Source: Candidatus Harrisonbacteria bacterium | GTDB lineage: Bacteria > Patescibacteriota > Minisyncoccia > UBA6257 > WO2-44-18 | DNA: 64,000 nucleotides | Direction: 5' to 3' | Assembly: GCA_016182295.1 (NCBI GenBank) | Contig: JACOXP010000007.1 | Location: forward strand, 11,457-75,456 | Shown here: positions 1 to 64,000 of the stretch, one piece after another | How positions within the stretch are numbered: the first letter of the stretch is position 1 | Layout of the letters: each line of letters begins with the position of its first letter | The notes under the pieces: model-generated | Database searches by the model: none | The model's input: only the letters and a program-made list of their open reading frames with translations | What the model was told of the DNA's origin: nothing | Made by a program: the position numbers and the translations under genes

Positions 1-1117
1 CTTGAGAAATCGGCAGGGTCTTTCTGACCAATCTTTCGATATCGCGCAATTCCCGTCGCTGATCCGGCGTTACCAATGAAATGGCGTGCCCGCCGGCTCC
101 CGCGCGGGCGGTGCGGCCGATGCGGTGCACGTAATCCTCGGTGTTGCTTGGCAAATCAAAATTTAATACTAACTCAATGCCGGTAACATCGATGCCTCTT
201 GAAGCGATATCCGTCGCTATCAATACCCGATATCTTCCGAATTTAAAACCATCCAAAGCGTCTCGGCGTTGTTTTAAAGAACGGTTGGAGTGCAACTCCG
301 CGGCGGTATGTCCCATTTCGCGAACTATTCTGCTCAATTTTTTCGCTCCGAATTTTGTTCTGGTGAAAATCAAGGTCGAGCCGGAGTATTGCTGAAGCAG
401 TTTCTCCACCAAGCGAATTTTTGATTCTTTGGAAATAATAAATATTTCCTGCGTTACTTTTTCCACAGTCGTGCCGGACGGAGCCACCTCCACCCGAATC
501 GGCAGTTTCATGTGGGCAGTCGCTATTTTCATAATTTCCGGAGGCAGAGTGGCGGAAAAAAGCATTGTTTGCCGGTCGCGCGGAAGCGCTTGGAAGATTT
601 GTCGCATCTGCGGCGCGAACCCCATGTCAAACATGCGATCTGCTTCGTCCAGCACGGCAATTTTTACGTCATCTAAACGCAAGGTCTTCTGATTCAAATG
701 ATCAATGAGTCTTCCGGGCGTGGCAATAATAATTTTGGGGTCTCGAGCGAGATCTTTTTTTTGCGGCCACATCGGGGCGCCGCCGATCAACACCGCCGTG
801 CGCATCCCCAAATCCGATCCAACTTTTCGCAATGCTTCGTCTACTTGAAGCGCCAACTCGCGGGTCGGCAAGACGATTAAACCCCGATCCTTAGTATTGC
901 GGAGAATCTGAATCATCGGAATACCAAAAGCGAGCGTCTTGCCGGTACCGGTTTGAGCCACTCCAACCACGTCTTTGCCCTGAACGGCTACGGGAATAGC
1001 TTGCTGTTGAATTGGCGTCGGATTTTTATAGCCCAGTTTTTCCAGTTTGCTCAAAAGCGCCGGAGCAATACCCAGCGACATGAAACCCGGTATCGGTGGT
1101 TGAGGAGTTTTGTTCAT
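1..1117 (-). CDS. DEAD-box ATP-dependent RNA helicase; the 3-prime end of the gene runs off the window start
   Basis: Reverse-complement translation from the ATG at 1117 gives MNKTPQPPIPGFMSLGIAPALLSKLEKLGYKNPTPIQQQAIP and then the helicase motifs AQTGTGKT, VLDEADRM, SAT and HRIGRTARAG. It is absent from the ORF track because it runs off the edge. Confidence 0.85.
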   Translation of the reverse strand, partial: MNKTPQPPIPGFMSLGIAPALLSKLEKLGYKNPTPIQQQAIPVAVQGKDVVGVAQTGTGKTLAFGIPMIQILRNTKDRGLIVLPTRELALQVDEALRKVGSDLGMRTAVLIGGAPMWPQKKDLARDPKIIIATPGRLIDHLNQKTLRLDDVKIAVLDEADRMFDMGFAPQMRQIFQALPRDRQTMLFSATLPPEIMKIATAHMKLPIRVEVAPSGTTVEKVTQEIFIISKESKIRLVEKLLQQYSGSTLIFTRTKFGAKKLSRIVREMGHTAAELHSNRSLKQRRDALDGFKFGRYRVLIATDIASRGIDVTGIELVLNFDLPSNTEDYVHRIGRTARAGAGGHAISLVTPDQRRELRDIERLVRKTLPISQ

Positions 1118-1125
1118 TTTTCTAA

Positions 1126-2076
1126 TTATATCCTATTAAGGATCTTTTTTACGTTTTCCATGCTTTCCCAATCGTGAGTGGAAATAACAATAGCGTTGGG
1201 GTCTATTTTTTTCAACGCCTTGAGCTTTTCTTTTATTTCTTCCGGCGGCAATAAATCGCTTTTGCTTAAAAATAAATATTCAGGTTTTTTCGTTAATTCT
1301 TGATTGAAATTTGAAAGCTCGGTTTTAATTATTTTGTAATCTTGCTCCAGGTTTTCGGATTCCGCGGAAATTAAATGGAAAAGGATTTTTGTCCGTTCAA
1401 TGTGCCGCAAGAATTTTATTCCCAATCCCTTGCCGGCTGACGCTCCTTCAATAAGTCCGGGAATGTCCGCCAAAATCAATTTGTAATAAGCGCCCAAATT
1501 CGGCTCCAGAGTGGTGAAGGGATAGTTCGCTACTCTGCTTTTAGCTTTGGTCAATTCGTTTAGTAAACTGGACTTCCCGGCATTGGGCAGACCGATAATT
1601 CCGACATCCGCGATTAATTTGAGCTCTAATCGAATAGTGAAGCTTTCCCCTTCCTTGCCGTATTGAAATTCCGTGGGGCTGGTTCGATGCGGCGCTCGGA
1701 ATTTGAAATTGCCTTTACCGCCATGTCCGCCTTGAGCCGCTAAAACTCTTTCCCCGCTTTTTACGATTTCCAGAACTTCTCCGGCTTCAATTTTATGAAT
1801 TACCGTGCCAACCGGAACTTTTAAAATTAAATCCGCGCCGTCTTTGCCATCGCGGTATTGGCTTCGGCCGTCCGATCCATCTTTGGCAATGGCTTCTTTT
1901 TTATTTCTAAACTGAATTAGCGCGATTAAGTCAGGAACGCCTTCAAAATAAATACTGCCGCCATTGCCGCCGTCGGCGCCAGTCGGCCCAAGAGCCAATT
2001 TATTCTTTTCAAAAGCCACCGCGCCTTTCCCGCCGTTTCCGGCGCGGACTTTGATAGTTACATCGTCGATTAACAT
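1126..2076 (-). CDS. obg: Obg family GTPase
   Basis: MLIDDVTIKVRAGNGGKGAVAFEKNK is the Obg N-terminal glycine-rich fold. It is followed by a G domain (GLPNAGKSSLLN, DIPGLIEGA). Confidence 0.85.
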   Translation of the reverse strand: MLIDDVTIKVRAGNGGKGAVAFEKNKLALGPTGADGGNGGSIYFEGVPDLIALIQFRNKKEAIAKDGSDGRSQYRDGKDGADLILKVPVGTVIHKIEAGEVLEIVKSGERVLAAQGGHGGKGNFKFRAPHRTSPTEFQYGKEGESFTIRLELKLIADVGIIGLPNAGKSSLLNELTKAKSRVANYPFTTLEPNLGAYYKLILADIPGLIEGASAGKGLGIKFLRHIERTKILFHLISAESENLEQDYKIIKTELSNFNQELTKKPEYLFLSKSDLLPPEEIKEKLKALKKIDPNAIVISTHDWESMENVKKILNRI

Positions 2077-2195
2077 GTCGGTGCGCAGTATAAGCTAAAA
2101 TGAAGCTAACTACAAGGCGGGCAGTGTCGGTCTGGGGATAACTATTGACTTTCAATAACTACTTGTTAGTATACTATTATCACCACGAAAAAGAC

Positions 2196-2230
2196 CCTTG
2201 CGCAGATACGTCTGCGCCGGGGGCTTTTTC
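2196..2230. terminator. Bidirectional Rho-independent terminator hairpin
   Basis: gcgcaga-tacg-tctgcgc stem-loop followed by cgggggcttttt. It sits immediately after the stop of the 2229..2732 gene. Confidence 0.5.
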
Positions 2231-2732
2231 ATTTTGGGCTTCTAAACAGTAATTTATGCTTCATATCTTCGAGATAAATAATCGGCGCCCCTGTCCGTTT
2301 TAACAGAATTGAACATTTGGCGATAGGCGCGGGAGAAACGATGACACAAGGTATTTTCTTCTCCTGCCAAAAACGAACAAGAGACGCGTAGTCCCCATCG
2401 CTTGCAACGAGAAGAACGGCTTCAGGACAAGCTTCATAGTAATCCTTCATAGCTTGGAGCACTAAATCCGCATCGCAGTTTCCCTTCGCTTTCCCAGATC
2501 CATCGTAAACAATTTCTTTAAATACTAATTTATACCCCGTGGACTGCAACGAGGTATATAAATCGGCATGTTTCGACATAAGCCCGATGAATAAATATGC
2601 CTCCGTAACACTAAATTTTTGACGTATCCATGACCTAAACCTCCGGTAATCAAGTTTCCACATAGATGACTCGACGCCTTTATGTAAATTGGCGCCGTCG
2701 ATATAGGCGTAATTTTTGAATTCTTTTTGCAT
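2229..2732 (-). CDS. NYN-domain (LabA-like, PIN-like) protein
   Basis: YIDGANL...NCDADLVLQAM...LVASDGDYASLVRFWQEKKIPCVIVS is typical of NYN/DUF88. The start was chosen at the internal MQKEF, which abuts the upstream gene. Confidence 0.65.
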   Translation of the reverse strand: MQKEFKNYAYIDGANLHKGVESSMWKLDYRRFRSWIRQKFSVTEAYLFIGLMSKHADLYTSLQSTGYKLVFKEIVYDGSGKAKGNCDADLVLQAMKDYYEACPEAVLLVASDGDYASLVRFWQEKKIPCVIVSPAPIAKCSILLKRTGAPIIYLEDMKHKLLFRSPK

Positions 2733-2733
2733 T

Positions 2734-3372
2734 TTAAAGTAATTCGTCAATGAGATTTTTAATACTCCTATCCTTCAGCCACAACTTTTTAATTTTACCC
2801 CTCATTTCCTGATGTTGCGGATATCCTTTGTCTATTTCCCCACCCATTAAATCCGAAAATTCAATATTTAATAATTCTGTGAGGGATTCTTTAATATCAT
2901 TATATAAATCTTTTGCTATGCCATCTTCTAATAACTTTTTACCAAACGCATAGTAAGTATAAAAATGAAAGATCTCGTGCATGATTATGTTATTTGAAAA
3001 TTGCGACCCGATTTTTACAAAAAAGTAATTTTCTTGAGTATTGTAAGTACAGCGCTCGTTGTTCGTTAAATAAACGGTAATTGTGCCCGCAGGGTACTTA
3101 ATCCCAAAAGTTTTCTCTGCTCTTTCAATAAAGACGTTTTCAATTTTGAGCCACTTATTACGAATAGAATTTATTTCTTTTTCTACATCAATTTTATTTG
3201 TTTTGATGTGTTCCTCAATAAAATGTTTTATTTTCTCTACATCAAAATTTTCCCCGTTAATTTTAGTGTACAGATTTTGAAATTCCGTATAATTTTTTCT
3301 ATTTACGGACTTAGTTGATTTTGTGAAATTCTCCACGTCCTTTGTTAAATCGTAATAGAAAACTAGCTGCAT
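2734..3372 (-). CDS. Hypothetical protein with an HExxH motif (HEIFH); possible metal-dependent hydrolase
   Basis: 212-aa ORF transcribed together with the NYN gene. It has a single HEIFH motif and no other recognisable family signature. Confidence 0.45.
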   Translation of the reverse strand: MQLVFYYDLTKDVENFTKSTKSVNRKNYTEFQNLYTKINGENFDVEKIKHFIEEHIKTNKIDVEKEINSIRNKWLKIENVFIERAEKTFGIKYPAGTITVYLTNNERCTYNTQENYFFVKIGSQFSNNIIMHEIFHFYTYYAFGKKLLEDGIAKDLYNDIKESLTELLNIEFSDLMGGEIDKGYPQHQEMRGKIKKLWLKDRSIKNLIDELL

Positions 3373-3524
3373 ATTTCTATAGTATCTTATTATCGCAAAA
3401 CAAAAAAAGCCTGTAGACGAAGCACCTCGGTCTCTCGATAAAAAATGTTGACTGCGGTGAAATTATATCCTTTGCGCGAATCTTTTTTGAGGAACATTAT
3501 AAAACGGCGCTACTCGCTCCCTTA

Positions 3525-4706
3525 CTAAAATCTATGTTTGAATGCTCTCCTAAAACCAGCGTCTTCGGCTTCCTTGACGGTAAACGCGTAAAACTCACCT
3601 TCTTTATCGCCAACTATCGTTCGGTCGTATTGTTGATCCATAGGCAGGTGATAAATTTTGGTCTTTCGACCAGTTTCATCAACATTGATGTTGCATTTTA
3701 TTCTCGGAAACTCGCCAAGTGGTTTGTTTTCAATCACTTCTACACTCAACGCTTGTGCCATCTCTTTTGCCTTTTGTGATAAACTCGTCGAGGTAAAGAA
3801 TATTGGTCTTAAATGTTGCTCGTTGAGCAACTTTGAAAATGCCTCAAAACTTTTCTGATTGCGAGCACCACCGAAATATCTAATCCAATATTCCATTGTC
3901 GTTCCGAACAACTGGAAAACGTGTTTTTCGTGTATCTCTTTGTATTGTGCCCAGTGCTTACATTGGACAATACAGACATCGCCTCCCTTTGTTGCGATAA
4001 TGTCTCGACCGAGGTCTTCGAATCCGTCAATAATGCCTTTGTAGTGGATGTTGTACCCTTTTTGCGAGAATAGGTATCCGACATACATTTCATAATCTCT
4101 CCCGATAGCCCATTTTGATTTATTACGGTTTTTCAAATATCTATCTAACGCTCTTTGATTGCGCTCAACAGAAGGCAGACTTCTGTATTCTTCTGGGGTT
4201 AGATAATCTTTTACCCTGTCTTCATTTTCACCTTCTTCCGCTTCTCCGTCTACGCGAACAGGAATTTCCTCGTTTTCGTTTTCTGCAATTAGTTCAGAAA
4301 TCCACGGGAAAAGTTTCTCTAAGTAATGGAGTTTATAAAGGATAACTTTATTTTGTTTTAATAATTCTCGTTTTTCTTTCTTGATTTCTCGAACGGCTTC
4401 TGCGGCTGTATAGGCGGGGTGTCTTTTGTGTGTTAAATAATCTGCAAGTTTTCCGTCTCGCAATGCAAAATAATCCGCATACGCCTCAGCAAGCCACGGA
4501 AAGCCCATTGAACGCTGGCGCGTGATTTTTTCAATATGTTCGTGGGTAGCTTTCTTTTCTTTGGCAAATTTTTCTTTTTCGATATTGAGCGCATCAAGTT
4601 CGGGTTTCAACTTTCGATATAACTTGGCATCGGCAAAAGCATCTCGTATCCATGAGATAATCCCAAAGAGGATAAACAAACCTACGATTGCGAGTATCAA
4701 TTCCAT
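3525..4706 (-). CDS. Membrane-anchored protein with a coiled coil and a C-terminal Mrr-like restriction-endonuclease-fold (PD-(D/E)xK) domain
   Basis: N-terminal TM helix (ILAIVGLFILFGIISWI), then a K/E-rich coiled coil. The C-terminal half carries GRDYEMYVGYLF...DIIATKGGDVCIVQCKHW, which resembles the Mrr catalytic core. Confidence 0.5.
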   Translation of the reverse strand: MELILAIVGLFILFGIISWIRDAFADAKLYRKLKPELDALNIEKEKFAKEKKATHEHIEKITRQRSMGFPWLAEAYADYFALRDGKLADYLTHKRHPAYTAAEAVREIKKEKRELLKQNKVILYKLHYLEKLFPWISELIAENENEEIPVRVDGEAEEGENEDRVKDYLTPEEYRSLPSVERNQRALDRYLKNRNKSKWAIGRDYEMYVGYLFSQKGYNIHYKGIIDGFEDLGRDIIATKGGDVCIVQCKHWAQYKEIHEKHVFQLFGTTMEYWIRYFGGARNQKSFEAFSKLLNEQHLRPIFFTSTSLSQKAKEMAQALSVEVIENKPLGEFPRIKCNINVDETGRKTKIYHLPMDQQYDRTIVGDKEGEFYAFTVKEAEDAGFRRAFKHRF

Positions 4707-4711
4707 AATTT

Positions 4712-4936
4712 TTATGTCCGCATATCAAATTTTTCGGAAAATGTTTGGTCCGACAAATCGGCGAGAAGCATCCTTTTTTCTTGTTCTATCAATTTCATCA
4801 TGGCATCCGGTGTCATTTTTAACGAAATCGTTCCATAGAGATTTGTCGGCGCAACATGAGAATATCTTTTCGCAGCAATTTGTACGAAGTTTTTGTATAG
4901 CTCGCTCTTTTCTAAGTTCGAGGCTTTATCGAACAA
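4712..4936 (-). CDS. Hypothetical small protein; possibly the 3-prime half of a frameshifted gene
   Basis: 74 aa. It overlaps the upstream ORF by 25 nt near a homopolymer A run. Confidence 0.3.
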   Translation of the reverse strand: MFDKASNLEKSELYKNFVQIAAKRYSHVAPTNLYGTISLKMTPDAMMKLIEQEKRMLLADLSDQTFSEKFDMRT

Positions 4937-5124
4937 AAAACTAAGTGCAATGGCGCGCTTCCATGCATGGCGGTATAAAGCCGCTTCCTGATTTTTTGAC
5001 GCTCTCGGCGTGAACGGCTTTGTTTCGAGTAAAAACTGTTCAAAGCGTTCTTCAAGACGCTTCCGAGCCTCGGCGCGTTCAAGTCGTTTTTTTTCCAGTT
5101 ATCAATAAAAGATCTAATACCCAT
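4912..5124 (-). CDS. Hypothetical small basic protein; possibly the 5-prime half of a frameshifted gene
   Basis: 70-aa ORF that runs directly into ORF 4712..4936. Confidence 0.3.
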   Translation of the reverse strand: MGIRSFIDNWKKNDLNAPRLGSVLKNALNSFYSKQSRSRRERQKIRKRLYTAMHGSAPLHLVFCSIKPRT

Positions 5125-5210
5125 ATGTAAACATTGTAAAGTTTTCTTGAGGTTTTTCCCAAAGTACGGTTTAATGGGAATCGGTCGGGCACAAAATAAG
5201 GGATTTTAAA

Positions 5211-5669
5211 CTAAGTGTCGCTTCGTGAAGAACCAGGAAGATTTTTCGAAATTTCTCTGTGTTCACTTATGCCTCTTGGCATATAATTGCCCATCCGGAG
5301 AACATGCCCGATAGCCGAAATGAAATTGTATTTCTTTGCATACTTTATGAATTTTTTATTCTCCTCGACCATATTTTGTGCCTCAACATATTTCATGAAG
5401 TTATCGGCACCATCACTAAGGGTTTGAGGGGTTATCGATTTCTCAACCAGTTGAGCCATTTTTTTAAGTAATTCTTCTTGAAGCGGCAATGAGCGTTCTA
5501 TTTCATCAGCGTATGCCGACAAACGCCTTTTCTCCTTTTTTGAAAATAGATATATAAGAATAGCGATTGGTGTTGCACCACCAACTACTGTAAAGAAGGA
5601 AGACACAAAAGGCACCATGATATTATTTGAAGCGAACTGCGTCAACAAATTCAAGAAATAAATTAGCAT
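5211..5669 (-). CDS. Hypothetical membrane protein
   Basis: Two N-terminal hydrophobic helices. No recognisable family. Confidence 0.45.
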   Translation of the reverse strand: MLIYFLNLLTQFASNNIMVPFVSSFFTVVGGATPIAILIYLFSKKEKRRLSAYADEIERSLPLQEELLKKMAQLVEKSITPQTLSDGADNFMKYVEAQNMVEENKKFIKYAKKYNFISAIGHVLRMGNYMPRGISEHREISKNLPGSSRSDT

Positions 5670-5960
5670 GTCTAAAAAGTTTGATTAATTGCCGAGCTTG
5701 CCCGGTCTCTCGAACGGGCGCTCAATCCTGCGGTGTGTCTCGGACTTGAACTTGGCTAATGCAAGCAGTATAAGGCTTTTTTGAGCGTCTGAAAAGAACT
5801 GAACTTGAGGCACTCGGGTTAGAAGATGCTTTTATTGTAGCTGAGTTTCGCATCAATTAAGTTGATGCGCCACCTATTTTAATCTTTCAATCTCCACCTT
5901 GTAAGGATATTCTAGCGAGTTTTTTCGGTGCTGGGTGAGGTCTCCGGGTCGGCATCTGTT

Positions 5961-6590
5961 TCAGTAAGACAAAAGGGGGCAAAAGAAGATAAGATACAAA
6001 AAGTCAAAAACAAAGAAAGAACTAAAAAGTACGAGCGTTCCTGTAATCATCAACACGTACACAGTCCGAGAATATATAGAAGGAATAGATCTATCTTTTT
6101 CGGTCTTAAAAAGATTTATGGATTCTTTATCAATCTCATTTAATTCTTTAAAAGCTGTTTTGCTGATGGTACGGGTAGAAATCCAACTATTGTAGAGAAC
6201 CATGAATTTCTCGTTTCTTTTTTCGTAAAACTCAATCAGTTTACGACGTTCGTCTTCAATTGATTTAAATTCTGCTTGGTATTTCTGCTGTGTCCAAAAG
6301 AGCCCGTAGAAAAGAGAGCCAAGCAAAAGAATTTCTCCGACAAAGAAAAGAGGAACGCTTTGGACATACCCAAAAGCTGTAAAACCAAAACCAGCTATTA
6401 AACCAACTGCACCGATAACTGTTGCAGCAAACCCGATGGACTTAAAGTAAATATCCAACTGTTTTGTTCCTAAATCCTCAAGAACTCGTCCTTGGAGCTG
6501 CAGGCTATTCGAGCCGAAATTGTCGTAAAATTCCTTAAACAACGTATCGTCCAAAAGAATTTGGTCTGGATTTTCGTGCGGTTTTTGCAT
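5961..6590 (-). CDS. Hypothetical membrane protein
   Basis: Several hydrophobic segments (AATVIGAVGLIAGFGFTAFGY; TGTLVLFSSFFVF). Confidence 0.45.
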   Translation of the reverse strand: MQKPHENPDQILLDDTLFKEFYDNFGSNSLQLQGRVLEDLGTKQLDIYFKSIGFAATVIGAVGLIAGFGFTAFGYVQSVPLFFVGEILLLGSLFYGLFWTQQKYQAEFKSIEDERRKLIEFYEKRNEKFMVLYNSWISTRTISKTAFKELNEIDKESINLFKTEKDRSIPSIYSRTVYVLMITGTLVLFSSFFVFDFLYLIFFCPLLSY

Positions 6591-6747
6591 GTTTGAATCC
6601 TATCTTAGATATCAATATTTAGTTAATCGGGTCTTCCGATACTTTTTGCTACGGGCGAGCTTCTCGCGGATGGAACTGTGGACGGTCAAGCCTGGTAAGG
6701 TCATTTTACATTTTTTCAGAATATAAATCGAAGGCTCTAACAGCGCC

Positions 6748-7344
6748 TTAGGTTTTAGATAAATTATCTGGGTATTTCTTATATATGTATTCCATTATGT
6801 CCTTACTAAGCTTTCTAGATATTTCTACAGCGTTAACTATATTTTCTTCATCTGATACAGATGGCCTGAGTTTTGTTGTCTCCTCATCTCTGAAATCATT
6901 TATATCGTATCTTATATTATTCAAATTATGGATAGTTACGAGTTTTTTATCTTCAAAATTTATTTCGTAAAATTTAAACACATCTTTATTTTTCAACTGA
7001 ATATTTTTAATACCAAACAAGTTCCTTGTGTCGGTGCTTTTTATTTTATTCCACAATACATCTAGTCGATGCCCTACCTTTACCTCTGATATCAAATCAT
7101 TCTCCGTGTTGTTTAATAATCCTATAAACATTAATGAGTTTAGAATCAGTTCGAAATTATAAGCAATTAAAATGTTGATCTGTCGTGAGTAAGGTGGTGA
7201 CACTGCCTCTGCTCGTAATGTACCGTGTGGATATTCATCTAGGCATCTGCGAACAAAACTGAAGCCGGTTTGTGCTCTAGAAACAGCGCCAACAGCCATA
7301 ACATCTTTAGTTTCCCAATCTTTGAAGAGTCCTTTTATCATATC
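6748..7344 (-). CDS. Hypothetical protein, AT-rich
   Basis: ORF 6748..7395 with the start trimmed to the internal MIKGLF. The family was not recognised. Confidence 0.4.
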   Translation of the reverse strand, partial: DMIKGLFKDWETKDVMAVGAVSRAQTGFSFVRRCLDEYPHGTLRAEAVSPPYSRQINILIAYNFELILNSLMFIGLLNNTENDLISEVKVGHRLDVLWNKIKSTDTRNLFGIKNIQLKNKDVFKFYEINFEDKKLVTIHNLNNIRYDINDFRDEETTKLRPSVSDEENIVNAVEISRKLSKDIMEYIYKKYPDNLSKT

Positions 7345-7709
7345 GTGACCACTAAGGTAATAGAAGAAATAATAATAGCGACAATTGATAGCCAAAAAGC
7401 GTTTTTTGCGTTTTTTCTTACTTCCTGTAATTCATCATGGTCAGTAATCTTAGAGACCAAATCTAGCGGGGGTATCCAAAGACCGCCTTCTTCTGTTTTA
7501 ACAAAACTCCTCGTGTGTTCTCTACCAACTGGTTTGTAAATTTCTTCATCATAAAATTGTTCAATATGCCTTTCATTTAGAGAATATGAAGGCCTTATAT
7601 ATTCCTCTAGCCCTTTCTTGGTAAATCCTCTTTCTGCATTATTTATACAATATCTAGCAGCTGCAATTTGCCAAGGCTCTTTTTGATAATTCTGATTGAG
7701 GAATTTCAT
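7338..7709 (-). CDS. Hypothetical protein with a C-terminal TM helix
   Basis: 123-aa ORF whose C-terminus is AFWLSIVAIIISSITLVVTI. Confidence 0.4.
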   Translation of the reverse strand: MKFLNQNYQKEPWQIAAARYCINNAERGFTKKGLEEYIRPSYSLNERHIEQFYDEEIYKPVGREHTRSFVKTEEGGLWIPPLDLVSKITDHDELQEVRKNAKNAFWLSIVAIIISSITLVVTI

Positions 7710-7749
7710 TCTTGAATATATTTAACTTAATCAGATTTACTCTATGACT

Positions 7750-8109
7750 TTATGTATTGTCCGAGGGGGTATCAATTTTCTCTCGATCCTTTTGCTTTAT
7801 TTCCCTATTTGCTCCAGACGAAATGCGTCCATCAAATTCAAGCCAATCTGCAACGTCCATTTTGCCAGAAGTTAACTTCTGAAAATCCATTTCTTTCTTC
7901 TTTTCGTATTCGGCAGAGTGTTCTCTGTATAACATTATGACTTTTGTGAGAAAGCCGAGAACCACAAAGCTTAGGTAGATCCATCCACCCATTGTTTTCA
8001 ACAAATATTCATAAAAAGGCACAATAATAACAGTGGCTATTCCCAACCCGAACATCCACAGTAAAGAATATTTTATTGTATCTACGATCCAATCACTCTT
8101 ATTTCTCAT
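7750..8109 (-). CDS. Hypothetical membrane protein
   Basis: 119 aa with two to three TM helices. Confidence 0.45.
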   Translation of the reverse strand: MRNKSDWIVDTIKYSLLWMFGLGIATVIIVPFYEYLLKTMGGWIYLSFVVLGFLTKVIMLYREHSAEYEKKKEMDFQKLTSGKMDVADWLEFDGRISSGANREIKQKDREKIDTPSDNT

Positions 8110-8174
8110 ATTTTTATTCTATCGTAAGCACAAAGATTCATACAGCAACCTCTTCAAATTTGCATTTTCCCAAC

Positions 8175-8264
8175 TGGCGGAAGGGGTGGGATTCGAACCC
8201 ACGAGGCCCGTATAAGGGGCCAAGGTTTAGCAAACCTTTGCCTTAACCGCTAGGCTACCCTTCC
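8175..8264 (-). tRNA. tRNA-Ser (anticodon GCT) with an encoded CCA
   Basis: Reverse complement is GGAAGGG...anticodon loop TTGCTAA...long variable arm...GGGTTCGAATCCCACCCCTTCCGCCA. The 7-bp acceptor stem pairs perfectly. Confidence 0.85.
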
Positions 8265-8300
8265 ATAACGGCTTTACTTTCGATATAATATCACCGAAAA

Positions 8301-9503
8301 ATGAAACCGGCAATTGTGAAAAGAATAAGGGACGCCCCAAAAGATCCGGGGGTTTATATTTTCTATGGGAAGCAATCCAAAAAATCCAAATCGCATCCGA
8401 ATGCCACCAATACTCCTTTATACGTCGGCAAGGCGGCGAATTTGCGCGCGAGATTAAAATCCTATTTGAAAATTACGGACGCGAAAACTGACGCGCTCGA
8501 TAAAGAGGCAACCAAGCTTTCATATATGCCACTCCGCTCGGAAATCGAAGCGCTCATCGAAGAATCCCGCCTCATCAAAGAATTGAAACCGAAATACAAT
8601 ATTCTTTGGCAAGACGATAAATCTTATTTGTATGTAGGTATGACGCGTCATACCTATCCAAAGATTTTTATAACCCACAAGAACCTAGACCCTAAACGCT
8701 ATACTCTAAACCCTTCGTTAATTGGCCCATTTACCGACGGCAACGCCTTGCGCCTGGTAATGAAACTTCTCCGCCGCCATTTTCCTTATTGCACGTGTTT
8801 TCGGCCGCATCTACGCGATTGCTTAAACGCTCAAATCGGATTATGCCTTGGTTTTTGTTGCAAGAAAGATAGCTCGGGCAATTCGGAACAATACAAGAAA
8901 AATATTCACGCTATTAAAATGATTCTGCGCGGGCGGGGAAAGAAATTCCTAAAAAATATTTCTAACGAAAAAGAAAAATACGCTCTCAACAAAATAATGG
9001 AACATCGCGAATATATTCATTCCGAGAAATCAATTTTTCCGGAAGGCGCGAAAATTGAGTGCTACGATAATTCTCACCTTTCCGGCAAAGAAGCAGTCGG
9101 GGCGCTGACTGCTCTCGTTAAAAGGGGTGGGTCTTGGATGCCGGATAAAAATTCGTATCGAATGTTCAAAATAAAATCCGCGCCAACTCAAGACGATCCG
9201 CGCATGATTGCCGAAGTTCTCGAACGCAGATTGAAACACGTTGAGTGGCCGTATCCCGATCTAATAATCATTGACGGCGGCATCACGCAATACAAAGCCG
9301 CTCTGCGCGCGCGGGCAAAATTCCCGGAGGCCAAAAAAATAAAAATAGTTTCCTTCGCCAAACCGAATAAGCAAATCATCGGCTGGGAAAACGCGCCGGA
9401 GGAATTGAAAAAACTTGCCGAACAAGCCATCTATCAAACCCATAATTTCGTCATTCGCTATCATCGCCGAGTTCGCCAGAAAGCGATGTTTAATATAGAA
9501 TAA
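8301..9503 (+). CDS. uvrC: UvrC-like excinuclease, short form: GIY-YIG N-domain plus UvrC RNase H-like endonuclease domain, no C-terminal (HhH)2
   Basis: GVYIFYG...LYVGKAANLRARLKSY is GIY-YIG. IECYDNSHLSGKEAVGALTALV is the UvrC 5-prime incision domain. Only 400 aa. Confidence 0.65.
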   Translation: MKPAIVKRIRDAPKDPGVYIFYGKQSKKSKSHPNATNTPLYVGKAANLRARLKSYLKITDAKTDALDKEATKLSYMPLRSEIEALIEESRLIKELKPKYNILWQDDKSYLYVGMTRHTYPKIFITHKNLDPKRYTLNPSLIGPFTDGNALRLVMKLLRRHFPYCTCFRPHLRDCLNAQIGLCLGFCCKKDSSGNSEQYKKNIHAIKMILRGRGKKFLKNISNEKEKYALNKIMEHREYIHSEKSIFPEGAKIECYDNSHLSGKEAVGALTALVKRGGSWMPDKNSYRMFKIKSAPTQDDPRMIAEVLERRLKHVEWPYPDLIIIDGGITQYKAALRARAKFPEAKKIKIVSFAKPNKQIIGWENAPEELKKLAEQAIYQTHNFVIRYHRRVRQKAMFNIE

Positions 9504-9508
9504 AAGTA

Positions 9509-9868
9509 ATGATTGGCAAGATAATTCTCGGCCTCATTTCCAATTCCATCGCCCTTTTTTTAGTGAAACGCTTCGTTGACGGCATCGCTTTAACCGACGG
9601 CTGGGTGGGCATTGCCATCGTGGTTGTTCTTTTTACAGCCGCGAATTCGATTATTTTGCCGGTCGCCCGTTTTGTCTTCGCCCCCCTCAAATGGCTTACC
9701 CTTGGTTTGCTCCCCCTGGCTCTTAACGGCATTCTTATCTACATCGTTGACTTTCTGTCAGACGATATTACAATAAGTGGGTTCGTTCCTCTTTTAATCG
9801 CCACCGTAATCTTCGGGGTGATTAACGGGACTTTCGCCTACGGAGCGAAGGTATTAAAACAATCATGA
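9509..9868 (+). CDS. Small 4-TM membrane protein of the phage holin 4_2 / DUF360 family
   Basis: The pattern GWVGIAIVVVLF...LKWLTLGLLPLALNGILIYIV resembles Phage_holin_4_2. Confidence 0.5.
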   Translation: MIGKIILGLISNSIALFLVKRFVDGIALTDGWVGIAIVVVLFTAANSIILPVARFVFAPLKWLTLGLLPLALNGILIYIVDFLSDDITISGFVPLLIATVIFGVINGTFAYGAKVLKQS

Positions 9869-10086
9869 ACATCATTGATTACATACAAATCGCCATATCA
9901 GTCGTCGTCATCACGTTAATCCTTCTGCAAGAACGCGGCGCGGGTGGTTTGGGCGGCGCTTTCGGCGGCAGCGACACCGGCGGATTTTATCAGGCCCGCC
10001 GAGGAATGGAAAAAATGTTTTTCTGGGCTACTTTGATTTTAGTAATCGGCTTTGCCGGCCTCGCCTTATTGAACCTTGTGGTATAA
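9865..10086 (+). CDS. secG: Preprotein translocase subunit SecG
   Basis: 73 aa. QERGAGGLGGAFGGSDTGGFYQARRGMEKMFFWATLILVIGF is the SecG signature. Confidence 0.75.
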   Translation: MNIIDYIQIAISVVVITLILLQERGAGGLGGAFGGSDTGGFYQARRGMEKMFFWATLILVIGFAGLALLNLVV

Positions 10087-11734
10087 GCTTCGCCAACTTA
10101 TTAAAAATCTCTCGAAGGAAGAACGCCGAGTTTTTTCCGGCGCTTTCGCCGTTTTCGCGGCCGCTTCGGCCTTGCTGATTTTTTCTCTTTTTTACCAAAA
10201 CACCGTTCCCGAGCCGGTGGAGGGCGGTTCGTATACCGAGGGCATCGTCGGCCAACCGATTTCTCTCAATCCGCTAATCACCGGCGACAACGATCCCGAC
10301 CGCGATTTGGTGGCTCTGCTGTTCGCCAGTTTATTTGATCTTCTGGAAAAATATGAAACCGACGCCGATCAGAAAACCTGGACGCTGATTTTAAAACCGA
10401 ACCTTAAATGGAGCGACGGAAAACCCCTGACCAGCGACGATGTGCTTTTTACCATCAGCGTCATTCAAGACCCCGATTCCCGATCGCCGTTTTTCCCCAC
10501 CTGGCAGGGAGTTTTTGCCGAGCGAATCAGTGAGCGCGAAATACGGCTCAATTTAAAAAACCCCTACGCTTTTTTCCTGGATAATATAAAAAATCTTAGG
10601 ATCGCGCCCAATCATATTTTCGGCAATATTCCGCCGCAAAACTTCCGCCTCTCCGATTTCAACCTTCGGCCAATCAGCAGCGGGCCGTATAAATTTGAAA
10701 GTTTTGAGAAACGCCGCGATGGTTTTATAGAAAAGTACACTTTTGCCACCAATGAATATTCGGTGGTTGGCGAGCCGTATATTCAAAATTTTCAAATCAG
10801 ATTTTTTGCTTCAAAAAACGAGGCCATTAAAGCTTTCAACCTAAAAGCGATTGACGGCATCGGTAATCTCGACCCCTCCGATCTGGAAAATGTTAAAATC
10901 AACCGCACGGTTTTCGCGATCGAACGCCCCAGATATTACGCGATATTTCTCAACCAAAGCACCGCTCCCCAGTTGAAAGAGAAGGCGGTTCGCTCCGCCC
11001 TGGCCGCCGCCACCGACAAAATGAAATTTGTAAACGATATTTTCCAAAATAAAGCCGGTGTTGTTAACGGCCCGCTGCCGCCGAATGTCGGAGGTTATAG
11101 CGAAGTTATTTTCGAGGAAGAAATATTTTCAATCGAAAAGGCAAATGAATTGCTTGATCAAGCCGGCTGGAAAATCAACGAAAGCGGCGTGAGAGAAAAA
11201 ATGATCTCCGGAGCTCCGGCTCAGCTATCCTTTGAAGTAATTGTGCCGGAAGCGCAATTTCTCATTGATACGGCGAATATCCTTAAAGAGGACTGGAAAA
11301 AAATCGGCGTTGAAATTAATCCAATAATCCTGCGCCCGTCGGAGGTGATCAGCAACGCCATCAAGCCAAGGAATTATCAAATGATGATTTTCGGCAACAC
11401 TCTAAACAACAATCCCGACATTTTCTCTTTCTGGCATTCTTCGCAAAGATTTGATCCCGGTTTGAATCTGGCTCTTTTCAACAACAAGGATGTTGATACT
11501 CTACTGGAAACACTGAGGCAAAACCTTGATCCTGATTCCAGAAACGAAGAATTATCCAAACTTCAGACGTTAATCCACAATCAGCGGCCGGTCGTTTTTC
11601 TCTATTCCCCTCATTATCTTTACATCAGCTCTAAAAACCTCGGCGGAATAAGCGCGAAGTCGGTGGCAATTCCGGCGGAACGTTTTATCAACGTTCAAGA
11701 TTGGTACTTGAAAACAGCTCGGGTGTTTAAATAG
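10076..11734 (+). CDS. ABC transporter substrate-binding protein, family 5 (Opp/Dpp-like)
   Basis: N-terminal TM anchor, then GGSYTEGIVGQPISLNPL...DLVALLFASLFDL as in SBP_bac_5. TTG start overlaps the secG stop. Confidence 0.7.
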   Translation: MWYKLRQLIKNLSKEERRVFSGAFAVFAAASALLIFSLFYQNTVPEPVEGGSYTEGIVGQPISLNPLITGDNDPDRDLVALLFASLFDLLEKYETDADQKTWTLILKPNLKWSDGKPLTSDDVLFTISVIQDPDSRSPFFPTWQGVFAERISEREIRLNLKNPYAFFLDNIKNLRIAPNHIFGNIPPQNFRLSDFNLRPISSGPYKFESFEKRRDGFIEKYTFATNEYSVVGEPYIQNFQIRFFASKNEAIKAFNLKAIDGIGNLDPSDLENVKINRTVFAIERPRYYAIFLNQSTAPQLKEKAVRSALAAATDKMKFVNDIFQNKAGVVNGPLPPNVGGYSEVIFEEEIFSIEKANELLDQAGWKINESGVREKMISGAPAQLSFEVIVPEAQFLIDTANILKEDWKKIGVEINPIILRPSEVISNAIKPRNYQMMIFGNTLNNNPDIFSFWHSSQRFDPGLNLALFNNKDVDTLLETLRQNLDPDSRNEELSKLQTLIHNQRPVVFLYSPHYLYISSKNLGGISAKSVAIPAERFINVQDWYLKTARVFK

Positions 11735-11744
11735 GATAAGGATA

Positions 11745-12920
11745 ATGAGGACGGCTATTTTGGGGCTTGGGCGCGAAGGAAAATCGCTTCTTAACTTTTT
11801 AAAAAAGCGCGGCGAAAAGCCCGCGATCCTAGATCAAAAATTGGACTCTGAATACCTTAATCGTCTTAACGATTTTGATATCATCTATCGTTCTCCGGGC
11901 GTTCCTTACAATCTCCCTCAAATTCAAAAAGCTCTTAAAAGCGGGGTAAGGTTTTCCAGCGCCACTAAACTTTTTTTCGATCTTTGCCCCGGGCAAATCG
12001 TCGGAGTTACCGGCACCAAAGGCAAGGGAACGGCCTCAACGCTTATTCATAAAATACTCGCCGCCAGCGGACAGAAAACGTTTCTTGCCGGAAACATCGG
12101 CAAGCCGATGCTCGACGTCCTTTCGAAGCTCGACAAAAAATCCACGGCGATTTTGGAATTATCGAGTTTTCAACTTCAAGATTTGGAAAAATCCCCGCCA
12201 GTCGCGGTTGTGCTTGATGTGTTTCCGGATCATTTGGACGTTCATAAAAACATGAAAGAATATGTCGAGGCGAAAAGTTCTGTGACTAAATACCAAAAAT
12301 TTTCCGACGCGGTATTTTTTTTCAAGGACAATCCCCTGTCGGCCAAAATCGCCCGCTTAAGCCACGGCGCCAAAATCGGAATTGACGGGAATCCTTTCGG
12401 CCTCAAAAAAAATTTGGCGATAGCGGCGGCCGTGGGCGCTTATTTCGATTGTCCGGCCGGAAAAATTTTCCAGACAATTCAATCTTTCAAAGGCAGAGAA
12501 CACCGGTTGGAACTTGTTTCCGAAAAAAACGGGCTGCGGTTTTATAATGATTCGGCCAGCACCAACCCCCAAACAGCGGCGGCGGCCATTACCGAATTGT
12601 CTAAAACTCTATACTCAAAATCTCATACCCTGACGCTAATAACCGGGGGCAAAGATAAAAATCTTAATTATCGGCCGCTTGCTCAGGCAATTAATCGGTC
12701 CGGCAAAGTAAAAGTTTTTCTCTTTGGCGAAAATAAAATGAAAATAAAAAGAGTTTTGCCCAAGGCAAAACTCTGTAAAAATCTTAAAGAAACGGTGGGG
12801 CTCGCGAAAAAATGCGGGCCTGGAGTGATTCTTTTCTCGCCTGCCTCAACCAGTTTCGATATGTTTAAAGACTACGAAGATCGCGGCCGGCAGTTTAAAA
12901 AACTGGTGAAGGCTATTTAG
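11745..12920 (+). CDS. murD: UDP-N-acetylmuramoylalanine--D-glutamate ligase MurD
   Basis: IVGVTGTKGKGTAS, VLDVFPDHLDVH, GREHRLE, YNDSASTNP and LITGGKDK match the Mur ligase / MurD pattern. Confidence 0.8.
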   Translation: MRTAILGLGREGKSLLNFLKKRGEKPAILDQKLDSEYLNRLNDFDIIYRSPGVPYNLPQIQKALKSGVRFSSATKLFFDLCPGQIVGVTGTKGKGTASTLIHKILAASGQKTFLAGNIGKPMLDVLSKLDKKSTAILELSSFQLQDLEKSPPVAVVLDVFPDHLDVHKNMKEYVEAKSSVTKYQKFSDAVFFFKDNPLSAKIARLSHGAKIGIDGNPFGLKKNLAIAAAVGAYFDCPAGKIFQTIQSFKGREHRLELVSEKNGLRFYNDSASTNPQTAAAAITELSKTLYSKSHTLTLITGGKDKNLNYRPLAQAINRSGKVKVFLFGENKMKIKRVLPKAKLCKNLKETVGLAKKCGPGVILFSPASTSFDMFKDYEDRGRQFKKLVKAI

Positions 12921-13653
12921 TGAACCAGAAAAGCGCCGCGTTGCGACCTTTATTGGGGCCGTCTCTGCAACGCGAATAGTAAGCTAGGGTTGCCGGAAAA
13001 TCAGTCATTTCGCACGAAGTGCACCTGTTATAGATGGAAATGTTGGCTTCTCTTAGTCCTACCTCCAAAAGCTGGGAACGGATAATGGTATAAAGGTCGA
13101 AAGATATTTGACCGCACCTCGAGCCCCTTGTTGCTCTTCCAACCGGAAACTTGAAGGTAAGGTCTTTCGCTTCTTCCCAATGAGCCGCCCCATAACAACA
13201 AGGACCGATGCCAAAACCTACAAACGCCTTGGAAGTATTCGGGGAGAACTTATGTCTGGTAAAAAGTTCGTGAATAATACTCGGTCCTCTCGGAGCTTTT
13301 GATCGCTTGGGGATCTCTCGAATTATGCACCGAAATCCGGCATGCAACGCCGCGAATCGCTCTGTTTGCTGATCTAAAACGGCAACCAACGGGCAGTCGG
13401 CGTTAAAAAGCACGATGCGCTGATCCGGCTTAGACACAATGCCGCCGTCCGCTTCATTGCGAGTGCCGATAATCCATTGAGATATTGGAAAATCCTCTTC
13501 GCCCATCTCGACAATTCTGTTTGTAAAATTCGCTCGCGGAGCGAAAACCGGTCCCATTTTCCCCTTAACAATCGGGAAAAGCTCATCAATGTATTCATCG
13601 ACTCCAAAATTGCCGTCCATTCTGCCAAAAAAACTGTAGCGGATTTTCAGCAT
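12913..13653 (-). CDS. pgeF: Peptidoglycan editing factor PgeF / YfiH (DUF152, laccase-domain) family protein
   Basis: FNADCPLVAVLD, LHAGFRC and GIGPCCYGA match the conserved YfiH motifs. Confidence 0.7.
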   Translation of the reverse strand: MLKIRYSFFGRMDGNFGVDEYIDELFPIVKGKMGPVFAPRANFTNRIVEMGEEDFPISQWIIGTRNEADGGIVSKPDQRIVLFNADCPLVAVLDQQTERFAALHAGFRCIIREIPKRSKAPRGPSIIHELFTRHKFSPNTSKAFVGFGIGPCCYGAAHWEEAKDLTFKFPVGRATRGSRCGQISFDLYTIIRSQLLEVGLREANISIYNRCTSCEMTDFPATLAYYSRCRDGPNKGRNAALFWFTK

Positions 13654-13729
13654 TTTCTAATCCTCCAGTTGAAATGGAAAATTTTCAAAGTCCTTCGTAT
13701 GTTAAACTATATACACCAAAATTAAACTT

Positions 13730-14398
13730 ATGCCAATACATCGAACAAAAAATGAAAATTTCTTTAAGAAGTGGTCGCCGAAAATGGCATACGTGTTGGG
13801 TTATACATGCGCGGATGGAGCTTTAACTGTTGGTAAGCGGGGAAACAAGTTTTTGGATTTCACTTCTGTGGACGAAAGTCTTATACAAACCGTTCGCGCG
13901 ACACTCGACTCTAATCATAAAATAAACCGTAAAACCAGAAAGGAAAATTGGCGCCCGGCTTACAGATTACAAATCGGCAGCAAGACTATGTTTGACGATT
14001 TGGGAAAATTGGGATTGACAACCAAAAAAGCAAAACGCTTAGTTTATCCGGATGTTCCCAAAAAGTACTTCGCGGACTTTGTTAGAGGATATTTCGACGG
14101 CGATGGACACGTTAGCCACGGCGCGTATAAAAGGAAGGGTGGAAATGGGGTAAAACAAGTTCTGCTTTCGGGTTTGACGTCGAGCACCAAAAGTTTTTTA
14201 GAAAAACTTAGAAATGATTTAACAAAATTGGGTATTGTGAGTGGTGGTACTCTGTATTACAAAAAGGGGCACCGACTTACATTCTCAATTAACGATAGTT
14301 TTGGTCTATACGAATTCCTTTACAAAAACGCGGGGTATGGCTTATACTTACAAAGGAAAAAGAGAGTTTTCGAGAAATTTTTTAGAATGCGGGCGTAG
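13730..14398 (+). CDS. LAGLIDADG homing endonuclease with two motifs, free-standing
   Basis: Two dodecapeptide motifs: YVLGYTCADGAL and FVRGYFDGDGHV. The stop codon lies inside the first 10 nt of the downstream tRNA-Asp. Confidence 0.8.
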   Translation: MPIHRTKNENFFKKWSPKMAYVLGYTCADGALTVGKRGNKFLDFTSVDESLIQTVRATLDSNHKINRKTRKENWRPAYRLQIGSKTMFDDLGKLGLTTKKAKRLVYPDVPKKYFADFVRGYFDGDGHVSHGAYKRKGGNGVKQVLLSGLTSSTKSFLEKLRNDLTKLGIVSGGTLYYKKGHRLTFSINDSFGLYEFLYKNAGYGLYLQRKKRVFEKFFRMRA

Positions 14399-14463
14399 CG
14401 TAGCCTGGTTATCGCGCCTCCTTGTCACGGAGGAGATCGCCGGTTCAAATCCGGTCGCCCGCG
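14389..14463 (+). tRNA. tRNA-Asp (anticodon GTC)
   Basis: GCGGGCG acceptor stem pairs with CGCCCGC. Anticodon loop TTGTCAC. T-arm GCCGGTTCAAATCCGGT. Discriminator G. No CCA encoded. Confidence 0.8.
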
Positions 14464-14467
14464 CAAG

Positions 14468-14494
14468 AAAAAAACCGCCCTAACGGCGGTTTCT
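14468..14494. terminator. Bidirectional terminator hairpin
   Basis: aaaaaaa-ccgccctaacggcgg-tttct. Confidence 0.5.
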
Positions 14495-14788
14495 GGATTT
14501 GCGGCGAGATTTACTTTTCAGAATTCCGAGTTCCCTGGCATATCTTCGGATTGCTCCATGATGATGGCCGTAACGACTAAACGCGTTACGGAATACTTCC
14601 TGCTCGCTTTGTCTGGTCTGATTGACAACGCTCCTCAAAATTCTATAAGTCCAGCGGGACAGCTCTTCGATATAATGGCGGTTGCTCGTTTTAATCCACA
14701 GCACCGGCACCACCGGACCCTTGCGGTTCGGGTTTGTGCTTTTGCGCCAACATTTGGCAAAAAGCGATCTCCTGCGTTTCATCGGCAA
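14480..14788 (-). CDS. Hypothetical basic protein; possible remnant
   Basis: 102-aa ORF whose stop lies within the terminator hairpin. No family recognised. Confidence 0.25.
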   Translation of the reverse strand: MPMKRRRSLFAKCWRKSTNPNRKGPVVPVLWIKTSNRHYIEELSRWTYRILRSVVNQTRQSEQEVFRNAFSRYGHHHGAIRRYARELGILKSKSRRKSRNRR

Positions 14789-14826
14789 TCTCCTAAAGAT
14801 CCGCCTATAAAATAACGAAAGATCGA

Positions 14827-15366
14827 TTAGTAGTCAACCAAACCGAGATCTTGGAAGGCTTTTTTATAAGTCCGTAAAATTTCCAGCGCTTGATCGTGAG
14901 TGATTACGAAATCAGGTTCTTGGGCAATGCGATTGCGAATCTTATGAACGTTTTGAATCACTTCAGCGTCGGATAAAAAGCTCGTAGTAATTTGCTTGAA
15001 ACGCTCGTCAGTGGTATCAGCTCGAAATCCGCTGGTTTTGATCGTGTCGTCCATAAGCTTATCGGCTTCCAGAATGGCAAGTTTCCAGTTTTGAATATCG
15101 TGACTCTGAACTCTTTTTTTAATTTGTTTCCAGGCCCGAAGCTGGCGCCAGCGGCCAACATCGCCCATACCCAAAAAATCCATATAGTACTCCCTTCGCG
15201 ATCTCAACCATTCACTTTTGGCAATAGAATAAACACTTCCCCAGATAAAAATTCCGGAAACAATTAAAGCTATCCATTCAAGCGTCGGTATCGCCGGCCG
15301 CAATATACTTCCGGCAATTTCCCTGAAAATAAGAATGTATTCTACCGCTTTATCAATCCACTGCAT
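14827..15366 (-). CDS. Hypothetical membrane-associated protein
   Basis: 179 aa with an N-terminal hydrophobic segment. Overlaps the gatA start by 14 nt. Confidence 0.5.
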   Translation of the reverse strand: MQWIDKAVEYILIFREIAGSILRPAIPTLEWIALIVSGIFIWGSVYSIAKSEWLRSRREYYMDFLGMGDVGRWRQLRAWKQIKKRVQSHDIQNWKLAILEADKLMDDTIKTSGFRADTTDERFKQITTSFLSDAEVIQNVHKIRNRIAQEPDFVITHDQALEILRTYKKAFQDLGLVDY

Positions 15367-16798
15367 TGTGAATTTTATCGTAATATTGACCTAATCCCAG
15401 TATATCAGCTTCACGCCAGGGCTTGCCGACCAATTGAAATCCGACGGGCAGTCCGTCAATGCCGCGAGTCGGAATTGAGACAGCCGGCAATCCGGCCAGA
15501 TTAACCGGAATGGTAAAAATGTCGGAAAGATACATGGCCATCGGATCATCGGCTTTTTCGCCTATTTTAAAAGCGGGGGTGGGCGCCACCGGAGTAAAAA
15601 TAACGTCGACTTCTTTAAAGGCCTTGTCAAAATCCTCTTTGATAAGCCGCCGCGCTTTCTGCGCTTGCGAGTAATAAGCGTCGTAATATCCGGAGGAGAG
15701 AACAAAAGTTCCCAAAATAATCCGACGCTTGGTTTCGGCGCCGAAACCACGGCTTTTGTTTTTCTTATACAATTCCGCCAAACTCGATTCTTTTTCCTGA
15801 ATTCTGCCATAACGGATTCCGTCGAATCTCGCCAAATTAGAACTTACTTCCGCCGGCATTATTATGTAGTAACAAGAAAGAGCGTATTGGGTGTGCGGCA
15901 AGCTAATTTCTTTAAATTCCAGTCCCAAACTTTTCAAATCGGCCATCGCTTTATCCGTCGCTTTTTTTACCTCCGGAGAAAGACCGTCTACAAAATATTC
16001 TTTTGGCACTCCCACTTTTAATTTCTTAATATCTTGAAGTTTCGGATTTAAAAGCTCGTCGCCGTATTTCGCCTCCATCGTTGTCGAGTCAAACTGATCT
16101 TTTCCGGAAATTGATTTAAATAAAATCGCCGCGTCTTCCACTGTTTTGGTCAGTGGTCCAATTTGGTCCAAACTCGAAGCCATCGCTATCAAACCATGAC
16201 GGGAAACCGCGCCGTAAGTCGGCTTCAAGCCAACGACTCCGCAGAAACCCGCTGGTTGGCGAATCGATCCTCCGGTATCGGAACCAAGGGCGCCAACAGC
16301 CATATGAGCGGCCACCGCGGCCGCCGAACCGCCGGAAGATCCTCCGGGAACGCGGGTGTGGTCATGCGGATTTTTAGTAACCTTAAAGGCCGAATTTTCG
16401 GTTGACGATCCCATCGCGAATTCATCCATATTAGTTTTACCGAGAAAAACCGCTCCTGATTTTTTCAATTTCGCGATCACGGTCGCGTCATAGGCGGCGT
16501 TATAATCTTCTAAAATTTTTGAGGCGGCGGTCGCCGGCTGGCCTTCGATTAAAATGTTGTCTTTGATCGCGAGAGGCGCGCCCGCCAGTAAATCAACCGG
16601 TTCGCCTTTGGCTATGACAAGGTCCGCTTTTTCCGCTTGAAGCGCCGCTTCATCTTTCGCCAAACTTAAAAAAGCTCCGATTTTTTTATCGTGTTCTTCG
16701 ACGTGTTTAAAAAATCCTTCGACGACTTCCAGCGCGGAAAATTCTTTTTTTAACAGACCTTCGTGAAATTTTTTAATTGTAAGATCGTGCAAGTGCAT
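15353..16798 (-). CDS. gatA: Glutamyl-tRNA(Gln) amidotransferase subunit A
   Basis: Amidase signature GGSSGGSAAAVAAHM and the full-length GatA pattern. Confidence 0.9.
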   Translation of the reverse strand: MHLHDLTIKKFHEGLLKKEFSALEVVEGFFKHVEEHDKKIGAFLSLAKDEAALQAEKADLVIAKGEPVDLLAGAPLAIKDNILIEGQPATAASKILEDYNAAYDATVIAKLKKSGAVFLGKTNMDEFAMGSSTENSAFKVTKNPHDHTRVPGGSSGGSAAAVAAHMAVGALGSDTGGSIRQPAGFCGVVGLKPTYGAVSRHGLIAMASSLDQIGPLTKTVEDAAILFKSISGKDQFDSTTMEAKYGDELLNPKLQDIKKLKVGVPKEYFVDGLSPEVKKATDKAMADLKSLGLEFKEISLPHTQYALSCYYIIMPAEVSSNLARFDGIRYGRIQEKESSLAELYKKNKSRGFGAETKRRIILGTFVLSSGYYDAYYSQAQKARRLIKEDFDKAFKEVDVIFTPVAPTPAFKIGEKADDPMAMYLSDIFTIPVNLAGLPAVSIPTRGIDGLPVGFQLVGKPWREADILGLGQYYDKIHNAVD

Positions 16799-17094
16799 TA
16801 TTCTTCAAACACGGGAGGTACCCTTAACCAATGTTTTTCTTTATCCGGAAATGCTTCGGCTACTTTATCGGGCCCCAAACTTTGTTTAGTCGCGCCGTCT
16901 TCCCGCAAAACATTATTAGACCAGGTCCCGCCAGCAAGCGGCTGGACGTTTTCGGTGTTCAAAGATTGCAATTCTTTGAAATGGCTTAAAATTTTTTCCA
17001 AATCTTTTAAAAATTTATCCTCCTCCTTTTTGCCAAGCTCAAGGCGAGCCAATTCGGCCAGATGTTCAAGCGATTTTTTATTGATTTCCGACAT
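16798..17094 (-). CDS. gatC: Asp/Glu-tRNA amidotransferase subunit C
   Basis: 98-aa GatC-like protein (LAELARLEL...ENVQPL). Stop overlaps the gatA start. Confidence 0.75.
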   Translation of the reverse strand: MSEINKKSLEHLAELARLELGKKEEDKFLKDLEKILSHFKELQSLNTENVQPLAGGTWSNNVLREDGATKQSLGPDKVAEAFPDKEKHWLRVPPVFEE

Positions 17095-17133
17095 AAGTCT
17101 ATAGACTTTATTTTATAACAAAAAGCTCGGTTT

Positions 17134-17721
17134 TTAAACCGAGCCCTGAATTCCAAATTCTTCCGCTTCTGCCCATGTCGGATGCGGGTAAAGAATCTGC
17201 CATTGCCTGCCTGAAGGCACAAGCTTTTTTTCGAAAATCTCTTTTATCAACAAATCTCCGTCTTCCGTCTTGGCCAAGGCCTCGAACTCGACGGCCACGC
17301 CCTCTTCATTCTCGCCTTCTCTTCTAATTGCTGTTTGTGTGGTTAATTTTTCCCGAATCGCCAGCACTCGCGTTGATTCGTAGAGAAAATGACGAAGATT
17401 CTCGGCCTTCTCTTCGGGAGCGCGGATGTTCAGCAAAACGAGATCGGTTCTCCGCAATGGCCTGATCTCGACAAACTTTCTGACGGTATCGATCTTCTTA
17501 ACCGCGTAACTTGATAAAAATGATTCTGAACCATCCGAAAATTTGACAACGATTGTCGATTGGACGCGGTTGACGTGACTGTCTGGAGGAAGCACTATGT
17601 AGCGCTCGCGGAAATTCACCTCGAGGTAGTAGCCCTTTCTAAAAACAACTCCTCTGTCCGTCGCGATCAATAGATCCTTGAACCACAATCTGATTAACTC
17701 CCGTTCCTCAAATTTTCCCAT
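17134..17721 (-). CDS. Hypothetical protein
   Basis: 195-aa ORF between ligA and gatC. No family recognised. Confidence 0.45.
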   Translation of the reverse strand: MGKFEERELIRLWFKDLLIATDRGVVFRKGYYLEVNFRERYIVLPPDSHVNRVQSTIVVKFSDGSESFLSSYAVKKIDTVRKFVEIRPLRRTDLVLLNIRAPEEKAENLRHFLYESTRVLAIREKLTTQTAIRREGENEEGVAVEFEALAKTEDGDLLIKEIFEKKLVPSGRQWQILYPHPTWAEAEEFGIQGSV

Positions 17722-17755
17722 TAGCTATCTCCTTAAGAACTGCGCTAATAGTAAT

Positions 17756-19777
17756 TTATTGTCCGATAATTTTCAAGAACTCTTTTTCGTCAACGGTTTT
17801 TACCCCCAATTTCTTAGCTTTGTCGTATTTCGATCCCGGTTCGGCGCCGACCACAACATACGAAGTTTTTTTGGATACCGATTCGCTTACTTCCCCGCCA
17901 AGCGCGCGGAGCTTCGCTTTGGCCTCACCGCGCTCCAAAGATTCAAGCGTGCCGGTCAAAACAAAAATCTGGCCTTTTAATTTCTGACTTTTCGGCTTGA
18001 CACCGCCTGCTTCCAAACTAACTCCAACTTTATCCAATTTCTTTATGAGCGCGATGTGCCGTTTGTCTTTGAAATAATCAACGATGCTCTCGGCCACCGC
18101 CGGCCCAACATCGGGAATTTCCTGCAAATCCTCAACGGAAAATTTTTCCAAAACGCTCAATAACTGATCCGGTTTAGAAATCGGGGTTTTGAATTTGGAA
18201 ATGGCCGTTTGCGCGAGCAAGCGTGATGTTTCCTCTCCCACGTGCAAGATGCCAAGCGCCTCCACGAACCGATCCATCGGCACTTTTTTTCGTTCTGCTA
18301 TTTCGCTAATTATATTTTCCGCCGATTTTTCGCCAAATCTTTCAAGAGCGGCCACATCGCCATTCTGCAAAGTAAACAAATCAGCCGCGTCGCCAATCAA
18401 ACCTTCGTCCAAAAAACGATCGATGATTTTGGGACCAAGGCCATCCATTCCGAAAGCCGCCGCGAAATGATACAAAAATTCTTTTTGCCGCGCTCCGCAA
18501 GTTTTATTACTACAGCGATAAATAACCCCGTCTTTGACGATTTTTGAACCGTCAACCGGGCAAACTTTAGGCATGTGAAATTCTTTTTCTTTGCCGGAAC
18601 GCATTTCCTTAAGCACTTTGGTAATTTGCGGAATAACATCTCCGGCGCGGCTGACGATGACAGTATCGCCTATTTTTACGCCAAGCCGCTGTATTTCATC
18701 ATAATTATGAAGAGTGGCGTGAGTAATCGTAACGCCACCAACCCGCACAGCCCGCAAAACCGCGACCGGAGTCAAAGCGCCGGTCCGGCCAACCTGCACT
18801 TGAATGTCTTCGACAACGGTGGTCGCTTCTTTCGGGGAAAATTTATAAGCTATCGCCGCTCTCGGCGCTTTGCCAATAACGCCGGCTGATTCAAAAGTTT
18901 TATTGTCATTTAAAATCACCACGATTCCATCAATTTCATAAGATAATTTTTCTCTCGCCTTGGCCGTTTCTTTATGAAAATCGTAAATGCCGGAAACCGA
19001 ACTGACCTGCTTATTGTGGGGGTTGGTTTTAAACCCCCATTTTTTTAATAAAGCATGCTCTTCGTCATGAGTTTTCTGGCCAACATCACTCACTATCGCG
19101 TATTCAAAAGAATCCAGTTTGCGGCTGGCGGTGATCGCGGGATCAAGCTGGCGAACCGTGCCGGCGGCCAAGTTGCGCGGATTGGCGTAAATTTTTCCAC
19201 CCTTTTTCGCTAATTCTTTATTAATTCGTTCAAAATCTTTTTTAGTCAGAAAAACTTCGCCGCGCGCCACCAAGTGCTTTGGGTAGTCTCCGCGCAATTT
19301 CAACGGAATCGCTTCAACCGTTTTGAGATTTTGAGTAATGTCTTCGCCAATCACGCCGTCTCCCCGGGTTGATCCTTGAATGAAAATTCCGTTTTCATAA
19401 ACAAGCTCTATGGCCAATCCGTCAATTTTATGTTCGCAAAAAAATTCCGGTTTTATTTTCCGGCCAAGATAATTTTCTAAACGCTTAATCCAGTCCTCGA
19501 CATCCTGTTCGGAAAAAGCGTCATTTAAAGAAATCATTGGTGCTTCGTGCCTCACTTTTTTAAATTCCTTCAGCGGCTTGCCGGCAACTCGCTGAGTCGG
19601 AGAGTCGGGTGTCACTAAATCCGGAAATTCTTGCTCCAAATCAAAAAGCTCTTTTTTCAGCGCGTCTAAGGCCTCGTCGGAAATCAACGATTTATTTTCA
19701 ATATGGTAAGCGTAACGATATTTATCAATCGTTTGCCTTAATTTTTCTATTCGCTCTTTTGCCGCTTTCTTCTCCAT
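17756..19777 (-). CDS. ligA: NAD-dependent DNA ligase LigA
   Basis: Adenylation motif KIDGLA, OB fold, Zn finger, HhH and a C-terminal BRCT domain; 673 aa. Confidence 0.9.
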   Translation of the reverse strand: MEKKAAKERIEKLRQTIDKYRYAYHIENKSLISDEALDALKKELFDLEQEFPDLVTPDSPTQRVAGKPLKEFKKVRHEAPMISLNDAFSEQDVEDWIKRLENYLGRKIKPEFFCEHKIDGLAIELVYENGIFIQGSTRGDGVIGEDITQNLKTVEAIPLKLRGDYPKHLVARGEVFLTKKDFERINKELAKKGGKIYANPRNLAAGTVRQLDPAITASRKLDSFEYAIVSDVGQKTHDEEHALLKKWGFKTNPHNKQVSSVSGIYDFHKETAKAREKLSYEIDGIVVILNDNKTFESAGVIGKAPRAAIAYKFSPKEATTVVEDIQVQVGRTGALTPVAVLRAVRVGGVTITHATLHNYDEIQRLGVKIGDTVIVSRAGDVIPQITKVLKEMRSGKEKEFHMPKVCPVDGSKIVKDGVIYRCSNKTCGARQKEFLYHFAAAFGMDGLGPKIIDRFLDEGLIGDAADLFTLQNGDVAALERFGEKSAENIISEIAERKKVPMDRFVEALGILHVGEETSRLLAQTAISKFKTPISKPDQLLSVLEKFSVEDLQEIPDVGPAVAESIVDYFKDKRHIALIKKLDKVGVSLEAGGVKPKSQKLKGQIFVLTGTLESLERGEAKAKLRALGGEVSESVSKKTSYVVVGAEPGSKYDKAKKLGVKTVDEKEFLKIIGQ

Positions 19778-19833
19778 TTATCTAAATTATAGGACAAATT
19801 TCCGTACTAAACGAGTATATAAAAACGGCCCCT

Positions 19834-20115
19834 TTATTGGTGGGGCCGTTGGTGAAAATGGGGAACTCGTTCGATGTAATCCTTTGTAGGAGGTTCGCTC
19901 CTTTTGGGTTCCGGCATGATAGGCTGCTCGTAGAGTTCCGATTTTTCAGTCGGATTTTTTGGAGTGAAAAATATCGGATGATCGAATTCCGGCTTCTGAA
20001 AATCGATCGGCTTCCGGTCTTGATCAAAACCGATGAGAGTTTGGCTCATATCCGAAGCCGCGACACAGCTGACCAGAAACATCGCCAGAAACAGCAAGGC
20101 AAAACCTGAACGCAT
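19834..20115 (-). CDS. Small putative lipoprotein
   Basis: Signal peptide with lipobox LVSC. Strong Shine-Dalgarno (AAGGAGGA) upstream. Confidence 0.5.
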   Translation of the reverse strand: MRSGFALLFLAMFLVSCVAASDMSQTLIGFDQDRKPIDFQKPEFDHPIFFTPKNPTEKSELYEQPIMPEPKRSEPPTKDYIERVPHFHQRPHQ

Positions 20116-20223
20116 AACGTCCTCCTTTTTTATGTTTTCACCTAAATTGAAGAGCTAAGCCGAATAATAACACTTTAATCTGATGACTGGCAAGAGTCTG
20201 GGTGTTAATAACTATTTTAGAGG

Positions 20224-20988
20224 TTATAAAAGACCGTAAAACCAGCGAATTGGGATTTGGCCAAAAAGTAAAACCAAAACGGCGGCTAGAGAGAGAAAAG
20301 GGCCGAAAGGAACCGCCATTTTCAAGGATTTCCTGTTGAAAACCACCATAAAAAAGCCGACTAGACCGCCCAAAACGAAAGCGGCCGAAATGATAAGCAA
20401 AACTTCCCTGACTCCGAAAAGCAGACCAAGCGCCGCCGCTAATTTAACATCGCCGATCCCCATTCCCCGCCCCCTGGTAATTACCACTATTAACCCCAGT
20501 AAAGCCGCTCCAAAAACAGCGCCGGCCGCGTTATTCCATAAAATATCCATCAGCGAAGCTCCGCTTGATATGATCAATGTTGCTCCCAGCACGCCGATCA
20601 GCAGGTTTAACTGATCGGGAATTACCATTAACCGCATATCAATCAAGGTTATTAAAACAAGCGTCAAAACTACGGGTACCCAAATCAGCGCCGGTTGAGC
20701 AAGCATCGGGATAAAAGCGAGCGCGAATCCGGAAATTAATTCGACTATGGGGTATTGCCAGGTCAGCGGGGCTCGGCAACTGCGGCAACGGCCAAATTGC
20801 AAAATGAAACTGGCCAGGGGAATTAACTCGTACCAGGCAAGTGTTTTTTTGCAACCTCGGCAAAACGACCGCCCGCGCAAAACATCCGGTCTGAAAAGGC
20901 GGCCGCCGGCTTCATAACGAAGCGAAAGGACGTTGAGAAAACTTCCAACAGAAAGACCGATTAGAAAACGGATGACTCCCAAAAACAT
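20224..20988 (-). CDS. pilD: Type IV prepilin peptidase (A24 family) with an N-terminal Zn-binding domain
   Basis: CRGC...CRSC tetracysteine followed by polytopic A24 peptidase helices. Confidence 0.8.
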   Translation of the reverse strand: MFLGVIRFLIGLSVGSFLNVLSLRYEAGGRLFRPDVLRGRSFCRGCKKTLAWYELIPLASFILQFGRCRSCRAPLTWQYPIVELISGFALAFIPMLAQPALIWVPVVLTLVLITLIDMRLMVIPDQLNLLIGVLGATLIISSGASLMDILWNNAAGAVFGAALLGLIVVITRGRGMGIGDVKLAAALGLLFGVREVLLIISAAFVLGGLVGFFMVVFNRKSLKMAVPFGPFLSLAAVLVLLFGQIPIRWFYGLL

Positions 20989-22055
20989 TAAACTTTGCCA
21001 ATTAACACTCTTAACTCGGCTGGATTAAGAGAATAAAGTTCCGCGTTTTCGCGGGTGATTTTCTTCGCCTTGACCAACTGCGCCAACGAACGATTTAAGC
21101 TAATCATGCCGGACGCCAAACTCGTTTCGATTACCAAATCCAGCTGATGAGTTTTGCGTTCCCGGATAAGATTTCGGACCGCCGTATTGACTATTAAAAT
21201 TTCCGCCGCGGCAACGCGGCCGCCGCCTATTTTAGGAATTAATCTTTTAGAAACAATTCCGGCAAGCGTTGCCGCAAGCTGAATAATCGCCTGATTTTGT
21301 TTCTCCGGCGGGAAGCTGTCAATAATGCGATCGATGGTTTGCGCGGCAGAATTGGTATGAAGAGTGGAAAAAACCAAATGACCCGTCTCGGCGGCCGTCA
21401 AAGCGGTTGAAACCGATTCTAAATCGCGCATTTCGCCGATCATTACCACGTCCGGATCTTGCCGGAGAACGGTTTTTAAAGCGGCGTGGAAGTCCTGGGT
21501 GTCGGAATAAACCTCTCTTTGGGAAATCAAAGAATTTTTTGGAACAAAAATATGCTCGATCGGATCCTCAATGGTAATTATATGCTCCCGACGACTCGCG
21601 TTTATCTCATCAAGCAAAGCGGCCAAGGTTGCTGATTTGCCATGGCCCGCCGGCCCTACCGCTAAAATAAATCCTTGGTTAAGTTTGGAAAAATTATGGA
21701 GCACCGGCGGCATTTCCATATCTTCAATCGTCATTATTTTCTCCGGAATATGACGAAAAGCCGCCGCCACAAACCCCCGTTCGTAATAAACGTTGACCCG
21801 AAAGCGGGTTTTGTCGTGCGTATAGCTAAAATCAATTTCCAGATTTTTTTGAAACCTCGCTTGTTGATCCGGAGTAAGCAAAGCGGCAACAAAATTCTCG
21901 GCGATTTCCGGCGTAACCACCGGCTCTTCGGGAATCGGCTGCAAAAAACCGTCCTCTCGAACGTGGGGTTTCAAACCGACGTTAAAATGAAAATCGGAAA
22001 CATTGGGCTGACTCGCTTTCACCATCAGCCGCGCGAGGTAATCTTTATAGTCCAT
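20988..22055 (-). CDS. pilT: Type IV pilus retraction ATPase PilT (twitching motility protein)
   Basis: Walker A GPAGHGKSAT, Asp box, His box TLHTNSAAQTIDRI; 355 aa. Confidence 0.85.
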   Translation of the reverse strand: MDYKDYLARLMVKASQPNVSDFHFNVGLKPHVREDGFLQPIPEEPVVTPEIAENFVAALLTPDQQARFQKNLEIDFSYTHDKTRFRVNVYYERGFVAAAFRHIPEKIMTIEDMEMPPVLHNFSKLNQGFILAVGPAGHGKSATLAALLDEINASRREHIITIEDPIEHIFVPKNSLISQREVYSDTQDFHAALKTVLRQDPDVVMIGEMRDLESVSTALTAAETGHLVFSTLHTNSAAQTIDRIIDSFPPEKQNQAIIQLAATLAGIVSKRLIPKIGGGRVAAAEILIVNTAVRNLIRERKTHQLDLVIETSLASGMISLNRSLAQLVKAKKITRENAELYSLNPAELRVLIGKV

Positions 22056-22710
22056 TTACAACAGCAAAGGGCGAAGACGCGGTTATAATTCTTTTAATTT
22101 TCTTTTTCTCCGCCAATAATCTTGCTTTTTCCATTATAACATCTTCGGCATTCGAAACCAAAGAAAAATCGCTCTGGGAAACAAAATGTGCCTTTCCCCC
22201 GCTGGCGATTGTAAAAGTAGTCGAGCGTTCACCCACATCGATGATTAAAGTTGGCTCTGCCGAACGGGCAAATTGGCGAGCCAGGGGAAAACTTTCAATT
22301 TCCAAACGCGCCAAACGCAAACCGGCGGCGGCAAAGATTCTCTTGTACTTCAATATCACCTCTCGCGGAACGGCAAGTAAAAAATAACGGCCGTCATTTA
22401 ACTTAATCGCGTCCATTTTATACAAAGACGGCGCGGCTGGAATATATTTGGGATCCGGCGTCGGCGCCACGGTTGTAAAAGCGTTAAAAGCCGGCAATGA
22501 AGCCGCCGCCCAATAGGACTGGGATTCCATTCTGGAAAGCAGAGTTTTTAAACAATTAGCGGCTTCGCGTTCATTAAGCGGCTGAATACTGGTGTGAAAA
22601 GGCCCGTCCAAACGCCGAAGCTCGGCCTTCTTTAAAATCCTGCCGGTCGAATCTTTTTCCGCCGCTTTTATTGAAGTTGTACCGATATCTATGCAAAGAT
22701 AAATAGCCAT
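22045..22710 (-). CDS. pilM: PilM-like actin-fold type IV pilus assembly protein
   Basis: Start trimmed to the internal MAIYLCIDIGTTSIKAAEK, which is the PilM/FtsA N-terminal phosphate-1 motif. Confidence 0.6.
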   Translation of the reverse strand: MAIYLCIDIGTTSIKAAEKDSTGRILKKAELRRLDGPFHTSIQPLNEREAANCLKTLLSRMESQSYWAAASLPAFNAFTTVAPTPDPKYIPAAPSLYKMDAIKLNDGRYFLLAVPREVILKYKRIFAAAGLRLARLEIESFPLARQFARSAEPTLIIDVGERSTTFTIASGGKAHFVSQSDFSLVSNAEDVIMEKARLLAEKKKIKRIITASSPFAVVNGL

Positions 22711-23383
22711 GGCTTTTCTCTGTATGCTAATAAAATTATTCAATAAAATCAAAACTTTTGTTCTGGACGCTGTTTTTCCAATACCGGAGATTCGGGAAAA
22801 TATCAGACTCAATCAGACGCTTTTCTGCCCGACTTGCCGCGCTCGGCAAGCGCGCAACGTAAAAATTTGCCATCGGGACACGCCGTATAAATTGGGCGCC
22901 GCCACCGCTTATCTTGATCCGGTTAAAAAATTAATTTGGAGAATGAAGTACCGGAATAAAGCCGGATACGCCCCGATCCTTGCTGATTTACTTTGCCAGT
23001 ACATTAGAAATTCTAAATTAGTAATTAGAAATTTTATTGTAGTGCCTCTGCCGCTTTCGGAGAAAAGGTTCCGAGATCGCGGTTACAATCAGGCTGCCTT
23101 GATTGGGAAAATTGTTTCTGCAAAATTTAACCTGGAGTATAACGATAAGACGCTGATAAGAATCAAACACGCCAAACCGCAAGCCGAATTAAAAGATTGG
23201 GACGAACGGAAAAAGAATATTATCGGCTGTTTTTCTGTCGCCCATCCACCGCTTATCAAAAATAGGAATATCATCGTTATTGACGATGTTTTCACTTCCG
23301 GAGCCACCATGAGCGAAGCCGTACAAACATTAAAATTGGCTGGCGCTCGAAGAATTATTGGTCTCGTCGTGGCGAAAGTTTAG
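22709..23383 (+). CDS. comF: ComF family competence protein (phosphoribosyltransferase-like)
   Basis: N-terminal CPTC Zn finger and a C-terminal PRTase motif IVIDDVFTSGATM. Divergent from pilM. Confidence 0.75.
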   Translation: MAFLCMLIKLFNKIKTFVLDAVFPIPEIRENIRLNQTLFCPTCRARQARNVKICHRDTPYKLGAATAYLDPVKKLIWRMKYRNKAGYAPILADLLCQYIRNSKLVIRNFIVVPLPLSEKRFRDRGYNQAALIGKIVSAKFNLEYNDKTLIRIKHAKPQAELKDWDERKKNIIGCFSVAHPPLIKNRNIIVIDDVFTSGATMSEAVQTLKLAGARRIIGLVVAKV

Positions 23384-23387
23384 AGAA

Positions 23388-26006
23388 TTAATCTTCGTCA
23401 AACTTCCACTTATGAGCAATCCATTTTCCTATTTCGATAGCTAGAATGTTAATGATGCCGATCGCTCCAACTCCGGCCAGCCATTCCAGCGGTAAAGCCA
23501 CCGTGCCAAGAAAATTCTGCAGAAACGGCAGATAAACCACCGCGCCTATCGTCGCCAAGCCAAGCAGAACCCCGATGATCAAAAGCGGATTGGAAAACGG
23601 ATTGTAAGCGAAAATCGGGCGCCGTAAACTGCGAACGGAGAAAATTACAAAAAGAGAGTAGCTGGCAAACGAAGCGAAAATAAAAGTTCTGACAAGATCG
23701 GGGTCCAGGCCCAAACCATTGAGGAAGTAATAAACGCCGAAAAGCAAAATACTGGTTGGAATTCCAATCGCCAACACCAAAAAAATCATCTCTTTGTCAA
23801 AAAGATTGATGGAGCGTTTTCTCTTTTTATGTAAAAGCATAAAATCCACCCGATCTTCAAAAGCGAGGGCGAGGGCCGGGAAAGTGTCGGCGATGAAATT
23901 AACGAATAAAATCTGAATGGCGCTGATTGGCAAACTCAAACCGAGTAAAATCGCTCCTCCAATCAAAAGCATTTCGTCAAAAAGCGAAGAGAAGAGATAG
24001 ACAATCACTTTGCGAATGTTTTCCAAAATTCTCCTGCCTTCTTCAACGGCGGAGACAATGGTCGAAAAATTATCATCGAGAAGAACCAGATCGGAAACAT
24101 CTTTGGCGACATCGGTTCCCGATCCCATCGCAATGCCGATATTCGCTTCTTTCAAGCTGGCGGCATCGTTGATTCCGTCGCCGGTCATTGCCACAATCTC
24201 CCCCATTTCTTTAAAAGCTTTAGCGACCCTGACTTTTCCTTCCGGGCTGATCCTGGCTATGATTTTCAAATTCAACAATTTTTCTTTCAATTCTGCGTCG
24301 TCCATCGAATCCAAAGCTACTCCGTCAATAACCTGCCCTCCTCCGATGGAAAAACCAAGTTCTTTGGCCACCGATTCGGCCGTGCCGCGGTGGTCGCCGG
24401 TAATAATCATTGTCCGGACACCGGCAAGATTTACTTTGGCGATCGCTTCTTTAGCGCTGGGACGAACCGGATCGCGGAAGGAAACCGTTGCCAGAAATTC
24501 CATTTCTTCAAGCGAGCTTTTTTCCCGCAAAGAAATCTTTTCCTTGCTTTTAATTCTTCTTATCGCTATTCCCAGAACCCGCTCGCCGCTGTAAGCCATT
24601 TTGTTCACCTCACGTAAAATATCTTCTTTTTTATCGTTTTCCAGAGTACAACACTGAATTAAAACATCCGGCGCGCCGAAAGCGACGACTCGATAGTTGA
24701 ATTCCGGTCCGTTTTCCACTATCGAAGCGGAGTATTTGTTTTTTGAAGTAAAAGGCAAAAAATCCAGCGATTCAAGCTCTTTTTTAACCTCCGGCAGAAA
24801 TACGCCGCCCCTGGCTGCCGCTTTCACCAGAGCCACTTCCAGCGGCCGCCCAATAATCCGCCAGAGATCCGGACTTTCTTTCGGATTTTCAATGACCACG
24901 TCGGTGTTCAGCAGGGCCATTTTTAAAACGTCTTGCCGAGAATACGCGTCGGAAAAAAGAGTGATTTTTGAAAGCTCCATTTTGGCCTGGGTGAGCGTGC
25001 CGGTTTTATCGGTTAAAATGACCGTCGTGTTACCCAGCGTTTCAGCGGCAAGCAGTTTGCGGACAACGCCGCTTTTTTTAGCGAGACGTTGGACGCCAAT
25101 CGCCAAAATAACCGTCAGCGCTACCGGCAGACCTTCCGGCACCGCGGAAACCGCGATCGCGACAGCAATTAAAAACATATCCAGCAAAGGTTTGCCGTAA
25201 AAAATTCCCAAAGTAAAAACGGCTGCCGTCAAAACTATTAAAATCCCGCTGGTCTTGATACTGAACCGGAAAATAGCGCTTTGAAGCGGTGTTTGCTCTT
25301 TTTTGGTGGCGGCCACCATACCGGCGATTTTCCCAAGCTCGGTTTCCTGACCGGTGGTCACAACCACGGCGTTTCCAAATCCTTGAACCACCAGCGTGCC
25401 GCTGAAAACCATTGACTTGCGATCGGCAAGAACCGTTTTGAAGCTTGCCGGTTCGAGCGTCTTGGCGACAGGCAATGATTCGCCGGTCAAAATCGCTTCG
25501 TCAACCATTAAATCATTGATGTAAATTAAACGGCAATCGGCCGGCACGCGATCCCCTTGGGCAAGATGGATTATGTCCCCCGGCACTAAATCGGCGGCGT
25601 CAACTTCTATTTCCTGACCATTTCGAAAAGCCCGGCTTTTTTCTTTGATATAGGTCCGGAGATGGGCCAAGGCCCGCTCGGCTTTGTTTTCCTGATAAAA
25701 ACCGAATATGACGTTGGCAAAAGCGGCGGCGAAAATTACCGCCGCGTCGGTAAAATGACCCAAAAACAAACTCAGTCCGCCGGCAATCAAAAGCAATCCC
25801 AAGAGCGGGCTTTTAAATTGACGTAGGAAAATCTTCAGCCAAGAAAAACCGATGGTTTGCGGAAGAACGTTTTTTTTGAAAGTGGCGCGCCGTGCCGCTA
25901 CCTGTTCGTCAGTTAAGCCGGTCCTGGTCGTTTCCAGAATATTTAAAGCTTCGCTAACAGGAAGCGCCCAAAATGATCGCTGTAAAACTTCTTTTCCGAT
26001 TGACAT
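23388..26006 (-). CDS. P-type cation-transporting ATPase (Ca2+/Mg2+ type, P-IIA-like)
   Basis: DKTGTLT phosphorylation motif, TGDGINDA and 10 TM segments; 872 aa. Confidence 0.9.
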   Translation of the reverse strand: MSIGKEVLQRSFWALPVSEALNILETTRTGLTDEQVAARRATFKKNVLPQTIGFSWLKIFLRQFKSPLLGLLLIAGGLSLFLGHFTDAAVIFAAAFANVIFGFYQENKAERALAHLRTYIKEKSRAFRNGQEIEVDAADLVPGDIIHLAQGDRVPADCRLIYINDLMVDEAILTGESLPVAKTLEPASFKTVLADRKSMVFSGTLVVQGFGNAVVVTTGQETELGKIAGMVAATKKEQTPLQSAIFRFSIKTSGILIVLTAAVFTLGIFYGKPLLDMFLIAVAIAVSAVPEGLPVALTVILAIGVQRLAKKSGVVRKLLAAETLGNTTVILTDKTGTLTQAKMELSKITLFSDAYSRQDVLKMALLNTDVVIENPKESPDLWRIIGRPLEVALVKAAARGGVFLPEVKKELESLDFLPFTSKNKYSASIVENGPEFNYRVVAFGAPDVLIQCCTLENDKKEDILREVNKMAYSGERVLGIAIRRIKSKEKISLREKSSLEEMEFLATVSFRDPVRPSAKEAIAKVNLAGVRTMIITGDHRGTAESVAKELGFSIGGGQVIDGVALDSMDDAELKEKLLNLKIIARISPEGKVRVAKAFKEMGEIVAMTGDGINDAASLKEANIGIAMGSGTDVAKDVSDLVLLDDNFSTIVSAVEEGRRILENIRKVIVYLFSSLFDEMLLIGGAILLGLSLPISAIQILFVNFIADTFPALALAFEDRVDFMLLHKKRKRSINLFDKEMIFLVLAIGIPTSILLFGVYYFLNGLGLDPDLVRTFIFASFASYSLFVIFSVRSLRRPIFAYNPFSNPLLIIGVLLGLATIGAVVYLPFLQNFLGTVALPLEWLAGVGAIGIINILAIEIGKWIAHKWKFDED

Positions 26007-26067
26007 TGACTCCTTTTAATTTTAACATACAAAAACGTTTGTTCTTTTATTTGAAAAGGGGGGCGCG

Positions 26068-26517
26068 ATGGGTGCCGAGCATTTAAACCGTTTCCGATTT
26101 TATACCTGGAAAGAGTTTGAAACCGATGTCAAAAAAATTTCAAAAATTATTGGAGCGCTGGACCAAAAATTTGTCTACATTTACGGATTGCCTAAGGGCG
26201 GGCTGCCGCTGGCAGTTTGCCTCGCGCATCGTCTTGAATTAAGACTAACGACCACTTTAAGGTTTAAGGAGGGCTTGTCCATTGTTTGGCATGATGAGGT
26301 TTTGGTGGTTGACGATATCGCGGATACGGGAAGAGCCTTGGAAAATTATAAAAAACTCGATTACTTGATCGCAACGCTCTTTTGGAATCCGAAATCGAGT
26401 TTTAGGCCAGATATTTGGATCCGAGAAAAAGATAATCGCTGGATCATTTTCCCCTGGGAAGATCGGGAAAAAGAAATGGCGCACGCCGAAAAAATCATGA
26501 ACCCCGACGCAAACTAG
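26068..26517 (+). CDS. Small phosphoribosyltransferase-domain protein
   Basis: Type I PRTase PRPP-binding loop VLVVDDIADTGRAL. Confidence 0.55.
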   Translation: MGAEHLNRFRFYTWKEFETDVKKISKIIGALDQKFVYIYGLPKGGLPLAVCLAHRLELRLTTTLRFKEGLSIVWHDEVLVVDDIADTGRALENYKKLDYLIATLFWNPKSSFRPDIWIREKDNRWIIFPWEDREKEMAHAEKIMNPDAN

Positions 26518-26535
26518 TCGGGGTTTTTATTTTTG
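26502..26535. terminator. Rho-independent terminator
   Basis: ccccgac-gcaaactagt-cggggttttt. Confidence 0.55.
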
Positions 26536-26551
26536 CGGAGGGTGTAGGAGT
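26525..26551. repeat. Direct repeat copy of the tRNA-Ser(TGA) 3-prime end (27 nt)
   Basis: ttttatttttgcggagggtgtaggagt is identical to 26746..26772. Confidence 0.8.
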
Positions 26552-26640
26552 TTCGCTTCGCTCCGTGGCTGCCGCCCGGAGCTCGCCGAACCATAACGCC
26601 GCACCCCGACCCCCACACTGGACACCTTTGGGTTTCCAGC

Positions 26641-26674
26641 GCCCAAGTGGTCTGACGCGTCAGACCACTTGGGC
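26641..26674. repeat. Perfect 34-nt palindrome
   Basis: gcccaagtggtctgacg|cgtcagaccacttgggc lies in the GC-rich insert. Confidence 0.8.
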
Positions 26675-26716
26675 TGCCTTCCAACACGGGGTGCAGCTCG
26701 GTCCGACTCCCCACCA

Positions 26717-26755
26717 GAAAAATAAAACATGCCACTTGCGGCATGTTTTATTTTT
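26717..26755. terminator. Bidirectional terminator-like hairpin abutting the tRNA 3-prime end
   Basis: aaaaataaaacatgcc-acttgc-ggcatgttttattttt. Confidence 0.5.
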
Positions 26756-26756
26756 G

Positions 26757-26838
26757 CGGAGGGTGTAGGAGTCGAACCTACTAGGGCTTGCGCCCATCCG
26801 CTTTCAAGGCGGACGCATTACCGTTCTGCCAACCCTCC
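26757..26838 (-). tRNA. tRNA-Ser (anticodon TGA)
   Basis: Reverse complement is GGAGGGT...anticodon loop CTTGAAA...long variable arm...GGTTCGACTCCTACACCCTCCG. Confidence 0.85.
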
Positions 26839-26851
26839 AAAAAAAGCAAGG

Positions 26852-27331
26852 TTACAAAACCTTGCGAAAAACGTTTTTTTTCACTTTGACGAACCCGAGC
26901 TTTTTATATAATTTCTGCGCCGCCTTGCGCTCCGGACGAGAAGTCAGCTCGACAAAACGCGCCGTTCTTGATCCGGCAACTACGAAAAGTTCCGATAGGA
27001 GCCGTTCGGCGATGCCTTTTCCGCGACACTGCTCATCCACTACTACGTCCTCGATTCGGCAAATCAAACCCGTATATTTCAATTGGAAAAAAATACTTGC
27101 CATTCCGACAGCCCGCATTCCCGCGCAAAGATCGTTGTCAATCGCGAAAGCGGTAAAAAAGTTTCCCTGATGCCAAATCCGGATAAGATCTTTCAAGGTA
27201 ACGGGTACGGCCACCGAAGAAAGCTGCGGAAGCAAACGGTTGATCGAAGGGACCAGTTTAGCTAATTCCTCAATCTCGTCCGCGTTGCGATCGCGCGCGC
27301 ACTCCAGTCGAATCTCAATCATCGGGCTCAT
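26852..27331 (-). CDS. GNAT family N-acetyltransferase
   Basis: QCRGKGIAERLL and KLYKKLGF are acetyl-CoA-binding motifs. Confidence 0.75.
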   Translation of the reverse strand: MSPMIEIRLECARDRNADEIEELAKLVPSINRLLPQLSSVAVPVTLKDLIRIWHQGNFFTAFAIDNDLCAGMRAVGMASIFFQLKYTGLICRIEDVVVDEQCRGKGIAERLLSELFVVAGSRTARFVELTSRPERKAAQKLYKKLGFVKVKKNVFRKVL

Positions 27332-27421
27332 TCCTCAACGAACTACCTATGTTATACCCCTATTTACTCTTACGGTCAACGAGAGATAGAATGAGAATGC
27401 TCATTTATAAAGGAAAAAAGC

Positions 27422-28078
27422 GTGGAAGAAGCACAACATCTTCTCTGCAGTCACGAAAGCGCTCGGCAGATAATGGGCAGTAATTTTATTGATGTAGCGG
27501 AAGTGCGAAAAATTTTTCCCTGCCTAAATGAAGACGTTCAGGATTTGGAAATTATACCCTACAGCCGCAAATCGCTTTATCTTTTAAGCGAACCTGAAAG
27601 TAATTTCATTCTTTTTCCGGGAATTCAGCGCTGCCGCAATCGGTCATTGACCATCGCTGAAATAAAAAGAATTTTTTGCCGCTTCCCTCGTCTTTTCGGA
27701 GAATCTTTGGCATTTTTTGCCTCAAAACATTTTTTTATTGATAATCAAAATTGCTTGCCTCGATGGTATCTAATGCCAAAAAAAACTCTTGATATGGAAA
27801 CGGCGATGGATTTTTTAAACGGTAACGGCATTCCCAATAAAAAATGGGGAAGAGAGCCGGCTATTGTTTATATTTACGCGCGGATGCTTTTTTATTTACT
27901 GAGAGAAGAGTCCATTTTTCAAAACAAAACATTCGCGACTTCCGACGCTTTAGTGAGAGGAACGAAAGACGCTCAAATTTGTCTCAATTTCAATGACAAG
28001 AGAATTTTGATCAGCAAATGGATTGACCAGGACAAAGATACGCCCAATGTCGTCCCCTCGCTCAAACAACATATATAA
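27422..28078 (+). CDS. Hypothetical protein
   Basis: 218-aa ORF. No family recognised. Confidence 0.45.
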   Translation: MEEAQHLLCSHESARQIMGSNFIDVAEVRKIFPCLNEDVQDLEIIPYSRKSLYLLSEPESNFILFPGIQRCRNRSLTIAEIKRIFCRFPRLFGESLAFFASKHFFIDNQNCLPRWYLMPKKTLDMETAMDFLNGNGIPNKKWGREPAIVYIYARMLFYLLREESIFQNKTFATSDALVRGTKDAQICLNFNDKRILISKWIDQDKDTPNVVPSLKQHI

Positions 28079-28125
28079 AACCCCTCCGATAACCATCGGA
28101 GGGGTAATTATTTAGTATTTACTCC

Positions 28126-29037
28126 CTATTTTACTAAGTTTAGATTTTTCAACTTTTCAACAAATTCCTCGGTTTCACGTTTGTTTTTGAATTGTTTCAG
28201 AATTTCACACGAAGCGGCAACGCTTTCCATCGGCCAGCTGTGGTCTTTAATAAACTCTATCTCCAAACGAGATAAATTCATCGCGTGAAGCTGATAATCT
28301 TCAAAGGCCTCAAAGGTAGTCGGGAGGGCATCTTTGATAATTCGGGCCATTGCTTCGCCGTAAACTCGGATTTCGTACTGCGCGTGTTTATCCAGTCGGA
28401 GCCGCAGAAAATGCAAAAGATTGTGAACATCGATTTTCCAATACCATTCCGTGTAGTTTGCAACAGAGAGACCAATGCGCGCCAGTTCGCGCGCCAGATC
28501 GAATTTAAGCAAATTTTCGTAAACTGCGTATTGCGAGATGTATTCCGCCTTGAGAAGTTCCAAAACCTTTTGCTGAACTTGCGGAGAAAGCGATTCTCCT
28601 CTGCCTTGTCGGTTGCCTTGAGACTGCTTGGCCAGCGCTGACGGTTCGGGAAGATAGAATTCATTACTCATTACTGAGTAACGCCCGGAGTATTCGTTAA
28701 CGTTGGCGGTCCGATGACGAATCCATTGCCGCGCCACAAAAATCGGCATTTTGCAGTGAAATTTAAATTCCACCATTTCCAACGGAGTTGTATGGACATG
28801 ACGTCGAAGATACCTAATCAAGCCGCGATCTTCGCTGACTTTTTTGGTGCCGCGCCCGTACGAAACCCGCGCGGCTTCCACAACAGAAGTATCATTACCC
28901 ATGTAATCAACTAAGTAGATGAATCCATGATTCAAACACTTTATGGGCCGATATAACCATTTTTCCGCGCCAGAACTTATTGGCCTCAATGTCGCTTCCG
29001 AACTTTCCGGAACGATTCTTTCCGGTAATTTCTCCAT
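28126..29037 (-). CDS. thyX: Flavin-dependent thymidylate synthase ThyX
   Basis: ThyX motif RHRTANVNEYSGRYS (RHR-x7-S). Confidence 0.85.
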   Translation of the reverse strand: MEKLPERIVPESSEATLRPISSGAEKWLYRPIKCLNHGFIYLVDYMGNDTSVVEAARVSYGRGTKKVSEDRGLIRYLRRHVHTTPLEMVEFKFHCKMPIFVARQWIRHRTANVNEYSGRYSVMSNEFYLPEPSALAKQSQGNRQGRGESLSPQVQQKVLELLKAEYISQYAVYENLLKFDLARELARIGLSVANYTEWYWKIDVHNLLHFLRLRLDKHAQYEIRVYGEAMARIIKDALPTTFEAFEDYQLHAMNLSRLEIEFIKDHSWPMESVAASCEILKQFKNKRETEEFVEKLKNLNLVK

Positions 29038-29081
29038 TCCTTCCTCCTTTTGAGAGCTCGTAAGTTTTTCAAAGAACCCTG

Positions 29082-29152
29082 TGGACCTAGCCAGAATCGA
29101 ACTGGCGCTTCCTCATTGCAAATGAGGTGTTCTACCACTGAACTATAGGCCC
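29082..29152 (-). tRNA. tRNA-Ala (anticodon TGC)
   Basis: Reverse complement is GGGCCTATAGTTCAGTGGTAGAAC...TTTGCAA loop...TTCGATTC...TAGGTCCA, with a G3:U70 pair. Confidence 0.8.
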
Positions 29153-29157
29153 TTGGC

Positions 29158-29174
29158 GGAGACGGGAGGATTCG
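29158..29174. repeat. Direct repeat of the tRNA-Ser(CGA) 3-prime end (ggagacgggaggattcg), about 150 nt downstream of the tRNA
   Basis: Identical 17-mer at 29307..29323. The copy continues as ...cgcc with a tRNA-like CCA end on the minus strand. Confidence 0.75.
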
Positions 29175-29305
29175 CCTACAAGTCGCTCGGCCTTCCGGCC
29201 TCGCGCTAGCAGGCCGCCCCTCGCGGCCGTGCTCGTCACCTCGCTCGCACGGCATCGCTGCGGTCTTCGAATCCTCAAACAAGCCAAGCAGTTGGCTTGT
29301 TTTTG

Positions 29306-29392
29306 CGGAGACGGGAGGATTCGAACCTCCGAAGCCCTTTCGGACTTACCGCATTTCGAGTGCGGCGCATTCGTCCACTCTGCCACGTCTCC
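29306..29392 (-). tRNA. tRNA-Ser (anticodon CGA)
   Basis: Reverse complement is GGAGACGTGGCAGAGTGGACGAATGCGCCGCACTCGAAATGCGG, followed by a long variable arm, then GGAGGTTCGAATCCTCCCGTCTCCG. Confidence 0.85.
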
Positions 29393-29453
29393 AATAAAAT
29401 ACCCCTTTAACAGGGGTATTTTACCGTATTTGCTTGGGCCCAAGCAAATAACC

Positions 29454-29615
29454 CTAGCCAAGGATACGGAACATCTTGGTTCCGCATTTCTCGCAAGTGC
29501 CGGTCGCCGCTTTGCGGGTTTTGCCGCCTTTTCCCTTCATTTCCACTTCTTTGGCGTCAACCATCTTACGGTCTTTGGCTTTGCATTTAACGCAATAACC
29601 TGTGTATTCAGCCAT
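29454..29615 (-). CDS. Small zinc-ribbon protein (CxxC...CxxC)
   Basis: MAEYTGYCVKCKAKDRKMVDAKEVEMKGKGGKTRKAATGTCEKCGTKMFRILG. Flanked by two terminator-like hairpins (29395..29421, 29426..29449). Confidence 0.5.
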   Translation of the reverse strand: MAEYTGYCVKCKAKDRKMVDAKEVEMKGKGGKTRKAATGTCEKCGTKMFRILG

Positions 29616-29709
29616 TTTTATGTATAAAATTTTATTTATCGACCTCAAATAACGCCGTATTTGATTATAGAGCTAGTATAGCATATTGTAAGAATAAATT
29701 AAAGAGAAA

Positions 29710-29781
29710 GCCCTCGTAGTTCAATGGATAGAACAACTCCGTCCTAAGGAGTGGATGACTGTTCGATTCAGTCCGAGGGCA
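29710..29781 (+). tRNA. tRNA-Arg (anticodon CCT)
   Basis: GCCCTCG acceptor, anticodon stem ACTCC/GGAGT, loop GTCCTAA. Confidence 0.8.
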
Positions 29782-29830
29782 CAAAATCCGGTTTACAGAC
29801 ACTAAAAACTGGCTTAAACTGCAAGCCTAA

Positions 29831-29901
29831 GGGCCTATAGTAAAGTGGCATTACGCCTCCATGGCATGGAGGAGGTCGGGGTTCGATTCCCCGTAGGTCC
29901 A
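29831..29901 (+). tRNA. tRNA-Ala (anticodon GGC)
   Basis: GGGCCTA acceptor with G3:U70, anticodon loop ATGGCAT, T-arm CGGGGTTCGATTCCCCG. Confidence 0.8.
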
Positions 29902-30105
29902 CCGATTTGGGAGAACTCCCACATTATCCAGTCTTGTTGACCTAGAATTCGGCTTGTTATTTGTTTTTAAACCCCAACAACTGGCGATAATCACGAATCG
30001 TTGCTTCATTTCGTACTGAAGTTCGTCAAACTTTTTATCAACATCACCAAAACCTCGCTGAACCATACCAGCCAATCCTTCTAAAGTCATTTCCCCTTTT
30101 GCCAT
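29851..30105 (-). pseudogene. Small ORF whose 3-prime end reads through tRNA-Ala(GGC); possibly a truncated gene
   Basis: The N-terminal 40 aa (MAKGEMTLEGLAGMVQRGFGDVDKKFDELQYEMKQRFVII) look protein-like. The remainder is antisense tRNA sequence. An inverted-repeat operator lies just upstream. Confidence 0.25.
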
Positions 30106-30114
30106 GTTTGCATT

Positions 30115-30141
30115 ATATCACAACTAGTAGAATGTGATATT
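30115..30141. promoter_or_regulatory. Inverted repeat atatcaca-N11-tgtgatat, candidate operator in the promoter of the 29851..30105 ORF
   Basis: Perfect 8-bp arms immediately upstream of the start codon at 30105. Confidence 0.35.
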
Positions 30142-30190
30142 AAAAGCCCCCGCTGAATAAGGTTTGCGGGGACTGCTGAGTTAAAACAAC

Positions 30191-30553
30191 TTAGATTTCC
30201 TTCTTTGATTTTTCGAAGAGCGGAGGAAAATGGAACGTTTCTTTTTCCGAGAGTACTCGCACAGTTTCTGCTTCGCTGCATATTAATGGTTTCAAATAAA
30301 CAGAGGATCCAACCTTCCCATTGACAGCTTCCCACGCTATTAAAGTCCCATCGTAAAACGTTTTGACTTTTTTTAAAAAGTCATTGAGTATTTCTTGAAA
30401 AGAACTATCACGTATCGACCCGCACAATGGGATACTAATTGGATATTTGCTGCAATAAGCGTAGAGCGACTCTTCTGACCGTCCATCATAGCCGTCCCGG
30501 TATCGTACGCGAAGATACCAGTAGTCCCTGCCATCGTCAAGACGAATACGCAT
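30191..30553 (-). CDS. Hypothetical protein
   Basis: Start trimmed to MRIRLDDGRDYWY, which is preceded by a perfect Shine-Dalgarno TAAGGAGGTG. A terminator hairpin lies downstream at 30143..30178. Confidence 0.5.
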   Translation of the reverse strand: MRIRLDDGRDYWYLRVRYRDGYDGRSEESLYAYCSKYPISIPLCGSIRDSSFQEILNDFLKKVKTFYDGTLIAWEAVNGKVGSSVYLKPLICSEAETVRVLSEKETFHFPPLFEKSKKEI

Positions 30554-30795
30554 AGGACACCTCCTTAAAATGTGCAAAAGTGCTTTCCGGGGCATTATAA
30601 TACCTAGGTTATGATATGTAAAGCGTGACACCTCCGTCATACTTGAGATGAGGACCACACCTTAAATTATCTTTTATTTCAACGACTAAAATTCGTCCTA
30701 CCGTAAGAGATTTAGAACTTTTTGAAACCGTTTGATTTCGGCGGTGTTTTGATGTATCATTGTGAAAACTAAAAGAATAAGAAGGGGTGAATGTC

Positions 30796-31794
30796 ATGCA
30801 AAAAATAGTTAGGCTAGGCTTTGTCGGATGTGGAAAGCATGCAACACGGGGGCACGCGTATAACGCGCTTGCGCTTCCGGATATTTTTTCCATCACCGCT
30901 GCTTACGATACGAATCGCGAAGCACTTTCAAAATTTTGTAGTATTTCTTCCACTATAAGAGCAATGGGATCCGCGGATGAAGTCATTAAAAGTTTTGATG
31001 TAGATGCCGTTGTCATAGCAACGCCGCACGAGTTTCATCTCGACTTAATGCACAAGGCGGTAAAGGCAAAAAAACATACACTCTGCGAAAAACCGCTTTG
31101 GGTTGGAGACCACACCAAAGAAGTGAGCGGTATTCTGGATTCTGCGCAACAAAAAGGCCTTGTTTTTACAAGTTGTCACCTGCGACGATTTGCGGCAGAG
31201 TTTATGCGTCTCCACGACCTTATTCCGGAACTTAAATTTCTTGACGCTCTCCTCGAATTTAATTTCCGTTTCTTCTATCACGAACCGTCTACAGTGTGGA
31301 AAAAGGCAGAAGCTGAAAGCCTGCTATTAGACCACCTGAACCACGAAGTTGACATTTTGCATTACCTTCTCGGTTATGCGCCTCTCAAACTTGAAAAGCG
31401 CGCGGACTCTTTCGATCACTACGAGGTTGTTGGAGAAAGAGCGGATGGAATTCATATATTTTTCCTTGGAACACGAAGGTTGAAGAGTCGGATATTCAGA
31501 AACGAGCTCGAACTTGTTTTTGAAAAGGGACGCGTTGTAACACTCGCAACCCTGGAAAATGGTATCGTACATTCCACAATTATCACGACGAATTTTGACC
31601 AGCGAGAAGAATCGGTTATTCAACTTCCACATTATAGCTACGAGGATGTACTTGTGGAAGTCATGCGAAACTTTGGAGAAACGATTCTGGGGCGTGCCAC
31701 TAATTATCTCGGCACCGAAGACCTGATTACAAATAACGAATCGTGCAACGAATTGCTGTCGAGGGGTGTTTACAGCTACACTCCTACCAGATAG
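30796..31794 (+). CDS. Gfo/Idh/MocA family NAD(P)-dependent oxidoreductase
   Basis: Rossmann motif VRLGFVGCGKHA, plus ATPHEFHLDLMHKAVKAKKHTLCEKPL. Confidence 0.75.
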   Translation: MQKIVRLGFVGCGKHATRGHAYNALALPDIFSITAAYDTNREALSKFCSISSTIRAMGSADEVIKSFDVDAVVIATPHEFHLDLMHKAVKAKKHTLCEKPLWVGDHTKEVSGILDSAQQKGLVFTSCHLRRFAAEFMRLHDLIPELKFLDALLEFNFRFFYHEPSTVWKKAEAESLLLDHLNHEVDILHYLLGYAPLKLEKRADSFDHYEVVGERADGIHIFFLGTRRLKSRIFRNELELVFEKGRVVTLATLENGIVHSTIITTNFDQREESVIQLPHYSYEDVLVEVMRNFGETILGRATNYLGTEDLITNNESCNELLSRGVYSYTPTR

Positions 31795-31936
31795 CTTTCG
31801 TTCGTATGTCAAAACTGGCTTTTTGTTTGAAGTGTGTTAGTTTACCAAAAATTTTAGATGTTGCTGATCAAAGCTGCGAATGACTTAACATTCGGCAGAA
31901 ATTCGGCTATGCTGGTTGATATAGGAGGAGATTGAA

Positions 31937-32056
31937 ATGAATAAATTGGTAGTAAAAAGAAAAGATTTGGTTTTAGTTGGAGCTGTGCTCCTACCGATGA
32001 TAGTAGCAACGATTATGTATATGCTGTTACCGGGGGAAGAAGCAAAGGAGTTCCTG
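31937..32056 (+). CDS. Candidate 39-aa membrane peptide
   Basis: GGAGGAG Shine-Dalgarno 6 nt before the ATG. MNKLVVKRKDLVLVGAVLLPMIVATIMYMLLPGEEQRSS. Below the ORF-track size cutoff. Confidence 0.25.
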
Positions 32057-32132
32057 AAGTTCATTACCATTCCATTCGGAAAGTAATAGATGTCGAAAAT
32101 CGACAGGACGAGATTTTTTTGAGCTTGAGTCA

Positions 32133-32165
32133 AACCCCGATCAATTGATCGGGGTTTTTATTTTT
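32133..32165. terminator. Rho-independent terminator
   Basis: aaccccgatc-aatt-gatcggggttttt. Confidence 0.6.
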
Positions 32166-32284
32166 GAGATCAGGGCAACAGCACATGACAACCTCGAATT
32201 ACGAATAAATAAATGTAAAAAAAACTGGCCACGCGGTTGGCCAGGTTTCCAGAAATTAAAATGGTGTTATAAAATCACGTAGGT

Positions 32285-32500
32285 TCAAGCTGGTTTTTCC
32301 GAATCATCAGGCAATTCAAGATCTATTTGATTCAATAGGGCGTTGATCTCGACTATCCTATTGTGTCTACGTTTCTTCTCTTCGCCTGAGTATTTCTCAA
32401 TATCAAGAGCGAGAAGCGCCATTTCTTCGGTCAATTTCGAGATGCGGTCTAGCACCGCCGCTTCCCTGATAAGTTCCAAGCGTTCCTCGTTGGTCAGCAT
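32285..32500 (-). CDS. Hypothetical small coiled-coil protein
   Basis: 71 aa with a GGAGGAA Shine-Dalgarno upstream. Terminator at 32226..32256. Confidence 0.5.
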   Translation of the reverse strand: MLTNEERLELIREAAVLDRISKLTEEMALLALDIEKYSGEEKKRRHNRIVEINALLNQIDLELPDDSEKPA

Positions 32501-32829
32501 GATTCTTTCATTCCTCCACGTAATTACTATTAAAGAACATTGCCATTCTATAATTAGTAAACGCAGGCGTCAATTCTCGAAGTGACGACCTTTGGAAGTC
32601 CTCGTCTCTGGATTGACTCATTGACCCGTCCATAAAATTCCAGAGGCGAGAACTGGAAATTCTCGATCAAGGTGTACCAGTGGGAGAAAACGATGTTGGG
32701 TTGGGCCATGCGTTAGTTCCCCATCATTTTTGCCACCCACCAGATGGTGTGGGATCCCAGAGACCGCTTAGAAACAAAAGCAATTAGGCCAGTGTTCTAT
32801 AAGATAGTGCATTTCAAGAAGGAGGTATT

Positions 32830-33024
32830 GTGATCGAATATTTGGGCTTACCATTAGAGATTGAGTACCTAGTACAGTTTGTGCTAATGTTTACGAGTTT
32901 CGGTTTCTTTCTTTTGTCTGTGTTCGTTTCTAATGAGCGCTTGAGGCTCCGATACGCCTTTACAACATTACTGTTGATAGTCATAACCGTCCTTCTCTTT
33001 GGCGCTCCGCCCTTCTTTAGCTAG
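32830..33024 (+). CDS. Small 2-TM membrane protein
   Basis: AAGGAGGT Shine-Dalgarno and a GTG start; hydrophobic 64 aa. Confidence 0.4.
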   Translation: MIEYLGLPLEIEYLVQFVLMFTSFGFFLLSVFVSNERLRLRYAFTTLLLIVITVLLFGAPPFFS

Positions 33025-33032
33025 GGCGGAGT

Positions 33033-33077
33033 TTTTCTTTCTCTCCTTTTTTTAACGCAAGACTAATTTGAGATGAA
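33033..33077. repeat. 45-nt direct repeat, copy 1 (ttttctttctctcctttttttaacgcaagactaatttgagatgaa)
   Basis: Identical to 34853..34897. Confidence 0.85.
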
Positions 33078-33254
33078 CTAGGGAAACGATTAAAACTAGA
33101 AATGTAAATAAAACGAGAAAGCATTTCATTAGACAATGATAGTGCCTTTCGTTAATAACTAAAACCGAGGGTTCATTTACCCTCGGTTAGGAAAGTCGCG
33201 TGGACAGCATCTGCCCACTTACAAGAATCTAACACAAGCGATTGGGCAAGTTAT

Positions 33255-33542
33255 TTGGGCTTAAGGAGTGGTGCATATGGATGTTGCCTTGGGGTATTGA
33301 GCGGTTTAGTATTACTTGTTATTCATTGGACTAGGAAATATGTCCCTAGCACAAGACCTGAACTTGGCAACAAGTATTTCAGCGTCGCGTACATCTATGT
33401 CGGTATTATGTTCTTACTGCTCGTAGGTTATTTCTTCCGCTGGGCATCCAATAGCACCTGGTACCGTATCGCTAAACGTGAGTGGGCTTATGCGTTGAGT
33501 AACGAACGTGGTGGCGAAGCCGAGAAGAAACCTAGGAAGTAA
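33255..33542 (+). CDS. Hypothetical small membrane protein; start uncertain
   Basis: 95-aa ORF with hydrophobic segments. No clean ATG with a Shine-Dalgarno. Confidence 0.3.
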   Translation: MGLRSGAYGCCLGVLSGLVLLVIHWTRKYVPSTRPELGNKYFSVAYIYVGIMFLLLVGYFFRWASNSTWYRIAKREWAYALSNERGGEAEKKPRK

Positions 33543-33612
33543 AAGACTTGCGTCACCGGTCATGGCACACATTATAAAAAAAGAGGCCTTAAGGCCTCTT
33601 CGTGTTGTATGA

Positions 33613-33900
33613 TTACCTAATTTCCAATACATAGAGCATCGAGAGTAGCGTGATAGATATTATCGTAAAACAGACGCCGTAAAATTCCCAAGCAGAGAGA
33701 TATCCATAGGAGGCGCTCTCTGGGTAATAGTTTGGAAAGGCGGGTAGAACCATTCCCGTGGCCATGCCCAGTAGTGCCTCCTGGGAGATAATAAATACTC
33801 CCACTGGTTGCAGATTAGGGAACTGTCGGGAGAAACCTCTGAAGACAAGATACGAAAGCACGAGAATCGAAGACGCAGTCAGGAACCACCATAATTCCAT
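33613..33900 (-). CDS. Hypothetical 3-TM membrane protein
   Basis: Start trimmed to MELWWFL, which is preceded by AAAGGAGGAA. Terminator at 33572..33600. Confidence 0.5.
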   Translation of the reverse strand: MELWWFLTASSILVLSYLVFRGFSRQFPNLQPVGVFIISQEALLGMATGMVLPAFPNYYPESASYGYLSAWEFYGVCFTIISITLLSMLYVLEIR

Positions 33901-34423
33901 ATTTCCTCCTTTCTTGAAAACGGTGGTCGGGCGGGAATGTAACAAACAATGATTATGAAATGCTCCCTCCGTGTTCTAGTTAAGTAACGACGTTCTCGGT
34001 GGCGGTACAGCTGTATCGCCAAATGGTGTGTTAAATCTGAGTCTCAAGCTCAGCGAAAGTGCTGATTCGTTTATACAACGAAGCCATGAAGTTTGTCAAG
34101 AGCCTGTCTGCTAGATTCAACTCTGAAGTGCAACACTCACTACTTCTAACGGGGAGAGATTTCAGGGGTTCACCCGCCGCGGCGTGCGGCTAGCGAACCC
34201 GACTGCCATTCGGCAGCTTGCCGACACCCTCGCCTCGGTCTGCGAACTGATCGAGGGGCAGGCTGGGATCGAGTCGGCGTAAGACAAGTCACCCATCACT
34301 TCGGTATCTCACTTCACCCATGGGAGGGACACCCTGCCTGCCTGGAGAGTGTCCCTCTCCACTTCCGTGGACGGACTAACCACAGATTTACGCTTTCCTT
34401 CTTCATGTGATACATTAATCACA

Positions 34424-34789
34424 ATGACTCGTAAGCCGTTGATAATATTTGGAATGATTCTTGTAATCCTTATTCTTATTGTAGTAGTACGTTTTTATAT
34501 TTATATTAACTCGCCCCTAACGACGATGACGGTAATGTTTAATCAAGATGTAAGTTATTTCCGTGCATGGACGGTAATACTCAGTCTGGGCCCAGCAATA
34601 AACCTTGCTAGCGTGATGTCGCCATTAGCTTCGTTCCCTCCATCGGGGGAGCACTTCGAAAAATACCGATATTTTATGCTTACTGTTCGGATCAAGGATG
34701 TCACAAACTTAGAAACGCAGTTGAGCAAGAATCCATTGGTGTCCAGCGTAAATACGTCACAGCTTCCTCTTTTACTACCAGTGTTCTAA
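34424..34789 (+). CDS. Hypothetical membrane-anchored protein
   Basis: ORF 34349..34789. A start at MTRKPLIIFGMILVILILIVVV is likely. Confidence 0.4.
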   Translation: MTRKPLIIFGMILVILILIVVVRFYIYINSPLTTMTVMFNQDVSYFRAWTVILSLGPAINLASVMSPLASFPPSGEHFEKYRYFMLTVRIKDVTNLETQLSKNPLVSSVNTSQLPLLLPVF

Positions 34790-34852
34790 TAATGCCTGAT
34801 GTTATGAACTGGACAGAACAGGACATTTAAAGATATGTCAATTAAGGCGGGC

Positions 34853-34897
34853 TTTTCTTTCTCTCCTTTTTTTAACGCAAGACTAATTTGAGATGAA
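34853..34897. repeat. 45-nt direct repeat, copy 2
   Basis: Identical to 33033..33077. Confidence 0.85.
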
Positions 34898-34914
34898 TTA
34901 TGATAAATGACCAA

Positions 34915-34975
34915 AAAAAAGGGCCGCGAGCTTTTCCCGTGTGCGTACACGGAGCTCGCGGGCCCTGTTGAGTGG
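34915..34975. terminator. Strong GC-rich hairpin terminator for the minus-strand two-gene membrane operon
   Basis: aaaaaaaa-gggccgcgagc...gctcgcgggccc. On the minus strand it is followed by a T8 run. Confidence 0.6.
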
Positions 34976-34998
34976 TGGAAATCACCACGCTGAATTTA

Positions 34999-35217
34999 TC
35001 AAAGGGATCTGACTTGCTTCCTCCTGCGAAAGAGACGAACCACAAAGAAGATGAGAATCATGATGAAGTAAAAGGCAATCGTTAGATAGACCCCAGTTAA
35101 TCCAACTGTGAACCATGATATCAATATAAATGCGGAGCAAAGGATGCTAACTATACCCAAATAAGAAAAGAATGAGTGGCCCGGCCTTAGAGAAGATGCC
35201 TGCTCCTTTTTTATCAT
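34999..35217 (-). CDS. Small 2-TM membrane protein
   Basis: 72 aa. Its ATGA overlaps the upstream gene. Confidence 0.45.
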   Translation of the reverse strand: MIKKEQASSLRPGHSFFSYLGIVSILCSAFILISWFTVGLTGVYLTIAFYFIMILIFFVVRLFRRRKQVRSL

Positions 35218-35651
35218 TTCTCGCTCCTGACCGTCAGCTCATTTCTCTGACGCATCTCCTCGTGACAGACAAGTAGTACTGCTAATGCCAGAAAAGCTAG
35301 CCAGATGGCCATTGAGAACGAAAACAGGCGTATTGAGCCGCTCTCAAAAAGGAGCAGTTCAAGTGTTTCCTTGGGACGGTCGATTGGCCAGAAGTAAGGT
35401 ATGCTGCTAAGGAAGACAAAGGTTCCAAGGAATGGAAGCAGAAGGGTGGCAGCTAGGGTTTCTGCGTCCGTGCGGCCGTTGCGCAGGTAAACGAACGCCA
35501 CGGTACAGGCGAATGTCAAGGTGGTCATGACAACCCCTAGATAGAACCAGAACATGGTATGCCCTCCAAAGAATAGAATCCAACAAAAAAGCCATTCCCC
35601 AAGGCCCCGTCGGGCGGCGAAGAATGACTTGATAAAGTTGTAAAAGTTCAA
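35214..35651 (-). CDS. Hypothetical polytopic membrane protein
   Basis: 145 aa with 4 TM segments. Confidence 0.45.
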   Translation of the reverse strand: MNFYNFIKSFFAARRGLGEWLFCWILFFGGHTMFWFYLGVVMTTLTFACTVAFVYLRNGRTDAETLAATLLLPFLGTFVFLSSIPYFWPIDRPKETLELLLFESGSIRLFSFSMAIWLAFLALAVLLVCHEEMRQRNELTVRSEK

Positions 35652-35853
35652 AGCAATGGTAACATGTCTTGCTTTTTCCTGCTAGTGTCAGCCGCCTGCC
35701 GGAATTCTGCCCATGGTAATACAAAAGCTTAGAATTTATTTTTAATCCTGATAACTGGCGACTGTGGGTTTGATTGAATAAGTGCCTTGTGCTATCATTG
35801 CTTCGAATCGGGTTGGTAAGTTGATATGAAACGCTCTTTGAAAGGAATAAGTG

Positions 35854-36360
35854 ATGAAAAAAACCGACTACCCCGTTCCGACGATTTTCAATGTCCGAGG
35901 AATCAGGGCTCGCGGCCCCTGGAAAACCAAGTCCAGCGGAAAGCTCAATGTGTTATTCGCAATGCCTCTGGCCGAAGTGCGAGACCGATTCTTGCACTAC
36001 CGAGATACCGAGATTTCCAAAATACCAAACGACATTTGCGGACTCCGGGCTTACACCGTTAACGATTTATCAAAGGGAAAAATTGGCGGCACCGAATGGC
36101 ATAGGATCCGCGAAGAAATAGTTTTTACCATTAATGGGTTGGTGCAATGGACTTGCGTGGATCTCTTTGGCGCTCGACGCGATTTTATTGTCAGTGTAGG
36201 CAATGGGATCTGGATACCGCCGTTTATTCTCCACACTTACGAAGTGTTGGAGAAAAATAGCAGGCTCCTGGTTATCGCGAACACCCTTTTTGATCCTGAT
36301 GATCACAGAACCCACGATACTTACTCACCAAAAAAGTTCCGTGAACTGATGGCGAAGTAA
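35854..36360 (+). CDS. Cupin-fold protein; possibly sugar ketoisomerase/epimerase-like
   Basis: GGTEWHRIREEIVFTINGLVQWTC...IPPFILHTYE is consistent with a cupin beta-barrel that has metal-binding His residues. Terminator at 36362..36398. Confidence 0.5.
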   Translation: MKKTDYPVPTIFNVRGIRARGPWKTKSSGKLNVLFAMPLAEVRDRFLHYRDTEISKIPNDICGLRAYTVNDLSKGKIGGTEWHRIREEIVFTINGLVQWTCVDLFGARRDFIVSVGNGIWIPPFILHTYEVLEKNSRLLVIANTLFDPDDHRTHDTYSPKKFRELMAK

Positions 36361-36446
36361 CGATAGCCGTCATCGCAAGATGACGGCTTTTTTTATAAAT
36401 CAAAAATCCCCGCCTCACAATCGGGGATTTTTGATTCAAGAGTATA

Positions 36447-36959
36447 TTACGTTTGCCTTGGTTCGGTTTCGTTTAAGATCGTGTCAGCCGCGACGTTGGG
36501 CTCGGCTTTCATCGCTCCTCGGAACAGCCAAATCATTCCGGCAACCACAGCCGCTGCTATCAACAATTGCGCTATCGGCAGTCGAACGGCGTTGCTTCCC
36601 CCCGTCGATTCCAAAAGATTTGCCGACTCCACTTCAAAATTCGGCGCGATTCCATCCGGATCCGCGACTACAAACTGGGGTTGCGTGGCTACTCCGTCCA
36701 ATTTCGCGAGTGTCAGATTAATCCCGGAAAGATTGGCGCTCATCGCCCCAAGAGCAGTGTTGACGGCTGTAGCCTGGGAAACGTCAAGGTTAGCAAGCGT
36801 TGTATCCAGTTGATTCAAAACCATCTGCAGCGCGTCCAAGGTCTGTTTCAAAATCACCAAGTTTTCGTCTAATTCCACGGCTTGCGCCGGTTTCGCTACC
36901 GCAAAAACAGCAAATCCCAAAAGAACACCAAACAAACAGGCAAAGATTTTTTTACCCAT
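36447..36959 (-). CDS. Secreted coiled-coil protein with a C-terminal TM anchor
   Basis: Signal peptide MGKKIFACLFGVLLGFAVFAVAKPAQA, Leu/Ala-rich heptads, and C-terminal IAQLLIAAAVVAGMIWLF. Confidence 0.5.
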   Translation of the reverse strand: MGKKIFACLFGVLLGFAVFAVAKPAQAVELDENLVILKQTLDALQMVLNQLDTTLANLDVSQATAVNTALGAMSANLSGINLTLAKLDGVATQPQFVVADPDGIAPNFEVESANLLESTGGSNAVRLPIAQLLIAAAVVAGMIWLFRGAMKAEPNVAADTILNETEPRQT

Positions 36960-37065
36960 AATTTTAAATGATCGACTTTATAAGCATCTTATAACAATCG
37001 CTTTTCTTAAAGCAATACCTCGGTCTTGAGACAAACCCCTCGGCAATGATAGTATAACTATTATA

Positions 37066-37920
37066 ATGGAAGAAATTTTATTTACAGCTTTGTCGGTATT
37101 TGTGGAATGGGTCTCTGGTAGCGGCCTGCGGGTGCTGGTTATTGTGGTCGCGGCGCTGGTGGTTTTAAGATTTGGCCGTATATTGATTGAAAAACTGATT
37201 CGCAAAATCGTTGTCGCTGACAGTTTTCTCGACAAGACGGCGGAAAAAAAACGCGAAAACACTTTAATTAAAGCTTTCGGCGGCGCCTTGCGAATTGGCG
37301 TTTTGTTAATCGCGTTCTTGATGGCGCTGTCCGAACTGGGACTGAACGTCGGGCCGATCCTGGCCGCCGCCGGAGTTGCCGGTCTTGCTATCGGTTTTGG
37401 CGGTCAATATCTCATACGAGATTTGATTTCCGGCCTTTTTATATTGATGGAAAACCAGTTTCGAGTCGGTGACGTAGTCTGCGTCAATGGCACCTGCGGC
37501 TTGGTTGAGGATATTAATCTGCGGCGGGTAATAATGAGAGACCTTGACGGCACCGTCCATAATATTCCCAATGGAGAAATTAAAATCGCTTCCAATTTAT
37601 CCAAGGAATTCGCCCGCGTCAATTTGGACATAGGCGTAAGCTACGATTCCGATCTCGCCAAAGTAATGAAAGTCGTGAACAAAGTTGGGAGTGATTTGGC
37701 GAATGATCCTGACTGGAAAATTTTTATTATTAAAGCGCCTCAATTCTTAAGAGTGGATAATTTTGCCGATTCCGCGATTATTATCAAAATCCTCGGCGAA
37801 ACCGAGCCGCTCAAGCAATGGGATGTTACCGGCGAGCTTCGCAAACGTTTGAAAATCGCTTTCGACAAAGAGGGCATAGAAATCCCCTTCCCTCAGAGAG
37901 TTGTCCGTCAGGTAAAATAA
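37066..37920 (+). CDS. mscS: Small-conductance mechanosensitive channel (MscS family)
   Basis: LIRDLISGLFILMENQFRVGDVVCVNGTCGLVEDINLRRVIMRDLDGTVHNIPNGEI is the MscS core. Confidence 0.85.
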   Translation: MEEILFTALSVFVEWVSGSGLRVLVIVVAALVVLRFGRILIEKLIRKIVVADSFLDKTAEKKRENTLIKAFGGALRIGVLLIAFLMALSELGLNVGPILAAAGVAGLAIGFGGQYLIRDLISGLFILMENQFRVGDVVCVNGTCGLVEDINLRRVIMRDLDGTVHNIPNGEIKIASNLSKEFARVNLDIGVSYDSDLAKVMKVVNKVGSDLANDPDWKIFIIKAPQFLRVDNFADSAIIIKILGETEPLKQWDVTGELRKRLKIAFDKEGIEIPFPQRVVRQVK

Positions 37921-37931
37921 GGATATTTTTG

Positions 37932-38004
37932 TCCCCTCGGAGGGAATCGAACCCCCATCAAGACCTTAGAAGAGTCCTGCTTTATCCATTAAGCTACGAG
38001 GGGC
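37932..38004 (-). tRNA. tRNA-Arg (anticodon TCT)
   Basis: Reverse complement is CCCCTCGTAGCTTAATGGATAAAGCAGGACTCTTCTAAGGTCT...GGGGGTTCGATTCCCTCCGAGGGGA. Confidence 0.75.
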
Positions 38005-38028
38005 CACGCCTACAAGCAGGCAGGCTGG

Positions 38029-38099
38029 TCGGACTGCTGGGAGTTGAACCCAGGCCACGTGCTCCCAAAGCACGTATACTACCGTTATACTACAGTCCG
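38029..38099 (-). tRNA. tRNA-Pro (anticodon TGG)
   Basis: Reverse complement is CGGACTGTAGTATAACGGTAGTATACGTGCTTTGGGAGCACG...CTGGGTTCAACTCCCAGCAGTCCGA. It has a C1:G72 pair and discriminator A73. Confidence 0.8.
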
Positions 38100-38705
38100 T
38101 TAGTTATTGAAGACGCGGTCGAACTCATCAAGGGCTCTTGTTGCCCGTTTATTGAGATCGTTGATAGCCTGCGCCTCATCATTAAGTTTATTAATTAAAT
38201 CATTAACTTGTCCATCCAAATAAGCTCTGCCAGGGTCATCAAACTTCGCCCGTAACGTCTCGAAAAGCCGGCTCATATAATCGCCGTAAAAAAGCAATCG
38301 GCTTACCAAAGCGACCTGGGCGGCCACCGCTTCGGTGGCAAATTCGCGGGCTCGCACCGGCCGGATTTGGCTAATATATTGAGCCATTTCCTCAAGTTGG
38401 GAAGAAAGGCGGATTGCTTCCACCTGGGTCTGGCGGTTTTCAATTACGGCGTTAGAGATGGAAATTAAAGCTTCGGAAACATTCCTTTGTCTGTCGAACC
38501 TGGAAACATCGCTCAATCGCGCCAAGTTATTGCGCGACAGCTCGACAATTTTTTCGGCAATAGCGGCGCCCTTGGCTCTTGCGGCGGAAAATTCCCACGG
38601 AATAAAATCCGGACGCAAAATTAAATAACGCGCTCCAAAGACAATAAGAGCGGCTATCACCGCCCCTAAAATATATTGCCATCTCACTATTTTATTAAGC
38701 TTCAT
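38100..38705 (-). CDS. Hypothetical membrane-anchored protein
   Basis: 201 aa with an N-terminal TM helix and a coiled-coil body. Confidence 0.45.
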   Translation of the reverse strand: MKLNKIVRWQYILGAVIAALIVFGARYLILRPDFIPWEFSAARAKGAAIAEKIVELSRNNLARLSDVSRFDRQRNVSEALISISNAVIENRQTQVEAIRLSSQLEEMAQYISQIRPVRAREFATEAVAAQVALVSRLLFYGDYMSRLFETLRAKFDDPGRAYLDGQVNDLINKLNDEAQAINDLNKRATRALDEFDRVFNN

Positions 38706-38778
38706 TTGGCTACTATTATCGTACTCATTTTTTTGATTTTTTCAAGTCCATTTTATTGAACCGGCTTTTATAGTATGG

Positions 38779-38784
38779 TATAAT
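38779..38784 (+). promoter_or_regulatory. Candidate -10 box TATAAT, 6 nt upstream of the GTG start of 38791..39462; possible leaderless transcript
   Basis: ggTATAATggtgctGTG. Confidence 0.3.
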
Positions 38785-38790
38785 GGTGCT

Positions 38791-39462
38791 GTGATTATTA
38801 ATTCTCTTTATAAAGATGCGCAAGCATTGAGAGATGCTGGCTATTCATATAATATGATCAGCGAAGAACTAGGAATAGCTAAAAGCACCCTTAGTAATTG
38901 GTTTAAAGATAGACCATTTAAGCCCAATAGTGCGGTAATAAAAAGAATTCAGCTTGGGCCAATGAAGAGCGCGGAGAAAAAACATAATAAGAAAGTGTCA
39001 GAAATAGAATATTTTAATCAACTCGGCATTCAAGAAGTCGGGTCTTTGACTCAAAGAGATCTTTGGTTGTTGGGACTTGGTTTATATATCGGAGAAGGAA
39101 CAAAATCGCACGAAATGATCAGAATTATCAATGCCAATCCCGCTGTTATTAAATTAGCTATAAAATGGTTTAAAGAAGTTTGTGGCTTATCTAACGAAAA
39201 TATTACTATTGCAATACATTTATATCCAGATAATAACGTAAAGCAGTGTCTTAATTTCTGGCATAACATAACCGGACTACCAAGAAACAACTTCAGGAAA
39301 ACCCAAATAGATCGCAGGACTAATAAATTAAGGATTAAAAATAAGAAACTTCCCTACGGTACAGCCAACCTTAGTATTATTAGTCGAGGTAATGTTGATA
39401 AAGGCGTTCGCCTTTGTCGACGTATACATGGATGGATGAATGGAGTATTATCACAAGCATGA
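38791..39462 (+). CDS. HTH-containing putative LAGLIDADG-like (single-motif) endonuclease
   Basis: N-terminal HTH ISEELGIAKSTLSNWFK, then LWLLGLGLYIGEGTK, which resembles a LAGLIDADG dodecapeptide. Stop lies 1 nt before tRNA-Gly. Confidence 0.45.
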   Translation: MIINSLYKDAQALRDAGYSYNMISEELGIAKSTLSNWFKDRPFKPNSAVIKRIQLGPMKSAEKKHNKKVSEIEYFNQLGIQEVGSLTQRDLWLLGLGLYIGEGTKSHEMIRIINANPAVIKLAIKWFKEVCGLSNENITIAIHLYPDNNVKQCLNFWHNITGLPRNNFRKTQIDRRTNKLRIKNKKLPYGTANLSIISRGNVDKGVRLCRRIHGWMNGVLSQA

Positions 39463-39463
39463 T

Positions 39464-39534
39464 GCGGGTATAGTATAGTGGCATTATGTCAGGTTTCCAA
39501 CCTGAAGACACGGGTTCGAGTCCCGTTACCCGCT
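39464..39534 (+). tRNA. tRNA-Gly (anticodon TCC)
   Basis: GCGGGTA acceptor, anticodon loop TTTCCAA, T-arm ACGGGTTCGAGTCCCGT, discriminator U73. Confidence 0.8.
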
Positions 39535-39614
39535 CACAAGTCTAATTCGCAAGGCAGACGATCGCCAAATCTGATTTGTATGGGACGTTATTTAGAAATA
39601 AAAAACTCCCGACG

Positions 39615-41063
39615 TTATGTCGAGAGTGTTTGATCGTCTAGATCTTTTTTGTAAAATTTAATCTGTTTCTCGCCGTTGACTTCTTCCAACTTAACCACGA
39701 CCGTATCGGCCAGTTTGATCTCATCAGACTCGACCATTCGAGCGATTTTGGTTCTGATAAATTTTTCCAAGCAATCTTCAAGAGCTTGAGCGCCAAACTC
39801 GCTCTTTTTTACGGAGAGATCAACGAGGTGGTTCATCGCCTCTTGATCTACTTTTAACCCAAAGGGTAATTTCGATTTGGCCAAATCATCATTTAAGTTA
39901 CGAATTAGAAGCTTAAAAATCCTGATAAGGTGCTGGGGTTCGAGTGGTTGAAAGATGACAATTTTATTTACCCGATTCGTAAGCTCAGACGGCAATTTTT
40001 CCCTAAATTTTTCGATAATGCTGTTACGGATCACGTCATCGCGTTTTCTGGAGTCGACTTCATGCGAACTGTCGGCCTGAAAACCCATATGTTTGCTCAT
40101 TTCAGCAATTTCTTCGGCGATAACTTTGCCGATGATTATAATAAAAGAATTTTTGAAACTAGTCGTCTGTTTTTCAGAAATTTGCAGTTGGCCCGTCTCC
40201 ATAATTTCCAACAAAATGTTGAGCAGCACCGGATGCGAGTTTTCGATTTTATCAAAGACAACAATTGAAGTTAAATTCTTGGGTGGATTGCTGGGCTCGT
40301 AAACCCAACCGAAACGGCACATTTCTTCTAGTCTCTTAAAAACACCATCGAGTTCAGAAAGTTCCTTGTTGAAACTTATCAACTCATCGGCCATTTTTTT
40401 TCTTTTCCCTTCCAAAAGGGCGGCTTCCGCTTGTAAATTAGTAATCTCGTCGTCAATCTTCTGGGCTTCGTCATCGAAATTTTCTTGACGTTCTAAAACT
40501 AATTCTTTCATCGCCGTTTCTTTATTTTTAATCTCATCACTTAGAGAACGGATTTCCTCGCCAATTTCCTTGGCTTTCTGCTTAACGTTAAGCAATTCTT
40601 GGCATCTTTTGATAGTCCTGCCGATTTCCTCTTTGTGTTCCCGAGCAAGGTATTTGTGATGATGCCTGTCAAGATTCCATTGGCTCAAGGCCGGATAAGA
40701 AGCAAGTTGTTCAATTTCTTGGGCTTGGGCCTCGTCATCAATATCAGAGTCAATCTCAGAGGAATCGGAAAGATTGGAGCAGGTAATCCTGGTAAATGCT
40801 TGCGGGTCTCCGAATAGCAACTTGGCCAGCATCTCCGGCACACGAATCTTTCCAACCCCAGTTGGTCCAAGAAATAGCACGGAAAAAACAGGGCGGCTAC
40901 GATTCCTCGCTGGAGAAGAATAATTCTCAAGCGCCTCAACCAAAGCTTCAACCGCCCCATCTTGACCGATAATCTCTTCCTGTAGAAATCCAATTACCTT
41001 TTTCATCCTCTTGCTAATCTTTTTGTCATCGAGGTGGATCAACTTCCTTTCTTTGCCTTCCAT
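39615..41063 (-). CDS. ClpB/ClpA D2-like AAA+ protein with a degenerate active site and a ~170-aa coiled-coil insertion
   Basis: VLFLGPTGVGKI (Walker A with GKT changed to GKI). SIVVFDKIENSHPVLLNILLEIMETGQL (Walker B DE changed to DK). The sensor-1 TSN is lost and the sensor-2 Arg is Gln in GAQALED. A C-terminal ClpB_D2-small-like domain is present. Confidence 0.75.
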   Translation of the reverse strand: MEGKERKLIHLDDKKISKRMKKVIGFLQEEIIGQDGAVEALVEALENYSSPARNRSRPVFSVLFLGPTGVGKIRVPEMLAKLLFGDPQAFTRITCSNLSDSSEIDSDIDDEAQAQEIEQLASYPALSQWNLDRHHHKYLAREHKEEIGRTIKRCQELLNVKQKAKEIGEEIRSLSDEIKNKETAMKELVLERQENFDDEAQKIDDEITNLQAEAALLEGKRKKMADELISFNKELSELDGVFKRLEEMCRFGWVYEPSNPPKNLTSIVVFDKIENSHPVLLNILLEIMETGQLQISEKQTTSFKNSFIIIIGKVIAEEIAEMSKHMGFQADSSHEVDSRKRDDVIRNSIIEKFREKLPSELTNRVNKIVIFQPLEPQHLIRIFKLLIRNLNDDLAKSKLPFGLKVDQEAMNHLVDLSVKKSEFGAQALEDCLEKFIRTKIARMVESDEIKLADTVVVKLEEVNGEKQIKFYKKDLDDQTLST

Positions 41064-41102
41064 ATTCTTCTCCTGTTAATGTCCTACTTTTCAGAGTATA
41101 CC

Positions 41103-41143
41103 AATAAAAAAACCCCGACAAGAGTCAACTCTTGTCGGGGGGT
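41103..41143. terminator. Rho-independent terminator between 41150..43117 and 39615..41063
   Basis: ccccgacaagagt-caa-ctcttgtcgggg, followed on the minus strand by a T7 run. Confidence 0.6.
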
Positions 41144-41149
41144 ATAACA

Positions 41150-43117
41150 TTACTGCATTTCCTTGAGATAAGCATCGAAGTCTTTTAAGACTTCGGCGTT
41201 TCCGGTTTCCAAATCTATCGTTGGCAGAGCGCGAAAGCTGGCTTCGCTTTCGATAATCCGCTGATTCGCGAATCTAACTTTGAGTAAGCCAACTCCGAAA
41301 TCAACGGTTTTCAATTTATCATCTTCAAAACCGCTGCGCTGTTTGATAGTACCGACCTGAAGACAAACTCTTTGCCCTGTTTCAAATCGCCACTCGTTAA
41401 CAGCTTCCGCGGTATGAAAATTAGCGCCGAAGACCACATGGCTATCCACCTTGGCCAACATTTCCTGCGGTCGTATGGACGGCGTCTTGGTCCGCGCCAT
41501 AGAAGGGTGAAGTAACGCAATTGAAAGCCCAGAGGGAAGTATGTGCTTTTCCCCTCGGCCGAGTCGGATAATTTTCCGGCTCGCAATGCCCAATAAATCG
41601 CCGTTATTGTAACTGATCTTGCGCTTCGCAAGCACCTTGCTAATGCCCTTCACCAAATAGAGTTTGAGGTCGCTCTGGAAAATTTCCAGAGAGTCAAACC
41701 CAGCCGGAAGGGTCCATTCACAATGGTTGCCTGGGATATAAACAAAGGTCAAAAGCGCTTTCTCGATCAACTTAACCAGTTGGTCGCTGTTTGGCTTTCC
41801 CTTAGCTTCTTCTAAGACTTCTGCCAATCTGGGCTCGAAAACTTTCAACATTGCCGTGCCAACGAGATAGGCAGCGAGTTTTTCCTGCTTTGTGTAATTG
41901 AAAACGTATTTAGCGCTTCCAAGCACTTCATTTCTGAGAAGCAAATCATGCTTCAGCCCCTCAACAAAGTCGCCGACGCCGACAAAATAATTAAGCTTGT
42001 TAGCCAGGATAATTTGGGGAACAACGTCTCGGAAAAATCTCATATCGGTATGGCGGCATCCGGCATGGAGACATCCAAAAGCGCAGAAAGAATCCTCCTG
42101 TAATTTTGTTTCCAAAGCCGGATAGCGAAGTTTTTTCTGAAACCAACCCAAATCAAAATAGTATCGTTTGGAGGCCTCATCTTCGCCAAGCTTGGGCCAA
42201 GAAAAGCTGACTTCTTTCCTGCAAAGATTATCTAATTCTCTTTTGAGTTCGTTGCGATTAATGTTGATTTCGTCCCGCAGCTGGCCGAGAGTAAGCGGAC
42301 CGCGTTTTTTTAATTCTTCAACGCAGATTTTTTGAATCTCCGTTGAATAAGGCGGCGCTTGTACCAAGGCCCACTCGCCCGAAACCAAATCTTTGAAATT
42401 GATAATCGTCCAGGACGCTTCTTTGGCGTTCAGAGTAGTTGATTCTAAAATGCAAATACCAATCTGGTTTTCCACAATCCGCGTTTCGTCAACTTTGGAA
42501 AGAGCGGGCAAGGTAAAATACGGCCTTTTGATTTCAGTGGCGTCTCCCGGGTTAAAAACCGAAACGCCGAGACCGCCGACAACGTTGATGTTGCCAAGAC
42601 CTCTTGTGCCTCGCTTCAATTCATCTTTCAAAACCCGCAAAGCTGGCGTGTCATAATAATCACCCCTCATCCACACGCCTCTCTTGGGAGCATAAGCTCC
42701 AAGAATTTCACCCAATTGTTTGATTTCCAAACGGTCGCCGCCGGCTCGGTAAAGACGTATATCTCGTCGCGTTTCAACCAAACGGCGCGCCACAGCTTCG
42801 CCAATCCAACCATCATAGGCGGGACTTGTAATAATATGCAATTTAATTTCTGGAATTACCGGGATCGCTTTTTTAAGCTTGTCAACGATGTCTTGAATAA
42901 AAGTTTCTTCCACTTCCTTTCGCGCATCACCTTTTTTCCCGCGGCGATCAATTTCCAATTTACTGTAAAGTGACTTGAAATCCACCAGACCGCCTATCAA
43001 GACATTGTAGTGCGTCTTTCTCTTAATGAAATAGTTTGTGGCTAACTCCCAAAGACCCTCTCGGTATCCCGGGCCACCGTAATCCAGGCGCGACACCAGG
43101 CCGATTCTTACTGACAT
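41150..43117 (-). CDS. Large hypothetical protein with a C-terminal calcineurin-like metallophosphoesterase-type motif set (atypical)
   Basis: 655 aa with a GAAGGAGGAG Shine-Dalgarno. C-half carries AFGCLHAG, VGVGDFVEG, YIPGNHCEW and HVVFGANFH, resembling MPP motifs I, II, III and VI with substitutions. N-half is uncharacterised and possibly a degenerate second MPP-like domain. Confidence 0.55.
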   Translation of the reverse strand: MSVRIGLVSRLDYGGPGYREGLWELATNYFIKRKTHYNVLIGGLVDFKSLYSKLEIDRRGKKGDARKEVEETFIQDIVDKLKKAIPVIPEIKLHIITSPAYDGWIGEAVARRLVETRRDIRLYRAGGDRLEIKQLGEILGAYAPKRGVWMRGDYYDTPALRVLKDELKRGTRGLGNINVVGGLGVSVFNPGDATEIKRPYFTLPALSKVDETRIVENQIGICILESTTLNAKEASWTIINFKDLVSGEWALVQAPPYSTEIQKICVEELKKRGPLTLGQLRDEININRNELKRELDNLCRKEVSFSWPKLGEDEASKRYYFDLGWFQKKLRYPALETKLQEDSFCAFGCLHAGCRHTDMRFFRDVVPQIILANKLNYFVGVGDFVEGLKHDLLLRNEVLGSAKYVFNYTKQEKLAAYLVGTAMLKVFEPRLAEVLEEAKGKPNSDQLVKLIEKALLTFVYIPGNHCEWTLPAGFDSLEIFQSDLKLYLVKGISKVLAKRKISYNNGDLLGIASRKIIRLGRGEKHILPSGLSIALLHPSMARTKTPSIRPQEMLAKVDSHVVFGANFHTAEAVNEWRFETGQRVCLQVGTIKQRSGFEDDKLKTVDFGVGLLKVRFANQRIIESEASFRALPTIDLETGNAEVLKDFDAYLKEMQ

Positions 43118-43206
43118 AGAACTCCTCCTTCTTTCTTGTTTTAAACGAACAACGACTGTTTATAGTATTAAGCAAAATAAAAAAAGGGTCAACAAACGTT
43201 GACCCT

Positions 43207-43728
43207 TTATGGATGCCAAATGGAAACTTGTCGTTCGTCATTAAAATCTTTCTGGTTACCCACCGGCCACTCGAATCCAAATCGTTTCGCCGCCTTGTAA
43301 ATGGTATTAATGTTTATTTCGGGAAACTTTGACTCCAACCATTTGTGGGGATTGCTGTGATTTTTTGCTTTTTTCAACGCTTTTCTTAATCGTTCTTTTT
43401 CTTCATCCGGCCACCAACGATGATCCGTTCTTTTAAGACCCTGGACGGCGGCATGACCCACAAGACTGCCTTTATTTCTTCCAGGAAAAGATTTCAAGAG
43501 TTCCGGCCAGGAAGCGGTTGTGTATTGCTTTTTGAAATCGGCGTTTTCTTTATCAGACCAAAATACATACTCGCGTTTTCTTTTTAAATGCAAATGGTTG
43601 CGGGCGCGAAGATTAATAGCCGTCCAGCTTCTTCCGGGAAGCCGCGCTTCTATGACGTTTCGCGGTGCTTTTTCAAAAACAGCAATCAAAATAACGTCCT
43701 CTTTTTTCACCCATGGCTTTTTAATCAT
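43207..43728 (-). CDS. Hypothetical Trp-rich protein
   Basis: ORF 43207..43791 trimmed to MIKKPWVKKEDV. Terminator at 43172..43205. Confidence 0.45.
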   Translation of the reverse strand: MIKKPWVKKEDVILIAVFEKAPRNVIEARLPGRSWTAINLRARNHLHLKRKREYVFWSDKENADFKKQYTTASWPELLKSFPGRNKGSLVGHAAVQGLKRTDHRWWPDEEKERLRKALKKAKNHSNPHKWLESKFPEININTIYKAAKRFGFEWPVGNQKDFNDERQVSIWHP

Positions 43729-43798
43729 TATTTCTCTCCCAAAGTTCTGCGGAAATCTTATCAAAGAAAAAATCTTGGCGCAAGCCCTCATTTGTCTA

Positions 43799-44917
43799 TC
43801 AGTAAAGAGAGTTTAATAATTCTAAAGTTTTCGGTCCCACGAAACCAGTCGGGGAAATTCCATATTTCTTTTGCAGAGCGATAACCCCCCTGTGGGTGCA
43901 GTTGAAGAAATTGCCCGTCGGGCCGCAGCCGTAAACTTCCTCGGCCATTAAGGCGAGTTGGAGCGCGAAAATATCAGGATCGGCGCGCAGGCCGATGCCG
44001 ACCCCGTTTCTCCAGATATACGGCAAGATTGAGCTCTCTACCGAATCATCATTGGGATCGAGATATTTTTTAATTCCAAGAAAAGTTTGGTAGGCAAGCT
44101 CCTGAACCGCCATCGGACGGACGTCGACGTCGATAAACTGCGTTTCGTAAATATAGCCGTATTCTATCAAAAGCGCCGGATTATAAAGCGAACCGCTGGC
44201 GCCAAGCGCGATCAGATCGGGATCTTCAATGATGCCGGTGGATTCTTTGGGAAAATCACTAACCGTAAAATATTTTTTCAGCCGTTCGAAAATTGATTTG
44301 GCCAACTCGCCGCTCGCTCTTCCGTTGGGCAGCTGGCGATCGGGCGTGTAGATGGCAAAACCGGTGTATTTTCCGGGAAAAGCGCGAAGTCGGCCCGGAT
44401 AATCATTGAAATGAACATGCAAAACCAGATCCACTGAATTTCGTCCAACCCAATAATTAATGCCATAAAGCTTTATCGAGTCCTCGGACGAGACGCTGAC
44501 ATGAGCGACCGGCGCCTCAGTGTCTTTCAGCAATCCCCCGCCGACAAGCTCGCGATGGACTTTTTTAACTCGATCTCGAAATTCGGTGACTTCGCTTCTG
44601 CCTTCCTGAAATAGATCGACTAAGTATGGTTGGTAGCCGTTTTCATCGCGGGTAAGGATTACTTGAAAACGCGGATCGGTTTCCAAAAATCTTTTTAATT
44701 CCTGCGCCAGCTTTACATTGAGGTCGGCCTCTAGAAGACCGCGGTAAACGGCGCCGTTTTTCGTTTCGTCATCGTGACCCGGGACAATCAAAACCCGAAA
44801 CGAATATTTTTCGTACTTGTTTTTCAGAGTTTCCGATGTGTAAATCTCCGGATAAATAACCAACGCTCCGGCAGTCAGCGGCAAAAGAATCAAAAATAGC
44901 AAAAGGGGCTTCATCAT
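43799..44917 (-). CDS. N-acetylmuramoyl-L-alanine amidase (Amidase_3) with a C-terminal peptidoglycan-binding domain
   Basis: Signal peptide, then VLIVPGHDDETKNGAVYRGLLEADLNVKLAQEL (Amidase_3). C-terminal ...GVIALQKKYGISPTGFVGPKTLELL is a PG_binding_1-like domain. Confidence 0.75.
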   Translation of the reverse strand: MMKPLLLFLILLPLTAGALVIYPEIYTSETLKNKYEKYSFRVLIVPGHDDETKNGAVYRGLLEADLNVKLAQELKRFLETDPRFQVILTRDENGYQPYLVDLFQEGRSEVTEFRDRVKKVHRELVGGGLLKDTEAPVAHVSVSSEDSIKLYGINYWVGRNSVDLVLHVHFNDYPGRLRAFPGKYTGFAIYTPDRQLPNGRASGELAKSIFERLKKYFTVSDFPKESTGIIEDPDLIALGASGSLYNPALLIEYGYIYETQFIDVDVRPMAVQELAYQTFLGIKKYLDPNDDSVESSILPYIWRNGVGIGLRADPDIFALQLALMAEEVYGCGPTGNFFNCTHRGVIALQKKYGISPTGFVGPKTLELLNSLY

Positions 44918-45016
44918 TTCATTTTAACATTTATTTCATAAGCGGAAATACAAATACTTGATTTATCAACTGGTAATTTGGTAGTCTGTGGTCAACGAAT
45001 TAAAAGGAGGCGAAAG

Positions 45017-45214
45017 ATGTTGCCCAAGCGGAAAAAGAAGAAGAGCCGAGAGATTCGATTCACGGTGTGTAAGGGCTGTGATTCACAAATTGATGACATG
45101 GGTTGCGGTATGAGCTGTCAATATGATACCAACAGCTTTGGAGATCGTGACCCGGCAACAATGCAAGTTGAGGTGTATGTGCTCGACAGAATTGAGCCCT
45201 ACAAGGACCCGTAA
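45017..45214 (+). CDS. Small Cys-rich protein
   Basis: AAAGGAGG Shine-Dalgarno. MLPKRKKKKSREIRFTVCKGCDSQIDDMGCGMSCQ... Terminator hairpin downstream. Confidence 0.45.
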   Translation: MLPKRKKKKSREIRFTVCKGCDSQIDDMGCGMSCQYDTNSFGDRDPATMQVEVYVLDRIEPYKDP

Positions 45215-45379
45215 TGTAACGGGTCTTTTTATTTCTTTGTCCTTCCGAAGCCTTGGCGGAGGAGGAATACTCCGCCAGTCCGTTTTAAAATATCGAAAAA
45301 ATGGCCAAAGACCACAACGCACATTGTAATAGTTTTCATTTTAGATTACTATTCAAATAGTTCTTTTACGGAGCTGCTA

Positions 45380-45712
45380 ATGATAGAAATAGATTGGTAC
45401 GCGAATGTTGGCCGTTGTTTTCCCGAACCGGGAACGATTAAGAAAGTTAATTGCGGCGTGTGCGGCGCGCAAATGAAAGTGAGACGGAATGTTTTGGGAC
45501 CTACCAGTTGGGCAATGACAGTGGTCGGCATGAAACGCAGGCACGATTCATTCACTTGCCCTCGTATCAGTGAAGATTGGCACGAAAGAATTGTCCACCT
45601 AAAAATGTACGTATATTCGGCGGGGATGGGCTGGAAAATCGATTATGATAAGAAAAAGAAAGCTGCGGCAAAAGAGATCAAGAAACTACTAAAGAAATAT
45701 GCGGCGCGATAG
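45380..45712 (+). CDS. Hypothetical zinc-ribbon protein
   Basis: CGVCG...CPR. Terminator gcggc...gccgcttttt downstream. Confidence 0.5.
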   Translation: MIEIDWYANVGRCFPEPGTIKKVNCGVCGAQMKVRRNVLGPTSWAMTVVGMKRRHDSFTCPRISEDWHERIVHLKMYVYSAGMGWKIDYDKKKKAAAKEIKKLLKKYAAR

Positions 45713-45752
45713 CATCAAGCCGCTTTTTATTTTTGCCCCACCATCCAGCAGG

Positions 45753-46016
45753 CTATTTATAGACTTCTTTTCTGTGTTTTACCCGCAAAAGAAAAATCTT
45801 TTTATTATCCAAAAACTTAAAGACTGCTCTGTAATCCCTCCCTATTCTGAAAGAATAAAAGCCAGCTAATTTTCCATGTAACGGTTTCGTATGAAGTCTA
45901 GGATGAAATGGGTTGTTTTTCAAAACTTGGAGCAGTGCGTCAACTTGCAGCTTGGTTCCATGGTCAAGCTTTTTTACAGAGAATACAAAGCTGTTGCCAA
46001 AAACAAGCGAATGCAT
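45753..46016 (-). CDS. relE: RelE/ParE family toxin
   Basis: LAGFYSFRIGRDYRAVFKFLDNKKIFLLRVKHRKEVYK is the RelE-fold C-terminal signature. Confidence 0.7.
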   Translation of the reverse strand: MHSLVFGNSFVFSVKKLDHGTKLQVDALLQVLKNNPFHPRLHTKPLHGKLAGFYSFRIGRDYRAVFKFLDNKKIFLLRVKHRKEVYK

Positions 46017-46217
46017 TTAGGCAGCAAGTTTGAGAAAATTTTTAGAGCTGTATTTATAACGAGGTTTTTCTTTTGCGGCTTTCAAAATCTCTTTAACAAA
46101 TTCTTCGCGATATTCACCCTCTAAGTCTTTTGCTTGTTCTAAAATAGGCAAAATAAACTCTTCTAGAAGTTCTTTCTTAATCTCTTTTTTAAGTTTTTGA
46201 ATTGTTGCGGTACTCAT
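46017..46217 (-). CDS. Antitoxin of the RelE-type pair (RelB/DinJ- or Phd-like)
   Basis: 66 aa. Its stop abuts the toxin start. Acidic helical protein. Confidence 0.55.
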   Translation of the reverse strand: MSTATIQKLKKEIKKELLEEFILPILEQAKDLEGEYREEFVKEILKAAKEKPRYKYSSKNFLKLAA

Positions 46218-46260
46218 ACATTTATCGTATCAAAATGCAAAATCATAAGCAAATCATGGC

Positions 46261-46286
46261 GGGCATCGTGGACGATGTTAGAACTG
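46261..46286. promoter_or_regulatory. Shared 26-nt motif with an internal inverted repeat (gggcatcgtggacgatgttagaactg) upstream of the RelE-type TA operon
   Basis: Same 26-mer at 47562..47587 upstream of the Phd/Doc operon. catcgt-gg-acgatg is an inverted repeat. Confidence 0.6.
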
Positions 46287-46416
46287 TGTTTCAACGGCAA
46301 ACAAAGTTTGTTTATATACCTTTGGCTACCCTAATGCGTGAACACCATACTTCTTTGGCTTGCGTTAGTTTTGGAAGCCTGATAATATGGGGGCGGCAAA
46401 TTGAAAGGAGGTCGTG

Positions 46417-46806
46417 ATGCTAAGGTGGGGTACGCTGGTGGTGGCTATGTTGGTAACTGCCGGGTGTTGCTCGCTAGAGGCAACAACGCACTCAAAGCAG
46501 TGGTTCAGGGTTTTGGTGATTAATGAAAGTAAACAAACGCTTTTCTTATACCACATCGACTACAGTTTAGAAATTAATCCTGGCGAAAAACATATCACCA
46601 AATGGATACACAATGGTAACCACGATTATTCGGCCGTTCTACGTTATCGACTTATCGATAAGGATGGCGGACAGATGGCCGAGGACGGAACTGTTATCTA
46701 CTACGTATCGGCTTTTAGATACGCTGACGATAAAGATTACTATTTAAAAATATATGACGACAATCATTGGGTAACATGGGCACTGGACAACCCCCTACAA
46801 GAATAG
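46417..46806 (+). CDS. Putative lipoprotein
   Basis: AAAGGAGGT Shine-Dalgarno. Signal peptide with lipobox LVTAGC. Terminator downstream. Confidence 0.55.
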   Translation: MLRWGTLVVAMLVTAGCCSLEATTHSKQWFRVLVINESKQTLFLYHIDYSLEINPGEKHITKWIHNGNHDYSAVLRYRLIDKDGGQMAEDGTVIYYVSAFRYADDKDYYLKIYDDNHWVTWALDNPLQE

Positions 46807-46884
46807 GGGGTTTTTATACGCCAAATTTCCGAACGAAAACCACGGCCGTAAGGCCGGGGAGTTTTATTTTTACCGAAGGGCTAC

Positions 46885-47271
46885 TTACTGTATTTTGCGT
46901 GAATGTTTTTTAAACCAAGAGGCGATAGTTTCCAGATCAAATTTTTTATCCACTACTTCCAATACAAAATTTTCTACTTCCTTGTTGGTAGCGGTTAATT
47001 CTAGTCCGTTTAAGAATAAAAACCTTGCGCTGGCGCCAATGCCAATCCTTTTATTTCCGTCAATAAAAATATGGTAACGCGCTAACGACTCTAAATAAGC
47101 GGCGGCTTTGTTAAATACGCCTTGGTACAATTCCTTTCCGCCAAATGACATTTTTGCTTTTTCCACAATTGAAACTAAAAGACCGGCATCGCGTATTCCA
47201 TGCGAGCCGCCGGTCCTGTCGATAATTTCAGAGTGAATAACCAAAATTTCCTCACCGGATAAATACTTCAT
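46885..47271 (-). CDS. doc: Doc (death-on-curing) / Fic family toxin
   Basis: Fic motif HIFIDGNKRIGIG, plus GGSHGIRDAGLL. Start trimmed to MKYLSGEE, 9 nt after the antitoxin stop. Confidence 0.75.
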   Translation of the reverse strand: MKYLSGEEILVIHSEIIDRTGGSHGIRDAGLLVSIVEKAKMSFGGKELYQGVFNKAAAYLESLARYHIFIDGNKRIGIGASARFLFLNGLELTATNKEVENFVLEVVDKKFDLETIASWFKKHSRKIQ

Positions 47272-47279
47272 CGGTGAGA

Positions 47280-47510
47280 TTATTTTTTGGCAAGCGCTTC
47301 CAACGCCGGACGATAACGCTCGATGAATTTTCCAGTCCAATCAAGCAATTTTTTATCAACCCTGGAGGTCGGTCTTATGAGGACGGTTTTGCGTCTTTTG
47401 TCAACCTCAATAGTAATTCGATCCCCAATTTTAAGACCAAGCTCCTCAAGAGATTTTTTAGGAATTGTAACGGCGGCTGAACTGCCAACTTTTAAGACCT
47501 TTTGAGTCAT
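47280..47510 (-). CDS. phd: AbrB/MazE/SpoVT-family (Phd-like) antitoxin
   Basis: VLKVGSSAAVTIPKKSLEELGLKIGDRITIEV is a swapped-hairpin barrel. Confidence 0.7.
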   Translation of the reverse strand: MTQKVLKVGSSAAVTIPKKSLEELGLKIGDRITIEVDKRRKTVLIRPTSRVDKKLLDWTGKFIERYRPALEALAKK

Positions 47511-47561
47511 ATGATTATAATTTTATTATAATCTCTAATAAGTACAAGTCAAGCTTTTGCG

Positions 47562-47587
47562 GGGCATCGTGGACGATGTTAGAACTG
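47562..47587. promoter_or_regulatory. Second copy of the 26-nt TA-promoter motif
   Basis: Identical to 46261..46286. Lies about 50 nt upstream of the phd start. Confidence 0.6.
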
Positions 47588-47670
47588 CAATTCAAAATAG
47601 AAATGCTCTTATTTATATTCCCGAACTCATTATCGTGCGCCCATAAAGCCATAAAAAATCTCGCTTGTTA

Positions 47671-48198
47671 TTAGCGAGATTGATTTAGGGCGAAGCGTCG
47701 CATTTTCATTTTTCGTTCTAAGCACGGTACATAAAAAGCGAGTATTTCCAACGGAGTTGCTATGCAATATTGCCTTATTTTTTCTTTAGTGGGTCTGTCA
47801 AAATTATACCCTGAAACAGTTATTCTATTGCTAAAAATCCTTTTAGCTAAGAATCTTACTTTAAATTTTCTGATACTATCGCAAAAAATTTTTAACGGAA
47901 AACTGTTCTGGCTAAGTTTCTGCAAAAGCTCGGCGGTAAAACGTAAATTGTCATGGGTGGTAACTGCTTCGTCTTCGCAGATAATCGGCTGCTGCACGCC
48001 AAGCCGATGAAGATAATTTTTCATTAACATCGCCTCACAAACCCCGGGGGCAGTTTTTTGATTAGTATAGCCGCCGCTGGTTATTACGAGACCAACAGAA
48101 GAACCGGCAGAGGCGAGATGTTGAACAACAAATTGCAGAAAATTCTTTAAATCTTTTGTTAAATGACAGCCATACCCGCAAATTAGGACATTTTCCAC
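47671..48198 (-). CDS. DUF218 / YdcF-like protein
   Basis: VITSGGYTNQKTAPGVCEAMLMKNYL resembles the DUF218 core. Weak assignment. Confidence 0.4.
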   Translation of the reverse strand: MENVLICGYGCHLTKDLKNFLQFVVQHLASAGSSVGLVITSGGYTNQKTAPGVCEAMLMKNYLHRLGVQQPIICEDEAVTTHDNLRFTAELLQKLSQNSFPLKIFCDSIRKFKVRFLAKRIFSNRITVSGYNFDRPTKEKIRQYCIATPLEILAFYVPCLERKMKMRRFALNQSR

Positions 48199-48259
48199 CG
48201 CATCCTCCTTTGAAATAGCTGTGGGAAATTATACACCATCCAATTTGTAATTTGCAAGT

Positions 48260-48925
48260 TTAATCCTGAAGAGCCTCTTGGATAATTTCCCGTACCTCTA
48301 TAGCTGCTATCCAAGAACTATCAAATCTATTAATTAATAGGTTACTAACATTAGCGTAACTCTTTCTTAGAAATCTTAACGCCGCAATGAGACCCTCTTG
48401 GTCTTTATTTGTTCCTCTTTGATAAGACCGCAGGAGGTCGTAAACAACATGCGGTTCGCATTTTGGAGCGGGGACTCCACTTGCTATTGCCACAAATGCC
48501 ACGACTGTAATTCTGTCATCACGAATGGCGGCAATGACTCTTTTCATGCCATCTAAAACTTTATACTTTTCCTCATCAAGCCTCACAAGAATTGGAACTT
48601 CATCAAATTTTAATTCCGAAAAGAGCCCGGCCACAGTTTTATCTGTCTTTATCAATTCGTGTAATTTACTCGGGGACCGTGCGCCCTTTTTAATGATAAC
48701 CTCGTTCCATTCAGGGTTTGTTCCCGTAAGCCACAAACTATCTACTGTCAGCTCTTCTTTCGTCCACTCAACGTTCTCGTCAGTTATGTAATCTGCAATC
48801 CAGTTCATTGCCGCACTGCAGTTGGTTAGTAGTTGCTCTACTGGGTCTTGATAATTCTGAACTTTTTCGCGCATTTGCTTTGCCAAGCCATTCAAAAATC
48901 CTTTGTCGGGGAAGTTAGTGTTCAT
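48260..48925 (-). CDS. Hypothetical protein
   Basis: 221-aa ORF. No family recognised. Confidence 0.45.
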   Translation of the reverse strand: MNTNFPDKGFLNGLAKQMREKVQNYQDPVEQLLTNCSAAMNWIADYITDENVEWTKEELTVDSLWLTGTNPEWNEVIIKKGARSPSKLHELIKTDKTVAGLFSELKFDEVPILVRLDEEKYKVLDGMKRVIAAIRDDRITVVAFVAIASGVPAPKCEPHVVYDLLRSYQRGTNKDQEGLIAALRFLRKSYANVSNLLINRFDSSWIAAIEVREIIQEALQD

Positions 48926-48987
48926 ATCTCAAGTATACCAAATACCGAACTTGGCTACTCCAACAGAGCTGACCGAAGGGCTGCTCA

Positions 48988-49335
48988 TTATTTTTGACTA
49001 TTTATTAAACCCAATAACATTTTTGAAAGCGTTTCGTATTTTTTGTAAAATTCATTGAATTGCGTTTGGGTAATTTGTTTTTCTTCCAAAATAAGTTCCA
49101 GCAAGGAAACGCACTCATAAGTAGAGCCTCTGGCGGTAGTATAAAAACTTCTTTTATCCGCTTTGGAGAATTTTCCACTCCCCTCGGCAATATTGATTAC
49201 AATGCTTATTGATGCTCGCCGCAGTTGGTCGCGGATATAAGAATTAATTTGTTTGTTAACTTGGAGAAAGGATAAAACTTCTTTATTTAACTCTTTCGCC
49301 TTTTTATAAACTTCAAGGTTTTCAAAATCAAACAT
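48988..49335 (-). CDS. Four-helix-bundle protein (23S rRNA intervening-sequence protein family)
   Basis: RASISIVINIAEGSGKFSKADKRSFYTTARGSTYEC matches the family signature. Confidence 0.75.
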   Translation of the reverse strand: MFDFENLEVYKKAKELNKEVLSFLQVNKQINSYIRDQLRRASISIVINIAEGSGKFSKADKRSFYTTARGSTYECVSLLELILEEKQITQTQFNEFYKKYETLSKMLLGLINSQK

Positions 49336-49469
49336 TTTTTCTTGTAATTAGTGTGTGTAATTAGTAGTTAGGGAAAATTTTTCGTTCTTTAAAATAAAAA
49401 TCTTCCTTGCTCCAAATACTAACTACAAAATACAAATTACTCAAATTTTGAGCGTAGCGAAAAATTTTG

Positions 49470-49540
49470 CGGGGGTAGTAGGACTTGAACCTACAGTCAC
49501 GGTTTTGGAGACCGTTGGTTTGCCATTAACCGATACCCCC
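49470..49540 (-). tRNA. tRNA-Trp (anticodon CCA)
   Basis: Reverse complement is GGGGGTATCGGTTAATGGCAAACCAACGGTCTCCAAAACCGT...GTAGGTTCAAGTCCTACTACCCCCG. Confidence 0.85.
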
Positions 49541-49625
49541 TATTGCGTATATTTTAACAGATTTTTCCAAAAAGTCCACGATAAAAATTGTAAAATCAAG
49601 CAAAATCTGACATAATGCAACTATT

Positions 49626-50270
49626 ATGAAACGTGTTGCCATCTGGTCCTTTGCCATCGCCATCGTTGGCCTGGCTCTGTTCGGTTTGATTAAACTCGGC
49701 ATTAATAGCGCGCCAAATCAATCAGCGTCGCTTATTGACGCTGTCTCTCCGAAGGACTGGGGCAAGGGCGCCGAGGAAGCAAAAGTTGTTTTGGTTGAAT
49801 ACAGCGACTTTCAATGCCCGGCTTGCGGGGCGTATTATCCATTATTGAAACGGCTCAGTCAGGAATTCACCGGTCAGATTAAATTCGTTTATCGCCACTT
49901 TCCCTTAAGCCAAATTCACGCCAACGCCGAACCTGCCGCCCGCGCCGCGGAAGCCTCCGGCAAGCAGGGAAAATTTTGGGAAATGCACGATCTGATTTTC
50001 GAAAATCAGACTAATTGGTCTAATCAAAAAAACGCGGAGGTTGCTTTTATTTCCTACGCTCAATCCCTACAACTCGATATTGAGCGGTTTAAAACCGATT
50101 TGAATTCCCAAGAAGTCAAAGAGTCGGTGGCTAATGATTATCAGAGCGGCATCCGATCAAAAGTTAACGGCACCCCCACCTTCTTCCTAAACGGCCAGAA
50201 AATCCAAAACCCAAGAAGTTATGATGAATTTAAAAACATCATCGAACAAGCCATCAACGCCAATCTCTAA
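49626..50270 (+). CDS. DsbA-like thiol:disulfide oxidoreductase (thioredoxin fold, CPAC)
   Basis: N-terminal TM anchor. VEYSDFQCPACGAYYP is the active site. Confidence 0.8.
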   Translation: MKRVAIWSFAIAIVGLALFGLIKLGINSAPNQSASLIDAVSPKDWGKGAEEAKVVLVEYSDFQCPACGAYYPLLKRLSQEFTGQIKFVYRHFPLSQIHANAEPAARAAEASGKQGKFWEMHDLIFENQTNWSNQKNAEVAFISYAQSLQLDIERFKTDLNSQEVKESVANDYQSGIRSKVNGTPTFFLNGQKIQNPRSYDEFKNIIEQAINANL

Positions 50271-50697
50271 ATGGCTGATCGGGGCCCTGACCCTGGTCAG
50301 CTTTGCCGGTTTTCTAGACGCCGTTTATCTCACGACCAAGCATTACCTTGGATCACCGGTCGTCTGCTCAATACTCGAGGGCTGTGAAGTTGTAACTACG
50401 AGCCAATACGCCACTTGGTTCGGAATTCCGGTAGCCTTACCCGGAGCAATTTATTATTTATTGATTTTTCTTTTGACTGTCGCCTATCTTGACGCGAAAA
50501 AAGAACGTTTTTTGCGTTTAGCCGCCTACCTTTCTCCCATAGGATTTCTCGCGTCTCTTTGGTTTTTATATCTTCAACTTTTTGTTATTAAAGCGCTCTG
50601 TCTTTATTGTTTGATATCCGCCCTTACGTCAACCTTGGTGTTTGTTATAGGCGTCATTTTATTAGTAAGATTGAAAAAAAATTTACCAATCTCTTAA
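50221..50697 (+). CDS. Vitamin K epoxide reductase (VKOR) family membrane protein, the DsbA re-oxidant
   Basis: Loop cysteines CSILEGC and TM-helix CLYC. Overlaps the DsbA gene end by 50 nt. Confidence 0.7.
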   Translation: MMNLKTSSNKPSTPISKWLIGALTLVSFAGFLDAVYLTTKHYLGSPVVCSILEGCEVVTTSQYATWFGIPVALPGAIYYLLIFLLTVAYLDAKKERFLRLAAYLSPIGFLASLWFLYLQLFVIKALCLYCLISALTSTLVFVIGVILLVRLKKNLPIS

Positions 50698-51072
50698 AAA
50701 CTCATGGCAAAAGTTAAGCTAGACAAAGATTTATCACCGGAGCTTTATAAAATTCAGTGAAACCATTCCCGAGATGTCTAAAATCCACTCCAGAAAAGCC
50801 ATTGGGCGATCATTCATTCGTTACCTCCTTCTCAATGTGCCACCGTCATCCTACTGTAAATACTCCGAAAAACAAATCGGTTGCTCTTTGTTCGGAAATT
50901 TTGTAGTGTATATTTAGCTTATTGAGAAGGAGGCGGCAGATGGCCAAACGCGTAACTGTTTCCCGCCAAGAGGTTGGGCTTACCGACGAAGGCAAGGTAT
51001 ACGTATAGACTATGATTATATGGACAGCCCAATGGGCGGTCCGGGCTCTATCATAGTCATCAGGAGGATCGC

Positions 51073-51246
51073 ATGAGTAAGAAAAGTGGGAAGAAGAATA
51101 GAGGTGGTGTTAAAAGAGTGAAAGTAGAAGTCATTTGTCCAGAATGCGATGGATTTGGAGGGCACGATATCGCGCAAATATGTCCAACTTGTAACGATGA
51201 AGGAAAGATTTGGATTAGCCGACGAATTAGCCGAAATTCAAAGTAG
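51073..51246 (+). CDS. Small zinc-ribbon protein (57 aa), missed by the ORF track
   Basis: AGGAGGA Shine-Dalgarno 6 nt before the ATG. MSKKSGKKNRGGVKRVKVEVICPECDGFGGHDIAQICPTCNDEGKIWISRRISRNSK. The track ORF 51060..51368 on the opposite strand is antisense. Confidence 0.45.
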   Translation: MSKKSGKKNRGGVKRVKVEVICPECDGFGGHDIAQICPTCNDEGKIWISRRISRNSK

Positions 51247-51670
51247 AAACACCCGCTCCCTAAAGAGCGCAAAAAGCTCCGACACGATGTCGGAGTTTTA
51301 AATTTTCTAGCGAGCTCACGCGAAAATTTATTTTCGTGATGAACGAGTGACGAAAATTCAAGAATCAAATTGCTAAGTTTTAGACTATCACGAACGAAGA
51401 ACGCGTGTCTACAAAAATAAAAAAGCCCCGAGACCGAAGTCTCGGGGGGCCTTTATTACTCCACCGATGTGGCCAGCATCGATGAGCCAAGCTGTTCAGC
51501 TCTTTCCACATCCGCTCGGCGATGTCGGAAAGACTCAGCTGTTATTCCTCCCCAAATCCGCTGAGCGATTTTGCGGGGAGACCTAGCTGTTGTTCAACCG
51601 CCGCCAGCAAGCCCGCTAGGCGACTTGCTGACGTACTGCTTGTGCCGCAACATAAGCCGTACGCAAAGAG

Positions 51671-51850
51671 CTACTCGCGATAGCGATACTGACATTCCTG
51701 CGTTAGGTATGACGACTTACATTCTCCGCACCACACCAATTTGTCGCCGTCGCTGTCGATGTACGCTACAGCCAGATGGTCGCTCGGGCAAATGAAATCG
51801 TATGTTGCGTAGATGTCAGCCTTCTTGACTTCCCGTCCTTCAATACGCAT
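51671..51850 (-). CDS. Small Cys-containing protein (59 aa), below the ORF-track cutoff
   Basis: AAAGGAGGAG Shine-Dalgarno. MRIEGREVKKADIYATYDFICPSDHLAVAYIDSDGDKLVWCGECKSSYLTQECQYRYRE. Confidence 0.35.
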   Translation of the reverse strand: MRIEGREVKKADIYATYDFICPSDHLAVAYIDSDGDKLVWCGECKSSYLTQECQYRYRE

Positions 51851-51922
51851 ATCTCTTCTCCTCCTTTTGAAAAAGAACCTTCTGTCAATTATACACCACG
51901 ATCACCCATTTTGTCAAGAAAA

Positions 51923-53734
51923 TTAATCAGATTCCTTTTTGATTTTCTTGCGATTGTTTTCCGATAAAAGGGTTTTTCGGATTCGGATATTCTTAGGTGT
52001 AATTTCGACTAACTCGTCTTCACCAATGTAATCAATGGCGTCTTCCAAGCTCATTGACTTGGGCACGTCCAATTTTTCTTGCACCCCGAAGTTTTTGGTG
52101 CGGAAGTTGGTCAACTCTTTGGCCTTGCAGGTATTAACCAAAATGTCGTGATCCTTGGCATTTTCGCCAACAACCATGCCTTCGTAAACATCAACTCCGG
52201 GAGCGATAAAAAGCTGACCGCGGCTCTGGGCGTTAATAAGCCCGTAGCTGTTGGAAATTCCGGTCTCGGAAGAGATGAGCGACCCATGGGGATTGCCGCT
52301 GAATTCGCCCTTATATTCCTCATATCCTAAAAAAATGCTATTCATTATTCCCCGCCCGCGAGTGCTGGTTAAAAATTCGTTTCGAAAACCAATCAGCGCC
52401 CGAGTCGGAACCGCGAAATCGGCGAATAAGTGGCCGTGATCTATTTTCATATCCTTCATTAAGCCGAGCCGTTTCCCCATCATTTCTATTACAACACCAG
52501 AAAATTCCTCCGGCGCTTCAATGGACACAAGTTCCATCGGTTCCATATTTTTCCTATCAACTGTTTTAAAAATAACCTGCGGCTTGGATACCTCCAGTTC
52601 GTAACCCTCACGACGCATTCTCTCTATGAGAATAGAGAGGTGTAATTCTCCCCGACCCGCGACAGTCCAACGATCCGGTGAAGCGGTTGGGGTTACCCGC
52701 AAAGCCACGTCCGCGTCAATGGCTTTTTCCAAACGTTCACGCAAATTTCTCGAGGTGGTGTATTCGCCCTCGCGTCCGGAAAACGGAGAGGTGTTTACCC
52801 CGAAAGTCATTTTAATGGTCGGCTCTTCAATCTCTAACACCGGAAGAGCTTCTGGTCTTTCCGCGTCGGCTATGGTTTCCCCGATAGTAATGTCGTCAAT
52901 TCCGGCAATCGCGACTATGTCGCCGGGCATCGCTTCATCGACGTCAATCCTGTTCAAGCCGTCAAACAGCATTATCGAAGTAAGCTGCGATTTTTTAATT
53001 TCTCCGGAACGGTTAATATGGGCTATCTGCATACCCTTTTTCAAAATACCGGAATAAAGCCGACCAATCGCGATTTTTCCTTTGTAATTATCATAAATCA
53101 AATTAACCGCCAGCATTTGCAATGGTTTGCCATCGTTAATTTTCGGCGCCGGTATATGCTTTAGAATCGCGTCAAAGAGCGGTTGAATATCCGTCATTTT
53201 ACCCAAATCAAAATCGAGACCGGCCTTTCCTTGCATGGCCGAAGCGTAAATGACCGGGAAGTTTGTCTGATCATCATTCGCGCCCAGCTCCACAAAAAGA
53301 TCAAAAGTCTGATTCAAAGTCCAATCCGGCCGCGCTCCCGATTTATCAATTTTGTTTATAACTACAATCACCTTGTGGCCGGCCTGAATCGCTTTCCGCA
53401 AAACAAATTTTGTCTGCGGCATGGGCCCTTCTTTCGCGTCAACCAGAAGTAAAACCCCGTCAACCATGCTCATAATTCGCTCTACCTCGCCGCCAAAATC
53501 GGCATGGCCCGGCGTGTCCACGATATTTATTTTCGTGTTTTTATACCGAACCGCGGCATTTTTTGAAAAAATAGTAATACCCCGCTCTCTTTCGAGTTCG
53601 TTGGAATCCATTATTAAATCTTTCGGACCGTCGGTTTTTAACTTAAAACTCTCCGATTGTTTTAAAAGGGAGTCCACCAAGGTGGTCTTGCCGTGGTCAA
53701 CGTGAGCGATAATAGCAATGTTGCGAATATCCAT
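51923..53734 (-). CDS. typA: Translational GTPase TypA/BipA
   Basis: AIIAHVDHGKTTL, DTPGHADFGGEVER and NKIDK motifs; 603 aa. Confidence 0.9.
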   Translation of the reverse strand: MDIRNIAIIAHVDHGKTTLVDSLLKQSESFKLKTDGPKDLIMDSNELERERGITIFSKNAAVRYKNTKINIVDTPGHADFGGEVERIMSMVDGVLLLVDAKEGPMPQTKFVLRKAIQAGHKVIVVINKIDKSGARPDWTLNQTFDLFVELGANDDQTNFPVIYASAMQGKAGLDFDLGKMTDIQPLFDAILKHIPAPKINDGKPLQMLAVNLIYDNYKGKIAIGRLYSGILKKGMQIAHINRSGEIKKSQLTSIMLFDGLNRIDVDEAMPGDIVAIAGIDDITIGETIADAERPEALPVLEIEEPTIKMTFGVNTSPFSGREGEYTTSRNLRERLEKAIDADVALRVTPTASPDRWTVAGRGELHLSILIERMRREGYELEVSKPQVIFKTVDRKNMEPMELVSIEAPEEFSGVVIEMMGKRLGLMKDMKIDHGHLFADFAVPTRALIGFRNEFLTSTRGRGIMNSIFLGYEEYKGEFSGNPHGSLISSETGISNSYGLINAQSRGQLFIAPGVDVYEGMVVGENAKDHDILVNTCKAKELTNFRTKNFGVQEKLDVPKSMSLEDAIDYIGEDELVEITPKNIRIRKTLLSENNRKKIKKESD

Positions 53735-53798
53735 AGAAACGTACTAAAAATTAACACAAAAATTATCTAAAGTCAAATAATCCCATCTTTAGACGAGA

Positions 53799-53966
53799 TT
53801 ATCGTTTAGCTTCTTTGTGAATCGTATGTTTACGACACCAGGGGCAGTGCTTTTTAAACTCCAGTTTGCGGTCAACGGTTTTTTTATTCTTGTGCGAGTA
53901 AAAATTAATACGGTTGCAAACCGAACATTTTAACTTAATAAGATTGGCGCCAAACTTTGACGGCAT
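53799..53966 (-). CDS. rpmG: 50S ribosomal protein L33
   Basis: MPSKFGANLIKLKCSVCNRINFYSHKNKKTVDRKLEFKKHCPWCRKHTIHKEAKR has the L33 Cys4 pattern (C-x2-C...C-x2-C). Absent from the ORF track. Confidence 0.75.
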   Translation of the reverse strand: MPSKFGANLIKLKCSVCNRINFYSHKNKKTVDRKLEFKKHCPWCRKHTIHKEAKR

Positions 53967-53990
53967 GACAAATAGGATAACCTATTGCCG

Positions 53991-55763
53991 TTAATTTTGC
54001 AAATTACTGATATTGTTTTTAACTTTTCCGCGAACGCGGAAAAAGAAATAAGTAAGAAACAGAAGTGACAATAGAATAATCGCCGAAAGGAAAATTGATG
54101 CCTGCGCGTAACTGACTCCCATCACGCCGAGTAAAGAGCTTGTCAAAACGGCGTTGAATGTTTTTGGATCGGACCATAAATAGCTGTTGCCTTGAGCAAC
54201 GCCGGCTTTCACCTGCCACTTGCCCGGAGGCAATCCCAGATCTTTCGCGATTGACCATTCCCCCGCTTTATCGCTTTTAACCTCAACGCTTAGCGTTTCT
54301 TCGCCGTTTTCGTTAATGAAAACCAAACTGACCGCGCTATCGGCTTCGGCGGTGCCCGACAAGTAAAAAATTTCTTCTTCCGGATAATAAACGGGCGGGG
54401 CTATTGAGATAGACGGCGGAGATGCCGCGTTGACAATGCCGGGCAATAAAAACCCTGAAAACAAAGCAATGGCCAGAAACACAGCCGTTGGCGGTTTGCG
54501 GAAAGAGTTAATTAATTTCTTCCAATCATCCCGCAGGGCGTAATAAATACGACCGCGATGCAAACGCATCAAACCCAATGAAATCGCGCCGATTAATAAA
54601 GCCAAGGATCCCAAAAAGGCCGCGACCCATTTCCAGGGAACAAGAAATCTTCCCAAATCCACTCCATCCGGGCCCACAAAACGATAAATTGGTCTTACTA
54701 TGCTTAAAGTCACGAATTCTTCTCGAAAATTACCGACTTTGTCCACTGCTTTTATAATAATATGGTATCGGCCAACGTCAAGATTGCTTAAAGCGTAAGG
54801 CGAGAATGCCTCAAAAAATAGCGATCCCTCATCCTGATCATCCTGCGTCAGATTGACGATCTTTAATTCAAAATGGTCCAACCCGGATAATTTATCAAAC
54901 GCCGCGAATTGCAGAATAATATCCTTTTGAGAAGTTCTCGCGTCGGGAACAACTTCAATGTCGAAAGATTCCGGAGGACTGACGTCTATTTTTGCGGCGA
55001 AGTGCGAAACGCCGCTCCACACGCCTTGCGCTTTTTGCCTTAAGTGCAGATACCAAATGCCGCTTTCCAAATCGGAAAATGAAACCGAATTTGCTTTCGT
55101 ATCACTAACCGCGTCGGGGAAACCCGATGAATCCTGATCAAAGGAATAACTAAAATCCTCAACCAGCGGATTTCTGTCCCAGCTTAAAATTATCGTCGAG
55201 TCGCGATTCCATTCGTTCGGATCCGGATGAGTTGATGAGAAGATTTGGGGACCCAGCGGAGCAGCCACGTTAAAATTGAAAAAGGCGGGCGCGGTCTGCC
55301 CTAAAGCATCAGTGGATGGTGATTGGCTGGTAAATACCCGCGTATTTTGCCCGAACCGGATTTCTCCGCTTCCGGGAGCAATTATCCTGAAGGTGAAAGT
55401 CAGGACGACTCCTTTCGAAACAGTCGTTCCCGGACTGGGCATATTGCCGGAGAAATAGATTCTGCCTTCACGATTGGAAAATGACGGTGGGACAATCCAG
55501 TCCTGAATTAAGGACTGGCCGATGGATGGTCCGGAAAGCTGAATTTTATCTTGGGGGAAAAAGAGTTCCACTTCCAACCCGCTAACTACCTGTTCTTTGG
55601 TGTCCAATAAAATTGAGAGGTCAAAAGTACTGCCGACAATAAACGACCCGCTGGGTGGGCTTAATAATAAAGTTGGGGAAGCCGCTCGCGCGGGATTAAT
55701 CGAGAGAAATAGAAATAGAACTGCAAATAAGAGAGAGAGAGAGAGAGGAAAAGTTTTTTTCAT
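53991..55763 (-). CDS. Cohesin-domain surface protein, paralog 1 (with an extra C-terminal module after the first TM)
   Basis: Signal peptide. LLLSPPSGSFIVGSTFDLSILLDTKEQVVSGLEVELFFPQDKIQL...FSNREGRIYFSG is a cohesin-like N-domain. Middle domain carries THPDPNEW...WYLHLRQ. Two further hydrophobic segments flank a second signal-peptide-like stretch (LPGIVNA-ASPP) and an extra ~100-aa domain. Confidence 0.65.
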   Translation of the reverse strand: MKKTFPLSLSLLFAVLFLFLSINPARAASPTLLLSPPSGSFIVGSTFDLSILLDTKEQVVSGLEVELFFPQDKIQLSGPSIGQSLIQDWIVPPSFSNREGRIYFSGNMPSPGTTVSKGVVLTFTFRIIAPGSGEIRFGQNTRVFTSQSPSTDALGQTAPAFFNFNVAAPLGPQIFSSTHPDPNEWNRDSTIILSWDRNPLVEDFSYSFDQDSSGFPDAVSDTKANSVSFSDLESGIWYLHLRQKAQGVWSGVSHFAAKIDVSPPESFDIEVVPDARTSQKDIILQFAAFDKLSGLDHFELKIVNLTQDDQDEGSLFFEAFSPYALSNLDVGRYHIIIKAVDKVGNFREEFVTLSIVRPIYRFVGPDGVDLGRFLVPWKWVAAFLGSLALLIGAISLGLMRLHRGRIYYALRDDWKKLINSFRKPPTAVFLAIALFSGFLLPGIVNAASPPSISIAPPVYYPEEEIFYLSGTAEADSAVSLVFINENGEETLSVEVKSDKAGEWSIAKDLGLPPGKWQVKAGVAQGNSYLWSDPKTFNAVLTSSLLGVMGVSYAQASIFLSAIILLSLLFLTYFFFRVRGKVKNNISNLQN

Positions 55764-55771
55764 TGTTGTGT

Positions 55772-57016
55772 TCAGCCATGATTTTTTTTCTTTTTGCCGT
55801 GAAAAGGCCTGGCTGATTTAATAATATCATTCTTAATATGATGTTTTATATGAGCGCGGTGATTTTTGTAAATCCACAAAACCATTACAAGCAAAATTAA
55901 AGCCAAACCGCCCAAAACCAGCAAAATCATTAGCTCTAAGCCGTCAGCGCCAACCAATTCATAAGCGGGATCAACGATAGTAATGGTTACTAACTGGTCC
56001 GCTCGATTCCCCGCCCGGTCAAAAGCCCTGACAATAACGTGGTATCGGCCAATGTCTAAATTCGAAAGAAAATAGGGGGAATCAACGTTAAAAAACAAAG
56101 GATCTTCAATGCTTCCCAAATTTAACGGCACTAGTTTAAACTCGTAATGATCTAGGCCGGATAAAGAATCCGCCGCGGAAAATTCTACGATTAAATTACG
56201 TTCAGCGGTACGTTTGTCCGGCGAAACCGCTACTTTAAAATCGGAAGGCGGATTTTTGTCTATTCGAATCGTGAAGTGGGAAACGCCGCCCCACACTTCT
56301 TTCACTTTTTGACGAAGATGAAAATACCAAACGCCGCTTTCCAGATCGGAAAAAGAAGCGAAAGTTTCGCTGGTTTCGCTGATAGAGTCCGGAAAACCGG
56401 AAGGGTCGTGATCCAGAGAATAACTGAACCCATCGGCTAAGGAATCTTTAACCCAAGTAAAATTCACCGTCGAATCGCGATACCAGTTTTCCAAATTGGG
56501 ATGGGTGGGGGAAACTATTTCAGGGCCGATTGACGGCGTGGGGTTTAGCGTCAGAAAAGCCGGAACGGTCTGGCCAAGAATATCGGCTGGCAAGCCATCG
56601 CCGGCGAATACCCGCGATTTTTTGCCAAATTCAATTTGAGCGCTGCCGGGCGCGATCACCCGAAAATTCAAGGTTAAAACAACGCCGTTGGAAGTCCGAA
56701 TTCCTGGGTTTTGCGTATCGCCGGACAAATAAATCCTGCCTTCGCGGTTGGAAAAAGACGGCTGGGTCGTCCAGGATTGAATTAAAGACCGACCAACCGA
56801 CGGGTTGGCAAGTTGCAGTTTATCGGGGGGGAAAAAGAGTTCCACTTCCAATCCGCTAACCACCCGTCCTTTGGTGTCCAATAAAATTGAAAGATCGAAA
56901 GTACTGCCGACAATAAACGACCCGCTGGTCGGGCTAAGCAATAAAGCCGGGGACGCCGCCCACGTCGTATTGAGAGAAAAAAAAAAGAAAAATCCTAGAA
57001 ATAAAGCATGAGCCAT
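55772..57016 (-). CDS. Cohesin-domain surface protein, paralog 2
   Basis: Same architecture: signal peptide, cohesin-like domain (LLLSPTSGSFIVGSTFDLSILLDTKGRVVSGLEVELFFPPDKLQL), conserved middle domain, C-terminal TM and basic tail. Confidence 0.65.
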   Translation of the reverse strand: MAHALFLGFFFFFSLNTTWAASPALLLSPTSGSFIVGSTFDLSILLDTKGRVVSGLEVELFFPPDKLQLANPSVGRSLIQSWTTQPSFSNREGRIYLSGDTQNPGIRTSNGVVLTLNFRVIAPGSAQIEFGKKSRVFAGDGLPADILGQTVPAFLTLNPTPSIGPEIVSPTHPNLENWYRDSTVNFTWVKDSLADGFSYSLDHDPSGFPDSISETSETFASFSDLESGVWYFHLRQKVKEVWGGVSHFTIRIDKNPPSDFKVAVSPDKRTAERNLIVEFSAADSLSGLDHYEFKLVPLNLGSIEDPLFFNVDSPYFLSNLDIGRYHVIVRAFDRAGNRADQLVTITIVDPAYELVGADGLELMILLVLGGLALILLVMVLWIYKNHRAHIKHHIKNDIIKSARPFHGKKKKNHG

Positions 57017-57022
57017 AATTCA

Positions 57023-58294
57023 TCATGACTTGTCTTCCGGTTTTTCAAAAGCGCGTTTAACTTTCCAAATATCATCGTAAATGGAGCGCTTAACATGAGT
57101 GCCGTGCTTTCCCAAAATCCGGAAAATAATTATTAACAAAATCAACGCCGGCAAACCGACGACCAGCAAGACCGCCAACCAAGGTATGAAAAATTTTCCT
57201 AAATCTACGCCGTCCGGTCCGATAAATTTATAAATAGGGGCGACTATGTTAACAGTGACTAACTTGTCTCGATAATTCCCCGCTTTGTCGAAAGCCCTGA
57301 TAATAATATGGTATCTTCCAGTATCCAGATTGGAAAGAAGATAAGGGGAGGTGATTTCAAAAAATAACGGGGTGTCAACGCTTCCTCGGCTTAGCGCAAC
57401 TAGTTTAAGCTCATAATGGTCAAGACCGGATAGCGTGTCCGTGGTAAAAAACTGCAGGAATAAATTTCGCTCGGCGGTGCGCTCGTCTGGCAAAACGGTA
57501 ATGTTGAAATCCGAAGGCGGGCCACTGTCTATTCTGAATGGAAAGTGCGAGACGCCGCCCCATACGGCTCTGACCCTCTGGCGAAGATGGAAATACCACA
57601 AACCGTCGTCAAGACTGCTGAAAGTGTTTGACGTCCTAATACCCTCGGATTCTATATCCGGAACTCCGGATGGATTCTGGTCTATGGAATAACTGAAACC
57701 GTCCGCGCCGCTGATATTTTGCCAGATAAAAGTCGGGTTGGGATCGCGATACCATTTTTCCGGATCTGGATGGCTGGGCGAAGCGATCTCTGGGCCGGCG
57801 GCGGGCGACACTGAAATGCTGTAAAAGGCCGGGGAAGCGTTTGCCAGGATATTAGTACCGAGGCCGTCGTTGGCTAAAATCCGCGTCCGGTTCCCAAAAG
57901 AAATCGTCGCCTCTCCGGGAGCAATCGCCCTAAAAGTTAAGGTTAAAACTACACCGTCGGAGGTATTGATTCCCGGCGACGGAATACCACCGACAAAACG
58001 CGCCCGTCCTTCGCTGTTGGAAAAGGTGGGGGCGGACGGCCAAACTTGAATTAATGAACGACCAATAGACGGGTTGGTAATTTGCAGTTTATCAGCCGGG
58101 AATATCAACTCTACTTCAACTAAATTGGCTGATAGCCCCTTCGTATCCAAAACAACCGAAACATTAAACGTCCCGCCTGTTAGAAAAGAACCCGAAGACG
58201 GACTAAGAGCCAAAGTCGCCGGACCGGCCGCTGGCGCCGGAATCGGCAAAATCAACACTAATAAAAATAAAGTTAAGAATAGTTTTTTAATCAT
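57023..58294 (-). CDS. Cohesin-domain surface protein, paralog 3
   Basis: LALSPSSGSFLTGGTFNVSVVLDTKGLSANLVEVELIFPADKLQI...FSNSEGRARFVGG, then a middle domain, then TM and basic tail. Confidence 0.65.
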   Translation of the reverse strand: MIKKLFLTLFLLVLILPIPAPAAGPATLALSPSSGSFLTGGTFNVSVVLDTKGLSANLVEVELIFPADKLQITNPSIGRSLIQVWPSAPTFSNSEGRARFVGGIPSPGINTSDGVVLTLTFRAIAPGEATISFGNRTRILANDGLGTNILANASPAFYSISVSPAAGPEIASPSHPDPEKWYRDPNPTFIWQNISGADGFSYSIDQNPSGVPDIESEGIRTSNTFSSLDDGLWYFHLRQRVRAVWGGVSHFPFRIDSGPPSDFNITVLPDERTAERNLFLQFFTTDTLSGLDHYELKLVALSRGSVDTPLFFEITSPYLLSNLDTGRYHIIIRAFDKAGNYRDKLVTVNIVAPIYKFIGPDGVDLGKFFIPWLAVLLVVGLPALILLIIIFRILGKHGTHVKRSIYDDIWKVKRAFEKPEDKS

Positions 58295-59070
58295 CCTCCA
58301 AAAATTCCAATAATAAATTTAACGATGAATTTTATGATGCCAAAAATAAAATTTAAAATACCCGTTCCGCCGCTAGTTGCTTCTTCGCCGGTTGTCGCGG
58401 AAACTGAAGGAGTTTTTTCAACTGGCGAGCCGGCTACCAGGCCACTGCCGCCAATTAGGGAAGCTTGTCCAAAACCTACGATTTCATCGCTCTCAACCGC
58501 GCTGGTCTCCGAAAGATCATTAATTACGTCAACAATATCCGGCGCCCATTGAAAAAACAAAATACTTAAATCGGCTAAATCAATAACTAGGTCCTTGTTA
58601 AAATCGGCCGGATTTTCTTTCGGCGGCAATTCTGCCAAATAAAGAAAGACGCTCAAATCAATCAAATTTATATAACCGTCATTGTTTAAATCGTAATCGC
58701 TCGGAACGACAAACCCGGGGATTTCTCTTTCGATAAATTCCCTAATATAATTTCTGATTAAACTTCCCCCGCCGGGATTGGCGGCGGTAATTTCTTCAAC
58801 CGCTTCTTCAACCGACTCTACGACCGCGGCTGGCAAAACCAGGATACCGGATCCGAGCCTAAAACTATCCGATGTCAAATCGCCACTGACAACCGGCTGG
58901 CCTAAATTTCCCTCTATAACAAAACCGCTGGAAGTTACCCGATGACCGGATGAAAGCAACTCCTGCCGGTCAATTTTAAAATTGGTAGAGGTAATTATCT
59001 GAGCGGAAGCAAAACCGCCGCTAATCAAAAAGATGGCAATAATTAAAGAAAAAACCGCTCTTGACATCAC
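58291..59070 (-). CDS. Secreted protein with a dockerin-type (type I-like) duplicated Ca-binding repeat and a C-terminal hydrophobic anchor
   Basis: Signal peptide. The two repeats are DYDLNNDGYINLIDLSVFL and DFNKDLVIDLADLSILF (D-x-N-x-D-G-x-I-N-x-x-D pattern). Ser/Thr/Gly linker. C-terminal GILNFIFGIIKFIVKFIIGIFGG. Confidence 0.6.
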   Translation of the reverse strand: MMSRAVFSLIIAIFLISGGFASAQIITSTNFKIDRQELLSSGHRVTSSGFVIEGNLGQPVVSGDLTSDSFRLGSGILVLPAAVVESVEEAVEEITAANPGGGSLIRNYIREFIEREIPGFVVPSDYDLNNDGYINLIDLSVFLYLAELPPKENPADFNKDLVIDLADLSILFFQWAPDIVDVINDLSETSAVESDEIVGFGQASLIGGSGLVAGSPVEKTPSVSATTGEEATSGGTGILNFIFGIIKFIVKFIIGIFGG

Positions 59071-59096
59071 GATTATATTATATCAGATAAACCGCG

Positions 59097-59669
59097 CTAT
59101 TCTTCGAACGTCCAAGTGTGCATTATCCCCGCTAAAAGCTCGTCTATCTGTGGATAACCGGTTATTTCATAAAGATAACCATTGTGAACCAGCCAAACTT
59201 CTCGCGTGCGGCCGATAGTCGGATCGTCGCTCCAGAAAAGCAACGCTCTTTGGTCCCTGTTGGGCCCTATTAAGATCTCCAGCGAATCATCAATAACCGC
59301 TGACGGCAAATCCCGCAGAATTCTTTCTTCAGTCAATAAATCGTCCAGTCGCTGAAATTTGGGAATTTCGTCCGCGTCTCCATAAAAAGGCGCGATAAAA
59401 ACTTGAAATCCCGACTGATCCCCTCCGGAAAAAACAATGGTTTCGGCGCCGTCTTGTTCGTCAAAATTTTCGACAGACCAGCCGCGGGGATATTCCAAAG
59501 AAAATCCGTATTTTCTATTTACGTATTTTTGAAAATCATCGCCCAGAATCAATTGTTTTCCAAAAAGGGCGGTTTGATTCCAAGAATCAACTGGGAACCA
59601 TAACAGAAATGCCACAACCGCAATAATCATCAAAAATCCAATAATTATTATTTTCTTGTTATGCAACAT
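59097..59669 (-). CDS. Hypothetical N-terminally anchored membrane protein
   Basis: IIIIGFLMIIAVVAFLLWF TM, then a 160-aa extracytoplasmic domain. Confidence 0.5.
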   Translation of the reverse strand: MLHNKKIIIIGFLMIIAVVAFLLWFPVDSWNQTALFGKQLILGDDFQKYVNRKYGFSLEYPRGWSVENFDEQDGAETIVFSGGDQSGFQVFIAPFYGDADEIPKFQRLDDLLTEERILRDLPSAVIDDSLEILIGPNRDQRALLFWSDDPTIGRTREVWLVHNGYLYEITGYPQIDELLAGIMHTWTFEE

Positions 59670-59689
59670 CGGAAATTATTCTAACATGT

Positions 59690-62600
59690 CTAACGCAATC
59701 TGACATTTCTTAACCTGACGTGGCCTCGCAGGCGCAGGATTTCCGGTTTCTCTATGGATATTTCCGGATAAGTCGTGTAACCGCCTCCGCCTTCCTGCGC
59801 GAAAGAACCGCCGCCGGATTGAACGGCTTGTAAACAAAAGGTTTTTCCGCCCTTCGCCACGGTATCCAGCGAAGTCGTGGAAACCGACAAAGCGAAATCA
59901 AAAAGCATGCTGGCGCCGGCGTCAACGGTTCCCTGGGAGCTGGTAAAATTATTGGATTCGTTATAGGTCTGATTGACTACCGCGTGGCTGGTGCTGGTAG
60001 CCGCGTATCGCGGATCCTGATAATTGGCCGTCAAGGCCGCCCCATCGGAAGGGGTGAAGTTATCCGCCCAAGTCATAGCGGTCGTGCCGCCCACATCGCT
60101 GAAAGAAGCCGAAGAACAGCCGCCTCCCGGTTTTTCGCCAACCTGAAGACGGCTGGTGGTGGAAGTAAGATCGTTATCGCCGCCAACATCAAAGAGTAAT
60201 CTTAAACGAATCGGGGTCCCCGATTCCGGAGCGATAATCGGCGTGTTGTAACCGCCGGCGCCGCCAACGTCGGTTGAATCGTCATTAGCAAACCAGCGGT
60301 AAGCAATTTGAGTTAAATTAGTCGCTGTCGTTGGGGCCTCGACCGCTTCAGTGGTAAACGTGCTACACCCCGAATCGGTGTAGGCATTAGTGTCATCCGG
60401 ATCCCTCGCTGATGCTTTCCACCAGTATTGCGTGCTGTTGGATAACGCGTCATCCGAATTTAGGGTATAACTTCCCTGCGTGCCGGAAGTGAAACATTGG
60501 GCGGGCTCGTTGGTGCAAACGGCGTTCGTTCCCGACCAGGTATTTTCGTAAGTGTAAAGCGCTCCGCCATTGACCCCGGCTATCAGATTAGTGCCGTCCG
60601 AATCCGTGGCAACACCCCACCAGCTCAAGTTCGTATCTCCGGCCGGTCGGCGTTCGTACCAATTTTCTCCGGAATCCCACGAAGTCCAAAGCCGGGTAGT
60701 TTCCCCGGCGATTAAAAAAGATCCGTCGCTGTCGGCGTCGACTCCCTGCCAGGATTTACTAAGCAAGCCGTTTTTACCAGTAGATTGGGCATACGACCAA
60801 GTGGAGCCCGTACTGGAAGACATCCAAAGCGCGCCGCCATTGATCGAGCCGACCATAAAAGTGCCGTCGTCATCAAGAGCGGCGCCCCAAAAATTGCCAG
60901 ACAATTCACTGACCCAATTCTGACCGGAATCTATCGAAGACCAAAGACCAACGCCTTCCGCTCCAAGAAGGACAGAACCGTCGGAGTCAGCCGCTGAATG
61001 TCGCCAGTCATTAGGCGAACCGACGCCCGCGGCCGCGCCCCAATTAGCTCCGGAGTCGGTTGAAAACCAAAGCTCGCCGGTGGTGGCGGCATCAAACACT
61101 CCGGCAATCAGCACGGAACCATCGGCGTCAGAACCGGCGCCTCGCCAATAACGGGTATTGTTCCCATCCGGCTGACGTTCATCCCAATTAGCTCCGCCAT
61201 CACTGGAGGTGTAAAGACGGTCCGCGGTACTGGCGCCAGCGATCAGATTGGAACCATCGCTGTCGGAGTCAATGGCTCGCCATTCTTTATTTAAAGCTCC
61301 GGCCGGCTGACGTTCGTCCCAGGTGGCGCCATAATCATCGGAAGTGTAAAGTCGGCCGGCATTTTGCCCCGCGATTAGATTGGAACCGTCAGAATCGGAG
61401 CCGACGCCGAACCAGGAATTAGTTCCGGACAGACGCAACTCCCAAGCATCGGCTTCATCATGCGTCTGAAGAACGGTGGTGCAACTACTTTCCGAATAGA
61501 TAGTAATTTTATAATTGATATTGCTGGAATTCGGATCGGTCGCGGTTACAAGAAAAGTCGGAGTGACGGAAACGCCAGTAGCGGCATCCGCTGGTGAATC
61601 TTGGGTAGGGGCGTTCGGCGGCGAAATCGTGCCGCTTTCATGAGTGAGAGTGTTGGCAGCCGACATAAAAATCATATCCCATTGAGAGCCGGCGTCGTCT
61701 ACTTTGGCGTTCGGCCAGCTGTTGCCGGTGCCGGAATTGATCGTCGCGCCTGAATCCCAATCCGTGCTTGCGACCCAATCAGTAGCGGTTGAACCAGGCG
61801 CTTCGATAAATTGCCGGACTATATTTCCCGAAGAATTTTTCGTAAAAAGCGCGTAATAATCGGGAGTTGATCCGGCGTAGAAAGTCAGCGTCGGCTGGGC
61901 GTTAACGTTGCCTTCGGTAGTGCTGTCGCTGGATCTTTTTGTAGAAGCGGAAGTGCCGCCGTCTTTGTCTATAAACCAAGTATTCAAACAATAGGCGCTG
62001 GCGCCTGAACAGAAAGTAGAGCCGTTAGAAAACCAAGTAACCAGAACGCGGCTGTTGGTGGAATCGGCCAGAGAATTGACGTAAAGATAGCTGGTCGCGG
62101 AAACGGTTTCCCCGTCTTTGGAAGTTACGCTTTGCCAGGTCCAGGTCGGCGGAGTGTCGCCACAGCTGTTAACGCAATTTGCCACGACGTATTTCAACGG
62201 ATCATCGACTTCTGAGAAAAAAAGATACAAACGTTTGGCGGCCGTGCCGGCGCCAGGCATTTGCTCAACGGAGGCTATAAAATTCTTGCTTTTTGCTTGG
62301 GAATCATAAATTGTGTCTATAGTTCCATCGCCGCTTGTGGCTGAAACGCCGCCCCAGTTGGAGCTCGCGGCGCCAGTGCATGTGCCAATGCAACGGATGT
62401 AGTAAACACCGGAAGCGGAGGTTGGTCCGGCGGTGGTTTTTGTGAAAACAACTCCGGGCTTGTTGTTGTGGGTCAGCACTATGCCCGGCCGGTAATTTTC
62501 ATTGTTGGAGGCGCCGGCGGCCAAAGTATTATCACCGGCGAAAGTTATGTCGGAAATATCATTTCCGGAATATACTATCGTCGCTTCCGCGTAGACAATT

Positions 62601-62989
62601 GACTGCCTGTTGGAAACGGTCGCCTGATAAGCAAGAAGGAGTTTGTTGTTGGTTGTGTCATGAACGGCCTGCACATTGCTGACGGCGGTGCCGATAGTTC
62701 CGCTGTCGGTCGTCCAGCTGGAACAGCCGGAATTGCAATAGGCAACCTGAATGACGCTGCTGGTATTGATAAAGACGGCCAGCCGGTTGTCGTTTGAATC
62801 GCGAAACAATTTTCGGCCGTTGGAATACTGGGTGGAATTGGCCAAAGCGGCCGTTGACACCGTCGTCGCCGCTTTGGCTTGCTTAATTTCCGGAGGGAAA
62901 TTTAAAACCCGCGGAAAAGGCGAAAATGTCCATCCCGCGATGATAAAAAAGACGATAAAAAATCTGATTATTTTCCTAGTTTTTGCCAT
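59690..62989 (-). CDS. Giant (1099 aa) secreted/anchored protein with a BNR/Asp-box beta-propeller
   Basis: N-terminal hydrophobic anchor. At least six S-x-D-x-G-x-[TN]-W repeats: LYTSDDYGATWDE, LYTSSDGGANWDE, WFSTDSGANWG, WSSIDSGQNWV, WMSSSTGSTWS, WTSWDSGENWYE. Ser/Thr/Gly-rich throughout. Confidence 0.75.
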   Translation of the reverse strand: MAKTRKIIRFFIVFFIIAGWTFSPFPRVLNFPPEIKQAKAATTVSTAALANSTQYSNGRKLFRDSNDNRLAVFINTSSVIQVAYCNSGCSSWTTDSGTIGTAVSNVQAVHDTTNNKLLLAYQATVSNRQSIVYAEATIVYSGNDISDITFAGDNTLAAGASNNENYRPGIVLTHNNKPGVVFTKTTAGPTSASGVYYIRCIGTCTGAASSNWGGVSATSGDGTIDTIYDSQAKSKNFIASVEQMPGAGTAAKRLYLFFSEVDDPLKYVVANCVNSCGDTPPTWTWQSVTSKDGETVSATSYLYVNSLADSTNSRVLVTWFSNGSTFCSGASAYCLNTWFIDKDGGTSASTKRSSDSTTEGNVNAQPTLTFYAGSTPDYYALFTKNSSGNIVRQFIEAPGSTATDWVASTDWDSGATINSGTGNSWPNAKVDDAGSQWDMIFMSAANTLTHESGTISPPNAPTQDSPADAATGVSVTPTFLVTATDPNSSNINYKITIYSESSCTTVLQTHDEADAWELRLSGTNSWFGVGSDSDGSNLIAGQNAGRLYTSDDYGATWDERQPAGALNKEWRAIDSDSDGSNLIAGASTADRLYTSSDGGANWDERQPDGNNTRYWRGAGSDADGSVLIAGVFDAATTGELWFSTDSGANWGAAAGVGSPNDWRHSAADSDGSVLLGAEGVGLWSSIDSGQNWVSELSGNFWGAALDDDGTFMVGSINGGALWMSSSTGSTWSYAQSTGKNGLLSKSWQGVDADSDGSFLIAGETTRLWTSWDSGENWYERRPAGDTNLSWWGVATDSDGTNLIAGVNGGALYTYENTWSGTNAVCTNEPAQCFTSGTQGSYTLNSDDALSNSTQYWWKASARDPDDTNAYTDSGCSTFTTEAVEAPTTATNLTQIAYRWFANDDSTDVGGAGGYNTPIIAPESGTPIRLRLLFDVGGDNDLTSTTSRLQVGEKPGGGCSSASFSDVGGTTAMTWADNFTPSDGAALTANYQDPRYAATSTSHAVVNQTYNESNNFTSSQGTVDAGASMLFDFALSVSTTSLDTVAKGGKTFCLQAVQSGGGSFAQEGGGGYTTYPEISIEKPEILRLRGHVRLRNVRLR

Positions 62990-63010
62990 TGTCAGTCACC
63001 CCTATACTAA

Positions 63011-64000
63011 TTATAGGGATTGACTGGTACTGCCGCAAATAATCTTATTAACCAGGTCCGAAGAGGTGCTTATTTGGATCCAACTGCCGCCTTCAAAATG
63101 CTGGAGTTGAAGCTGGCTTTCGTTGTATCCAACAGCCGTGTCCCATTTTAAGCAGATCGAGGTGGCGCCACTGCGGGTGGCGGTAGTTGTTATATTCCAA
63201 CCCTCTTCTTTTGCTCCCTGCCTTGTCCTGAAGGTTGCTCCGGTAGAGGTCTGGCCCAAATAGGAATAACCCACATTGCCCGCTCCGGTCACGGAAGAAA
63301 ACACCAGTTTGAAACTTATATCGCCTAAAACGGGATAAACTTCTATATTGGAACCGGTCTGAACGTGAGTATGATCGGATATTACCACTCTTGCCCGGCC
63401 GCGCTCATCAGCGCCTACCTTTGCTCCAGGAGCGCCGAAAATAAAATCGGGCCTCCCATCTTTGTTAATATCTATACCTCTTCCATCGGCATCAGCGCCG
63501 CCACTTTCCCCGGCGCCCGCGGCTATCTGATCCCAGAAAAGCTGGAGCTTGCTATTAACGACGTTCGCTCTTCCTTGGCCATTCTCCATTACTGAAAGCG
63601 AAGCGATATCATTGTAGCCATCGTTATTAATATCGCCTAAAACAGTAATGCTGTTCCCGAATAGTTGATATCTGCTTGTGCCGCTGTATTGGGTTAAAAG
63701 GGTGTTAGTCGCTCCGGAAAAAACTCTAATTGATCCGGCTCTCGGTTGCCCAGCGACGGTCTCCCTGGAAGACGCCGCGAAGTCAACGGTGCTGTCGTTA
63801 TTAACATCATCAACAAATCCAACCGAGACGCCAAAAGCGCCAAATCTTTCCGGCGTAGTCGTGTCCTGGGTGTAAATTGTCGAAAAATCGCTTCCAGAAA
63901 GAACAATTACCCTGCCTTGAGCAAATTGAATATTGGTGTAGAAAGAGTCGCCTATAACAAAATCCTCCACCGTATCACCGTTGATATCAAAACCGGTGCT
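63011..64000 (-). CDS. FG-GAP repeat (integrin-alpha-like beta-propeller) protein; the 5-prime end runs off the window end
   Basis: FGVSVGFVDDVNNDSTVDFAA, QLFGNSITVLGDINNDGYNDIA and DINKDGRPDFIFGAP are FG-GAP Ca-binding repeats. The ORF continues beyond 63970 with no stop. Confidence 0.7.
   Translation of the reverse strand, partial: STGFDINGDTVEDFVIGDSFYTNIQFAQGRVIVLSGSDFSTIYTQDTTTPERFGAFGVSVGFVDDVNNDSTVDFAASSRETVAGQPRAGSIRVFSGATNTLLTQYSGTSRYQLFGNSITVLGDINNDGYNDIASLSVMENGQGRANVVNSKLQLFWDQIAAGAGESGGADADGRGIDINKDGRPDFIFGAPGAKVGADERGRARVVISDHTHVQTGSNIEVYPVLGDISFKLVFSSVTGAGNVGYSYLGQTSTGATFRTRQGAKEEGWNITTTATRSGATSICLKWDTAVGYNESQLQLQHFEGGSWIQISTSSDLVNKIICGSTSQSL

Follow-up and report, generated by a model that had tools for sequence, protein, structure and literature searches.

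Candidate homing endonuclease genes adjoining tRNA-Asp and tRNA-Gly genes in Patescibacteria

By analogy, the closest described counterpart of the genes considered here is SegB of phage T4. SegB is encoded in a tRNA gene cluster, recognizes a tRNA-gene motif and drives the inheritance of the region (PMC2330249). In bacteria of the Candidate Phyla Radiation (CPR), LAGLIDADG homing endonucleases are encoded in rRNA insertions and introns (PMC11270868; PMC11809585). Collaborative (trans) homing has been described for the cyanophage endonuclease F-CphI with the psbA intron (PMC6083498; reviewed in PMC3984707). In the open-access literature that we searched, there was no description of nuclease genes adjoining tRNA genes in CPR or bacterial chromosomes.

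We analyzed a 64-kb stretch of DNA from Candidatus Harrisonbacteria (the window), in which two genes, ORF1 and ORF2, adjoin a tRNA-Asp and a tRNA-Gly gene. The likeness to SegB lies in a free-standing nuclease gene placed among tRNA genes, with relatives lacking it at the homologous site. The SegB recognition site also includes a conserved tRNA-gene motif, and SegB is co-inherited with the neighboring tRNA genes. However, SegB is a GIY-YIG enzyme of a phage and spreads in co-infection, whereas ORF1 and ORF2 have a LAGLIDADG or an uncharacterized fold, lie on bacterial chromosomes with no evident transfer route, and each keep to one tRNA identity across the superphylum, running into the tRNA itself. 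The rRNA-intron endonucleases of CPR come from the same bacterial group, share the superfamily of ORF1 and, as would also be the case for the window genes, target highly conserved structural-RNA genes, but they are located inside 16S or 23S intervening sequences; the window ORFs lie beside their tRNA genes and do not interrupt them. The arrangement of F-CphI and psbA, an endonuclease together with an intron, is found in about one third of the ORF1-family loci. In contrast, the tRNA-Asp of the window and most ORF1-linked tRNA-Asp genes are intron-less, and the enzyme class is different.

ORF1, ORF2 and the adjoining tRNA genes

Each ORF lies upstream of a complete tRNA gene; thus ORF1 and ORF2 are free-standing and not intron-encoded, and each is co-oriented with its tRNA and flush against it, all as the initial annotation of the window had stated. 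In the window, the genes follow in the order gene 11745-12920, Cu-oxidase_4, ORF1, tRNA-Asp, 179-aa gene and gatA (Table 1). No further copies of ORF1 or ORF2 were found elsewhere within the 64 kb.

Table 1. Positions of the features at the tRNA-Asp and tRNA-Gly loci of the window
Feature	Position	Strand	Description
Cu-oxidase_4 (PgeF/YfiH-like) gene	12913..13653	-	Left synteny anchor of the filled site
Intergenic region	13654..13729	+	76 nt; separates ORF1 from the divergent Cu-oxidase_4 gene
ORF1	13730..14398	+	ATG start, 222 aa; two-domain LAGLIDADG gene, named family 1
tRNA-Asp(GUC)	14389..14464 (ARAGORN); 14389..14463 (Rfam, 65 bits)	+	Intact, intron-less
GC hairpin (aaccgccctaacggcggtt)	14470..14495		A and T runs on either side; between the convergent tRNA-Asp and 179-aa genes
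179-aa gene	14827..15366	-	Function unassigned; right synteny anchor, followed by gatA and gatC
Promoter-like site TTGAAC-17-TGnTATAAT	38756..38784	+	10/12 matches, extended -10 TG
ORF2	38791..39462	+	GTG start, 223 aa; HTH and uncharacterized alpha/beta domain, named family 2
tRNA-Gly(UCC)	39464..39535	+	Intact; Rfam 69.7 bits; 1-nt spacer after the ORF2 stop
Hairpin	39605..39627		Between tRNA-Gly and a convergent 482-aa gene; terminator-like site on the - strand

By its sequence, ORF1 is a true member of the LAGLIDADG proteins. It matches Pfam LAGLIDADG_3 in two stretches (E=3e-16; 59.9 bits, the cutoff being 22.5). The two dodecapeptide motifs named in the initial annotation, YVLGYTCADG and FVRGYFDGDG, are present, and each closes on a conserved acidic residue: all 28 aligned family-1 homologs, from many candidate phyla, have D29/G30 and D125/G126. 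The family-1 profile also matched 2dch, listed in the PDB as a putative homing endonuclease (E=1.6e-6, residues 20-169). Both 2dch and I-DmoI are archaeal LAGLIDADG enzymes encoded in rRNA introns. A total of 2112 family-1 homologs were found, and the family comprises at least 2100 clusters at 90% identity. The closest non-self match of ORF1 is only 60% identical. The families are old and well conserved: the mean column identity is 61-62% in the alignments of family 1 and family 2, and the identity across distant lineages is 45-60%. Beyond LAGLIDADG and HTH, the Pfam and NCBIfam searches with ORF1 and ORF2 gave just sub-threshold NCBIfam matches to archaeal host-protein models.

The ORF1 stop codon does lie inside the 5' end of tRNA-Asp, but the overlap is 10 nt by coordinates and not the 9 nt initially reported. 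The last 10 nt of ORF1 are the first 10 nt of tRNA-Asp, and the TAG stop (14396-14398) corresponds to U8-A9-G10 of the tRNA. Thirteen other family-1 loci share this 10-nt overlap, and 14 more have one of 15 nt or 23 nt. The intergenic region upstream of ORF1 is presumed to be the promoter region of the ORF1-tRNA-Asp unit. A consensus scan found no sigma70-like site in this region at its threshold; TTCAAA-18-TATATA was picked out there by eye, and we infer it only tentatively. The hairpin downstream of tRNA-Asp is likely a bidirectional terminator; the scan called a terminator-like site here (14487..14474, - strand).

ORF2 ends 1 nt before an intact tRNA-Gly, as had been noted. The promoter-like site upstream of it ends 6 nt 5' of the GTG start, so its transcript would have little or no leader. 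The GC content of ORF2 is 35% compared to 44.6% for the window, which places it in the lowest 2.6% of 670-nt windows. We found 763 family-2 homologs; the family has at least 760 clusters at 90% identity, and its domain about 1770 representative clusters at 50% identity. The closest non-self match of ORF2 is 68% identical. The residues G95, G97, Y99, G101, E102, G103 and K105 are invariant in the family-2 alignment. Paralogs resembling ORF2 adjoin tRNA-Met, tRNA-Ile and tRNA-Trp.

In the window protein, the proposed HTH of ORF2 scores weakly (HTH_3, E=7e-4, below the Pfam cutoff). Of 26 family members, 22 have it, with a best E of 9.5e-6. The LAGLIDADG-like motif of ORF2, LGLGLYIGEGTK, is located in the alpha/beta domain, and the label comes only from an alignment with domain 2 of I-DmoI, which is weak and in register (E 0.006-0.012; GLY[IV]xEGxK...RIxN...W, including GxxxEGxK). 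Unlike I-DmoI and 2dch, ORF2 would have one putative domain of this kind and an N-terminal HTH. No Pfam LAGLIDADG match was obtained at E<=1 in 26 family-2 members and four family-2-like paralogs, nor at E<=0.1 in ten distant relatives; only HTH families were matched. Foldseek comparison of the full ORF2 model and of its C-domain model with the PDB returned no LAGLIDADG structure, only non-significant OmpA/MotB-like matches. Shallow hhalign profiles of family 2 and family 1 gave nothing, and with deeper profiles GEG was aligned on ADG in register at a non-significant score (probability 2%, E=0.023). The LAGLIDADG (alpha-beta-beta-alpha-beta-beta-alpha) fold of ORF2 is thus putative, with the weak I-DmoI match in its favor and no support from Pfam or Foldseek. 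The C-terminal domain of family 2 is outside the Pfam coverage and is a candidate for a new nuclease or DNA-binding fold.

One tRNA identity per protein family

Among the 80 best family-1 loci from GTDB genomes, 78 were evaluable, and tRNA-Asp lies directly downstream of the gene in 77 of them. An intact tRNA-Asp is the next gene downstream in 47 loci, with a gap of -86 to +56 nt, and in about 30 more tRNA-Asp is in the same place and is split by an intron. The sole exception adjoins tRNA-Val. No degenerate copies were found among the 80 best loci. For family 2, tRNA-Gly(TCC) lies directly downstream in 78 of 80 metagenome loci, 79 of which have room downstream. The gaps between the family-2 stop and tRNA-Gly are mostly 1-26 nt, and the adjacent tRNA-Gly genes are intact in 78 of 78 cases. 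The association is strict, with one tRNA identity per protein family in hundreds of Patescibacteria, and at these frequencies the adjacency is far from anything due to chance. Related genomes clearly do not carry the genes in unrelated contexts, an outcome that the initial annotation had named as refuting for the first gene.

It is very improbable that the ORFs and tRNAs are merely fortuitous neighbors brought together by compact genomes and conserved gene order. Other genes do adjoin tRNAs at 0-60 nt, several of them upstream of tRNA-Met. In the window, a 201-aa membrane-protein gene (38100-38705), unrelated to the nucleases, adjoins tRNA-Pro with a gap of 0. Thus flushness alone is not special in compact genomes. 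However, the pairing recurs at nearly every locus and outlives rearrangement: between the window and the nuclease-bearing relative L001, ORF1 and tRNA-Asp have changed orientation with respect to the gat genes as one module, and elsewhere the neighbors are different. In addition, paralogous subfamilies are each found with a different tRNA.

In several genomes the ORF starts 2-4 nt after an upstream tRNA-Met, and in L014, L021, L027 and L033 it exactly occupies the spacer between tRNA-Met and tRNA-Asp. In mitochondria, tRNA processing defines the mRNA ends (tRNA punctuation). The ORF between tRNAs with spacers of 0-4 nt in these four loci resembles such punctuation; it differs in that here a single selfish-looking ORF lies on a bacterial chromosome, and we infer the processing.

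The D-arm of the linked tRNA-Asp genes is unusually variable. We also considered whether the nuclease and the tRNA are inherited as one cassette. This idea is not supported: the correlation between their identities is low (r=0.23), and identical tRNAs were found beside nucleases 44% identical to each other, although tRNA evolution is too slow for a strong test.

Nuclease-free and intron-bearing tRNA-Asp loci

Loci of tRNA-Asp were sampled independently of the nuclease through homologs of the 179-aa gene (P0241-P0250). This yielded a small sample of five loci, for family 1 only, and ORF1 is absent from all five. In one of them, L252, the same four flanking genes are present in the same orientations and tRNA-Asp is in place. 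The Cu-oxidase_4 of the window and its L252 counterpart at 2014-2763 are 44% identical over the full length; tRNA-Asp lies 84 nt from this gene, with nothing of ORF1 between them and a promoter-like region of its own. The four further nuclease-free alleles (L243, L245, L247 and L255) have their own -10-like (TATAAT-like) box about 15 nt upstream of tRNA-Asp. Comparison of the tRNA-Asp loci of relatives, which the initial annotation had proposed as a check, thus revealed a filled/empty polymorphism at a syntenic site, and a polymorphism of this kind is a prediction of a homing-type element. ORF1 is therefore dispensable, being missing from all five loci, one of them perfectly syntenic.

The distribution of ORF1 among close relatives is patchy. 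Of the five loci, GatA was compared for L243, L245 and L247 (the L245 gene was partly read), where it is 70-77% identical to that of the window, versus 74% in L001; therefore the presence and absence of ORF1 occur at about equal phylogenetic distance. The neighbor-joining tree of family 1 broadly follows taxonomy. Between the window and L001, ORF1 is 58% identical and the neighboring genes 42-74%. ORF1 has diverged about as much as its neighbors, so its inheritance looks largely vertical. Near-identical copies in distant hosts were not seen, the nearest non-self matches being those given above. A phage vector was considered and rejected: viral contigs carry only distant LAGLIDADG relatives (27-43% identity, at most 36% over the full length) and almost no family 2, and a tRNA of any kind is present in just three of 82 viral loci, in the tRNA arrays of large phages (contigs of 141-427 kb). 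Close relatives being absent from viral contigs, no vector is evident.

These data also bear on whether the proteins are domesticated host factors at their own tRNA locus that are no longer mobile. Possible functions are locus-specific DNA binding, regulation of the tRNA operon or binding of the tRNA precursor. WhiA evolved from LAGLIDADG enzymes, and like other known domesticated regulators of this origin it no longer has the catalytic acidic residues. The deep conservation with intact ORFs in many candidate phyla, the rough agreement of the family-1 tree with taxonomy, the neighbor-like divergence of ORF1, the retention of the families in streamlined genomes of about 1 Mb, the HTH domain of family 2 and the lack of close viral relatives all speak for domestication. 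However, the acidic residues of catalytic type are invariant in both families, ORF2 has an atypically low GC content, and ORF1 is absent from every independently sampled locus. Neither loss of the acidic residues nor universal vertical presence, the marks of a WhiA-like regulator, was found. The domestication alternative raised in the initial annotation is weakened by the absence of ORF1 from the five loci together with the retained catalytic residues, and we regard it as rather unlikely.

In about 30 of the 80 family-1 loci, tRNA-Asp contains an intron of 196-243 nt after U35 of the anticodon (25 introns were fully delimited). Rfam scored it as Intron_gpI in L066 (82 bits) and L036 (52.8 bits). 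L001 is among the relatives with an intron-bearing allele. The intron is scattered over the nuclease tree, which implies many gains or losses. It is present in none of the five nuclease-free alleles, and the difference from 30 of 77 nuclease-linked alleles is not statistically significant. [quoted passage not shown] Immunity through a change at the intron site was rejected as an explanation: the anticodon loop is invariant, being the same in intron-bearing and intron-less linked alleles, and no consistent "immune" change was found at the anticodon loop of the intact nuclease-bearing tRNA-Asp genes.

It is possible that ORF1 works with this intron, either by collaborative homing, cutting intron-less tRNA-Asp at the anticodon insertion site and mobilizing the ORF-less intron, or by aiding its splicing as a maturase; in that case the lack of the intron in the window would be derived. 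The frequency of the intron, its scatter on the tree and its absence from the nuclease-free alleles are in favor of such a partnership, and known free-standing endonucleases target intron insertion sites (PMC3984707). However, 47 of about 77 nuclease-bearing alleles, that of the window included, are intron-less; since they have the same anticodon loop as the intron-bearing ones, they would be self-targets. Family 2, with its uniformly intact tRNA-Gly, has no intron partner at all, and the difference in intron frequency carries no statistical weight. We therefore consider the partnership quite unlikely.

Proposed mechanism and significance

The sequence evidence makes it probable that ORF1 and ORF2 are free-standing homing-type endonuclease genes which separate a tRNA gene from its promoter by insertion and are expressed from the tRNA transcript. 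Each family would hold the stretch between one tRNA gene and its promoter or upstream tRNA, the two-domain LAGLIDADG family at tRNA Asp-GUC and the HTH family at tRNA Gly-UCC. The tRNA precursor would contain the ORF as its 5' leader or spacer, and tRNA processing would release it. Where the stop codon is inside the tRNA, RNase P cleavage would take it off, and we propose that this keeps nuclease expression low. We predict that the protein cuts those alleles of its tRNA locus which lack the nuclease gene, either where the promoter joins the tRNA or within the 5' portion of the tRNA gene itself, and that repair from the nuclease-bearing copy then installs the gene. As the tRNA is essential and single-copy, a clean deletion of an ORF lying between it and its promoter would be costly, which may help the gene to persist. 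A position-conserved promoter between the ORF and the tRNA was not found across 49 and 79 loci. We also considered a promoter for the tRNA within the ORF, near its 3' end (TTTACA-18-TATACT at 14319-14348 of the window), and dropped it, the signal not being conserved in position.

A broader picture, which we think unlikely, is that several nuclease families of Patescibacteria each parasitize one tRNA gene through tRNA-punctuated leaderless messages, in an arms race that reshapes the tRNAs. The pairs would be LAGLIDADG with tRNA-Asp, a superfamily of HTH and the new domain with tRNA-Gly, tRNA-Met, tRNA-Ile and tRNA-Trp, and HNH with tRNA-His. In such an arms race, the linked tRNA-Asp would escape cleavage through compensatory rewriting of the D-arm or through a group I intron in the anticodon, and the displaced tRNA halves of empty sites would be left over from the replacement of one allele by another.

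If the proteins are active as nucleases, they would represent large unexploited families of rare-cutting enzymes, with natural targets among the most conserved sequences in biology, and they would extend the SegB paradigm from phages to bacterial chromosomes. Their activity would help to explain the odd, hard-to-annotate tRNA genes and the tRNA introns of the Candidate Phyla Radiation. The tRNA-Asp locus, where a free-standing nuclease and an ORF-less intron are found together, would then offer a natural test of a route by which mobile introns originate, and the transcripts of these loci would be a bacterial example of mRNAs bounded by tRNA processing.

Nuclease-like genes directly upstream of specific tRNA genes

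ARAGORN and Rfam both give 11 tRNAs in the window. ORF1, a gene with two LAGLIDADG motifs, runs into tRNA-Asp, and its TAG stop codon forms U8-A9-G10 of the tRNA. The initial annotation had placed this stop inside the tRNA 5' end, which is correct, but the overlap measures 10 nt and not 9 nt. ORF2, which encodes a helix-turn-helix (HTH) protein, does end 1 nt ahead of tRNA-Gly, as coordinates 39462 and 39464 agree. A profile search confirmed that ORF1 is a clear-cut LAGLIDADG protein (Pfam LAGLIDADG_3, E = 3e-16). The profile of family 1 (ORF1 and its homologs) also matches PDB 2dch (E = 1.6e-6), a putative homing endonuclease according to its deposition, and the acidic residue of each of the two motifs is unchanged in 28 homologs. 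Families 1 and 2 (the latter containing ORF2) are both large Patescibacteria families, with at least 2112 and at least 763 homologs at 90% clustering, respectively. The ORF2 protein itself is annotated in a MAG of Candidatus Harrisonbacteria (P0121), which places the window in a genome of the Patescibacteria (CPR).

When we checked whether relatives occur in unrelated contexts, the opposite was found. For family 1, 80 loci from GTDB species genomes were scanned for tRNAs with ARAGORN. Directly downstream of the ORF, in the same orientation, lies tRNA-Asp(GTC) in 47 of the 80 loci, at gaps of -10 (13 loci), -15 (10), -23 (4) and +1 to +20 nt (14). ARAGORN gave no tRNA-Asp in 32 loci, about 30 of which hold a split tRNA-Asp. 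Two loci end at contig edges and fall outside the 78 evaluable ones; with intact and intron-split genes counted together, family 1 is paired with tRNA-Asp in 77 of 78. The single exception is a variant that precedes tRNA-Val(UAC). Family 2 has tRNA-Gly(TCC) directly downstream in 78 of 80 metagenome loci, with gaps of mostly 1–26 nt.

Flush spacing is not unique to nuclease genes, because the gene of a 201-aa predicted membrane/coiled-coil protein is placed likewise. Its gap to the tRNA is 0–10 nt in the window and in L082, yet the tRNAs differ (tRNA-Pro and tRNA-Ile). Elsewhere in the window, a stretch 3' of tRNA-Ser has a GC content of 30–37% versus 44.6%. Judged from sequence alone, its ORFs resemble NYN/LabA-like, restriction-endonuclease-like and several small membrane proteins, and it looks like a genomic island that may have integrated at tRNA-Ser.

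A LAGLIDADG-like motif had been proposed for ORF2. The motif GLYIGEGTK of the C-terminal domain aligns weakly (E 0.006–0.012) to LAGLIDADG domain 2 of I-DmoI, but Foldseek with the ORF2 models returned no LAGLIDADG structure among its matches, and Pfam gave no LAGLIDADG match on family-2 members, paralogs or distant relatives. The AF2 models score fairly well as a whole (pLDDT 84 and 80.5) but are weak at the motif helix and hairpin. In a profile-profile alignment of the two families, GEG falls on ADG in register, without significance. It is plausible but unproven that ORF2 descends from LAGLIDADG proteins. The N-terminal HTH is weak in ORF2 itself and was found in 22 of 26 family-2 members. 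At 50% identity, the C-domain superfamily has about 1770 representative clusters. HTH domains are present in all 10 members checked, and Pfam does not cover the C-domain itself.

The family-2 HMM also finds paralogs, likewise with an HTH and this C-domain (E 1e-25 to 5e-43), directly upstream of tRNA-Ile, tRNA-Met and tRNA-Trp, at gaps of -10 to +15 nt. Identity is about 28% for the only paralog measured, that of L002. Apparently, family-2-like subfamilies are each dedicated to a different tRNA. An ORF with a zinc ribbon and an HNH motif (CLNCHHLIHH; Pfam HNH, E ~0.01–0.03) upstream of tRNA-His would add a third type of nuclease at this position.

Features in the window and in loci from other genomes or contigs (L-numbers)
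Feature	Locus	Position (strand)	Remark
ORF1	window	13730-14398 (+)	222 aa
tRNA-Asp(GUC)	window	start 14389 (+)	overlaps ORF1 3' end
tRNA-Asp D-stem	window	14398-14413	
ORF2	window	38791-39462 (+)	GTG start, 223 aa
tRNA-Gly(UCC)	window	39464-39535 (+)	1-nt spacer from ORF2 stop
201-aa protein gene	window	38100-38705 (-)	tRNA-Pro 38026-38099 (-)
201-aa-type gene	L082	963-1559 (-)	tRNA-Ile 878-952 (-)
AWEAHKxRNxIAH protein gene	window	14827-15366 (-)	
Low-GC stretch	window	~2200-8100	tRNA-Ser(GCT) 8175-8264 (-)
Family-1 variant	L062	369-1061	extra N-terminal HTH, 319-333 aa; tRNA-Val at 1103
Family-2 paralog	L002	2175-2837 (-)	tRNA-Ile(UAU) 2111-2184 (-); 10-nt overlap, as for ORF1
Family-2 paralog, tRNA-Met(CAU)	L022; L023; L042; L065	tRNA at 1408; 120; 3529; 1141	
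Family-2 paralog, tRNA-Trp(CCA)	L068		tRNA at 1804
Zinc-ribbon/HNH ORF	L157, L158		158 aa; stops 6 nt before tRNA-His(GTG) at 620
tRNA-Asp intron	L066	1045-1285	
tRNA-Asp intron	L036	4692-4925	
tRNA-Asp intron	L001	4697-4911	also in ~27 other family-1 loci
Other group I intron	L001	6197-6407 (+)	62 bits
Other group I intron	L030	1244-1514 (-)	57 bits
tRNA-Asp remnant	L247	5283-5316 (-)	63 nt downstream of functional gene
tRNA-Asp remnant	L252	1817-1840 (-)	15 nt downstream; also L253, L254
Viral-contig relative	L169	3001-3651	tRNA-Trp at 3705

Expression layout and known systems

In tRNA-Asp alleles that are nuclease-free (without ORF1), a TATAAT-like box precedes the tRNA by about 15 nt. In nuclease-bearing alleles the ORF occupies its place, and no promoter was found at a conserved position between ORF and tRNA. 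In L014, L021, L027 and L033 the start codon (of the conserved MPI(F/Y)K) lies 2–4 nt past the tRNA-Met 3' end and the ORF stops inside tRNA-Asp or 3 nt ahead of it; thus, the ORF is the whole spacer. With 2–4 nt ahead of the ATG, neither a promoter nor a Shine-Dalgarno sequence fits, which suggests that the mRNA is leaderless and punctuated by tRNAs. In the window, a promoter-like site of good match ends 6 nt before the ORF2 GTG. To judge by this layout, the ORFs may share a transcript with the tRNA precursor, and their mRNAs would be leaderless with ends set by tRNA processing. In loci whose tRNA contains the stop codon, cleavage by RNase P would compete with full-length translation.

In function, T4 SegB comes closest (PMC2330249). 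This free-standing endonuclease lies within a tRNA gene cluster, recognises a motif of tRNA genes and drives the region's inheritance. In CPR bacteria, LAGLIDADG genes are known from insertions in rRNA genes (PMC11270868, PMC11809585), and one paper briefly mentions group I introns in some of their tRNAs (PMC8172020). Our search of the open-access literature found no account of chromosomal nuclease families abutting specific tRNA genes. On viral contigs, a few LAGLIDADG or family-2-like relatives are located near tRNAs (e.g., L169, L241, L242). They sit inside the tRNA arrays of large phages (contigs of 141–427 kb), which echoes T4 SegB.

Introns, D-stem variation and empty sites at tRNA-Asp

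In the split tRNA-Asp genes, the 5' half, about 36 nt long, begins where the ORF ends, and the 3' half (39 nt) follows 196–243 nt further. What separates them is a group I intron that sits behind U35 in the anticodon; Rfam Intron_gpI scores it at 82 bits in L066 and at 52.8 bits in L036. ARAGORN misses such genes. Intron presence is interleaved over the nuclease tree: L001, sister to the window, has the intron that the window lacks, and exons are 97% identical between intron-less L077 and intron-bearing L032/L035. More Rfam group I introns occur elsewhere in the same loci (L001, L030), presumably in other structural-RNA genes.

The D-stem (positions 10–13 and 22–25) of linked tRNA-Asp, i.e., with ORF1 directly upstream, is hypervariable across L001–L080 and shows compensatory changes, with the variants GCTC, GTGT, GAGG, GAAC, GCGT and others. 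Its per-site entropy is 1.21 versus 0.2–0.3 in tRNA-Thr and tRNA-Arg, which keep GCTC; the neighbouring elongator-type tRNA-Met almost always has GCTC. Some linked alleles carry C8 or G9. Canonical or near-canonical D-stems (GCTC, GCTT, GTTC) are present in 24 of 25 intron-bearing and about half of 49 intron-less linked alleles, and GCTC or near-canonical GCTT in all five nuclease-free ones. Two nuclease-free loci (L247 and L252; also L253 and L254) carry a displaced remnant of another tRNA-Asp allele, its 3' half, downstream of the functional gene. The L252 remnant is almost identical to the corresponding half of tRNA-Asp in the window; no such remnant was found in about 49 nuclease-bearing loci. 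These D-stem, intron and remnant patterns fit an arms race at the tRNA gene, which is suggestive only, given few empty sites and comparisons uncorrected for phylogeny.

For sampling independent of the nuclease, the 179-aa gene that lies downstream of tRNA-Asp served, through its homologs, as the anchor. This gave five distinct tRNA-Asp loci from relatives, and tblastn found no ORF1 match in any of them. L252 (gatA, 188-aa gene, tRNA-Asp, 84 nt, Cu-oxidase_4, next gene) has the gene order and orientation of the window, with 44% identity for Cu-oxidase_4 and 48% for the next gene. Between tRNA-Asp and Cu-oxidase_4 the window holds the 669-bp ORF1, which L252 lacks. This is a textbook empty site. 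L255 (tRNA-Met, tRNA-Met, 133 nt, tRNA-Asp, without a nuclease) shows the common tRNA-Met/ORF/tRNA-Asp layout in its empty form. The anchor gene encodes a conserved protein (~180–300 aa among homologs) with the C-terminal motif AWEAHKxRNxIAH, which proved useful for sampling this locus; homologs lie upstream of tRNA-Met in L027, L040–L042, L045, L046, L054, L055, L059 and L064, and in many lineages the gene keeps its synteny with the tRNA-Met/tRNA-Asp cluster.

The initial annotation proposed tRNA genes or their flanks as homing targets, with domestication for a tRNA-related function as the alternative, and as a whole its interpretation is partly supported. Against a selfish gene count the age of family 1, a tree that roughly tracks taxonomy, and a window–L001 divergence of ORF1 about equal to that of its neighbours. 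Homolog searches also showed no near-identical copies in distant hosts, and close relatives were not found on viral contigs. On the other side, GatA identity to the window is 70–77% for nuclease-free L243, L245 and L247 and 74% for nuclease-bearing L001. ORF1, absent from all five anchored loci, is therefore dispensable, and its distribution is patchy among relatives that are equally close. Taken with the catalytic residues, which do not vary, this favours the view that ORF1 is probably a homing-type selfish gene rather than a domesticated factor.

Follow-up and report, generated by a model that had tools for sequence, protein, structure and literature searches.

A GC-rich insert at tRNA-Ser(TGA) of Candidatus Harrisonbacteria probably belongs to a widespread family of small insertion elements of Patescibacteria that encode no protein

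Introduction

In a stretch of 64,000 nt from Candidatus Harrisonbacteria (contig JACOXP010000007.1; the whole stretch analysed is hereafter called the window), the gene for tRNA-Ser(TGA) is followed by a short GC-rich insert, at the far side of which the 3' end of the tRNA is repeated. The locus raises the question of what the insert is and how it came to lie there. A sequence-only reading had recognized in the duplicated tRNA end the attL/attR footprint of an integrase, and had proposed that the insert was either a degraded or miniature integrative element or a small structured RNA locus. The genomes of Patescibacteria are streamlined and roughly 1 Mb in size. In this work, the insert was compared with sequences from related genomes, metagenomes and viral collections, and we consider it probable that it represents one copy of a widespread family of protein-less, non-autonomous, small insertion elements in Patescibacteria.

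Results

The insert at tRNA-Ser(TGA)

The features identified at this locus (instance 1) and at a second tRNA-Ser gene (instance 2) are summarized in Table 1. The repeated 27-mer, TTTTATTTTTGCGGAGGGTGTAGGAGT, is found in two exact copies only (26525-26551 and 26746-26772), with no matches expected in shuffled sequence, and the insert enclosed by them covers 26552-26745 (194 nt, ~64% GC). The GC contrast described earlier is also borne out, as the insert has a GC content of 0.65-0.67 when measured in 100-nt windows, compared with 0.447 for the window as a whole. In the proximal copy, S, 17 nt belong to the tRNA, from the 3' side of the T-loop through the discriminator G73 and C74, and S is exactly identical to the distal copy, S'.

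The terminator-like hairpins and the perfect 34-nt palindrome that had been noted earlier could all be located. The proximal hairpin, H, caps a longer imperfect palindrome, the arms of which lie at 26710-26733 and 26740-26763, and the distal one is the terminator that comes next after S'. The segment X copies the T-loop, the 3' strand of the T-stem and the start of the acceptor stem of tRNA-Ser(TGA) in inverted orientation; GGAGTCGGACC within it is the complement of GGTTCGACTCC in the tRNA, and 26700-26710 forms an inverted repeat with 26768-26778.

Table 1. Coordinates of the features at the two tRNA-Ser loci of the window.
Feature	Position	Strand	Evidence or remark
Instance 1			
tRNA-Ser(TGA), intact, target gene	26756/7-26838	minus	ARAGORN; Rfam tRNA model, 58.7 bits
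S, proximal repeat copy	26746-26772	minus	Functional tRNA 3' end plus 10-nt trailer AAAAATAAAA
H, terminator-like hairpin (CATGCC / GGCATG)	26728-26745	minus	A-run and T-run at its sides; inverted-repeat search
X, inverted and partly degenerate target copy	26700-26717	minus	Minus-strand reading CTGGTGGGGAGTCGGACC
Structured core, hpA-less subtype	26552-26699	minus	Fold z-score -8.2; homologous cores elsewhere
Long-range helix of the core	26598-26608 with 26687-26697	minus	Predicted fold; covariation
Conserved block of the core	26620-26690	minus	72 nt, 90% identical to L127/L251
Optional perfect 34-nt palindrome hairpin in the core	26641-26674	minus	Covariation
Hairpin equivalent to family hairpin Pb	26618-26639	minus	
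GCGAAGC mini-hairpin of the core	26552-26564	minus	
S', distal repeat copy (displaced/duplicated tRNA 3' end and trailer)	26525-26551	minus	Repeat search; Logan contigs L001, L002
Terminator next after S', common to the upstream phosphoribosyltransferase gene	26499-26526		
Instance 2			
tRNA-Ser(CGA), target gene	29305-29392	minus	ARAGORN; Rfam tRNA model
Whole second instance	29153-29323	minus	Architecture as in instance 1
S	29305-29323	minus	
H, hairpin	29277-29302	minus	
X	29266-29276		TTCGAATCCTC on the plus strand
Core	29175-29265	minus	
S'	29156-29174	minus	CAA next, then tRNA-Ala(TGC) at 29081-29152

An assembly artefact could be excluded, as both junctions of instance 1 were recovered by independent assemblies from four sequencing runs. 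In the Logan assemblies, the distal junction is present for SRR12113430 and SRR12113384, and the proximal junction for SRR12113430, SRR12113383 and SRR12113384. Two assemblies break off at window position 26580. The open reading frames over the insert had been regarded as non-coding, in agreement with the protein searches, where an exact look-up in a collection of 15 billion proteins returned no match and a HMMER search of 1.84 billion representatives returned one weak, repetitive match (P0041) to the 76-aa ORF.

A second instance at tRNA-Ser(CGA)

A second instance had been suspected nearby and proved to be real. Here, the repeat (29153-29174 versus 29302-29323) is exact over 19 nt, or extends over 22 nt with one mismatch, and it brackets an insert of 127 nt downstream of tRNA-Ser(CGA), in which 100-nt windows reach 72% GC. 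Along the tRNA, both instances show the order tRNA, terminator-like hairpin, X, structured core and S', where S' repeats the tRNA 3' end in direct orientation from the T-loop on and X is an inverted copy of the T-arm. Local alignment of the instance 2 core with 120 elements gave a score of 25, the shuffle maximum averaging 23, and thus no significant similarity; since the core does not resemble those of other members in sequence, instance 2 is placed in the family on architecture alone. No further direct-inverted-direct triples or gene-end duplications were found in the whole window beyond the two tRNA-Ser loci. A 14-nt repeat at 61039/61183 falls within a repeat protein.

A family of elements at tRNA and protein genes

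The same kind of architecture was observed at Ser, Leu and Arg tRNAs of other Patescibacteria genomes, and a related 21-nt core motif, GGTCGGGAAACGGNAGTTTCC, had matches in at least 120 metagenome contigs. Among the matches listed, 75 of 121 are located 22-182 nt downstream of a same-strand tRNA, all but two of them within 85 nt, and the tRNAs concerned comprise 29 anticodons. Searches with Pfam showed that the core also adjoins the duplicated ends of genes for rplL (L7/L12), dnaK (Hsp70) and H+-PPase. At these protein genes S and S' are diverged copies, and at dnaK, which is a 5'-end target, the core is antisense to the gene. The elements measure about 115-330 bp, with a core of 60-150 nt that is common to phylum-level lineages. 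Copies without hairpin H exist, as do tandem and nested copies, and in L048 homologous hairpins are found at two tRNA-Ser genes, that is, as a repeat family within one genome.

The architecture recurs at many targets with X and S' tracking the local target, and no protein gene accompanies the element. The exact match of X to the local tRNA has a median length of 10 nt, compared with 5 nt for non-cognate tRNAs (p = 1e-20), and the corresponding values for S' are 15 and 6 nt (p = 4e-33). In 46 of 56 copies, S' begins at T-loop positions 5-8. In the window, where the repeat is exact, S' agrees with the native 3' end of the local tRNA. Exceptions to the tracking are L127/L251 and L048b, where S' matches a tRNA-Ser other than the local one. 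At several loci, an encoded CCA is kept in the distal copy and missing from the proximal copy. To the left of the core, the flanks terminate variously in GAAC, AGCT, GATC, CCGT, CTTC and others, with no fixed target motif, while a duplicated gene end accompanies the core in all cases.

Homology and fold of the core

The core of instance 1 shares 72 nt at 90% identity with the insert at the same tRNA in a syntenic sister species (L127/L251), where the flanking sequences are 64% (adjacent tRNA), 59% (PRT gene) and 52% (GNAT gene) identical. The local alignment score was 107, with a maximum of 34 for shuffled queries. Related cores were also identified in L165, in L189 and in the tRNA-Arg element of L251. 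At the position homologous to X, L127 has an X that matches the T-arm of its own genome. A profile of the hpA-type core gave no match in the window at E <= 10 (nhmmer). The hpA hairpin (GGGAAGGGGTCGGGAAACGGNAGTTTCCCG), which is the most conserved hairpin of the family and dominates the HMM, is missing from both window instances, and for this reason the profile misses instance 1. Instance 1 is an hpA-less subtype in which the long-range helix replaces hpA.

The cores make up a conserved family that displays compensatory changes and favours one strand. In 104 of 110 cores among the matches listed, the better fold was obtained for the sense strand, with 301 G-U pairs on the sense and 93 on the antisense strand of these cores. 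In hairpin Pb, three to four Watson-Crick pair types occur at each of three consecutive positions, and at one pair of the long-range helix the copies variously have U-G, C-G or A-U. The 34-nt palindrome represents an optional hairpin within the core; it is kept in the sister species, where a compensatory change from C/G to A/T preserves the symmetry. A covariance-model scan for known RNA families, which had been recommended, identified only tRNAs in the window and ten family loci (Rfam 15, gathering and permissive thresholds).

Filled and empty sites

The search of relatives for empty sites, also recommended earlier, was successful. In L251, tRNA-Ser(CGA) lies directly against tRNA-Ala(TGC) (4198/4199), and the same junction is empty in L032; both are empty-site counterparts of instance 2. 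The tRNA-Arg(CCT) of L251 is filled, and this site is empty in the window. As the sister species has an empty site at tRNA-Ser(CGA) and a filled one at tRNA-Arg(CCT), elements have been both gained and lost. L115 is the empty counterpart of L025, and most orthologous tRNAs in related genomes are without an element. The patchy distribution, together with cores that are far more similar than their flanks, suggests that the elements are mobile. Alternatively, the core might be so highly conserved because it serves the host and is under strong purifying selection, and not because of recent transfer.

Searches for an enzyme and for described relatives

Clustering of ORFs within 3.5 kb of the 120 cores listed revealed no recurrent recombinase or reverse transcriptase, only housekeeping genes, and no integrase domain (Pfam) was detected in the 29 window ORFs scanned, out of 65. 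Junction and core patterns identified no homologous sequence in 2.9 million viral contigs, and blastn searches with instance 1 and a canonical element gave no match in phage and plasmid collections. In the literature, searches that included the motif string returned nothing beyond unrelated primers and papers dealing in general with fragments of tRNA genes, and the element appears to be undescribed.

Several other candidates were considered and rejected. S and S' do not differ specifically at adenines, as the TR/VR pair of a diversity-generating retroelement would; the fourth G-run of a possible G-quadruplex is not conserved; the core is too small for a group I or group II intron and is without their boundary motifs; and a small ORF from GTG in GACGTGAGAT was unsupported. 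Among its protein genes, the window has one for a LAGLIDADG protein immediately upstream of tRNA-Asp, and it also codes for competence and pilus genes.

Discussion

Two parts of the sequence-only reading fared differently in this analysis. The proposal of a miniature element that duplicates the tRNA 3' end at a tRNA gene agrees with our results, whereas that of a degraded integrase island does not. The suggestion of a small structured RNA locus was partly right, given the conserved structured core, the compensatory changes and the strand asymmetry.

Following the orientation of the tRNA, the order is S, an optional H, X, the conserved structured core, S' and the original downstream DNA, where X is an inverted copy of 10-20 nt of target at the junction and the 27-nt repeat is the duplicated 3' end of a tRNA that stays functional. 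The element is likely to be mobilized in trans. Its choice of target may be encoded in nucleic acid, with the stem formed by X and S' either mimicking the target or pairing with it, after the manner of folded attC or CTX attP sites or of guide RNAs. This would account for the range of one core over conserved sites of dozens of kinds. A single strand of gene-sense polarity, either RNA or ssDNA, is proposed as the active form. Two placements of the boundary can be envisaged, for which opposite outcomes are predicted and on which the data are mixed. The protein-gene cases favour a break at the conserved motif (the T-loop in tRNAs), after which the element supplies a new gene end, while L251 and L048b, in which S' resembles another tRNA, favour insertion just past the gene end, S' being the element's own 3' terminus.

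One alternative is the one that the duplicated tRNA end first brings to mind, namely that phage- or island-type elements with a tyrosine integrase inserted in the T-loop of the tRNA-Ser genes and were later nearly all deleted, leaving attL and attR ~200 bp apart. The direct repeats do start in the T-loop, reach the tRNA 3' end and are exact, and the segment from the T-loop to the 3' end is one known sublocation of integrase crossover (Williams 2002, as cited in PMC9897764). A Saccharibacteria locus with 1.8 kb of cargo devoid of an integrase and bounded by a further repeat copy is reminiscent of tandem island arrays, and in L036 and L057 the repeats begin in the anticodon arm and have short spacers. 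Nevertheless, we regard this origin as very unlikely, and the attL/attR interpretation is not upheld. No integrase was found in or near the inserts among the ORFs scanned, searches of phage and plasmid collections and of 2.9 million viral contigs gave no homologous sequence, and a perfect pair of att sites would have had to survive each of two independent deletions. Moreover, the same core abuts the junction at more than 100 loci, with 29 anticodons and protein genes among the targets, and in L251 S' matches a tRNA-Ser other than the local one, contrary to what a simple attL/attR model predicts. Every copy carries an inverted target copy, which is not a feature of att remnants and which decay of an island would not generate. 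An origin by template switching during replication at terminator hairpins (quasi-palindrome extension), with no dedicated element involved, would account for the direct-inverted-direct order by two switches, and S, H and X indeed combine into an extended imperfect palindrome with the loop of the hairpin at its centre, also in L025 and L124. It is nonetheless barely credible for the locus, as it leaves unexplained a conserved foreign core of 60-150 nt common to phylum-level lineages as well as the copies without H, and the sequences after S and S' differ; the conserved core family largely refutes template switching as the sole explanation.

Intronless homing has somewhat more in its favour and is still an unlikely explanation. 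Here, a conserved target would be cut by a site-specific nuclease encoded elsewhere, either a free-standing homing endonuclease or an RNA-guided enzyme, and repair from an occupied allele by homologous recombination, the allele being acquired for instance by DNA uptake, for which these bacteria are naturally competent, would co-convert the gene end, X and the core, the latter being a passenger or a scaffold for the nuclease guide. The targets are typical of homing elements (the tRNA T-loop, IDLGTTNS of DnaK, GDPYKDT of H+-PPase and the C-terminus of L7/L12), S and S' have diverged at protein genes as donor and recipient alleles would, and the core is followed by 15-20 nt identical to the target, much like a scaffold and its guide. 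The LAGLIDADG protein and the competence and pilus genes of the window would also fit. However, the vast majority of copies are without a linked nuclease gene, and for the HTH ORFs that lie upstream of two tRNAs with elements, an identity as LAGLIDADG proteins could not be confirmed. An occupied allele would have no obvious immunity to cutting, because the restored gene keeps an intact target, and at tRNAs the homology to the right of the break amounts to only 15-27 nt. The sense-strand bias, the G-U pairs and the compensatory changes suggest an RNA, and conservation of the core exceeds that of the genes next to it, so that one may also think of an immobile, vertically inherited cis-acting RNA module of benefit to the host, acting in 3'-processing, termination or insulation or as a tRNA-like decoy, in which X and S' form a closing helix; the many copies without H would be co-transcribed with the tRNA. 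Against such a module, which we judge to be quite improbable, occupancy differs in both directions between syntenic sister species, most orthologous tRNAs in related genomes are without it, and the core is antisense at 5'-end targets such as dnaK. In instance 1 a strong terminator precedes the core, and tandem and nested copies occur; nor would a cis signal need duplication of the gene end.

We therefore return to the family of protein-less insertion elements as the probable identity of the insert. A bolder proposal, to which we hold only tentatively, is that these mini-elements constitute a new class of protein-less mobile element with target choice programmed in nucleic acid. The ~100-nt core flanked by X and S' would then be the substrate or guide for a trans-acting enzyme, candidates being a recombinase, a HUH nuclease, a reverse transcriptase or an RNA-guided nuclease, and insertion might take place wherever X finds a conserved sequence to pair with, the broken gene end being rebuilt. 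If so, Patescibacteria would harbour a new kind of very small mobile element, gene-free, abundant and either selfish or domesticated, and an insertion system that is reprogrammable by nature and requires very little in cis. The targets are the most conserved sequences of the cell, i.e. tRNA T-loops and motifs of Hsp70, L7/L12 and H+-PPase, and duplication of the gene end avoids damage to them. Since the flanks vary with the target and the core is constant, recognition of the target by base pairing is suggested; such recognition is what made CRISPR, TnpB and bridge-RNA systems useful, and the cis element here is only ~100-200 nt. With a conserved motif, two subtypes and both filled and empty sites, the elements offer a concrete family for experiments.

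Comparison with known systems

Like integrative elements at tRNA genes and cis-mobilizable elements (CIMEs), the mini-elements occupy the T-loop site, duplicate the gene end, leave an intact gene and form tandem arrays at one site, and the repeats of both window instances, of 27 nt (17 nt of tRNA) and 19 nt, run from the T-loop. They differ in being only 115-330 bp long with no integrase nearby and no integrase or its remains inside the two inserts, in using one core for dozens of targets, protein genes included, and in carrying an inverted target copy. With the folded single-stranded recombination sites of integrons (attC) and of CTX-phi (the attP(+) hairpin, on which XerCD acts), they have in common an imperfect inverted repeat around a variable or structured centre, the strand bias, the non-coding nature and a length of ~60-150 nt, and a folded mini-element would present a duplex mimicking the chromosomal target. 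The arms of the mini-elements, by contrast, copy the targeted gene and not a fixed recombinase site; by eye, they look like target-gene copies and not like R-box sequences, no GTTRRRY or dif-like core sites are apparent, and there is no integron integrase context.

A conserved scaffold combined with copy-specific, target-matching segments is also found in the bridge/seek RNAs of IS110/IS1111, the omega RNAs of TnpB/IscB (IS200/IS605) and the EBS/IBS pairs of group II introns, and with this arrangement retargeting by a change in nucleic acid alone would be possible. Those elements encode a protein in cis, do not duplicate a gene end and carry their guides within internal loops in the case of bridge RNA or to one side only in that of omega RNA, whereas the mini-elements gave no Rfam match, HEARO-type models included, and their left flanks have no fixed target motif. 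Insertions of free-standing homing endonucleases (intronless homing) are alike in targeting conserved motifs of essential genes and in placing a replacement gene end beside the displaced, decaying original, and differ in that an endonuclease ORF sits where the mini-element has its conserved non-coding core. MITEs and the palindromic repeats REP/BIME, RPE and PATE are likewise short, non-coding, hairpin-rich and multi-copy; the inverted termini of the mini-elements, however, are derived from the target and not element-specific, and their duplication spans 10 to more than 100 nt up to the gene end in place of a short target-site duplication of fixed length. The fixed tetra- or pentanucleotide and the lack of duplication that characterize IS200/IS605-derived MITEs (PATE) were not observed. 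The mini-element order of S, (H), X, core and S', with both X and S' matching the local gene, was found in both window instances, and homology of the core to other members in instance 1 and not in instance 2.

Two insertions behind serine tRNA genes

The window, which comes from a Candidatus Harrisonbacteria MAG in the Patescibacteria/candidate phyla radiation (CPR), contains exactly two exact copies of the 27-mer TTTTATTTTTGCGGAGGGTGTAGGAGT, where none is expected by chance. The proximal copy, S, consists of the last 17 nt of tRNA-Ser(TGA), that is, the 3' side of the T-loop, the T-stem and the acceptor strand to G73 and C74, followed by a 10-nt trailer. S and the distal copy, S', are separated by an insert of 194 nt, which has a GC content of 65–67% (100-nt windows) against 44.7% for the whole window and folds much more strongly than shuffled sequence (z = -8.2). 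The direct repeat and the GC-rich insert with its palindrome were as described in the sequence-only reading, and the ORFs placed over the insert are, as it held, no genes. On the minus strand, the order is tRNA with S at its end, AAAAATAAAA, the terminator-like hairpin H, TTTTATTTTT, X, a core of about 150 nt, S', and a terminator common to the upstream phosphoribosyltransferase gene. X is the T-loop, T-stem and acceptor of the same tRNA in inverted and partly degenerate form, with GGAGTCGGACC in X pairing with GGTTCGACTCC in the tRNA, and S, H and X form one long imperfect palindrome.

Features of the window and their positions
Feature	Position	Strand	Remark
Mrr-type restriction endonuclease domain protein	3525-4706	-	
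LAGLIDADG_3 ORF	13730-14398	+	222 aa; E = 3e-16
tRNA-Asp	14389-14464		
Prepilin peptidase and type II/IV secretion ATPase cluster	20224-22812	-	beside ComF-like gene; competence or pilus genes
27-mer, distal copy	26525-26551		S'
34-nt palindrome	26641-26674		perfect; inside instance 1 insert
27-mer, proximal copy	26746-26772		S
H, instance 1			stem CATGCC/GGCATG
X, instance 1		-	CTGGTGGGGAGTCGGACC
tRNA-Ser(TGA)	26756/7-26838	-	target of instance 1
GNAT acetyltransferase terminator hairpin	26846-26865	-	
Instance 2, both repeat copies included	29153-29323		
tRNA-Ser(CGA)	29305-29392		target of instance 2
Protein with DSDGSNLIAG-type repeats	59690-62989	-	1099 aa; internal DNA repeats

Logan assemblies made independently from four sequencing runs carry one or other of the instance 1 junctions, and the locus is therefore not an assembly artefact, a concern raised earlier. 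Two independent short-read assemblies (L001 and L002) both stop at window 26580, 29 nt into the insert, as if the assembly graph branched there because of a variant or another copy. Three others (L003–L005) begin at 26645, within the palindrome, because of k-mer self-complementarity. The GNAT terminator ends 7 nt 5' of tRNA-Ser(TGA), which leaves this tRNA without an obvious promoter of its own.

The second instance suspected from the sequence proved real. Behind tRNA-Ser(CGA), a hairpin, X (GAGGATTCGAA, the complement of TTCGAATCCTC), a GC-rich core of 91 nt and S' (CGAATCCTCCCGTCTCCGC) follow in the layout of instance 1, and after CAA tRNA-Ala(TGC) begins at once. As no family member is significantly similar to its core, instance 2 is placed by architecture alone. 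Beyond the two tRNA-Ser loci, the pattern was found neither at the other tRNAs nor elsewhere in the window. The LAGLIDADG_3 homing-endonuclease ORF lies directly 5' of tRNA-Asp and overlaps its start; this tRNA has no mini-element behind it.

The same architecture in other genomes

One genome per species was scanned with a tRNA-Ser 3'-end pattern, and in the fetched loci the region downstream of each tRNA was checked for extra tRNA 3'-end copies outside other tRNAs. The order tRNA, hairpin, inverted T-arm copy, core and direct copy from the T-loop on was found in Parcubacteria (L025, L124), Lloydbacteria (L014) and several Saccharibacteria (L020, L031, L048, L072, L084), with further loci at Ser, Leu and Arg tRNAs. 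The Saccharibacteria contig L048 carries three such loci, two of them with a homologous hairpin, and one genome can thus harbor a repeat family of its own. At several loci the genome-encoded CCA is kept in the distal copy and missing from the proximal one; in relatives, tRNA-Ser(CGA) genes that are uninterrupted mostly encode CCA.

The three element-bearing tRNA-Ser genes of L048 (CAYSDF010000005.1, 4375-6457 and 1700-1906) lie within 8 kb, and the same stretch has an array: behind a mini-element of 176 nt comes a segment of 1.8 kb that ends in a third tRNA 3'-end copy. This segment contains no integrase; its two ORFs encode 119 aa and a membrane protein of 266 aa. Multiple copies also occur between one tRNA-Asp and its S' (two tandem or nested cores; L137, 1037-1300), behind one tRNA-Ser as two successive units (L020, 290 downstream, with an assembly gap) and on a single 6.8-kb contig (L135, 1313 and 3494). 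Short tRNA-end duplications of different kinds were seen in L036 (Paceibacterota; a 62-nt repeat from the anticodon arm with a spacer of just 37 nt), L057 (Verrucomicrobiota; three tandem 140-nt units, each from the anticodon loop) and L119 (33-nt tandem repeats taking in the tRNA-Val 3' end).

A conserved core and a large family

A sister species (L127, L128, L130, L251), with the same gene order and a phosphoribosyltransferase 56% identical to that of the window, also has an insert 3' of tRNA-Ser(TGA). Over a 72-nt block, the cores of the two species are 90% identical, compared with 64% for the adjacent tRNA and 52–59% for the flanking genes. The large palindrome is kept with a compensatory change (GGTCTGACGCGTCAGACC to GGTATGACGCGTCATACC), and X differs from that of the window and perfectly matches the different T-arm of its own genome. 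The sister element shares a 32-nt block with a tRNA-Leu element (L080), from which the 21-nt pattern GGTCGGGAAACGGNAGTTTCC was used to scan metagenomes; it matches at least 120 contigs. Among 121 listed matches, 75 have a same-strand tRNA 22–182 nt upstream (all but two within 85 nt), with 29 different anticodons. In 67 non-redundant tRNA-linked copies, representing 63 different tRNA 3' ends, the median exact match to the reverse complement of the local tRNA left of the core was 10 nt (non-cognate 5 nt; p = 1e-20), and that to the local tRNA 3' end right of the core was 15 nt (non-cognate 6 nt; p = 4e-33). The direct copy starts at T-loop positions 5–8 in 46 of 56 copies, and the tRNA-linked inserts are 116–328 nt long (median 166). 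The locus belongs to a large family of mini-elements that duplicate gene ends in Patescibacteria, and the early suspicion of a miniature element or structured RNA was correct.

At the 5' side of the core lies a nearly invariant hairpin, hpA, whose invariance is partly due to the search pattern. The outer pairs of a second hairpin, Pb, covary, with three to four Watson-Crick pair types at three consecutive positions, and optional hairpin modules, often GCGAAGC-type mini-hairpins, also occur. In 104 of 110 cores, folding is stronger for the gene-sense than for the antisense strand (-37.8 vs -32.7 kcal/mol), with 301 against 93 G-U pairs; even though G-richness of the gene-sense strand adds to the difference, the asymmetry points to a single-stranded form of gene-sense polarity. 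Instance 1 lacks hpA and represents a subtype, also found at tRNA-Ile(TAT) in L165 and tRNA-Arg(CCT) in L251, with a long-range helix, formed by GAGCUGCACCCCG and CGGGGUGCGGCG, around the middle of the core; one pair of this helix is U-G, C-G or A-U across the three copies. Related ORFs of about 220 aa, with an N-terminal helix-turn-helix, the only part with Pfam support, and an LYWGEG motif, were noted just 5' of two element-bearing tRNAs, in L193 (45-711; tRNA-Ile) and L196 (contig start; tRNA-Arg); L239 was noted as well.

Protein-gene targets

In 46 of the 121 listed matches the motif is >200 nt from any tRNA, and many of these adjoin a duplicated protein-gene end, the protein-gene cases being confirmed with Pfam. 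Targets include the rplL 3' end (eight contigs), the H+-pyrophosphatase gene, with its 3' end duplicated from the GDPYKDT motif on, and dnaK, with its 5' end duplicated at the IDLGTTNS motif; other protein-gene ends are likewise duplicated beside a core. The order is functional end, inverted 12–20 nt from the breakpoint, core, and a second, diverged end outward. As this rule holds at each target, the core is antisense to the gene at 5'-end targets.

Occupancy in relatives

The 14-kb sister contig L251 has the tRNA set and order of window 26.7–49.5 kb; the tRNA block between both Ser genes is inverted relative to the window. The tRNA-Ser(TGA) site is filled in both. Instance 2 splits tRNA-Ser(CGA) from tRNA-Ala(TGC) in the window, and the two abut in L251 (4198/4199), while tRNA-Arg(CCT) is empty in the window and carries an instance-1-type element in L251. 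The tRNA-Ser(CGA)/tRNA-Ala junction is also empty in L032 (Saccharibacteria; just CA between), and L115, whose right flank is identical to that of the filled L025 locus, represents the empty state of that site. Empty sites of the kind that the sequence-only reading asked for therefore exist, and elements are both gained and lost. The distal copy in L127/L251 (L127 3425-3440; CTCACCCCTTCCGC) is identical to the 3' end of that genome's own tRNA-Ser(CGA) (L251 4170-4198), not to that of the local tRNA-Ser(TGA), and the distal copy of L048b has the T-arm of another tRNA-Ser.

Mode of insertion

The core is conserved and structured, its flanks carry the target in inverted orientation, and the gene end is duplicated with the gene intact. 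Targets are among the most conserved bacterial sequences, occupancy is patchy between close relatives, and the cores, with which no protein gene travels, are far more alike than the host genes. We rate the locus as a probable site-specific insertion element at conserved genes. Such an element would be mobile but non-autonomous, acted on in trans, and its target choice may be specified by nucleic acid. X could pair with S' across the core or with S across the hairpin, either duplex being identical to the chromosomal target, which would account for one core serving dozens of targets. Folded attC and CTX attP sites follow the same logic as this proposed duplex, and guide RNAs a loosely similar one. 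The break might fall at the conserved motif (T-loop), with the element supplying a replacement gene end, as favored by the targets among protein genes and by the narrow T-loop range of the junction; alternatively, insertion may occur just past the gene end with S' as the element's own 3' terminus, as favored by the distal copies of L127/L251 and L048b. The mechanism itself has a substantial chance of being of a new kind.

Among four other explanations, we prefer homing through double-strand-break repair with co-conversion, which is plausible: the target choice fits and competence genes are present, but no nuclease is linked. No recurrent recombinase, reverse transcriptase or nuclease was found within 3.5 kb of 120 cores. 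Decayed integrase islands come second. The integrase footprint (attL/attR) read from the duplicated tRNA end is unsupported as such, with no integrase among the 29 window ORFs scanned, and phages, plasmids and 2.9 million viral contigs show no similarity to the element. A vertically inherited cis-acting RNA ranks third, and replication template switching is the least favored. No Rfam family, a possibility considered earlier, matches the element in the window or in ten family loci. The element family was not found described in the full-text literature, where subscription journals are thinly covered and an earlier description is possible.

Many copies (e.g., L145, L142, L176, L167) have GTGAGAT in place of GTTCGAT (TC to GA) in the T-loop part of S', and 14 of 67 copies have GAGAAC in place of TCGAAC in X (L072, L080, L083 and L084 among the loci). 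That independent copies show one and the same two-base change suggests that it is under functional constraint, e.g., tandem G-A pairs or protection from re-targeting.

Follow-up and report, generated by a model that had tools for sequence, protein, structure and literature searches.

Results

A duplicated tRNA 3′ end at tRNA-Ser(CGA)

The window analyzed here is the whole 64,000-nt stretch of the Candidatus Harrisonbacteria (CPR/Parcubacteria) contig JACOXP010000007.1; the ThyX that it encodes has 100% identity to a protein from a MAG so named. On its minus strand, tRNA-Ser(CGA) is followed by a GC-rich insert and then by a second copy of the tRNA 3′ end, which leads into tRNA-Ala(TGC). The features of this locus, in the direction of the tRNAs, are as follows.

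29305..29392 (−): tRNA-Ser(CGA) (ARAGORN; Rfam tRNA, 59 bits)
29305..29323 (−): proximal repeat, C56 (T-loop) to C74 of tRNA-Ser(CGA), CGAATCCTCCCGTCTCCGC
29279..29300 (−): hairpin H0, ACAAGCCAA-CTGC-TTGGCTTGT, with an A-run and a T-run on its sides; an optional module of the family described below (fold)
29266..29276 (−): antisense arm GAGGAT-TCGAA (fold, covariance-model alignment)
29175..29265 (−): GC-rich core (covariance-model alignment, covariation)
29154..29277 (−): whole match to covariance model R1, 76.6 bits, E 2.7e-17
29154..29174 (−): distal (displaced) copy, C56-G73 of tRNA-Ser and then CCA (29156-29154)
29081..29152 (−): tRNA-Ala(TGC), directly downstream of the element (ARAGORN; Rfam)

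The initial annotation described the 3′ end of tRNA-Ser(CGA) as duplicated about 150 nt downstream, and this was borne out. The sequence GGAGACGGGAGGATTCG occurs exactly twice in the window (29158-29174 and 29307-29323), where dinucleotide-preserving shuffles give an expectation of 0.00, and the full repeat is 22 nt long with one mismatch (29153-29174 and 29302-29323) at a spacing of 149. The tRNA itself is presumably intact and functional, with the proximal repeat copy as its own 3′ end. The distal copy reads on as G-CCA-A and then as G1 of tRNA-Ala at 29152, which places a single extra A (29153) between the distal CCA and tRNA-Ala. The DNA between the repeat copies is 66-72% GC, compared with 44.7% for the window, and the insert folds better than 200 of 200 shuffles (z = −3.55). 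There is no ORF in the 149-nt insert, and no comparable duplication was found at any tRNA of the window besides tRNA-Ser(CGA) and tRNA-Ser(TGA).

A pseudo-3′ end with CCA is indeed present, but it does not have to be a creation of the element. It had been stated that the authentic genes do not encode CCA; this is incorrect, since both tRNA-Ser(GCT) and tRNA-Pro of the window do. The simplest origin for the CCA of the distal copy is therefore the encoded end that tRNA-Ser(CGA) had before the insertion moved it downstream. Reading TGGCGGAGACGGGAGGATTCG on the plus strand as a primer-binding site was rejected, because TGG is missing from the second instance and an ancestral end accounts for the CCA.

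A comparison of presence and absence, as suggested in the initial annotation, returned an empty Ser-CCA-Ala site in another CPR genome, so the case in which its reading would have failed, with no insertion polymorphism at these tRNAs in any other genome, does not apply. In this Saccharibacteria locus (L010), tRNA-Ser(CGA), CCA and tRNA-Ala(TGC) abut, which is the order of the window minus 149 nt. The empty site could also be the product of a precise deletion between direct repeats, a point against insertion. An orthologous comparison of filled and empty sites by way of ThyX homologues and their contigs found no conserved tRNA neighborhood.

No promoter-like site was found between tRNA-Ser(CGA) and tRNA-Ala. 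Since tRNA-Ala needs a transcript, the window copy is probably transcribed inside a tRNA-Ser/element/tRNA-Ala precursor, and RNase P cleavage at tRNA-Ala would then leave the element ending in ...GCCAA-3′.

A second, divergent instance at tRNA-Ser(TGA)

The other duplication in the window has the following features.

26756..26838 (−): tRNA-Ser(TGA), host of the second, divergent instance (ARAGORN; Rfam)
26746..26772 (−): proximal repeat, A58 to 10 nt beyond the discriminator
26718..26755 (−): terminator-like A-tract, hairpin and T-tract after the tRNA (fold)
26700..26715 (−): antisense arm GGTGGGGAGTCGGACC (fold; sequence inspection)
26552..26699 (−): larger, different GC-rich core with a perfect 17-bp hairpin (fold)
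26525..26551 (−): distal repeat, which adjoins the terminator of a convergent gene

This instance, which the initial annotation had listed first, was recovered as an exact 27-nt repeat (26525-26551 and 26746-26772) with a spacing of 221 and a fold z of −9.09. Apart from one mismatch, its arm GGTGGGGAGTCGGACC corresponds to GGAGTCGAACC, the T-arm reverse complement, and in the distal copy it pairs with ACTCCTACACC. The core ends in GGAGCGAAGCGAA, resembling the ...CGAAGC 3′ junction of the family described below, and the 3′ end of the insert is ...CGAAGCGAA. As had been claimed, the inserts at both tRNA-Ser genes have the same architecture, but they have no alignable sequence in common and model R1 misses the insert at 26.5 kb. 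The tRNA-Ser(TGA) insert gave no R1 match and no BLAST match to any of the 250 loci, and we provisionally group it with other core types by architecture only.

A family of inserts behind CPR tRNA genes

Scanning species-representative genomes with an 18-mer of the tRNA-Ser returned at least 119 loci. Among the matches listed, seven CPR loci carry a second tRNA copy 128-177 nt downstream, and their inserts have a motif in common: a hairpin, GAGGAT-GAGAA, GCCG(G/C)AGCGATG, a hairpin, CGCGAGGC, a second hairpin and the tRNA copy. A core pattern that does not depend on the target was then matched to metagenome contigs and gave at least 120 loci. About 70 of these, among the matches listed, have a tRNA on the same strand 19-190 nt upstream of the core, and the tRNAs found there are those for Ser, Leu, Arg, Val, Gln, Tyr, Asp, Lys, Asn, Met and Thr. 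One R1 copy behind tRNA-Ala adds to these hosts, and at least 12 tRNA isotypes precede the R1-type core; Phe and Gly tRNAs (L140) bear other core types. In most of the roughly 70 listed loci with an upstream tRNA, 14-29 nt of that tRNA, from CGAxTCC on, recur about 40 nt past the core.

The covariance model R1 was built from 43 sequences, the window copy among them, so its own score of 76.6 bits is not independent of the model. R1 gave 111 matches at E ≤ 1e-8 in 100 sources, among the matches listed. The ten matches with a taxonomic label are all from CPR bacteria (Saccharibacteria, Magasanikbacteria and other Patescibacteria). Among the loci listed, R1 had no match in the Actinomycetota and other non-CPR loci bearing the identical tRNA 18-mer. 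Of the listed CPR loci that contain this tRNA-Ser 18-mer, about 70 in all, only a minority (roughly 12-16) have the element. The earlier suggestion that an element or mechanism recurs here and leaves behind a pseudo-3′ end like that of a tRNA is supported, beyond what the window sequence alone could show, by a family with 111 matches behind many tRNAs. Judged by sequence, this is a family of protein-less, highly structured elements of about 110-200 nt, widespread behind many CPR tRNA genes and apparently undescribed so far.

Chance, or replication slippage or duplication with GC-rich filler of no conserved identity, has next to no probability as a source of these repeats. Short duplications do occur, which is all that speaks for it; zero matches are expected in shuffles and the family is conserved across phylum-level CPR lineages.

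Known families were searched for in several collections. For the window and canonical members, Rfam 15 returned tRNA and rRNA only, both at the gathering threshold and at E ≤ 10, and resemblances to hammerhead, k-turn, SRP and RNase P RNAs that had been noted by eye were unsupported by Rfam. Two core patterns gave only chance matches in GC-rich coding DNA in IMG/VR, and BLAST against INPHARED and PLSDB found nothing except the tRNA itself. Integrase, transposase and reverse transcriptase Pfam domains were absent from the window ORFs of at least 130 aa that were scanned. No autonomous, transposase-bearing relative was seen in the 250 loci, IMG/VR, INPHARED or PLSDB, searches whose patterns would miss large insertions. 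L032 was considered as an autonomous version and rejected as a different island of the anticodon-loop type. No description of these elements was found in the searchable literature; in the general literature, tRNA gene fragments are attributed to kb-sized MGE integrations (PMC9897764).

Anatomy and RNA structure

On the tRNA strand, the complete tRNA is followed by N73 and C(C)A and sometimes by a genuine terminator or a purine-rich leader. Many members then have about 7 nt antisense to the acceptor 3′ strand (A5′) and an optional hairpin H0, after which come 7 nt antisense to tRNA positions 59-65 (P1) and GAGAA, the place of which is taken by TCGAA in the window. Beyond this junction the core consists of P2, P3 with an AU bulge, hairpin P4, CGYGAGG and a P5/P6 arm, and the element ends with C56-G57-A58 plus the remaining tRNA 3′ end. 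Members with and without the leader, A5′ and H0 all occur.

In the window, the arm is the reverse complement of tRNA positions 54-64 (11/12 for 54-65) and pairs with CGAATCCTC of the distal copy to form P1. The core runs from P2 (CC/GG) through P3 (GCG/CGC with the AU bulge), hairpin P4 and CGCGAGG to a P5/P6 arm that reaches GTAGG, making a three-way junction closed by P1. The terminator-like hairpin that had been noted against the tRNA is present, but it is a conserved module of the family: the H0 18-mer AAGCCAACTGCTTGGCTT is identical in six further loci (L140, three times, L153, L170, L177, L200 and L244).

Comparison of 106 distinct sequences supports the structure. Over 29 pairs, 90.2% of cells are canonically paired (31-50% in slid-partner controls), the covariation score is 0.585 (at most 0.11 in slid controls) and 741 cells are doubly changed, that is, compensatory. 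A hand alignment gave 88.7% paired cells and a covariation of 0.55. G-U outnumbers A-C in the paired cells (107 versus 67, with 25 G-U at one pair), which modestly favors folding on the tRNA-sense strand. The nucleotides GAGAA, GGA, the AU bulge and CGYGAGG are unpaired and conserved.

Such strong conservation of the structure and of unpaired nucleotides, with covariation, is also what a host RNA gene family would have. The family could be vertically inherited and homogenized by gene conversion, a tRNA-tethered, tRNA-like small RNA that acts, for example, as a “punctuation” module for RNase P or RNase Z at the 3′ end of the upstream tRNA or as a regulator through its antisense arm. This is a serious rival, as gene conversion could mimic mobility, though on all the evidence given here and below we put it at about one chance in five. 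Copies inside tRNA operons agree with it. At the window site, however, only CCA(A) lay between tRNA-Ser and tRNA-Ala (L010), and RNase P cleavage at tRNA-Ala already set the Ser 3′ end, so the window element would bring no gain in processing.

An arm antisense to the host tRNA

The arm follows the tRNA beside which it lies. Of the 7 possible P1 pairs, members form 5.94 on average with their own tRNA and 4.71 with the tRNAs of other members. The pairs reach loop positions 59-60, where GT meets AC in 19 cases, AT meets AT in 16 and CT meets AG in 4. At informative G-U sites of the T-stem, the arm is the complement of the 3′ strand at 10 and of the 5′ strand at 2. The signal for the acceptor-antisense A5′ is weak overall (5.72 versus 5.20 of 7). 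The antisense arm spans tRNA positions from about 72 to 54 and is sometimes split by H0; members that have no H0 carry a contiguous antisense tRNA copy (18/18 in L137, 12/12 in L133 and L114). The element can thus be described as an antisense tRNA 3′ half, a core and a sense tRNA 3′ part. P1, in many members together with A5′, pairs with positions 59-72 of the displaced tRNA to give an acceptor/T-like helix ending in NCCA.

That the arms remain matched to the partner tRNA, and that the acceptor/T-like helix often ends in CCA, would also suit a host RNA gene, but no protein needs a helix that copies its neighbor's sequence.

A scaffold with a target-matching end of about 19 nt, the target differing between copies, is reminiscent of a stand-alone guide RNA of an RNA-guided DNA system (like an omega-RNA, a bridge RNA or a CAST homing crRNA), with the 19 nt as guide and the GC-rich part as scaffold. 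Type V-K CASTs, which home to tRNA genes using tRNA-matching spacers, are a precedent. We nonetheless consider this very improbable: (i) there is no effector gene (TnpB, IscB, Cas12k or IS110 recombinase) in the window or consistently nearby, (ii) Rfam gave no match to related scaffolds or to IS605-orfB (none for the latter at E ≤ 10), (iii) the “guide” is sequestered in cis by a complementary arm and (iv) it would target its own locus twice. A version of this reading on the plus strand (5′ guide, scaffold, terminator) was rejected, as the G-U pairs and the operon context favor the tRNA strand.

Repeat edges

Among 52 distinct members, the repeat has its left edge at C56 in 33, at G57 in 7 and beyond C56 in only 1. 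The right edge peaks at position 74 (14 of the 52) and 75 (7 of the 52) and has a tail that extends up to 72 nt, counted from where the T-stem 3′ strand starts, and takes in the terminator or the next tandem unit. The shortest repeats among members are 19 nt long and the longest exceed 70 nt. CCA follows the distal copy in 18 of the 52 members, including the window, and the proximal copy in 8. Larger repeats were also seen at L032, L074, L078 and L115.

Direct repeats that run from the T-loop as far as the 3′ end of the tRNA, or beyond it, are the textbook mark of integrase sites, and Reiter in 1989 and Williams in 2002 reportedly described integrase sites at tRNA genes with such repeats. The inserts could therefore be attL/attR scars of mostly deleted tRNA-integrating elements (prophage, plasmid or ICE; CIME-type), with the proximal end derived from attP. 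There is a real island at the same tRNA in CPR bacteria (L032, 1.36 kb, with a 58-nt repeat), and some repeats run through a terminator, as in L149. Several observations nevertheless make this explanation improbable. The same covarying core of about 100 nt lies behind at least 12 tRNA isotypes, which random deletion remnants would not share, and the arms are antisense to the target. Beside the distal copy, where the left core half-site of attR is expected, the sequence is not T-stem-like. No integrase was found among the window ORFs of at least 130 aa and no copy of the element in IMG/VR, INPHARED or PLSDB.

Distribution and signs of spread

The distribution is patchy and includes multiple copies per locus. 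L042, a genome other than L010, has three elements in 2.2 kb. The copies behind its tRNA-Ser(CGA) and tRNA-Ser(TGA) have interiors that are 100% identical (about 125 nt), and each copy ends in C56-C74 of its own tRNA, while their common arm TAGAGAT fits the TGA tRNA only. Cores at different tRNAs can be closely similar (95% identical at tRNA-Leu versus tRNA-Lys, 92% at Gln versus Leu), each with its own fitted arm. In L140, four neighboring tRNAs of one operon are occupied, those for Leu (by two elements in tandem), Val, Phe and Gly, and L150 is a degenerate solo copy with no tRNA. The same logic of junctions is seen with other core types, in L047 and in the L140 elements behind Phe and Gly.

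These copies bear on both the scar and the host-gene explanation. Against an integration scar, both repeat copies in L042 are of the target type, even though the two elements, at different tRNAs, have identical interiors. If the end came from attP, each element lineage would be tied to one tRNA, and this is not so, given L042 and the 92-95% identical cores at Leu, Lys and Gln, though gene conversion might have produced the same picture. Gene conversion of resident copies (concerted evolution) could likewise account for the L042 identity and for the similarity of cores across tRNAs, the 95%-identical pair included, which agrees with host RNA genes and is a point against mobility. The patchy presence among CPR loci with the same tRNA, the tandem arrays, the degenerate solo copies and the several unrelated core types with the same junction logic all stand against host genes.

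Strong intrinsic terminators lie between tRNA and element in some members, for example in L149 and in the tRNA-Ser(TGA) insert. They call co-transcription into question for those members, and the separation of tRNA and element by a terminator also speaks against a host RNA tethered to its tRNA. In L149, the repeat itself extends through the terminator.

Discussion

A candidate selfish element of tRNA genes

We consider it most probable, at roughly 0.58, that these inserts are non-autonomous, selfish, RNA-structured elements that spread among tRNA genes and duplicate the 3′ end of the target. The patchy, tandem, degenerate and multi-type distribution looks selfish. Transcription, processing and mobility are all inferred from sequence, and mobility from the distribution alone, since no donor or circular form and no encoded or linked enzyme were found.

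Under this model of a selfish element, insertion would have occurred repeatedly at the T-loop/3′-end region of tRNA genes. The tRNA would be rebuilt and the insertion harmless because the target 3′ segment is present on both sides. The element would be transcribed along with the host tRNA, and the arm and the displaced copy would form an acceptor/T-like minihelix with a tRNA 3′ end, often with CCA, and with the junction as its cap. As this minihelix mimics the acceptor/T-arm with its tRNA 3′ end, tRNA enzymes may be able to process and stabilize the element. The precise 3′ junction, the variable 5′ junction and repeat length and the many 5′-shortened copies suggest target-primed copying: a copy-and-paste step could be primed at a break between positions 55 and 56 of the tRNA gene and proceed, probably via an RNA intermediate, with an enzyme supplied in trans. 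Copying from a 55|56 break is speculative. Host-matched arms (up to 18/18) are hard to obtain by copy-and-paste if the arm of the donor is carried along, and rapid compensatory change or a templated step would then be needed.

Relation to known systems

The family could not be placed in any known class among those compared. It resembles the integrative elements of tRNA genes (tyrosine-integrase islands, prophages and CIME remnants) in its site at the tRNA 3′ part, its direct repeat from the T-loop to the 3′ end, and the intact tRNA with a displaced pseudo-3′ end downstream. Unlike those, the CPR element is 110-200 nt rather than kilobases long and has no integrase; it has one structured core at no fewer than 12 tRNAs together with a target-antisense arm, its L042 repeats are both of the target type, and a free or phage-borne attP form was not found.

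SINE-like retroposons, which move by target-primed reverse transcription (TPRT), are tRNA-related as well; they are short, have no ORF, occur in many copies and rely on an enzyme supplied in trans, as is proposed here, and they have a precise 3′ junction (in our case the repeat left edge at C56) with a variable 5′ end and target duplication. The Mauriceville retroplasmid has a tRNA-like 3′ end bearing CCA, as the CPR element does, and some reverse transcriptases start at such CCA ends. In contrast to SINEs and TPRT elements, the CPR element has no reverse transcriptase partner among the window ORFs scanned (at least 130 aa) and no A-rich or LINE-matching tail. It also differs from SINEs in that its tRNA-like part comes from the target 3′ end and not from an ancestral tRNA head, in its bacterial hosts and in its target-matched arms.

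IS200/IS605 PATEs (omega-RNA) and MITEs are, like the CPR element, small, non-coding, hairpin-rich and strand-specific, with many copies. IS200/IS605 elements make no target duplication, whereas the CPR element has one and has no Rfam IS605 match. Long and variable direct repeats or target duplications are known from the IS1634/IS1549 group (IS1634-type MITEs). MITEs, however, have element-specific terminal inverted repeats, a target duplication of fixed length and related autonomous ISs, whereas the inverted arms of the CPR element are target sequence and differ per tRNA, and no autonomous relative was seen.

With tmRNA, viral 3′ tRNA-like structures and YrlA, the family shares a coaxial helix like that of the acceptor/T-arm, a single-stranded NCCA and a place within a larger structured RNA. 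It differs from them in having no equivalent of the D-arm or anticodon and a three-way junction in place of the T-loop; its helix copies the neighboring tRNA and not one identity, there are many copies per genome and there is no Rfam match. Finally, non-canonical tRNA introns of Thermoproteales archaea are said to transpose (work attributed to Fujishima et al. in 2010). These too are related short insertions at T-loop positions of many tRNAs, implying spread; but they split the tRNA and depend on cleavage of a BHB motif by the archaeal splicing endonuclease, whereas the CPR element follows an intact tRNA and no splicing is needed.

A bolder form of our model, which we offer tentatively and hold to be possible rather than probable, is that of a new class of bacterial mobile element. 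Here, an RNA that poses as part of a tRNA operon would bind the 3′ half of tRNAs or of their genes through its antisense arm and would copy itself behind new tRNAs, either by target-primed reverse transcription or by RNA-catalyzed joining at 55|56, with the tRNA regenerated in the process. It would be a CPR-wide “bacterial SINE” with a tRNA-like genomic tag.

Significance

To our knowledge, CPR genomes are among the smallest and least mobile-element-rich known. If the selfish-element model is correct, they carry a prolific, unrecognized class of tiny elements that make use of the T-arm common to all tRNA genes and get around the difficulty of inserting into an essential gene by duplicating the 3′ end of the target. 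The family would also be a convenient system in which to study how a selfish RNA mimics tRNA, with a bearing on the “genomic tag” idea, and its enzyme, once found, could point to programmable targeting of tRNA genes. It would add to the known structured RNA families a new one, for which over 100 copies and clear covariation are already available, and would explain a class of “tRNA gene fragments” that annotation pipelines will mis-call. Should the elements prove to be host RNA genes instead, CPR biology would still gain something new, an RNA companion specific to its tRNA behind many tRNA genes.

Family members and a tRNA island remnant in other loci

Our genome and metagenome scans for related elements recovered the following loci. 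At L160, a pair of tandem elements lies shortly 5′ of a 23S rRNA gene (L160 25-264 and 756-4062), and this rRNA gene itself contains a group I intron-like match (33.6 bits). At L133, the sequence 5′ of the element (60-130) has a T-arm and the 3′ strand of an acceptor stem, yet no tRNA is called there. The acceptor strand reads CCCCACA in this upstream sequence versus CCCCGCA in the distal copy, and at this locus it may be the proximal copy, rather than the distal one, that is decaying. The degenerate member at L150 (8266-8407, minus strand) has no upstream tRNA and is therefore a solo copy.

An Andersenbacteria genome (L032 5736-7181) carries a 1.36-kb insert behind tRNA-Ser(CGA). The repeat on either side of it is 58 nt long and begins in the anticodon loop. 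The insert encodes one ORF of ~320 aa and no integrase. This is a classical-looking remnant of a tRNA island, of a different kind from the small structured elements.

Other features of the window

The tRNA-Ser(TGA) insert includes a perfect 34-nt palindrome (26641-26674) with 17-bp arms and no loop; RNA hairpins are seldom so perfect. In gene-poor surroundings (31.8-35.2 kb), positions 34146-34280 form a GC-rich island of a second kind (GC ~70%). Rfam gave no match to this island at E ≤ 1, and its fold z-scores are −1.25 on the plus strand and −2.76 on the minus strand.

Three protein-coding genes were also recorded:

2229-2750, minus strand, NYN-domain protein
3525-4706, minus strand, Mrr-type restriction-endonuclease-domain protein
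13730-14398, plus strand, free-standing ORF for a LAGLIDADG-like homing endonuclease (PF14528 in Pfam, E 3e-16)

The first two adjoin each other. The end of the LAGLIDADG-like ORF overlaps the start of tRNA-Asp (14389-14464).

tRNA 3′ ends

In eight of the nine window tRNA genes that lack an encoded CCA, the discriminator is directly followed by CA (N73-CA). The same arrangement is found in most proximal copies across the element family, and N73-CA may be a lineage-specific signal for 3′ processing.
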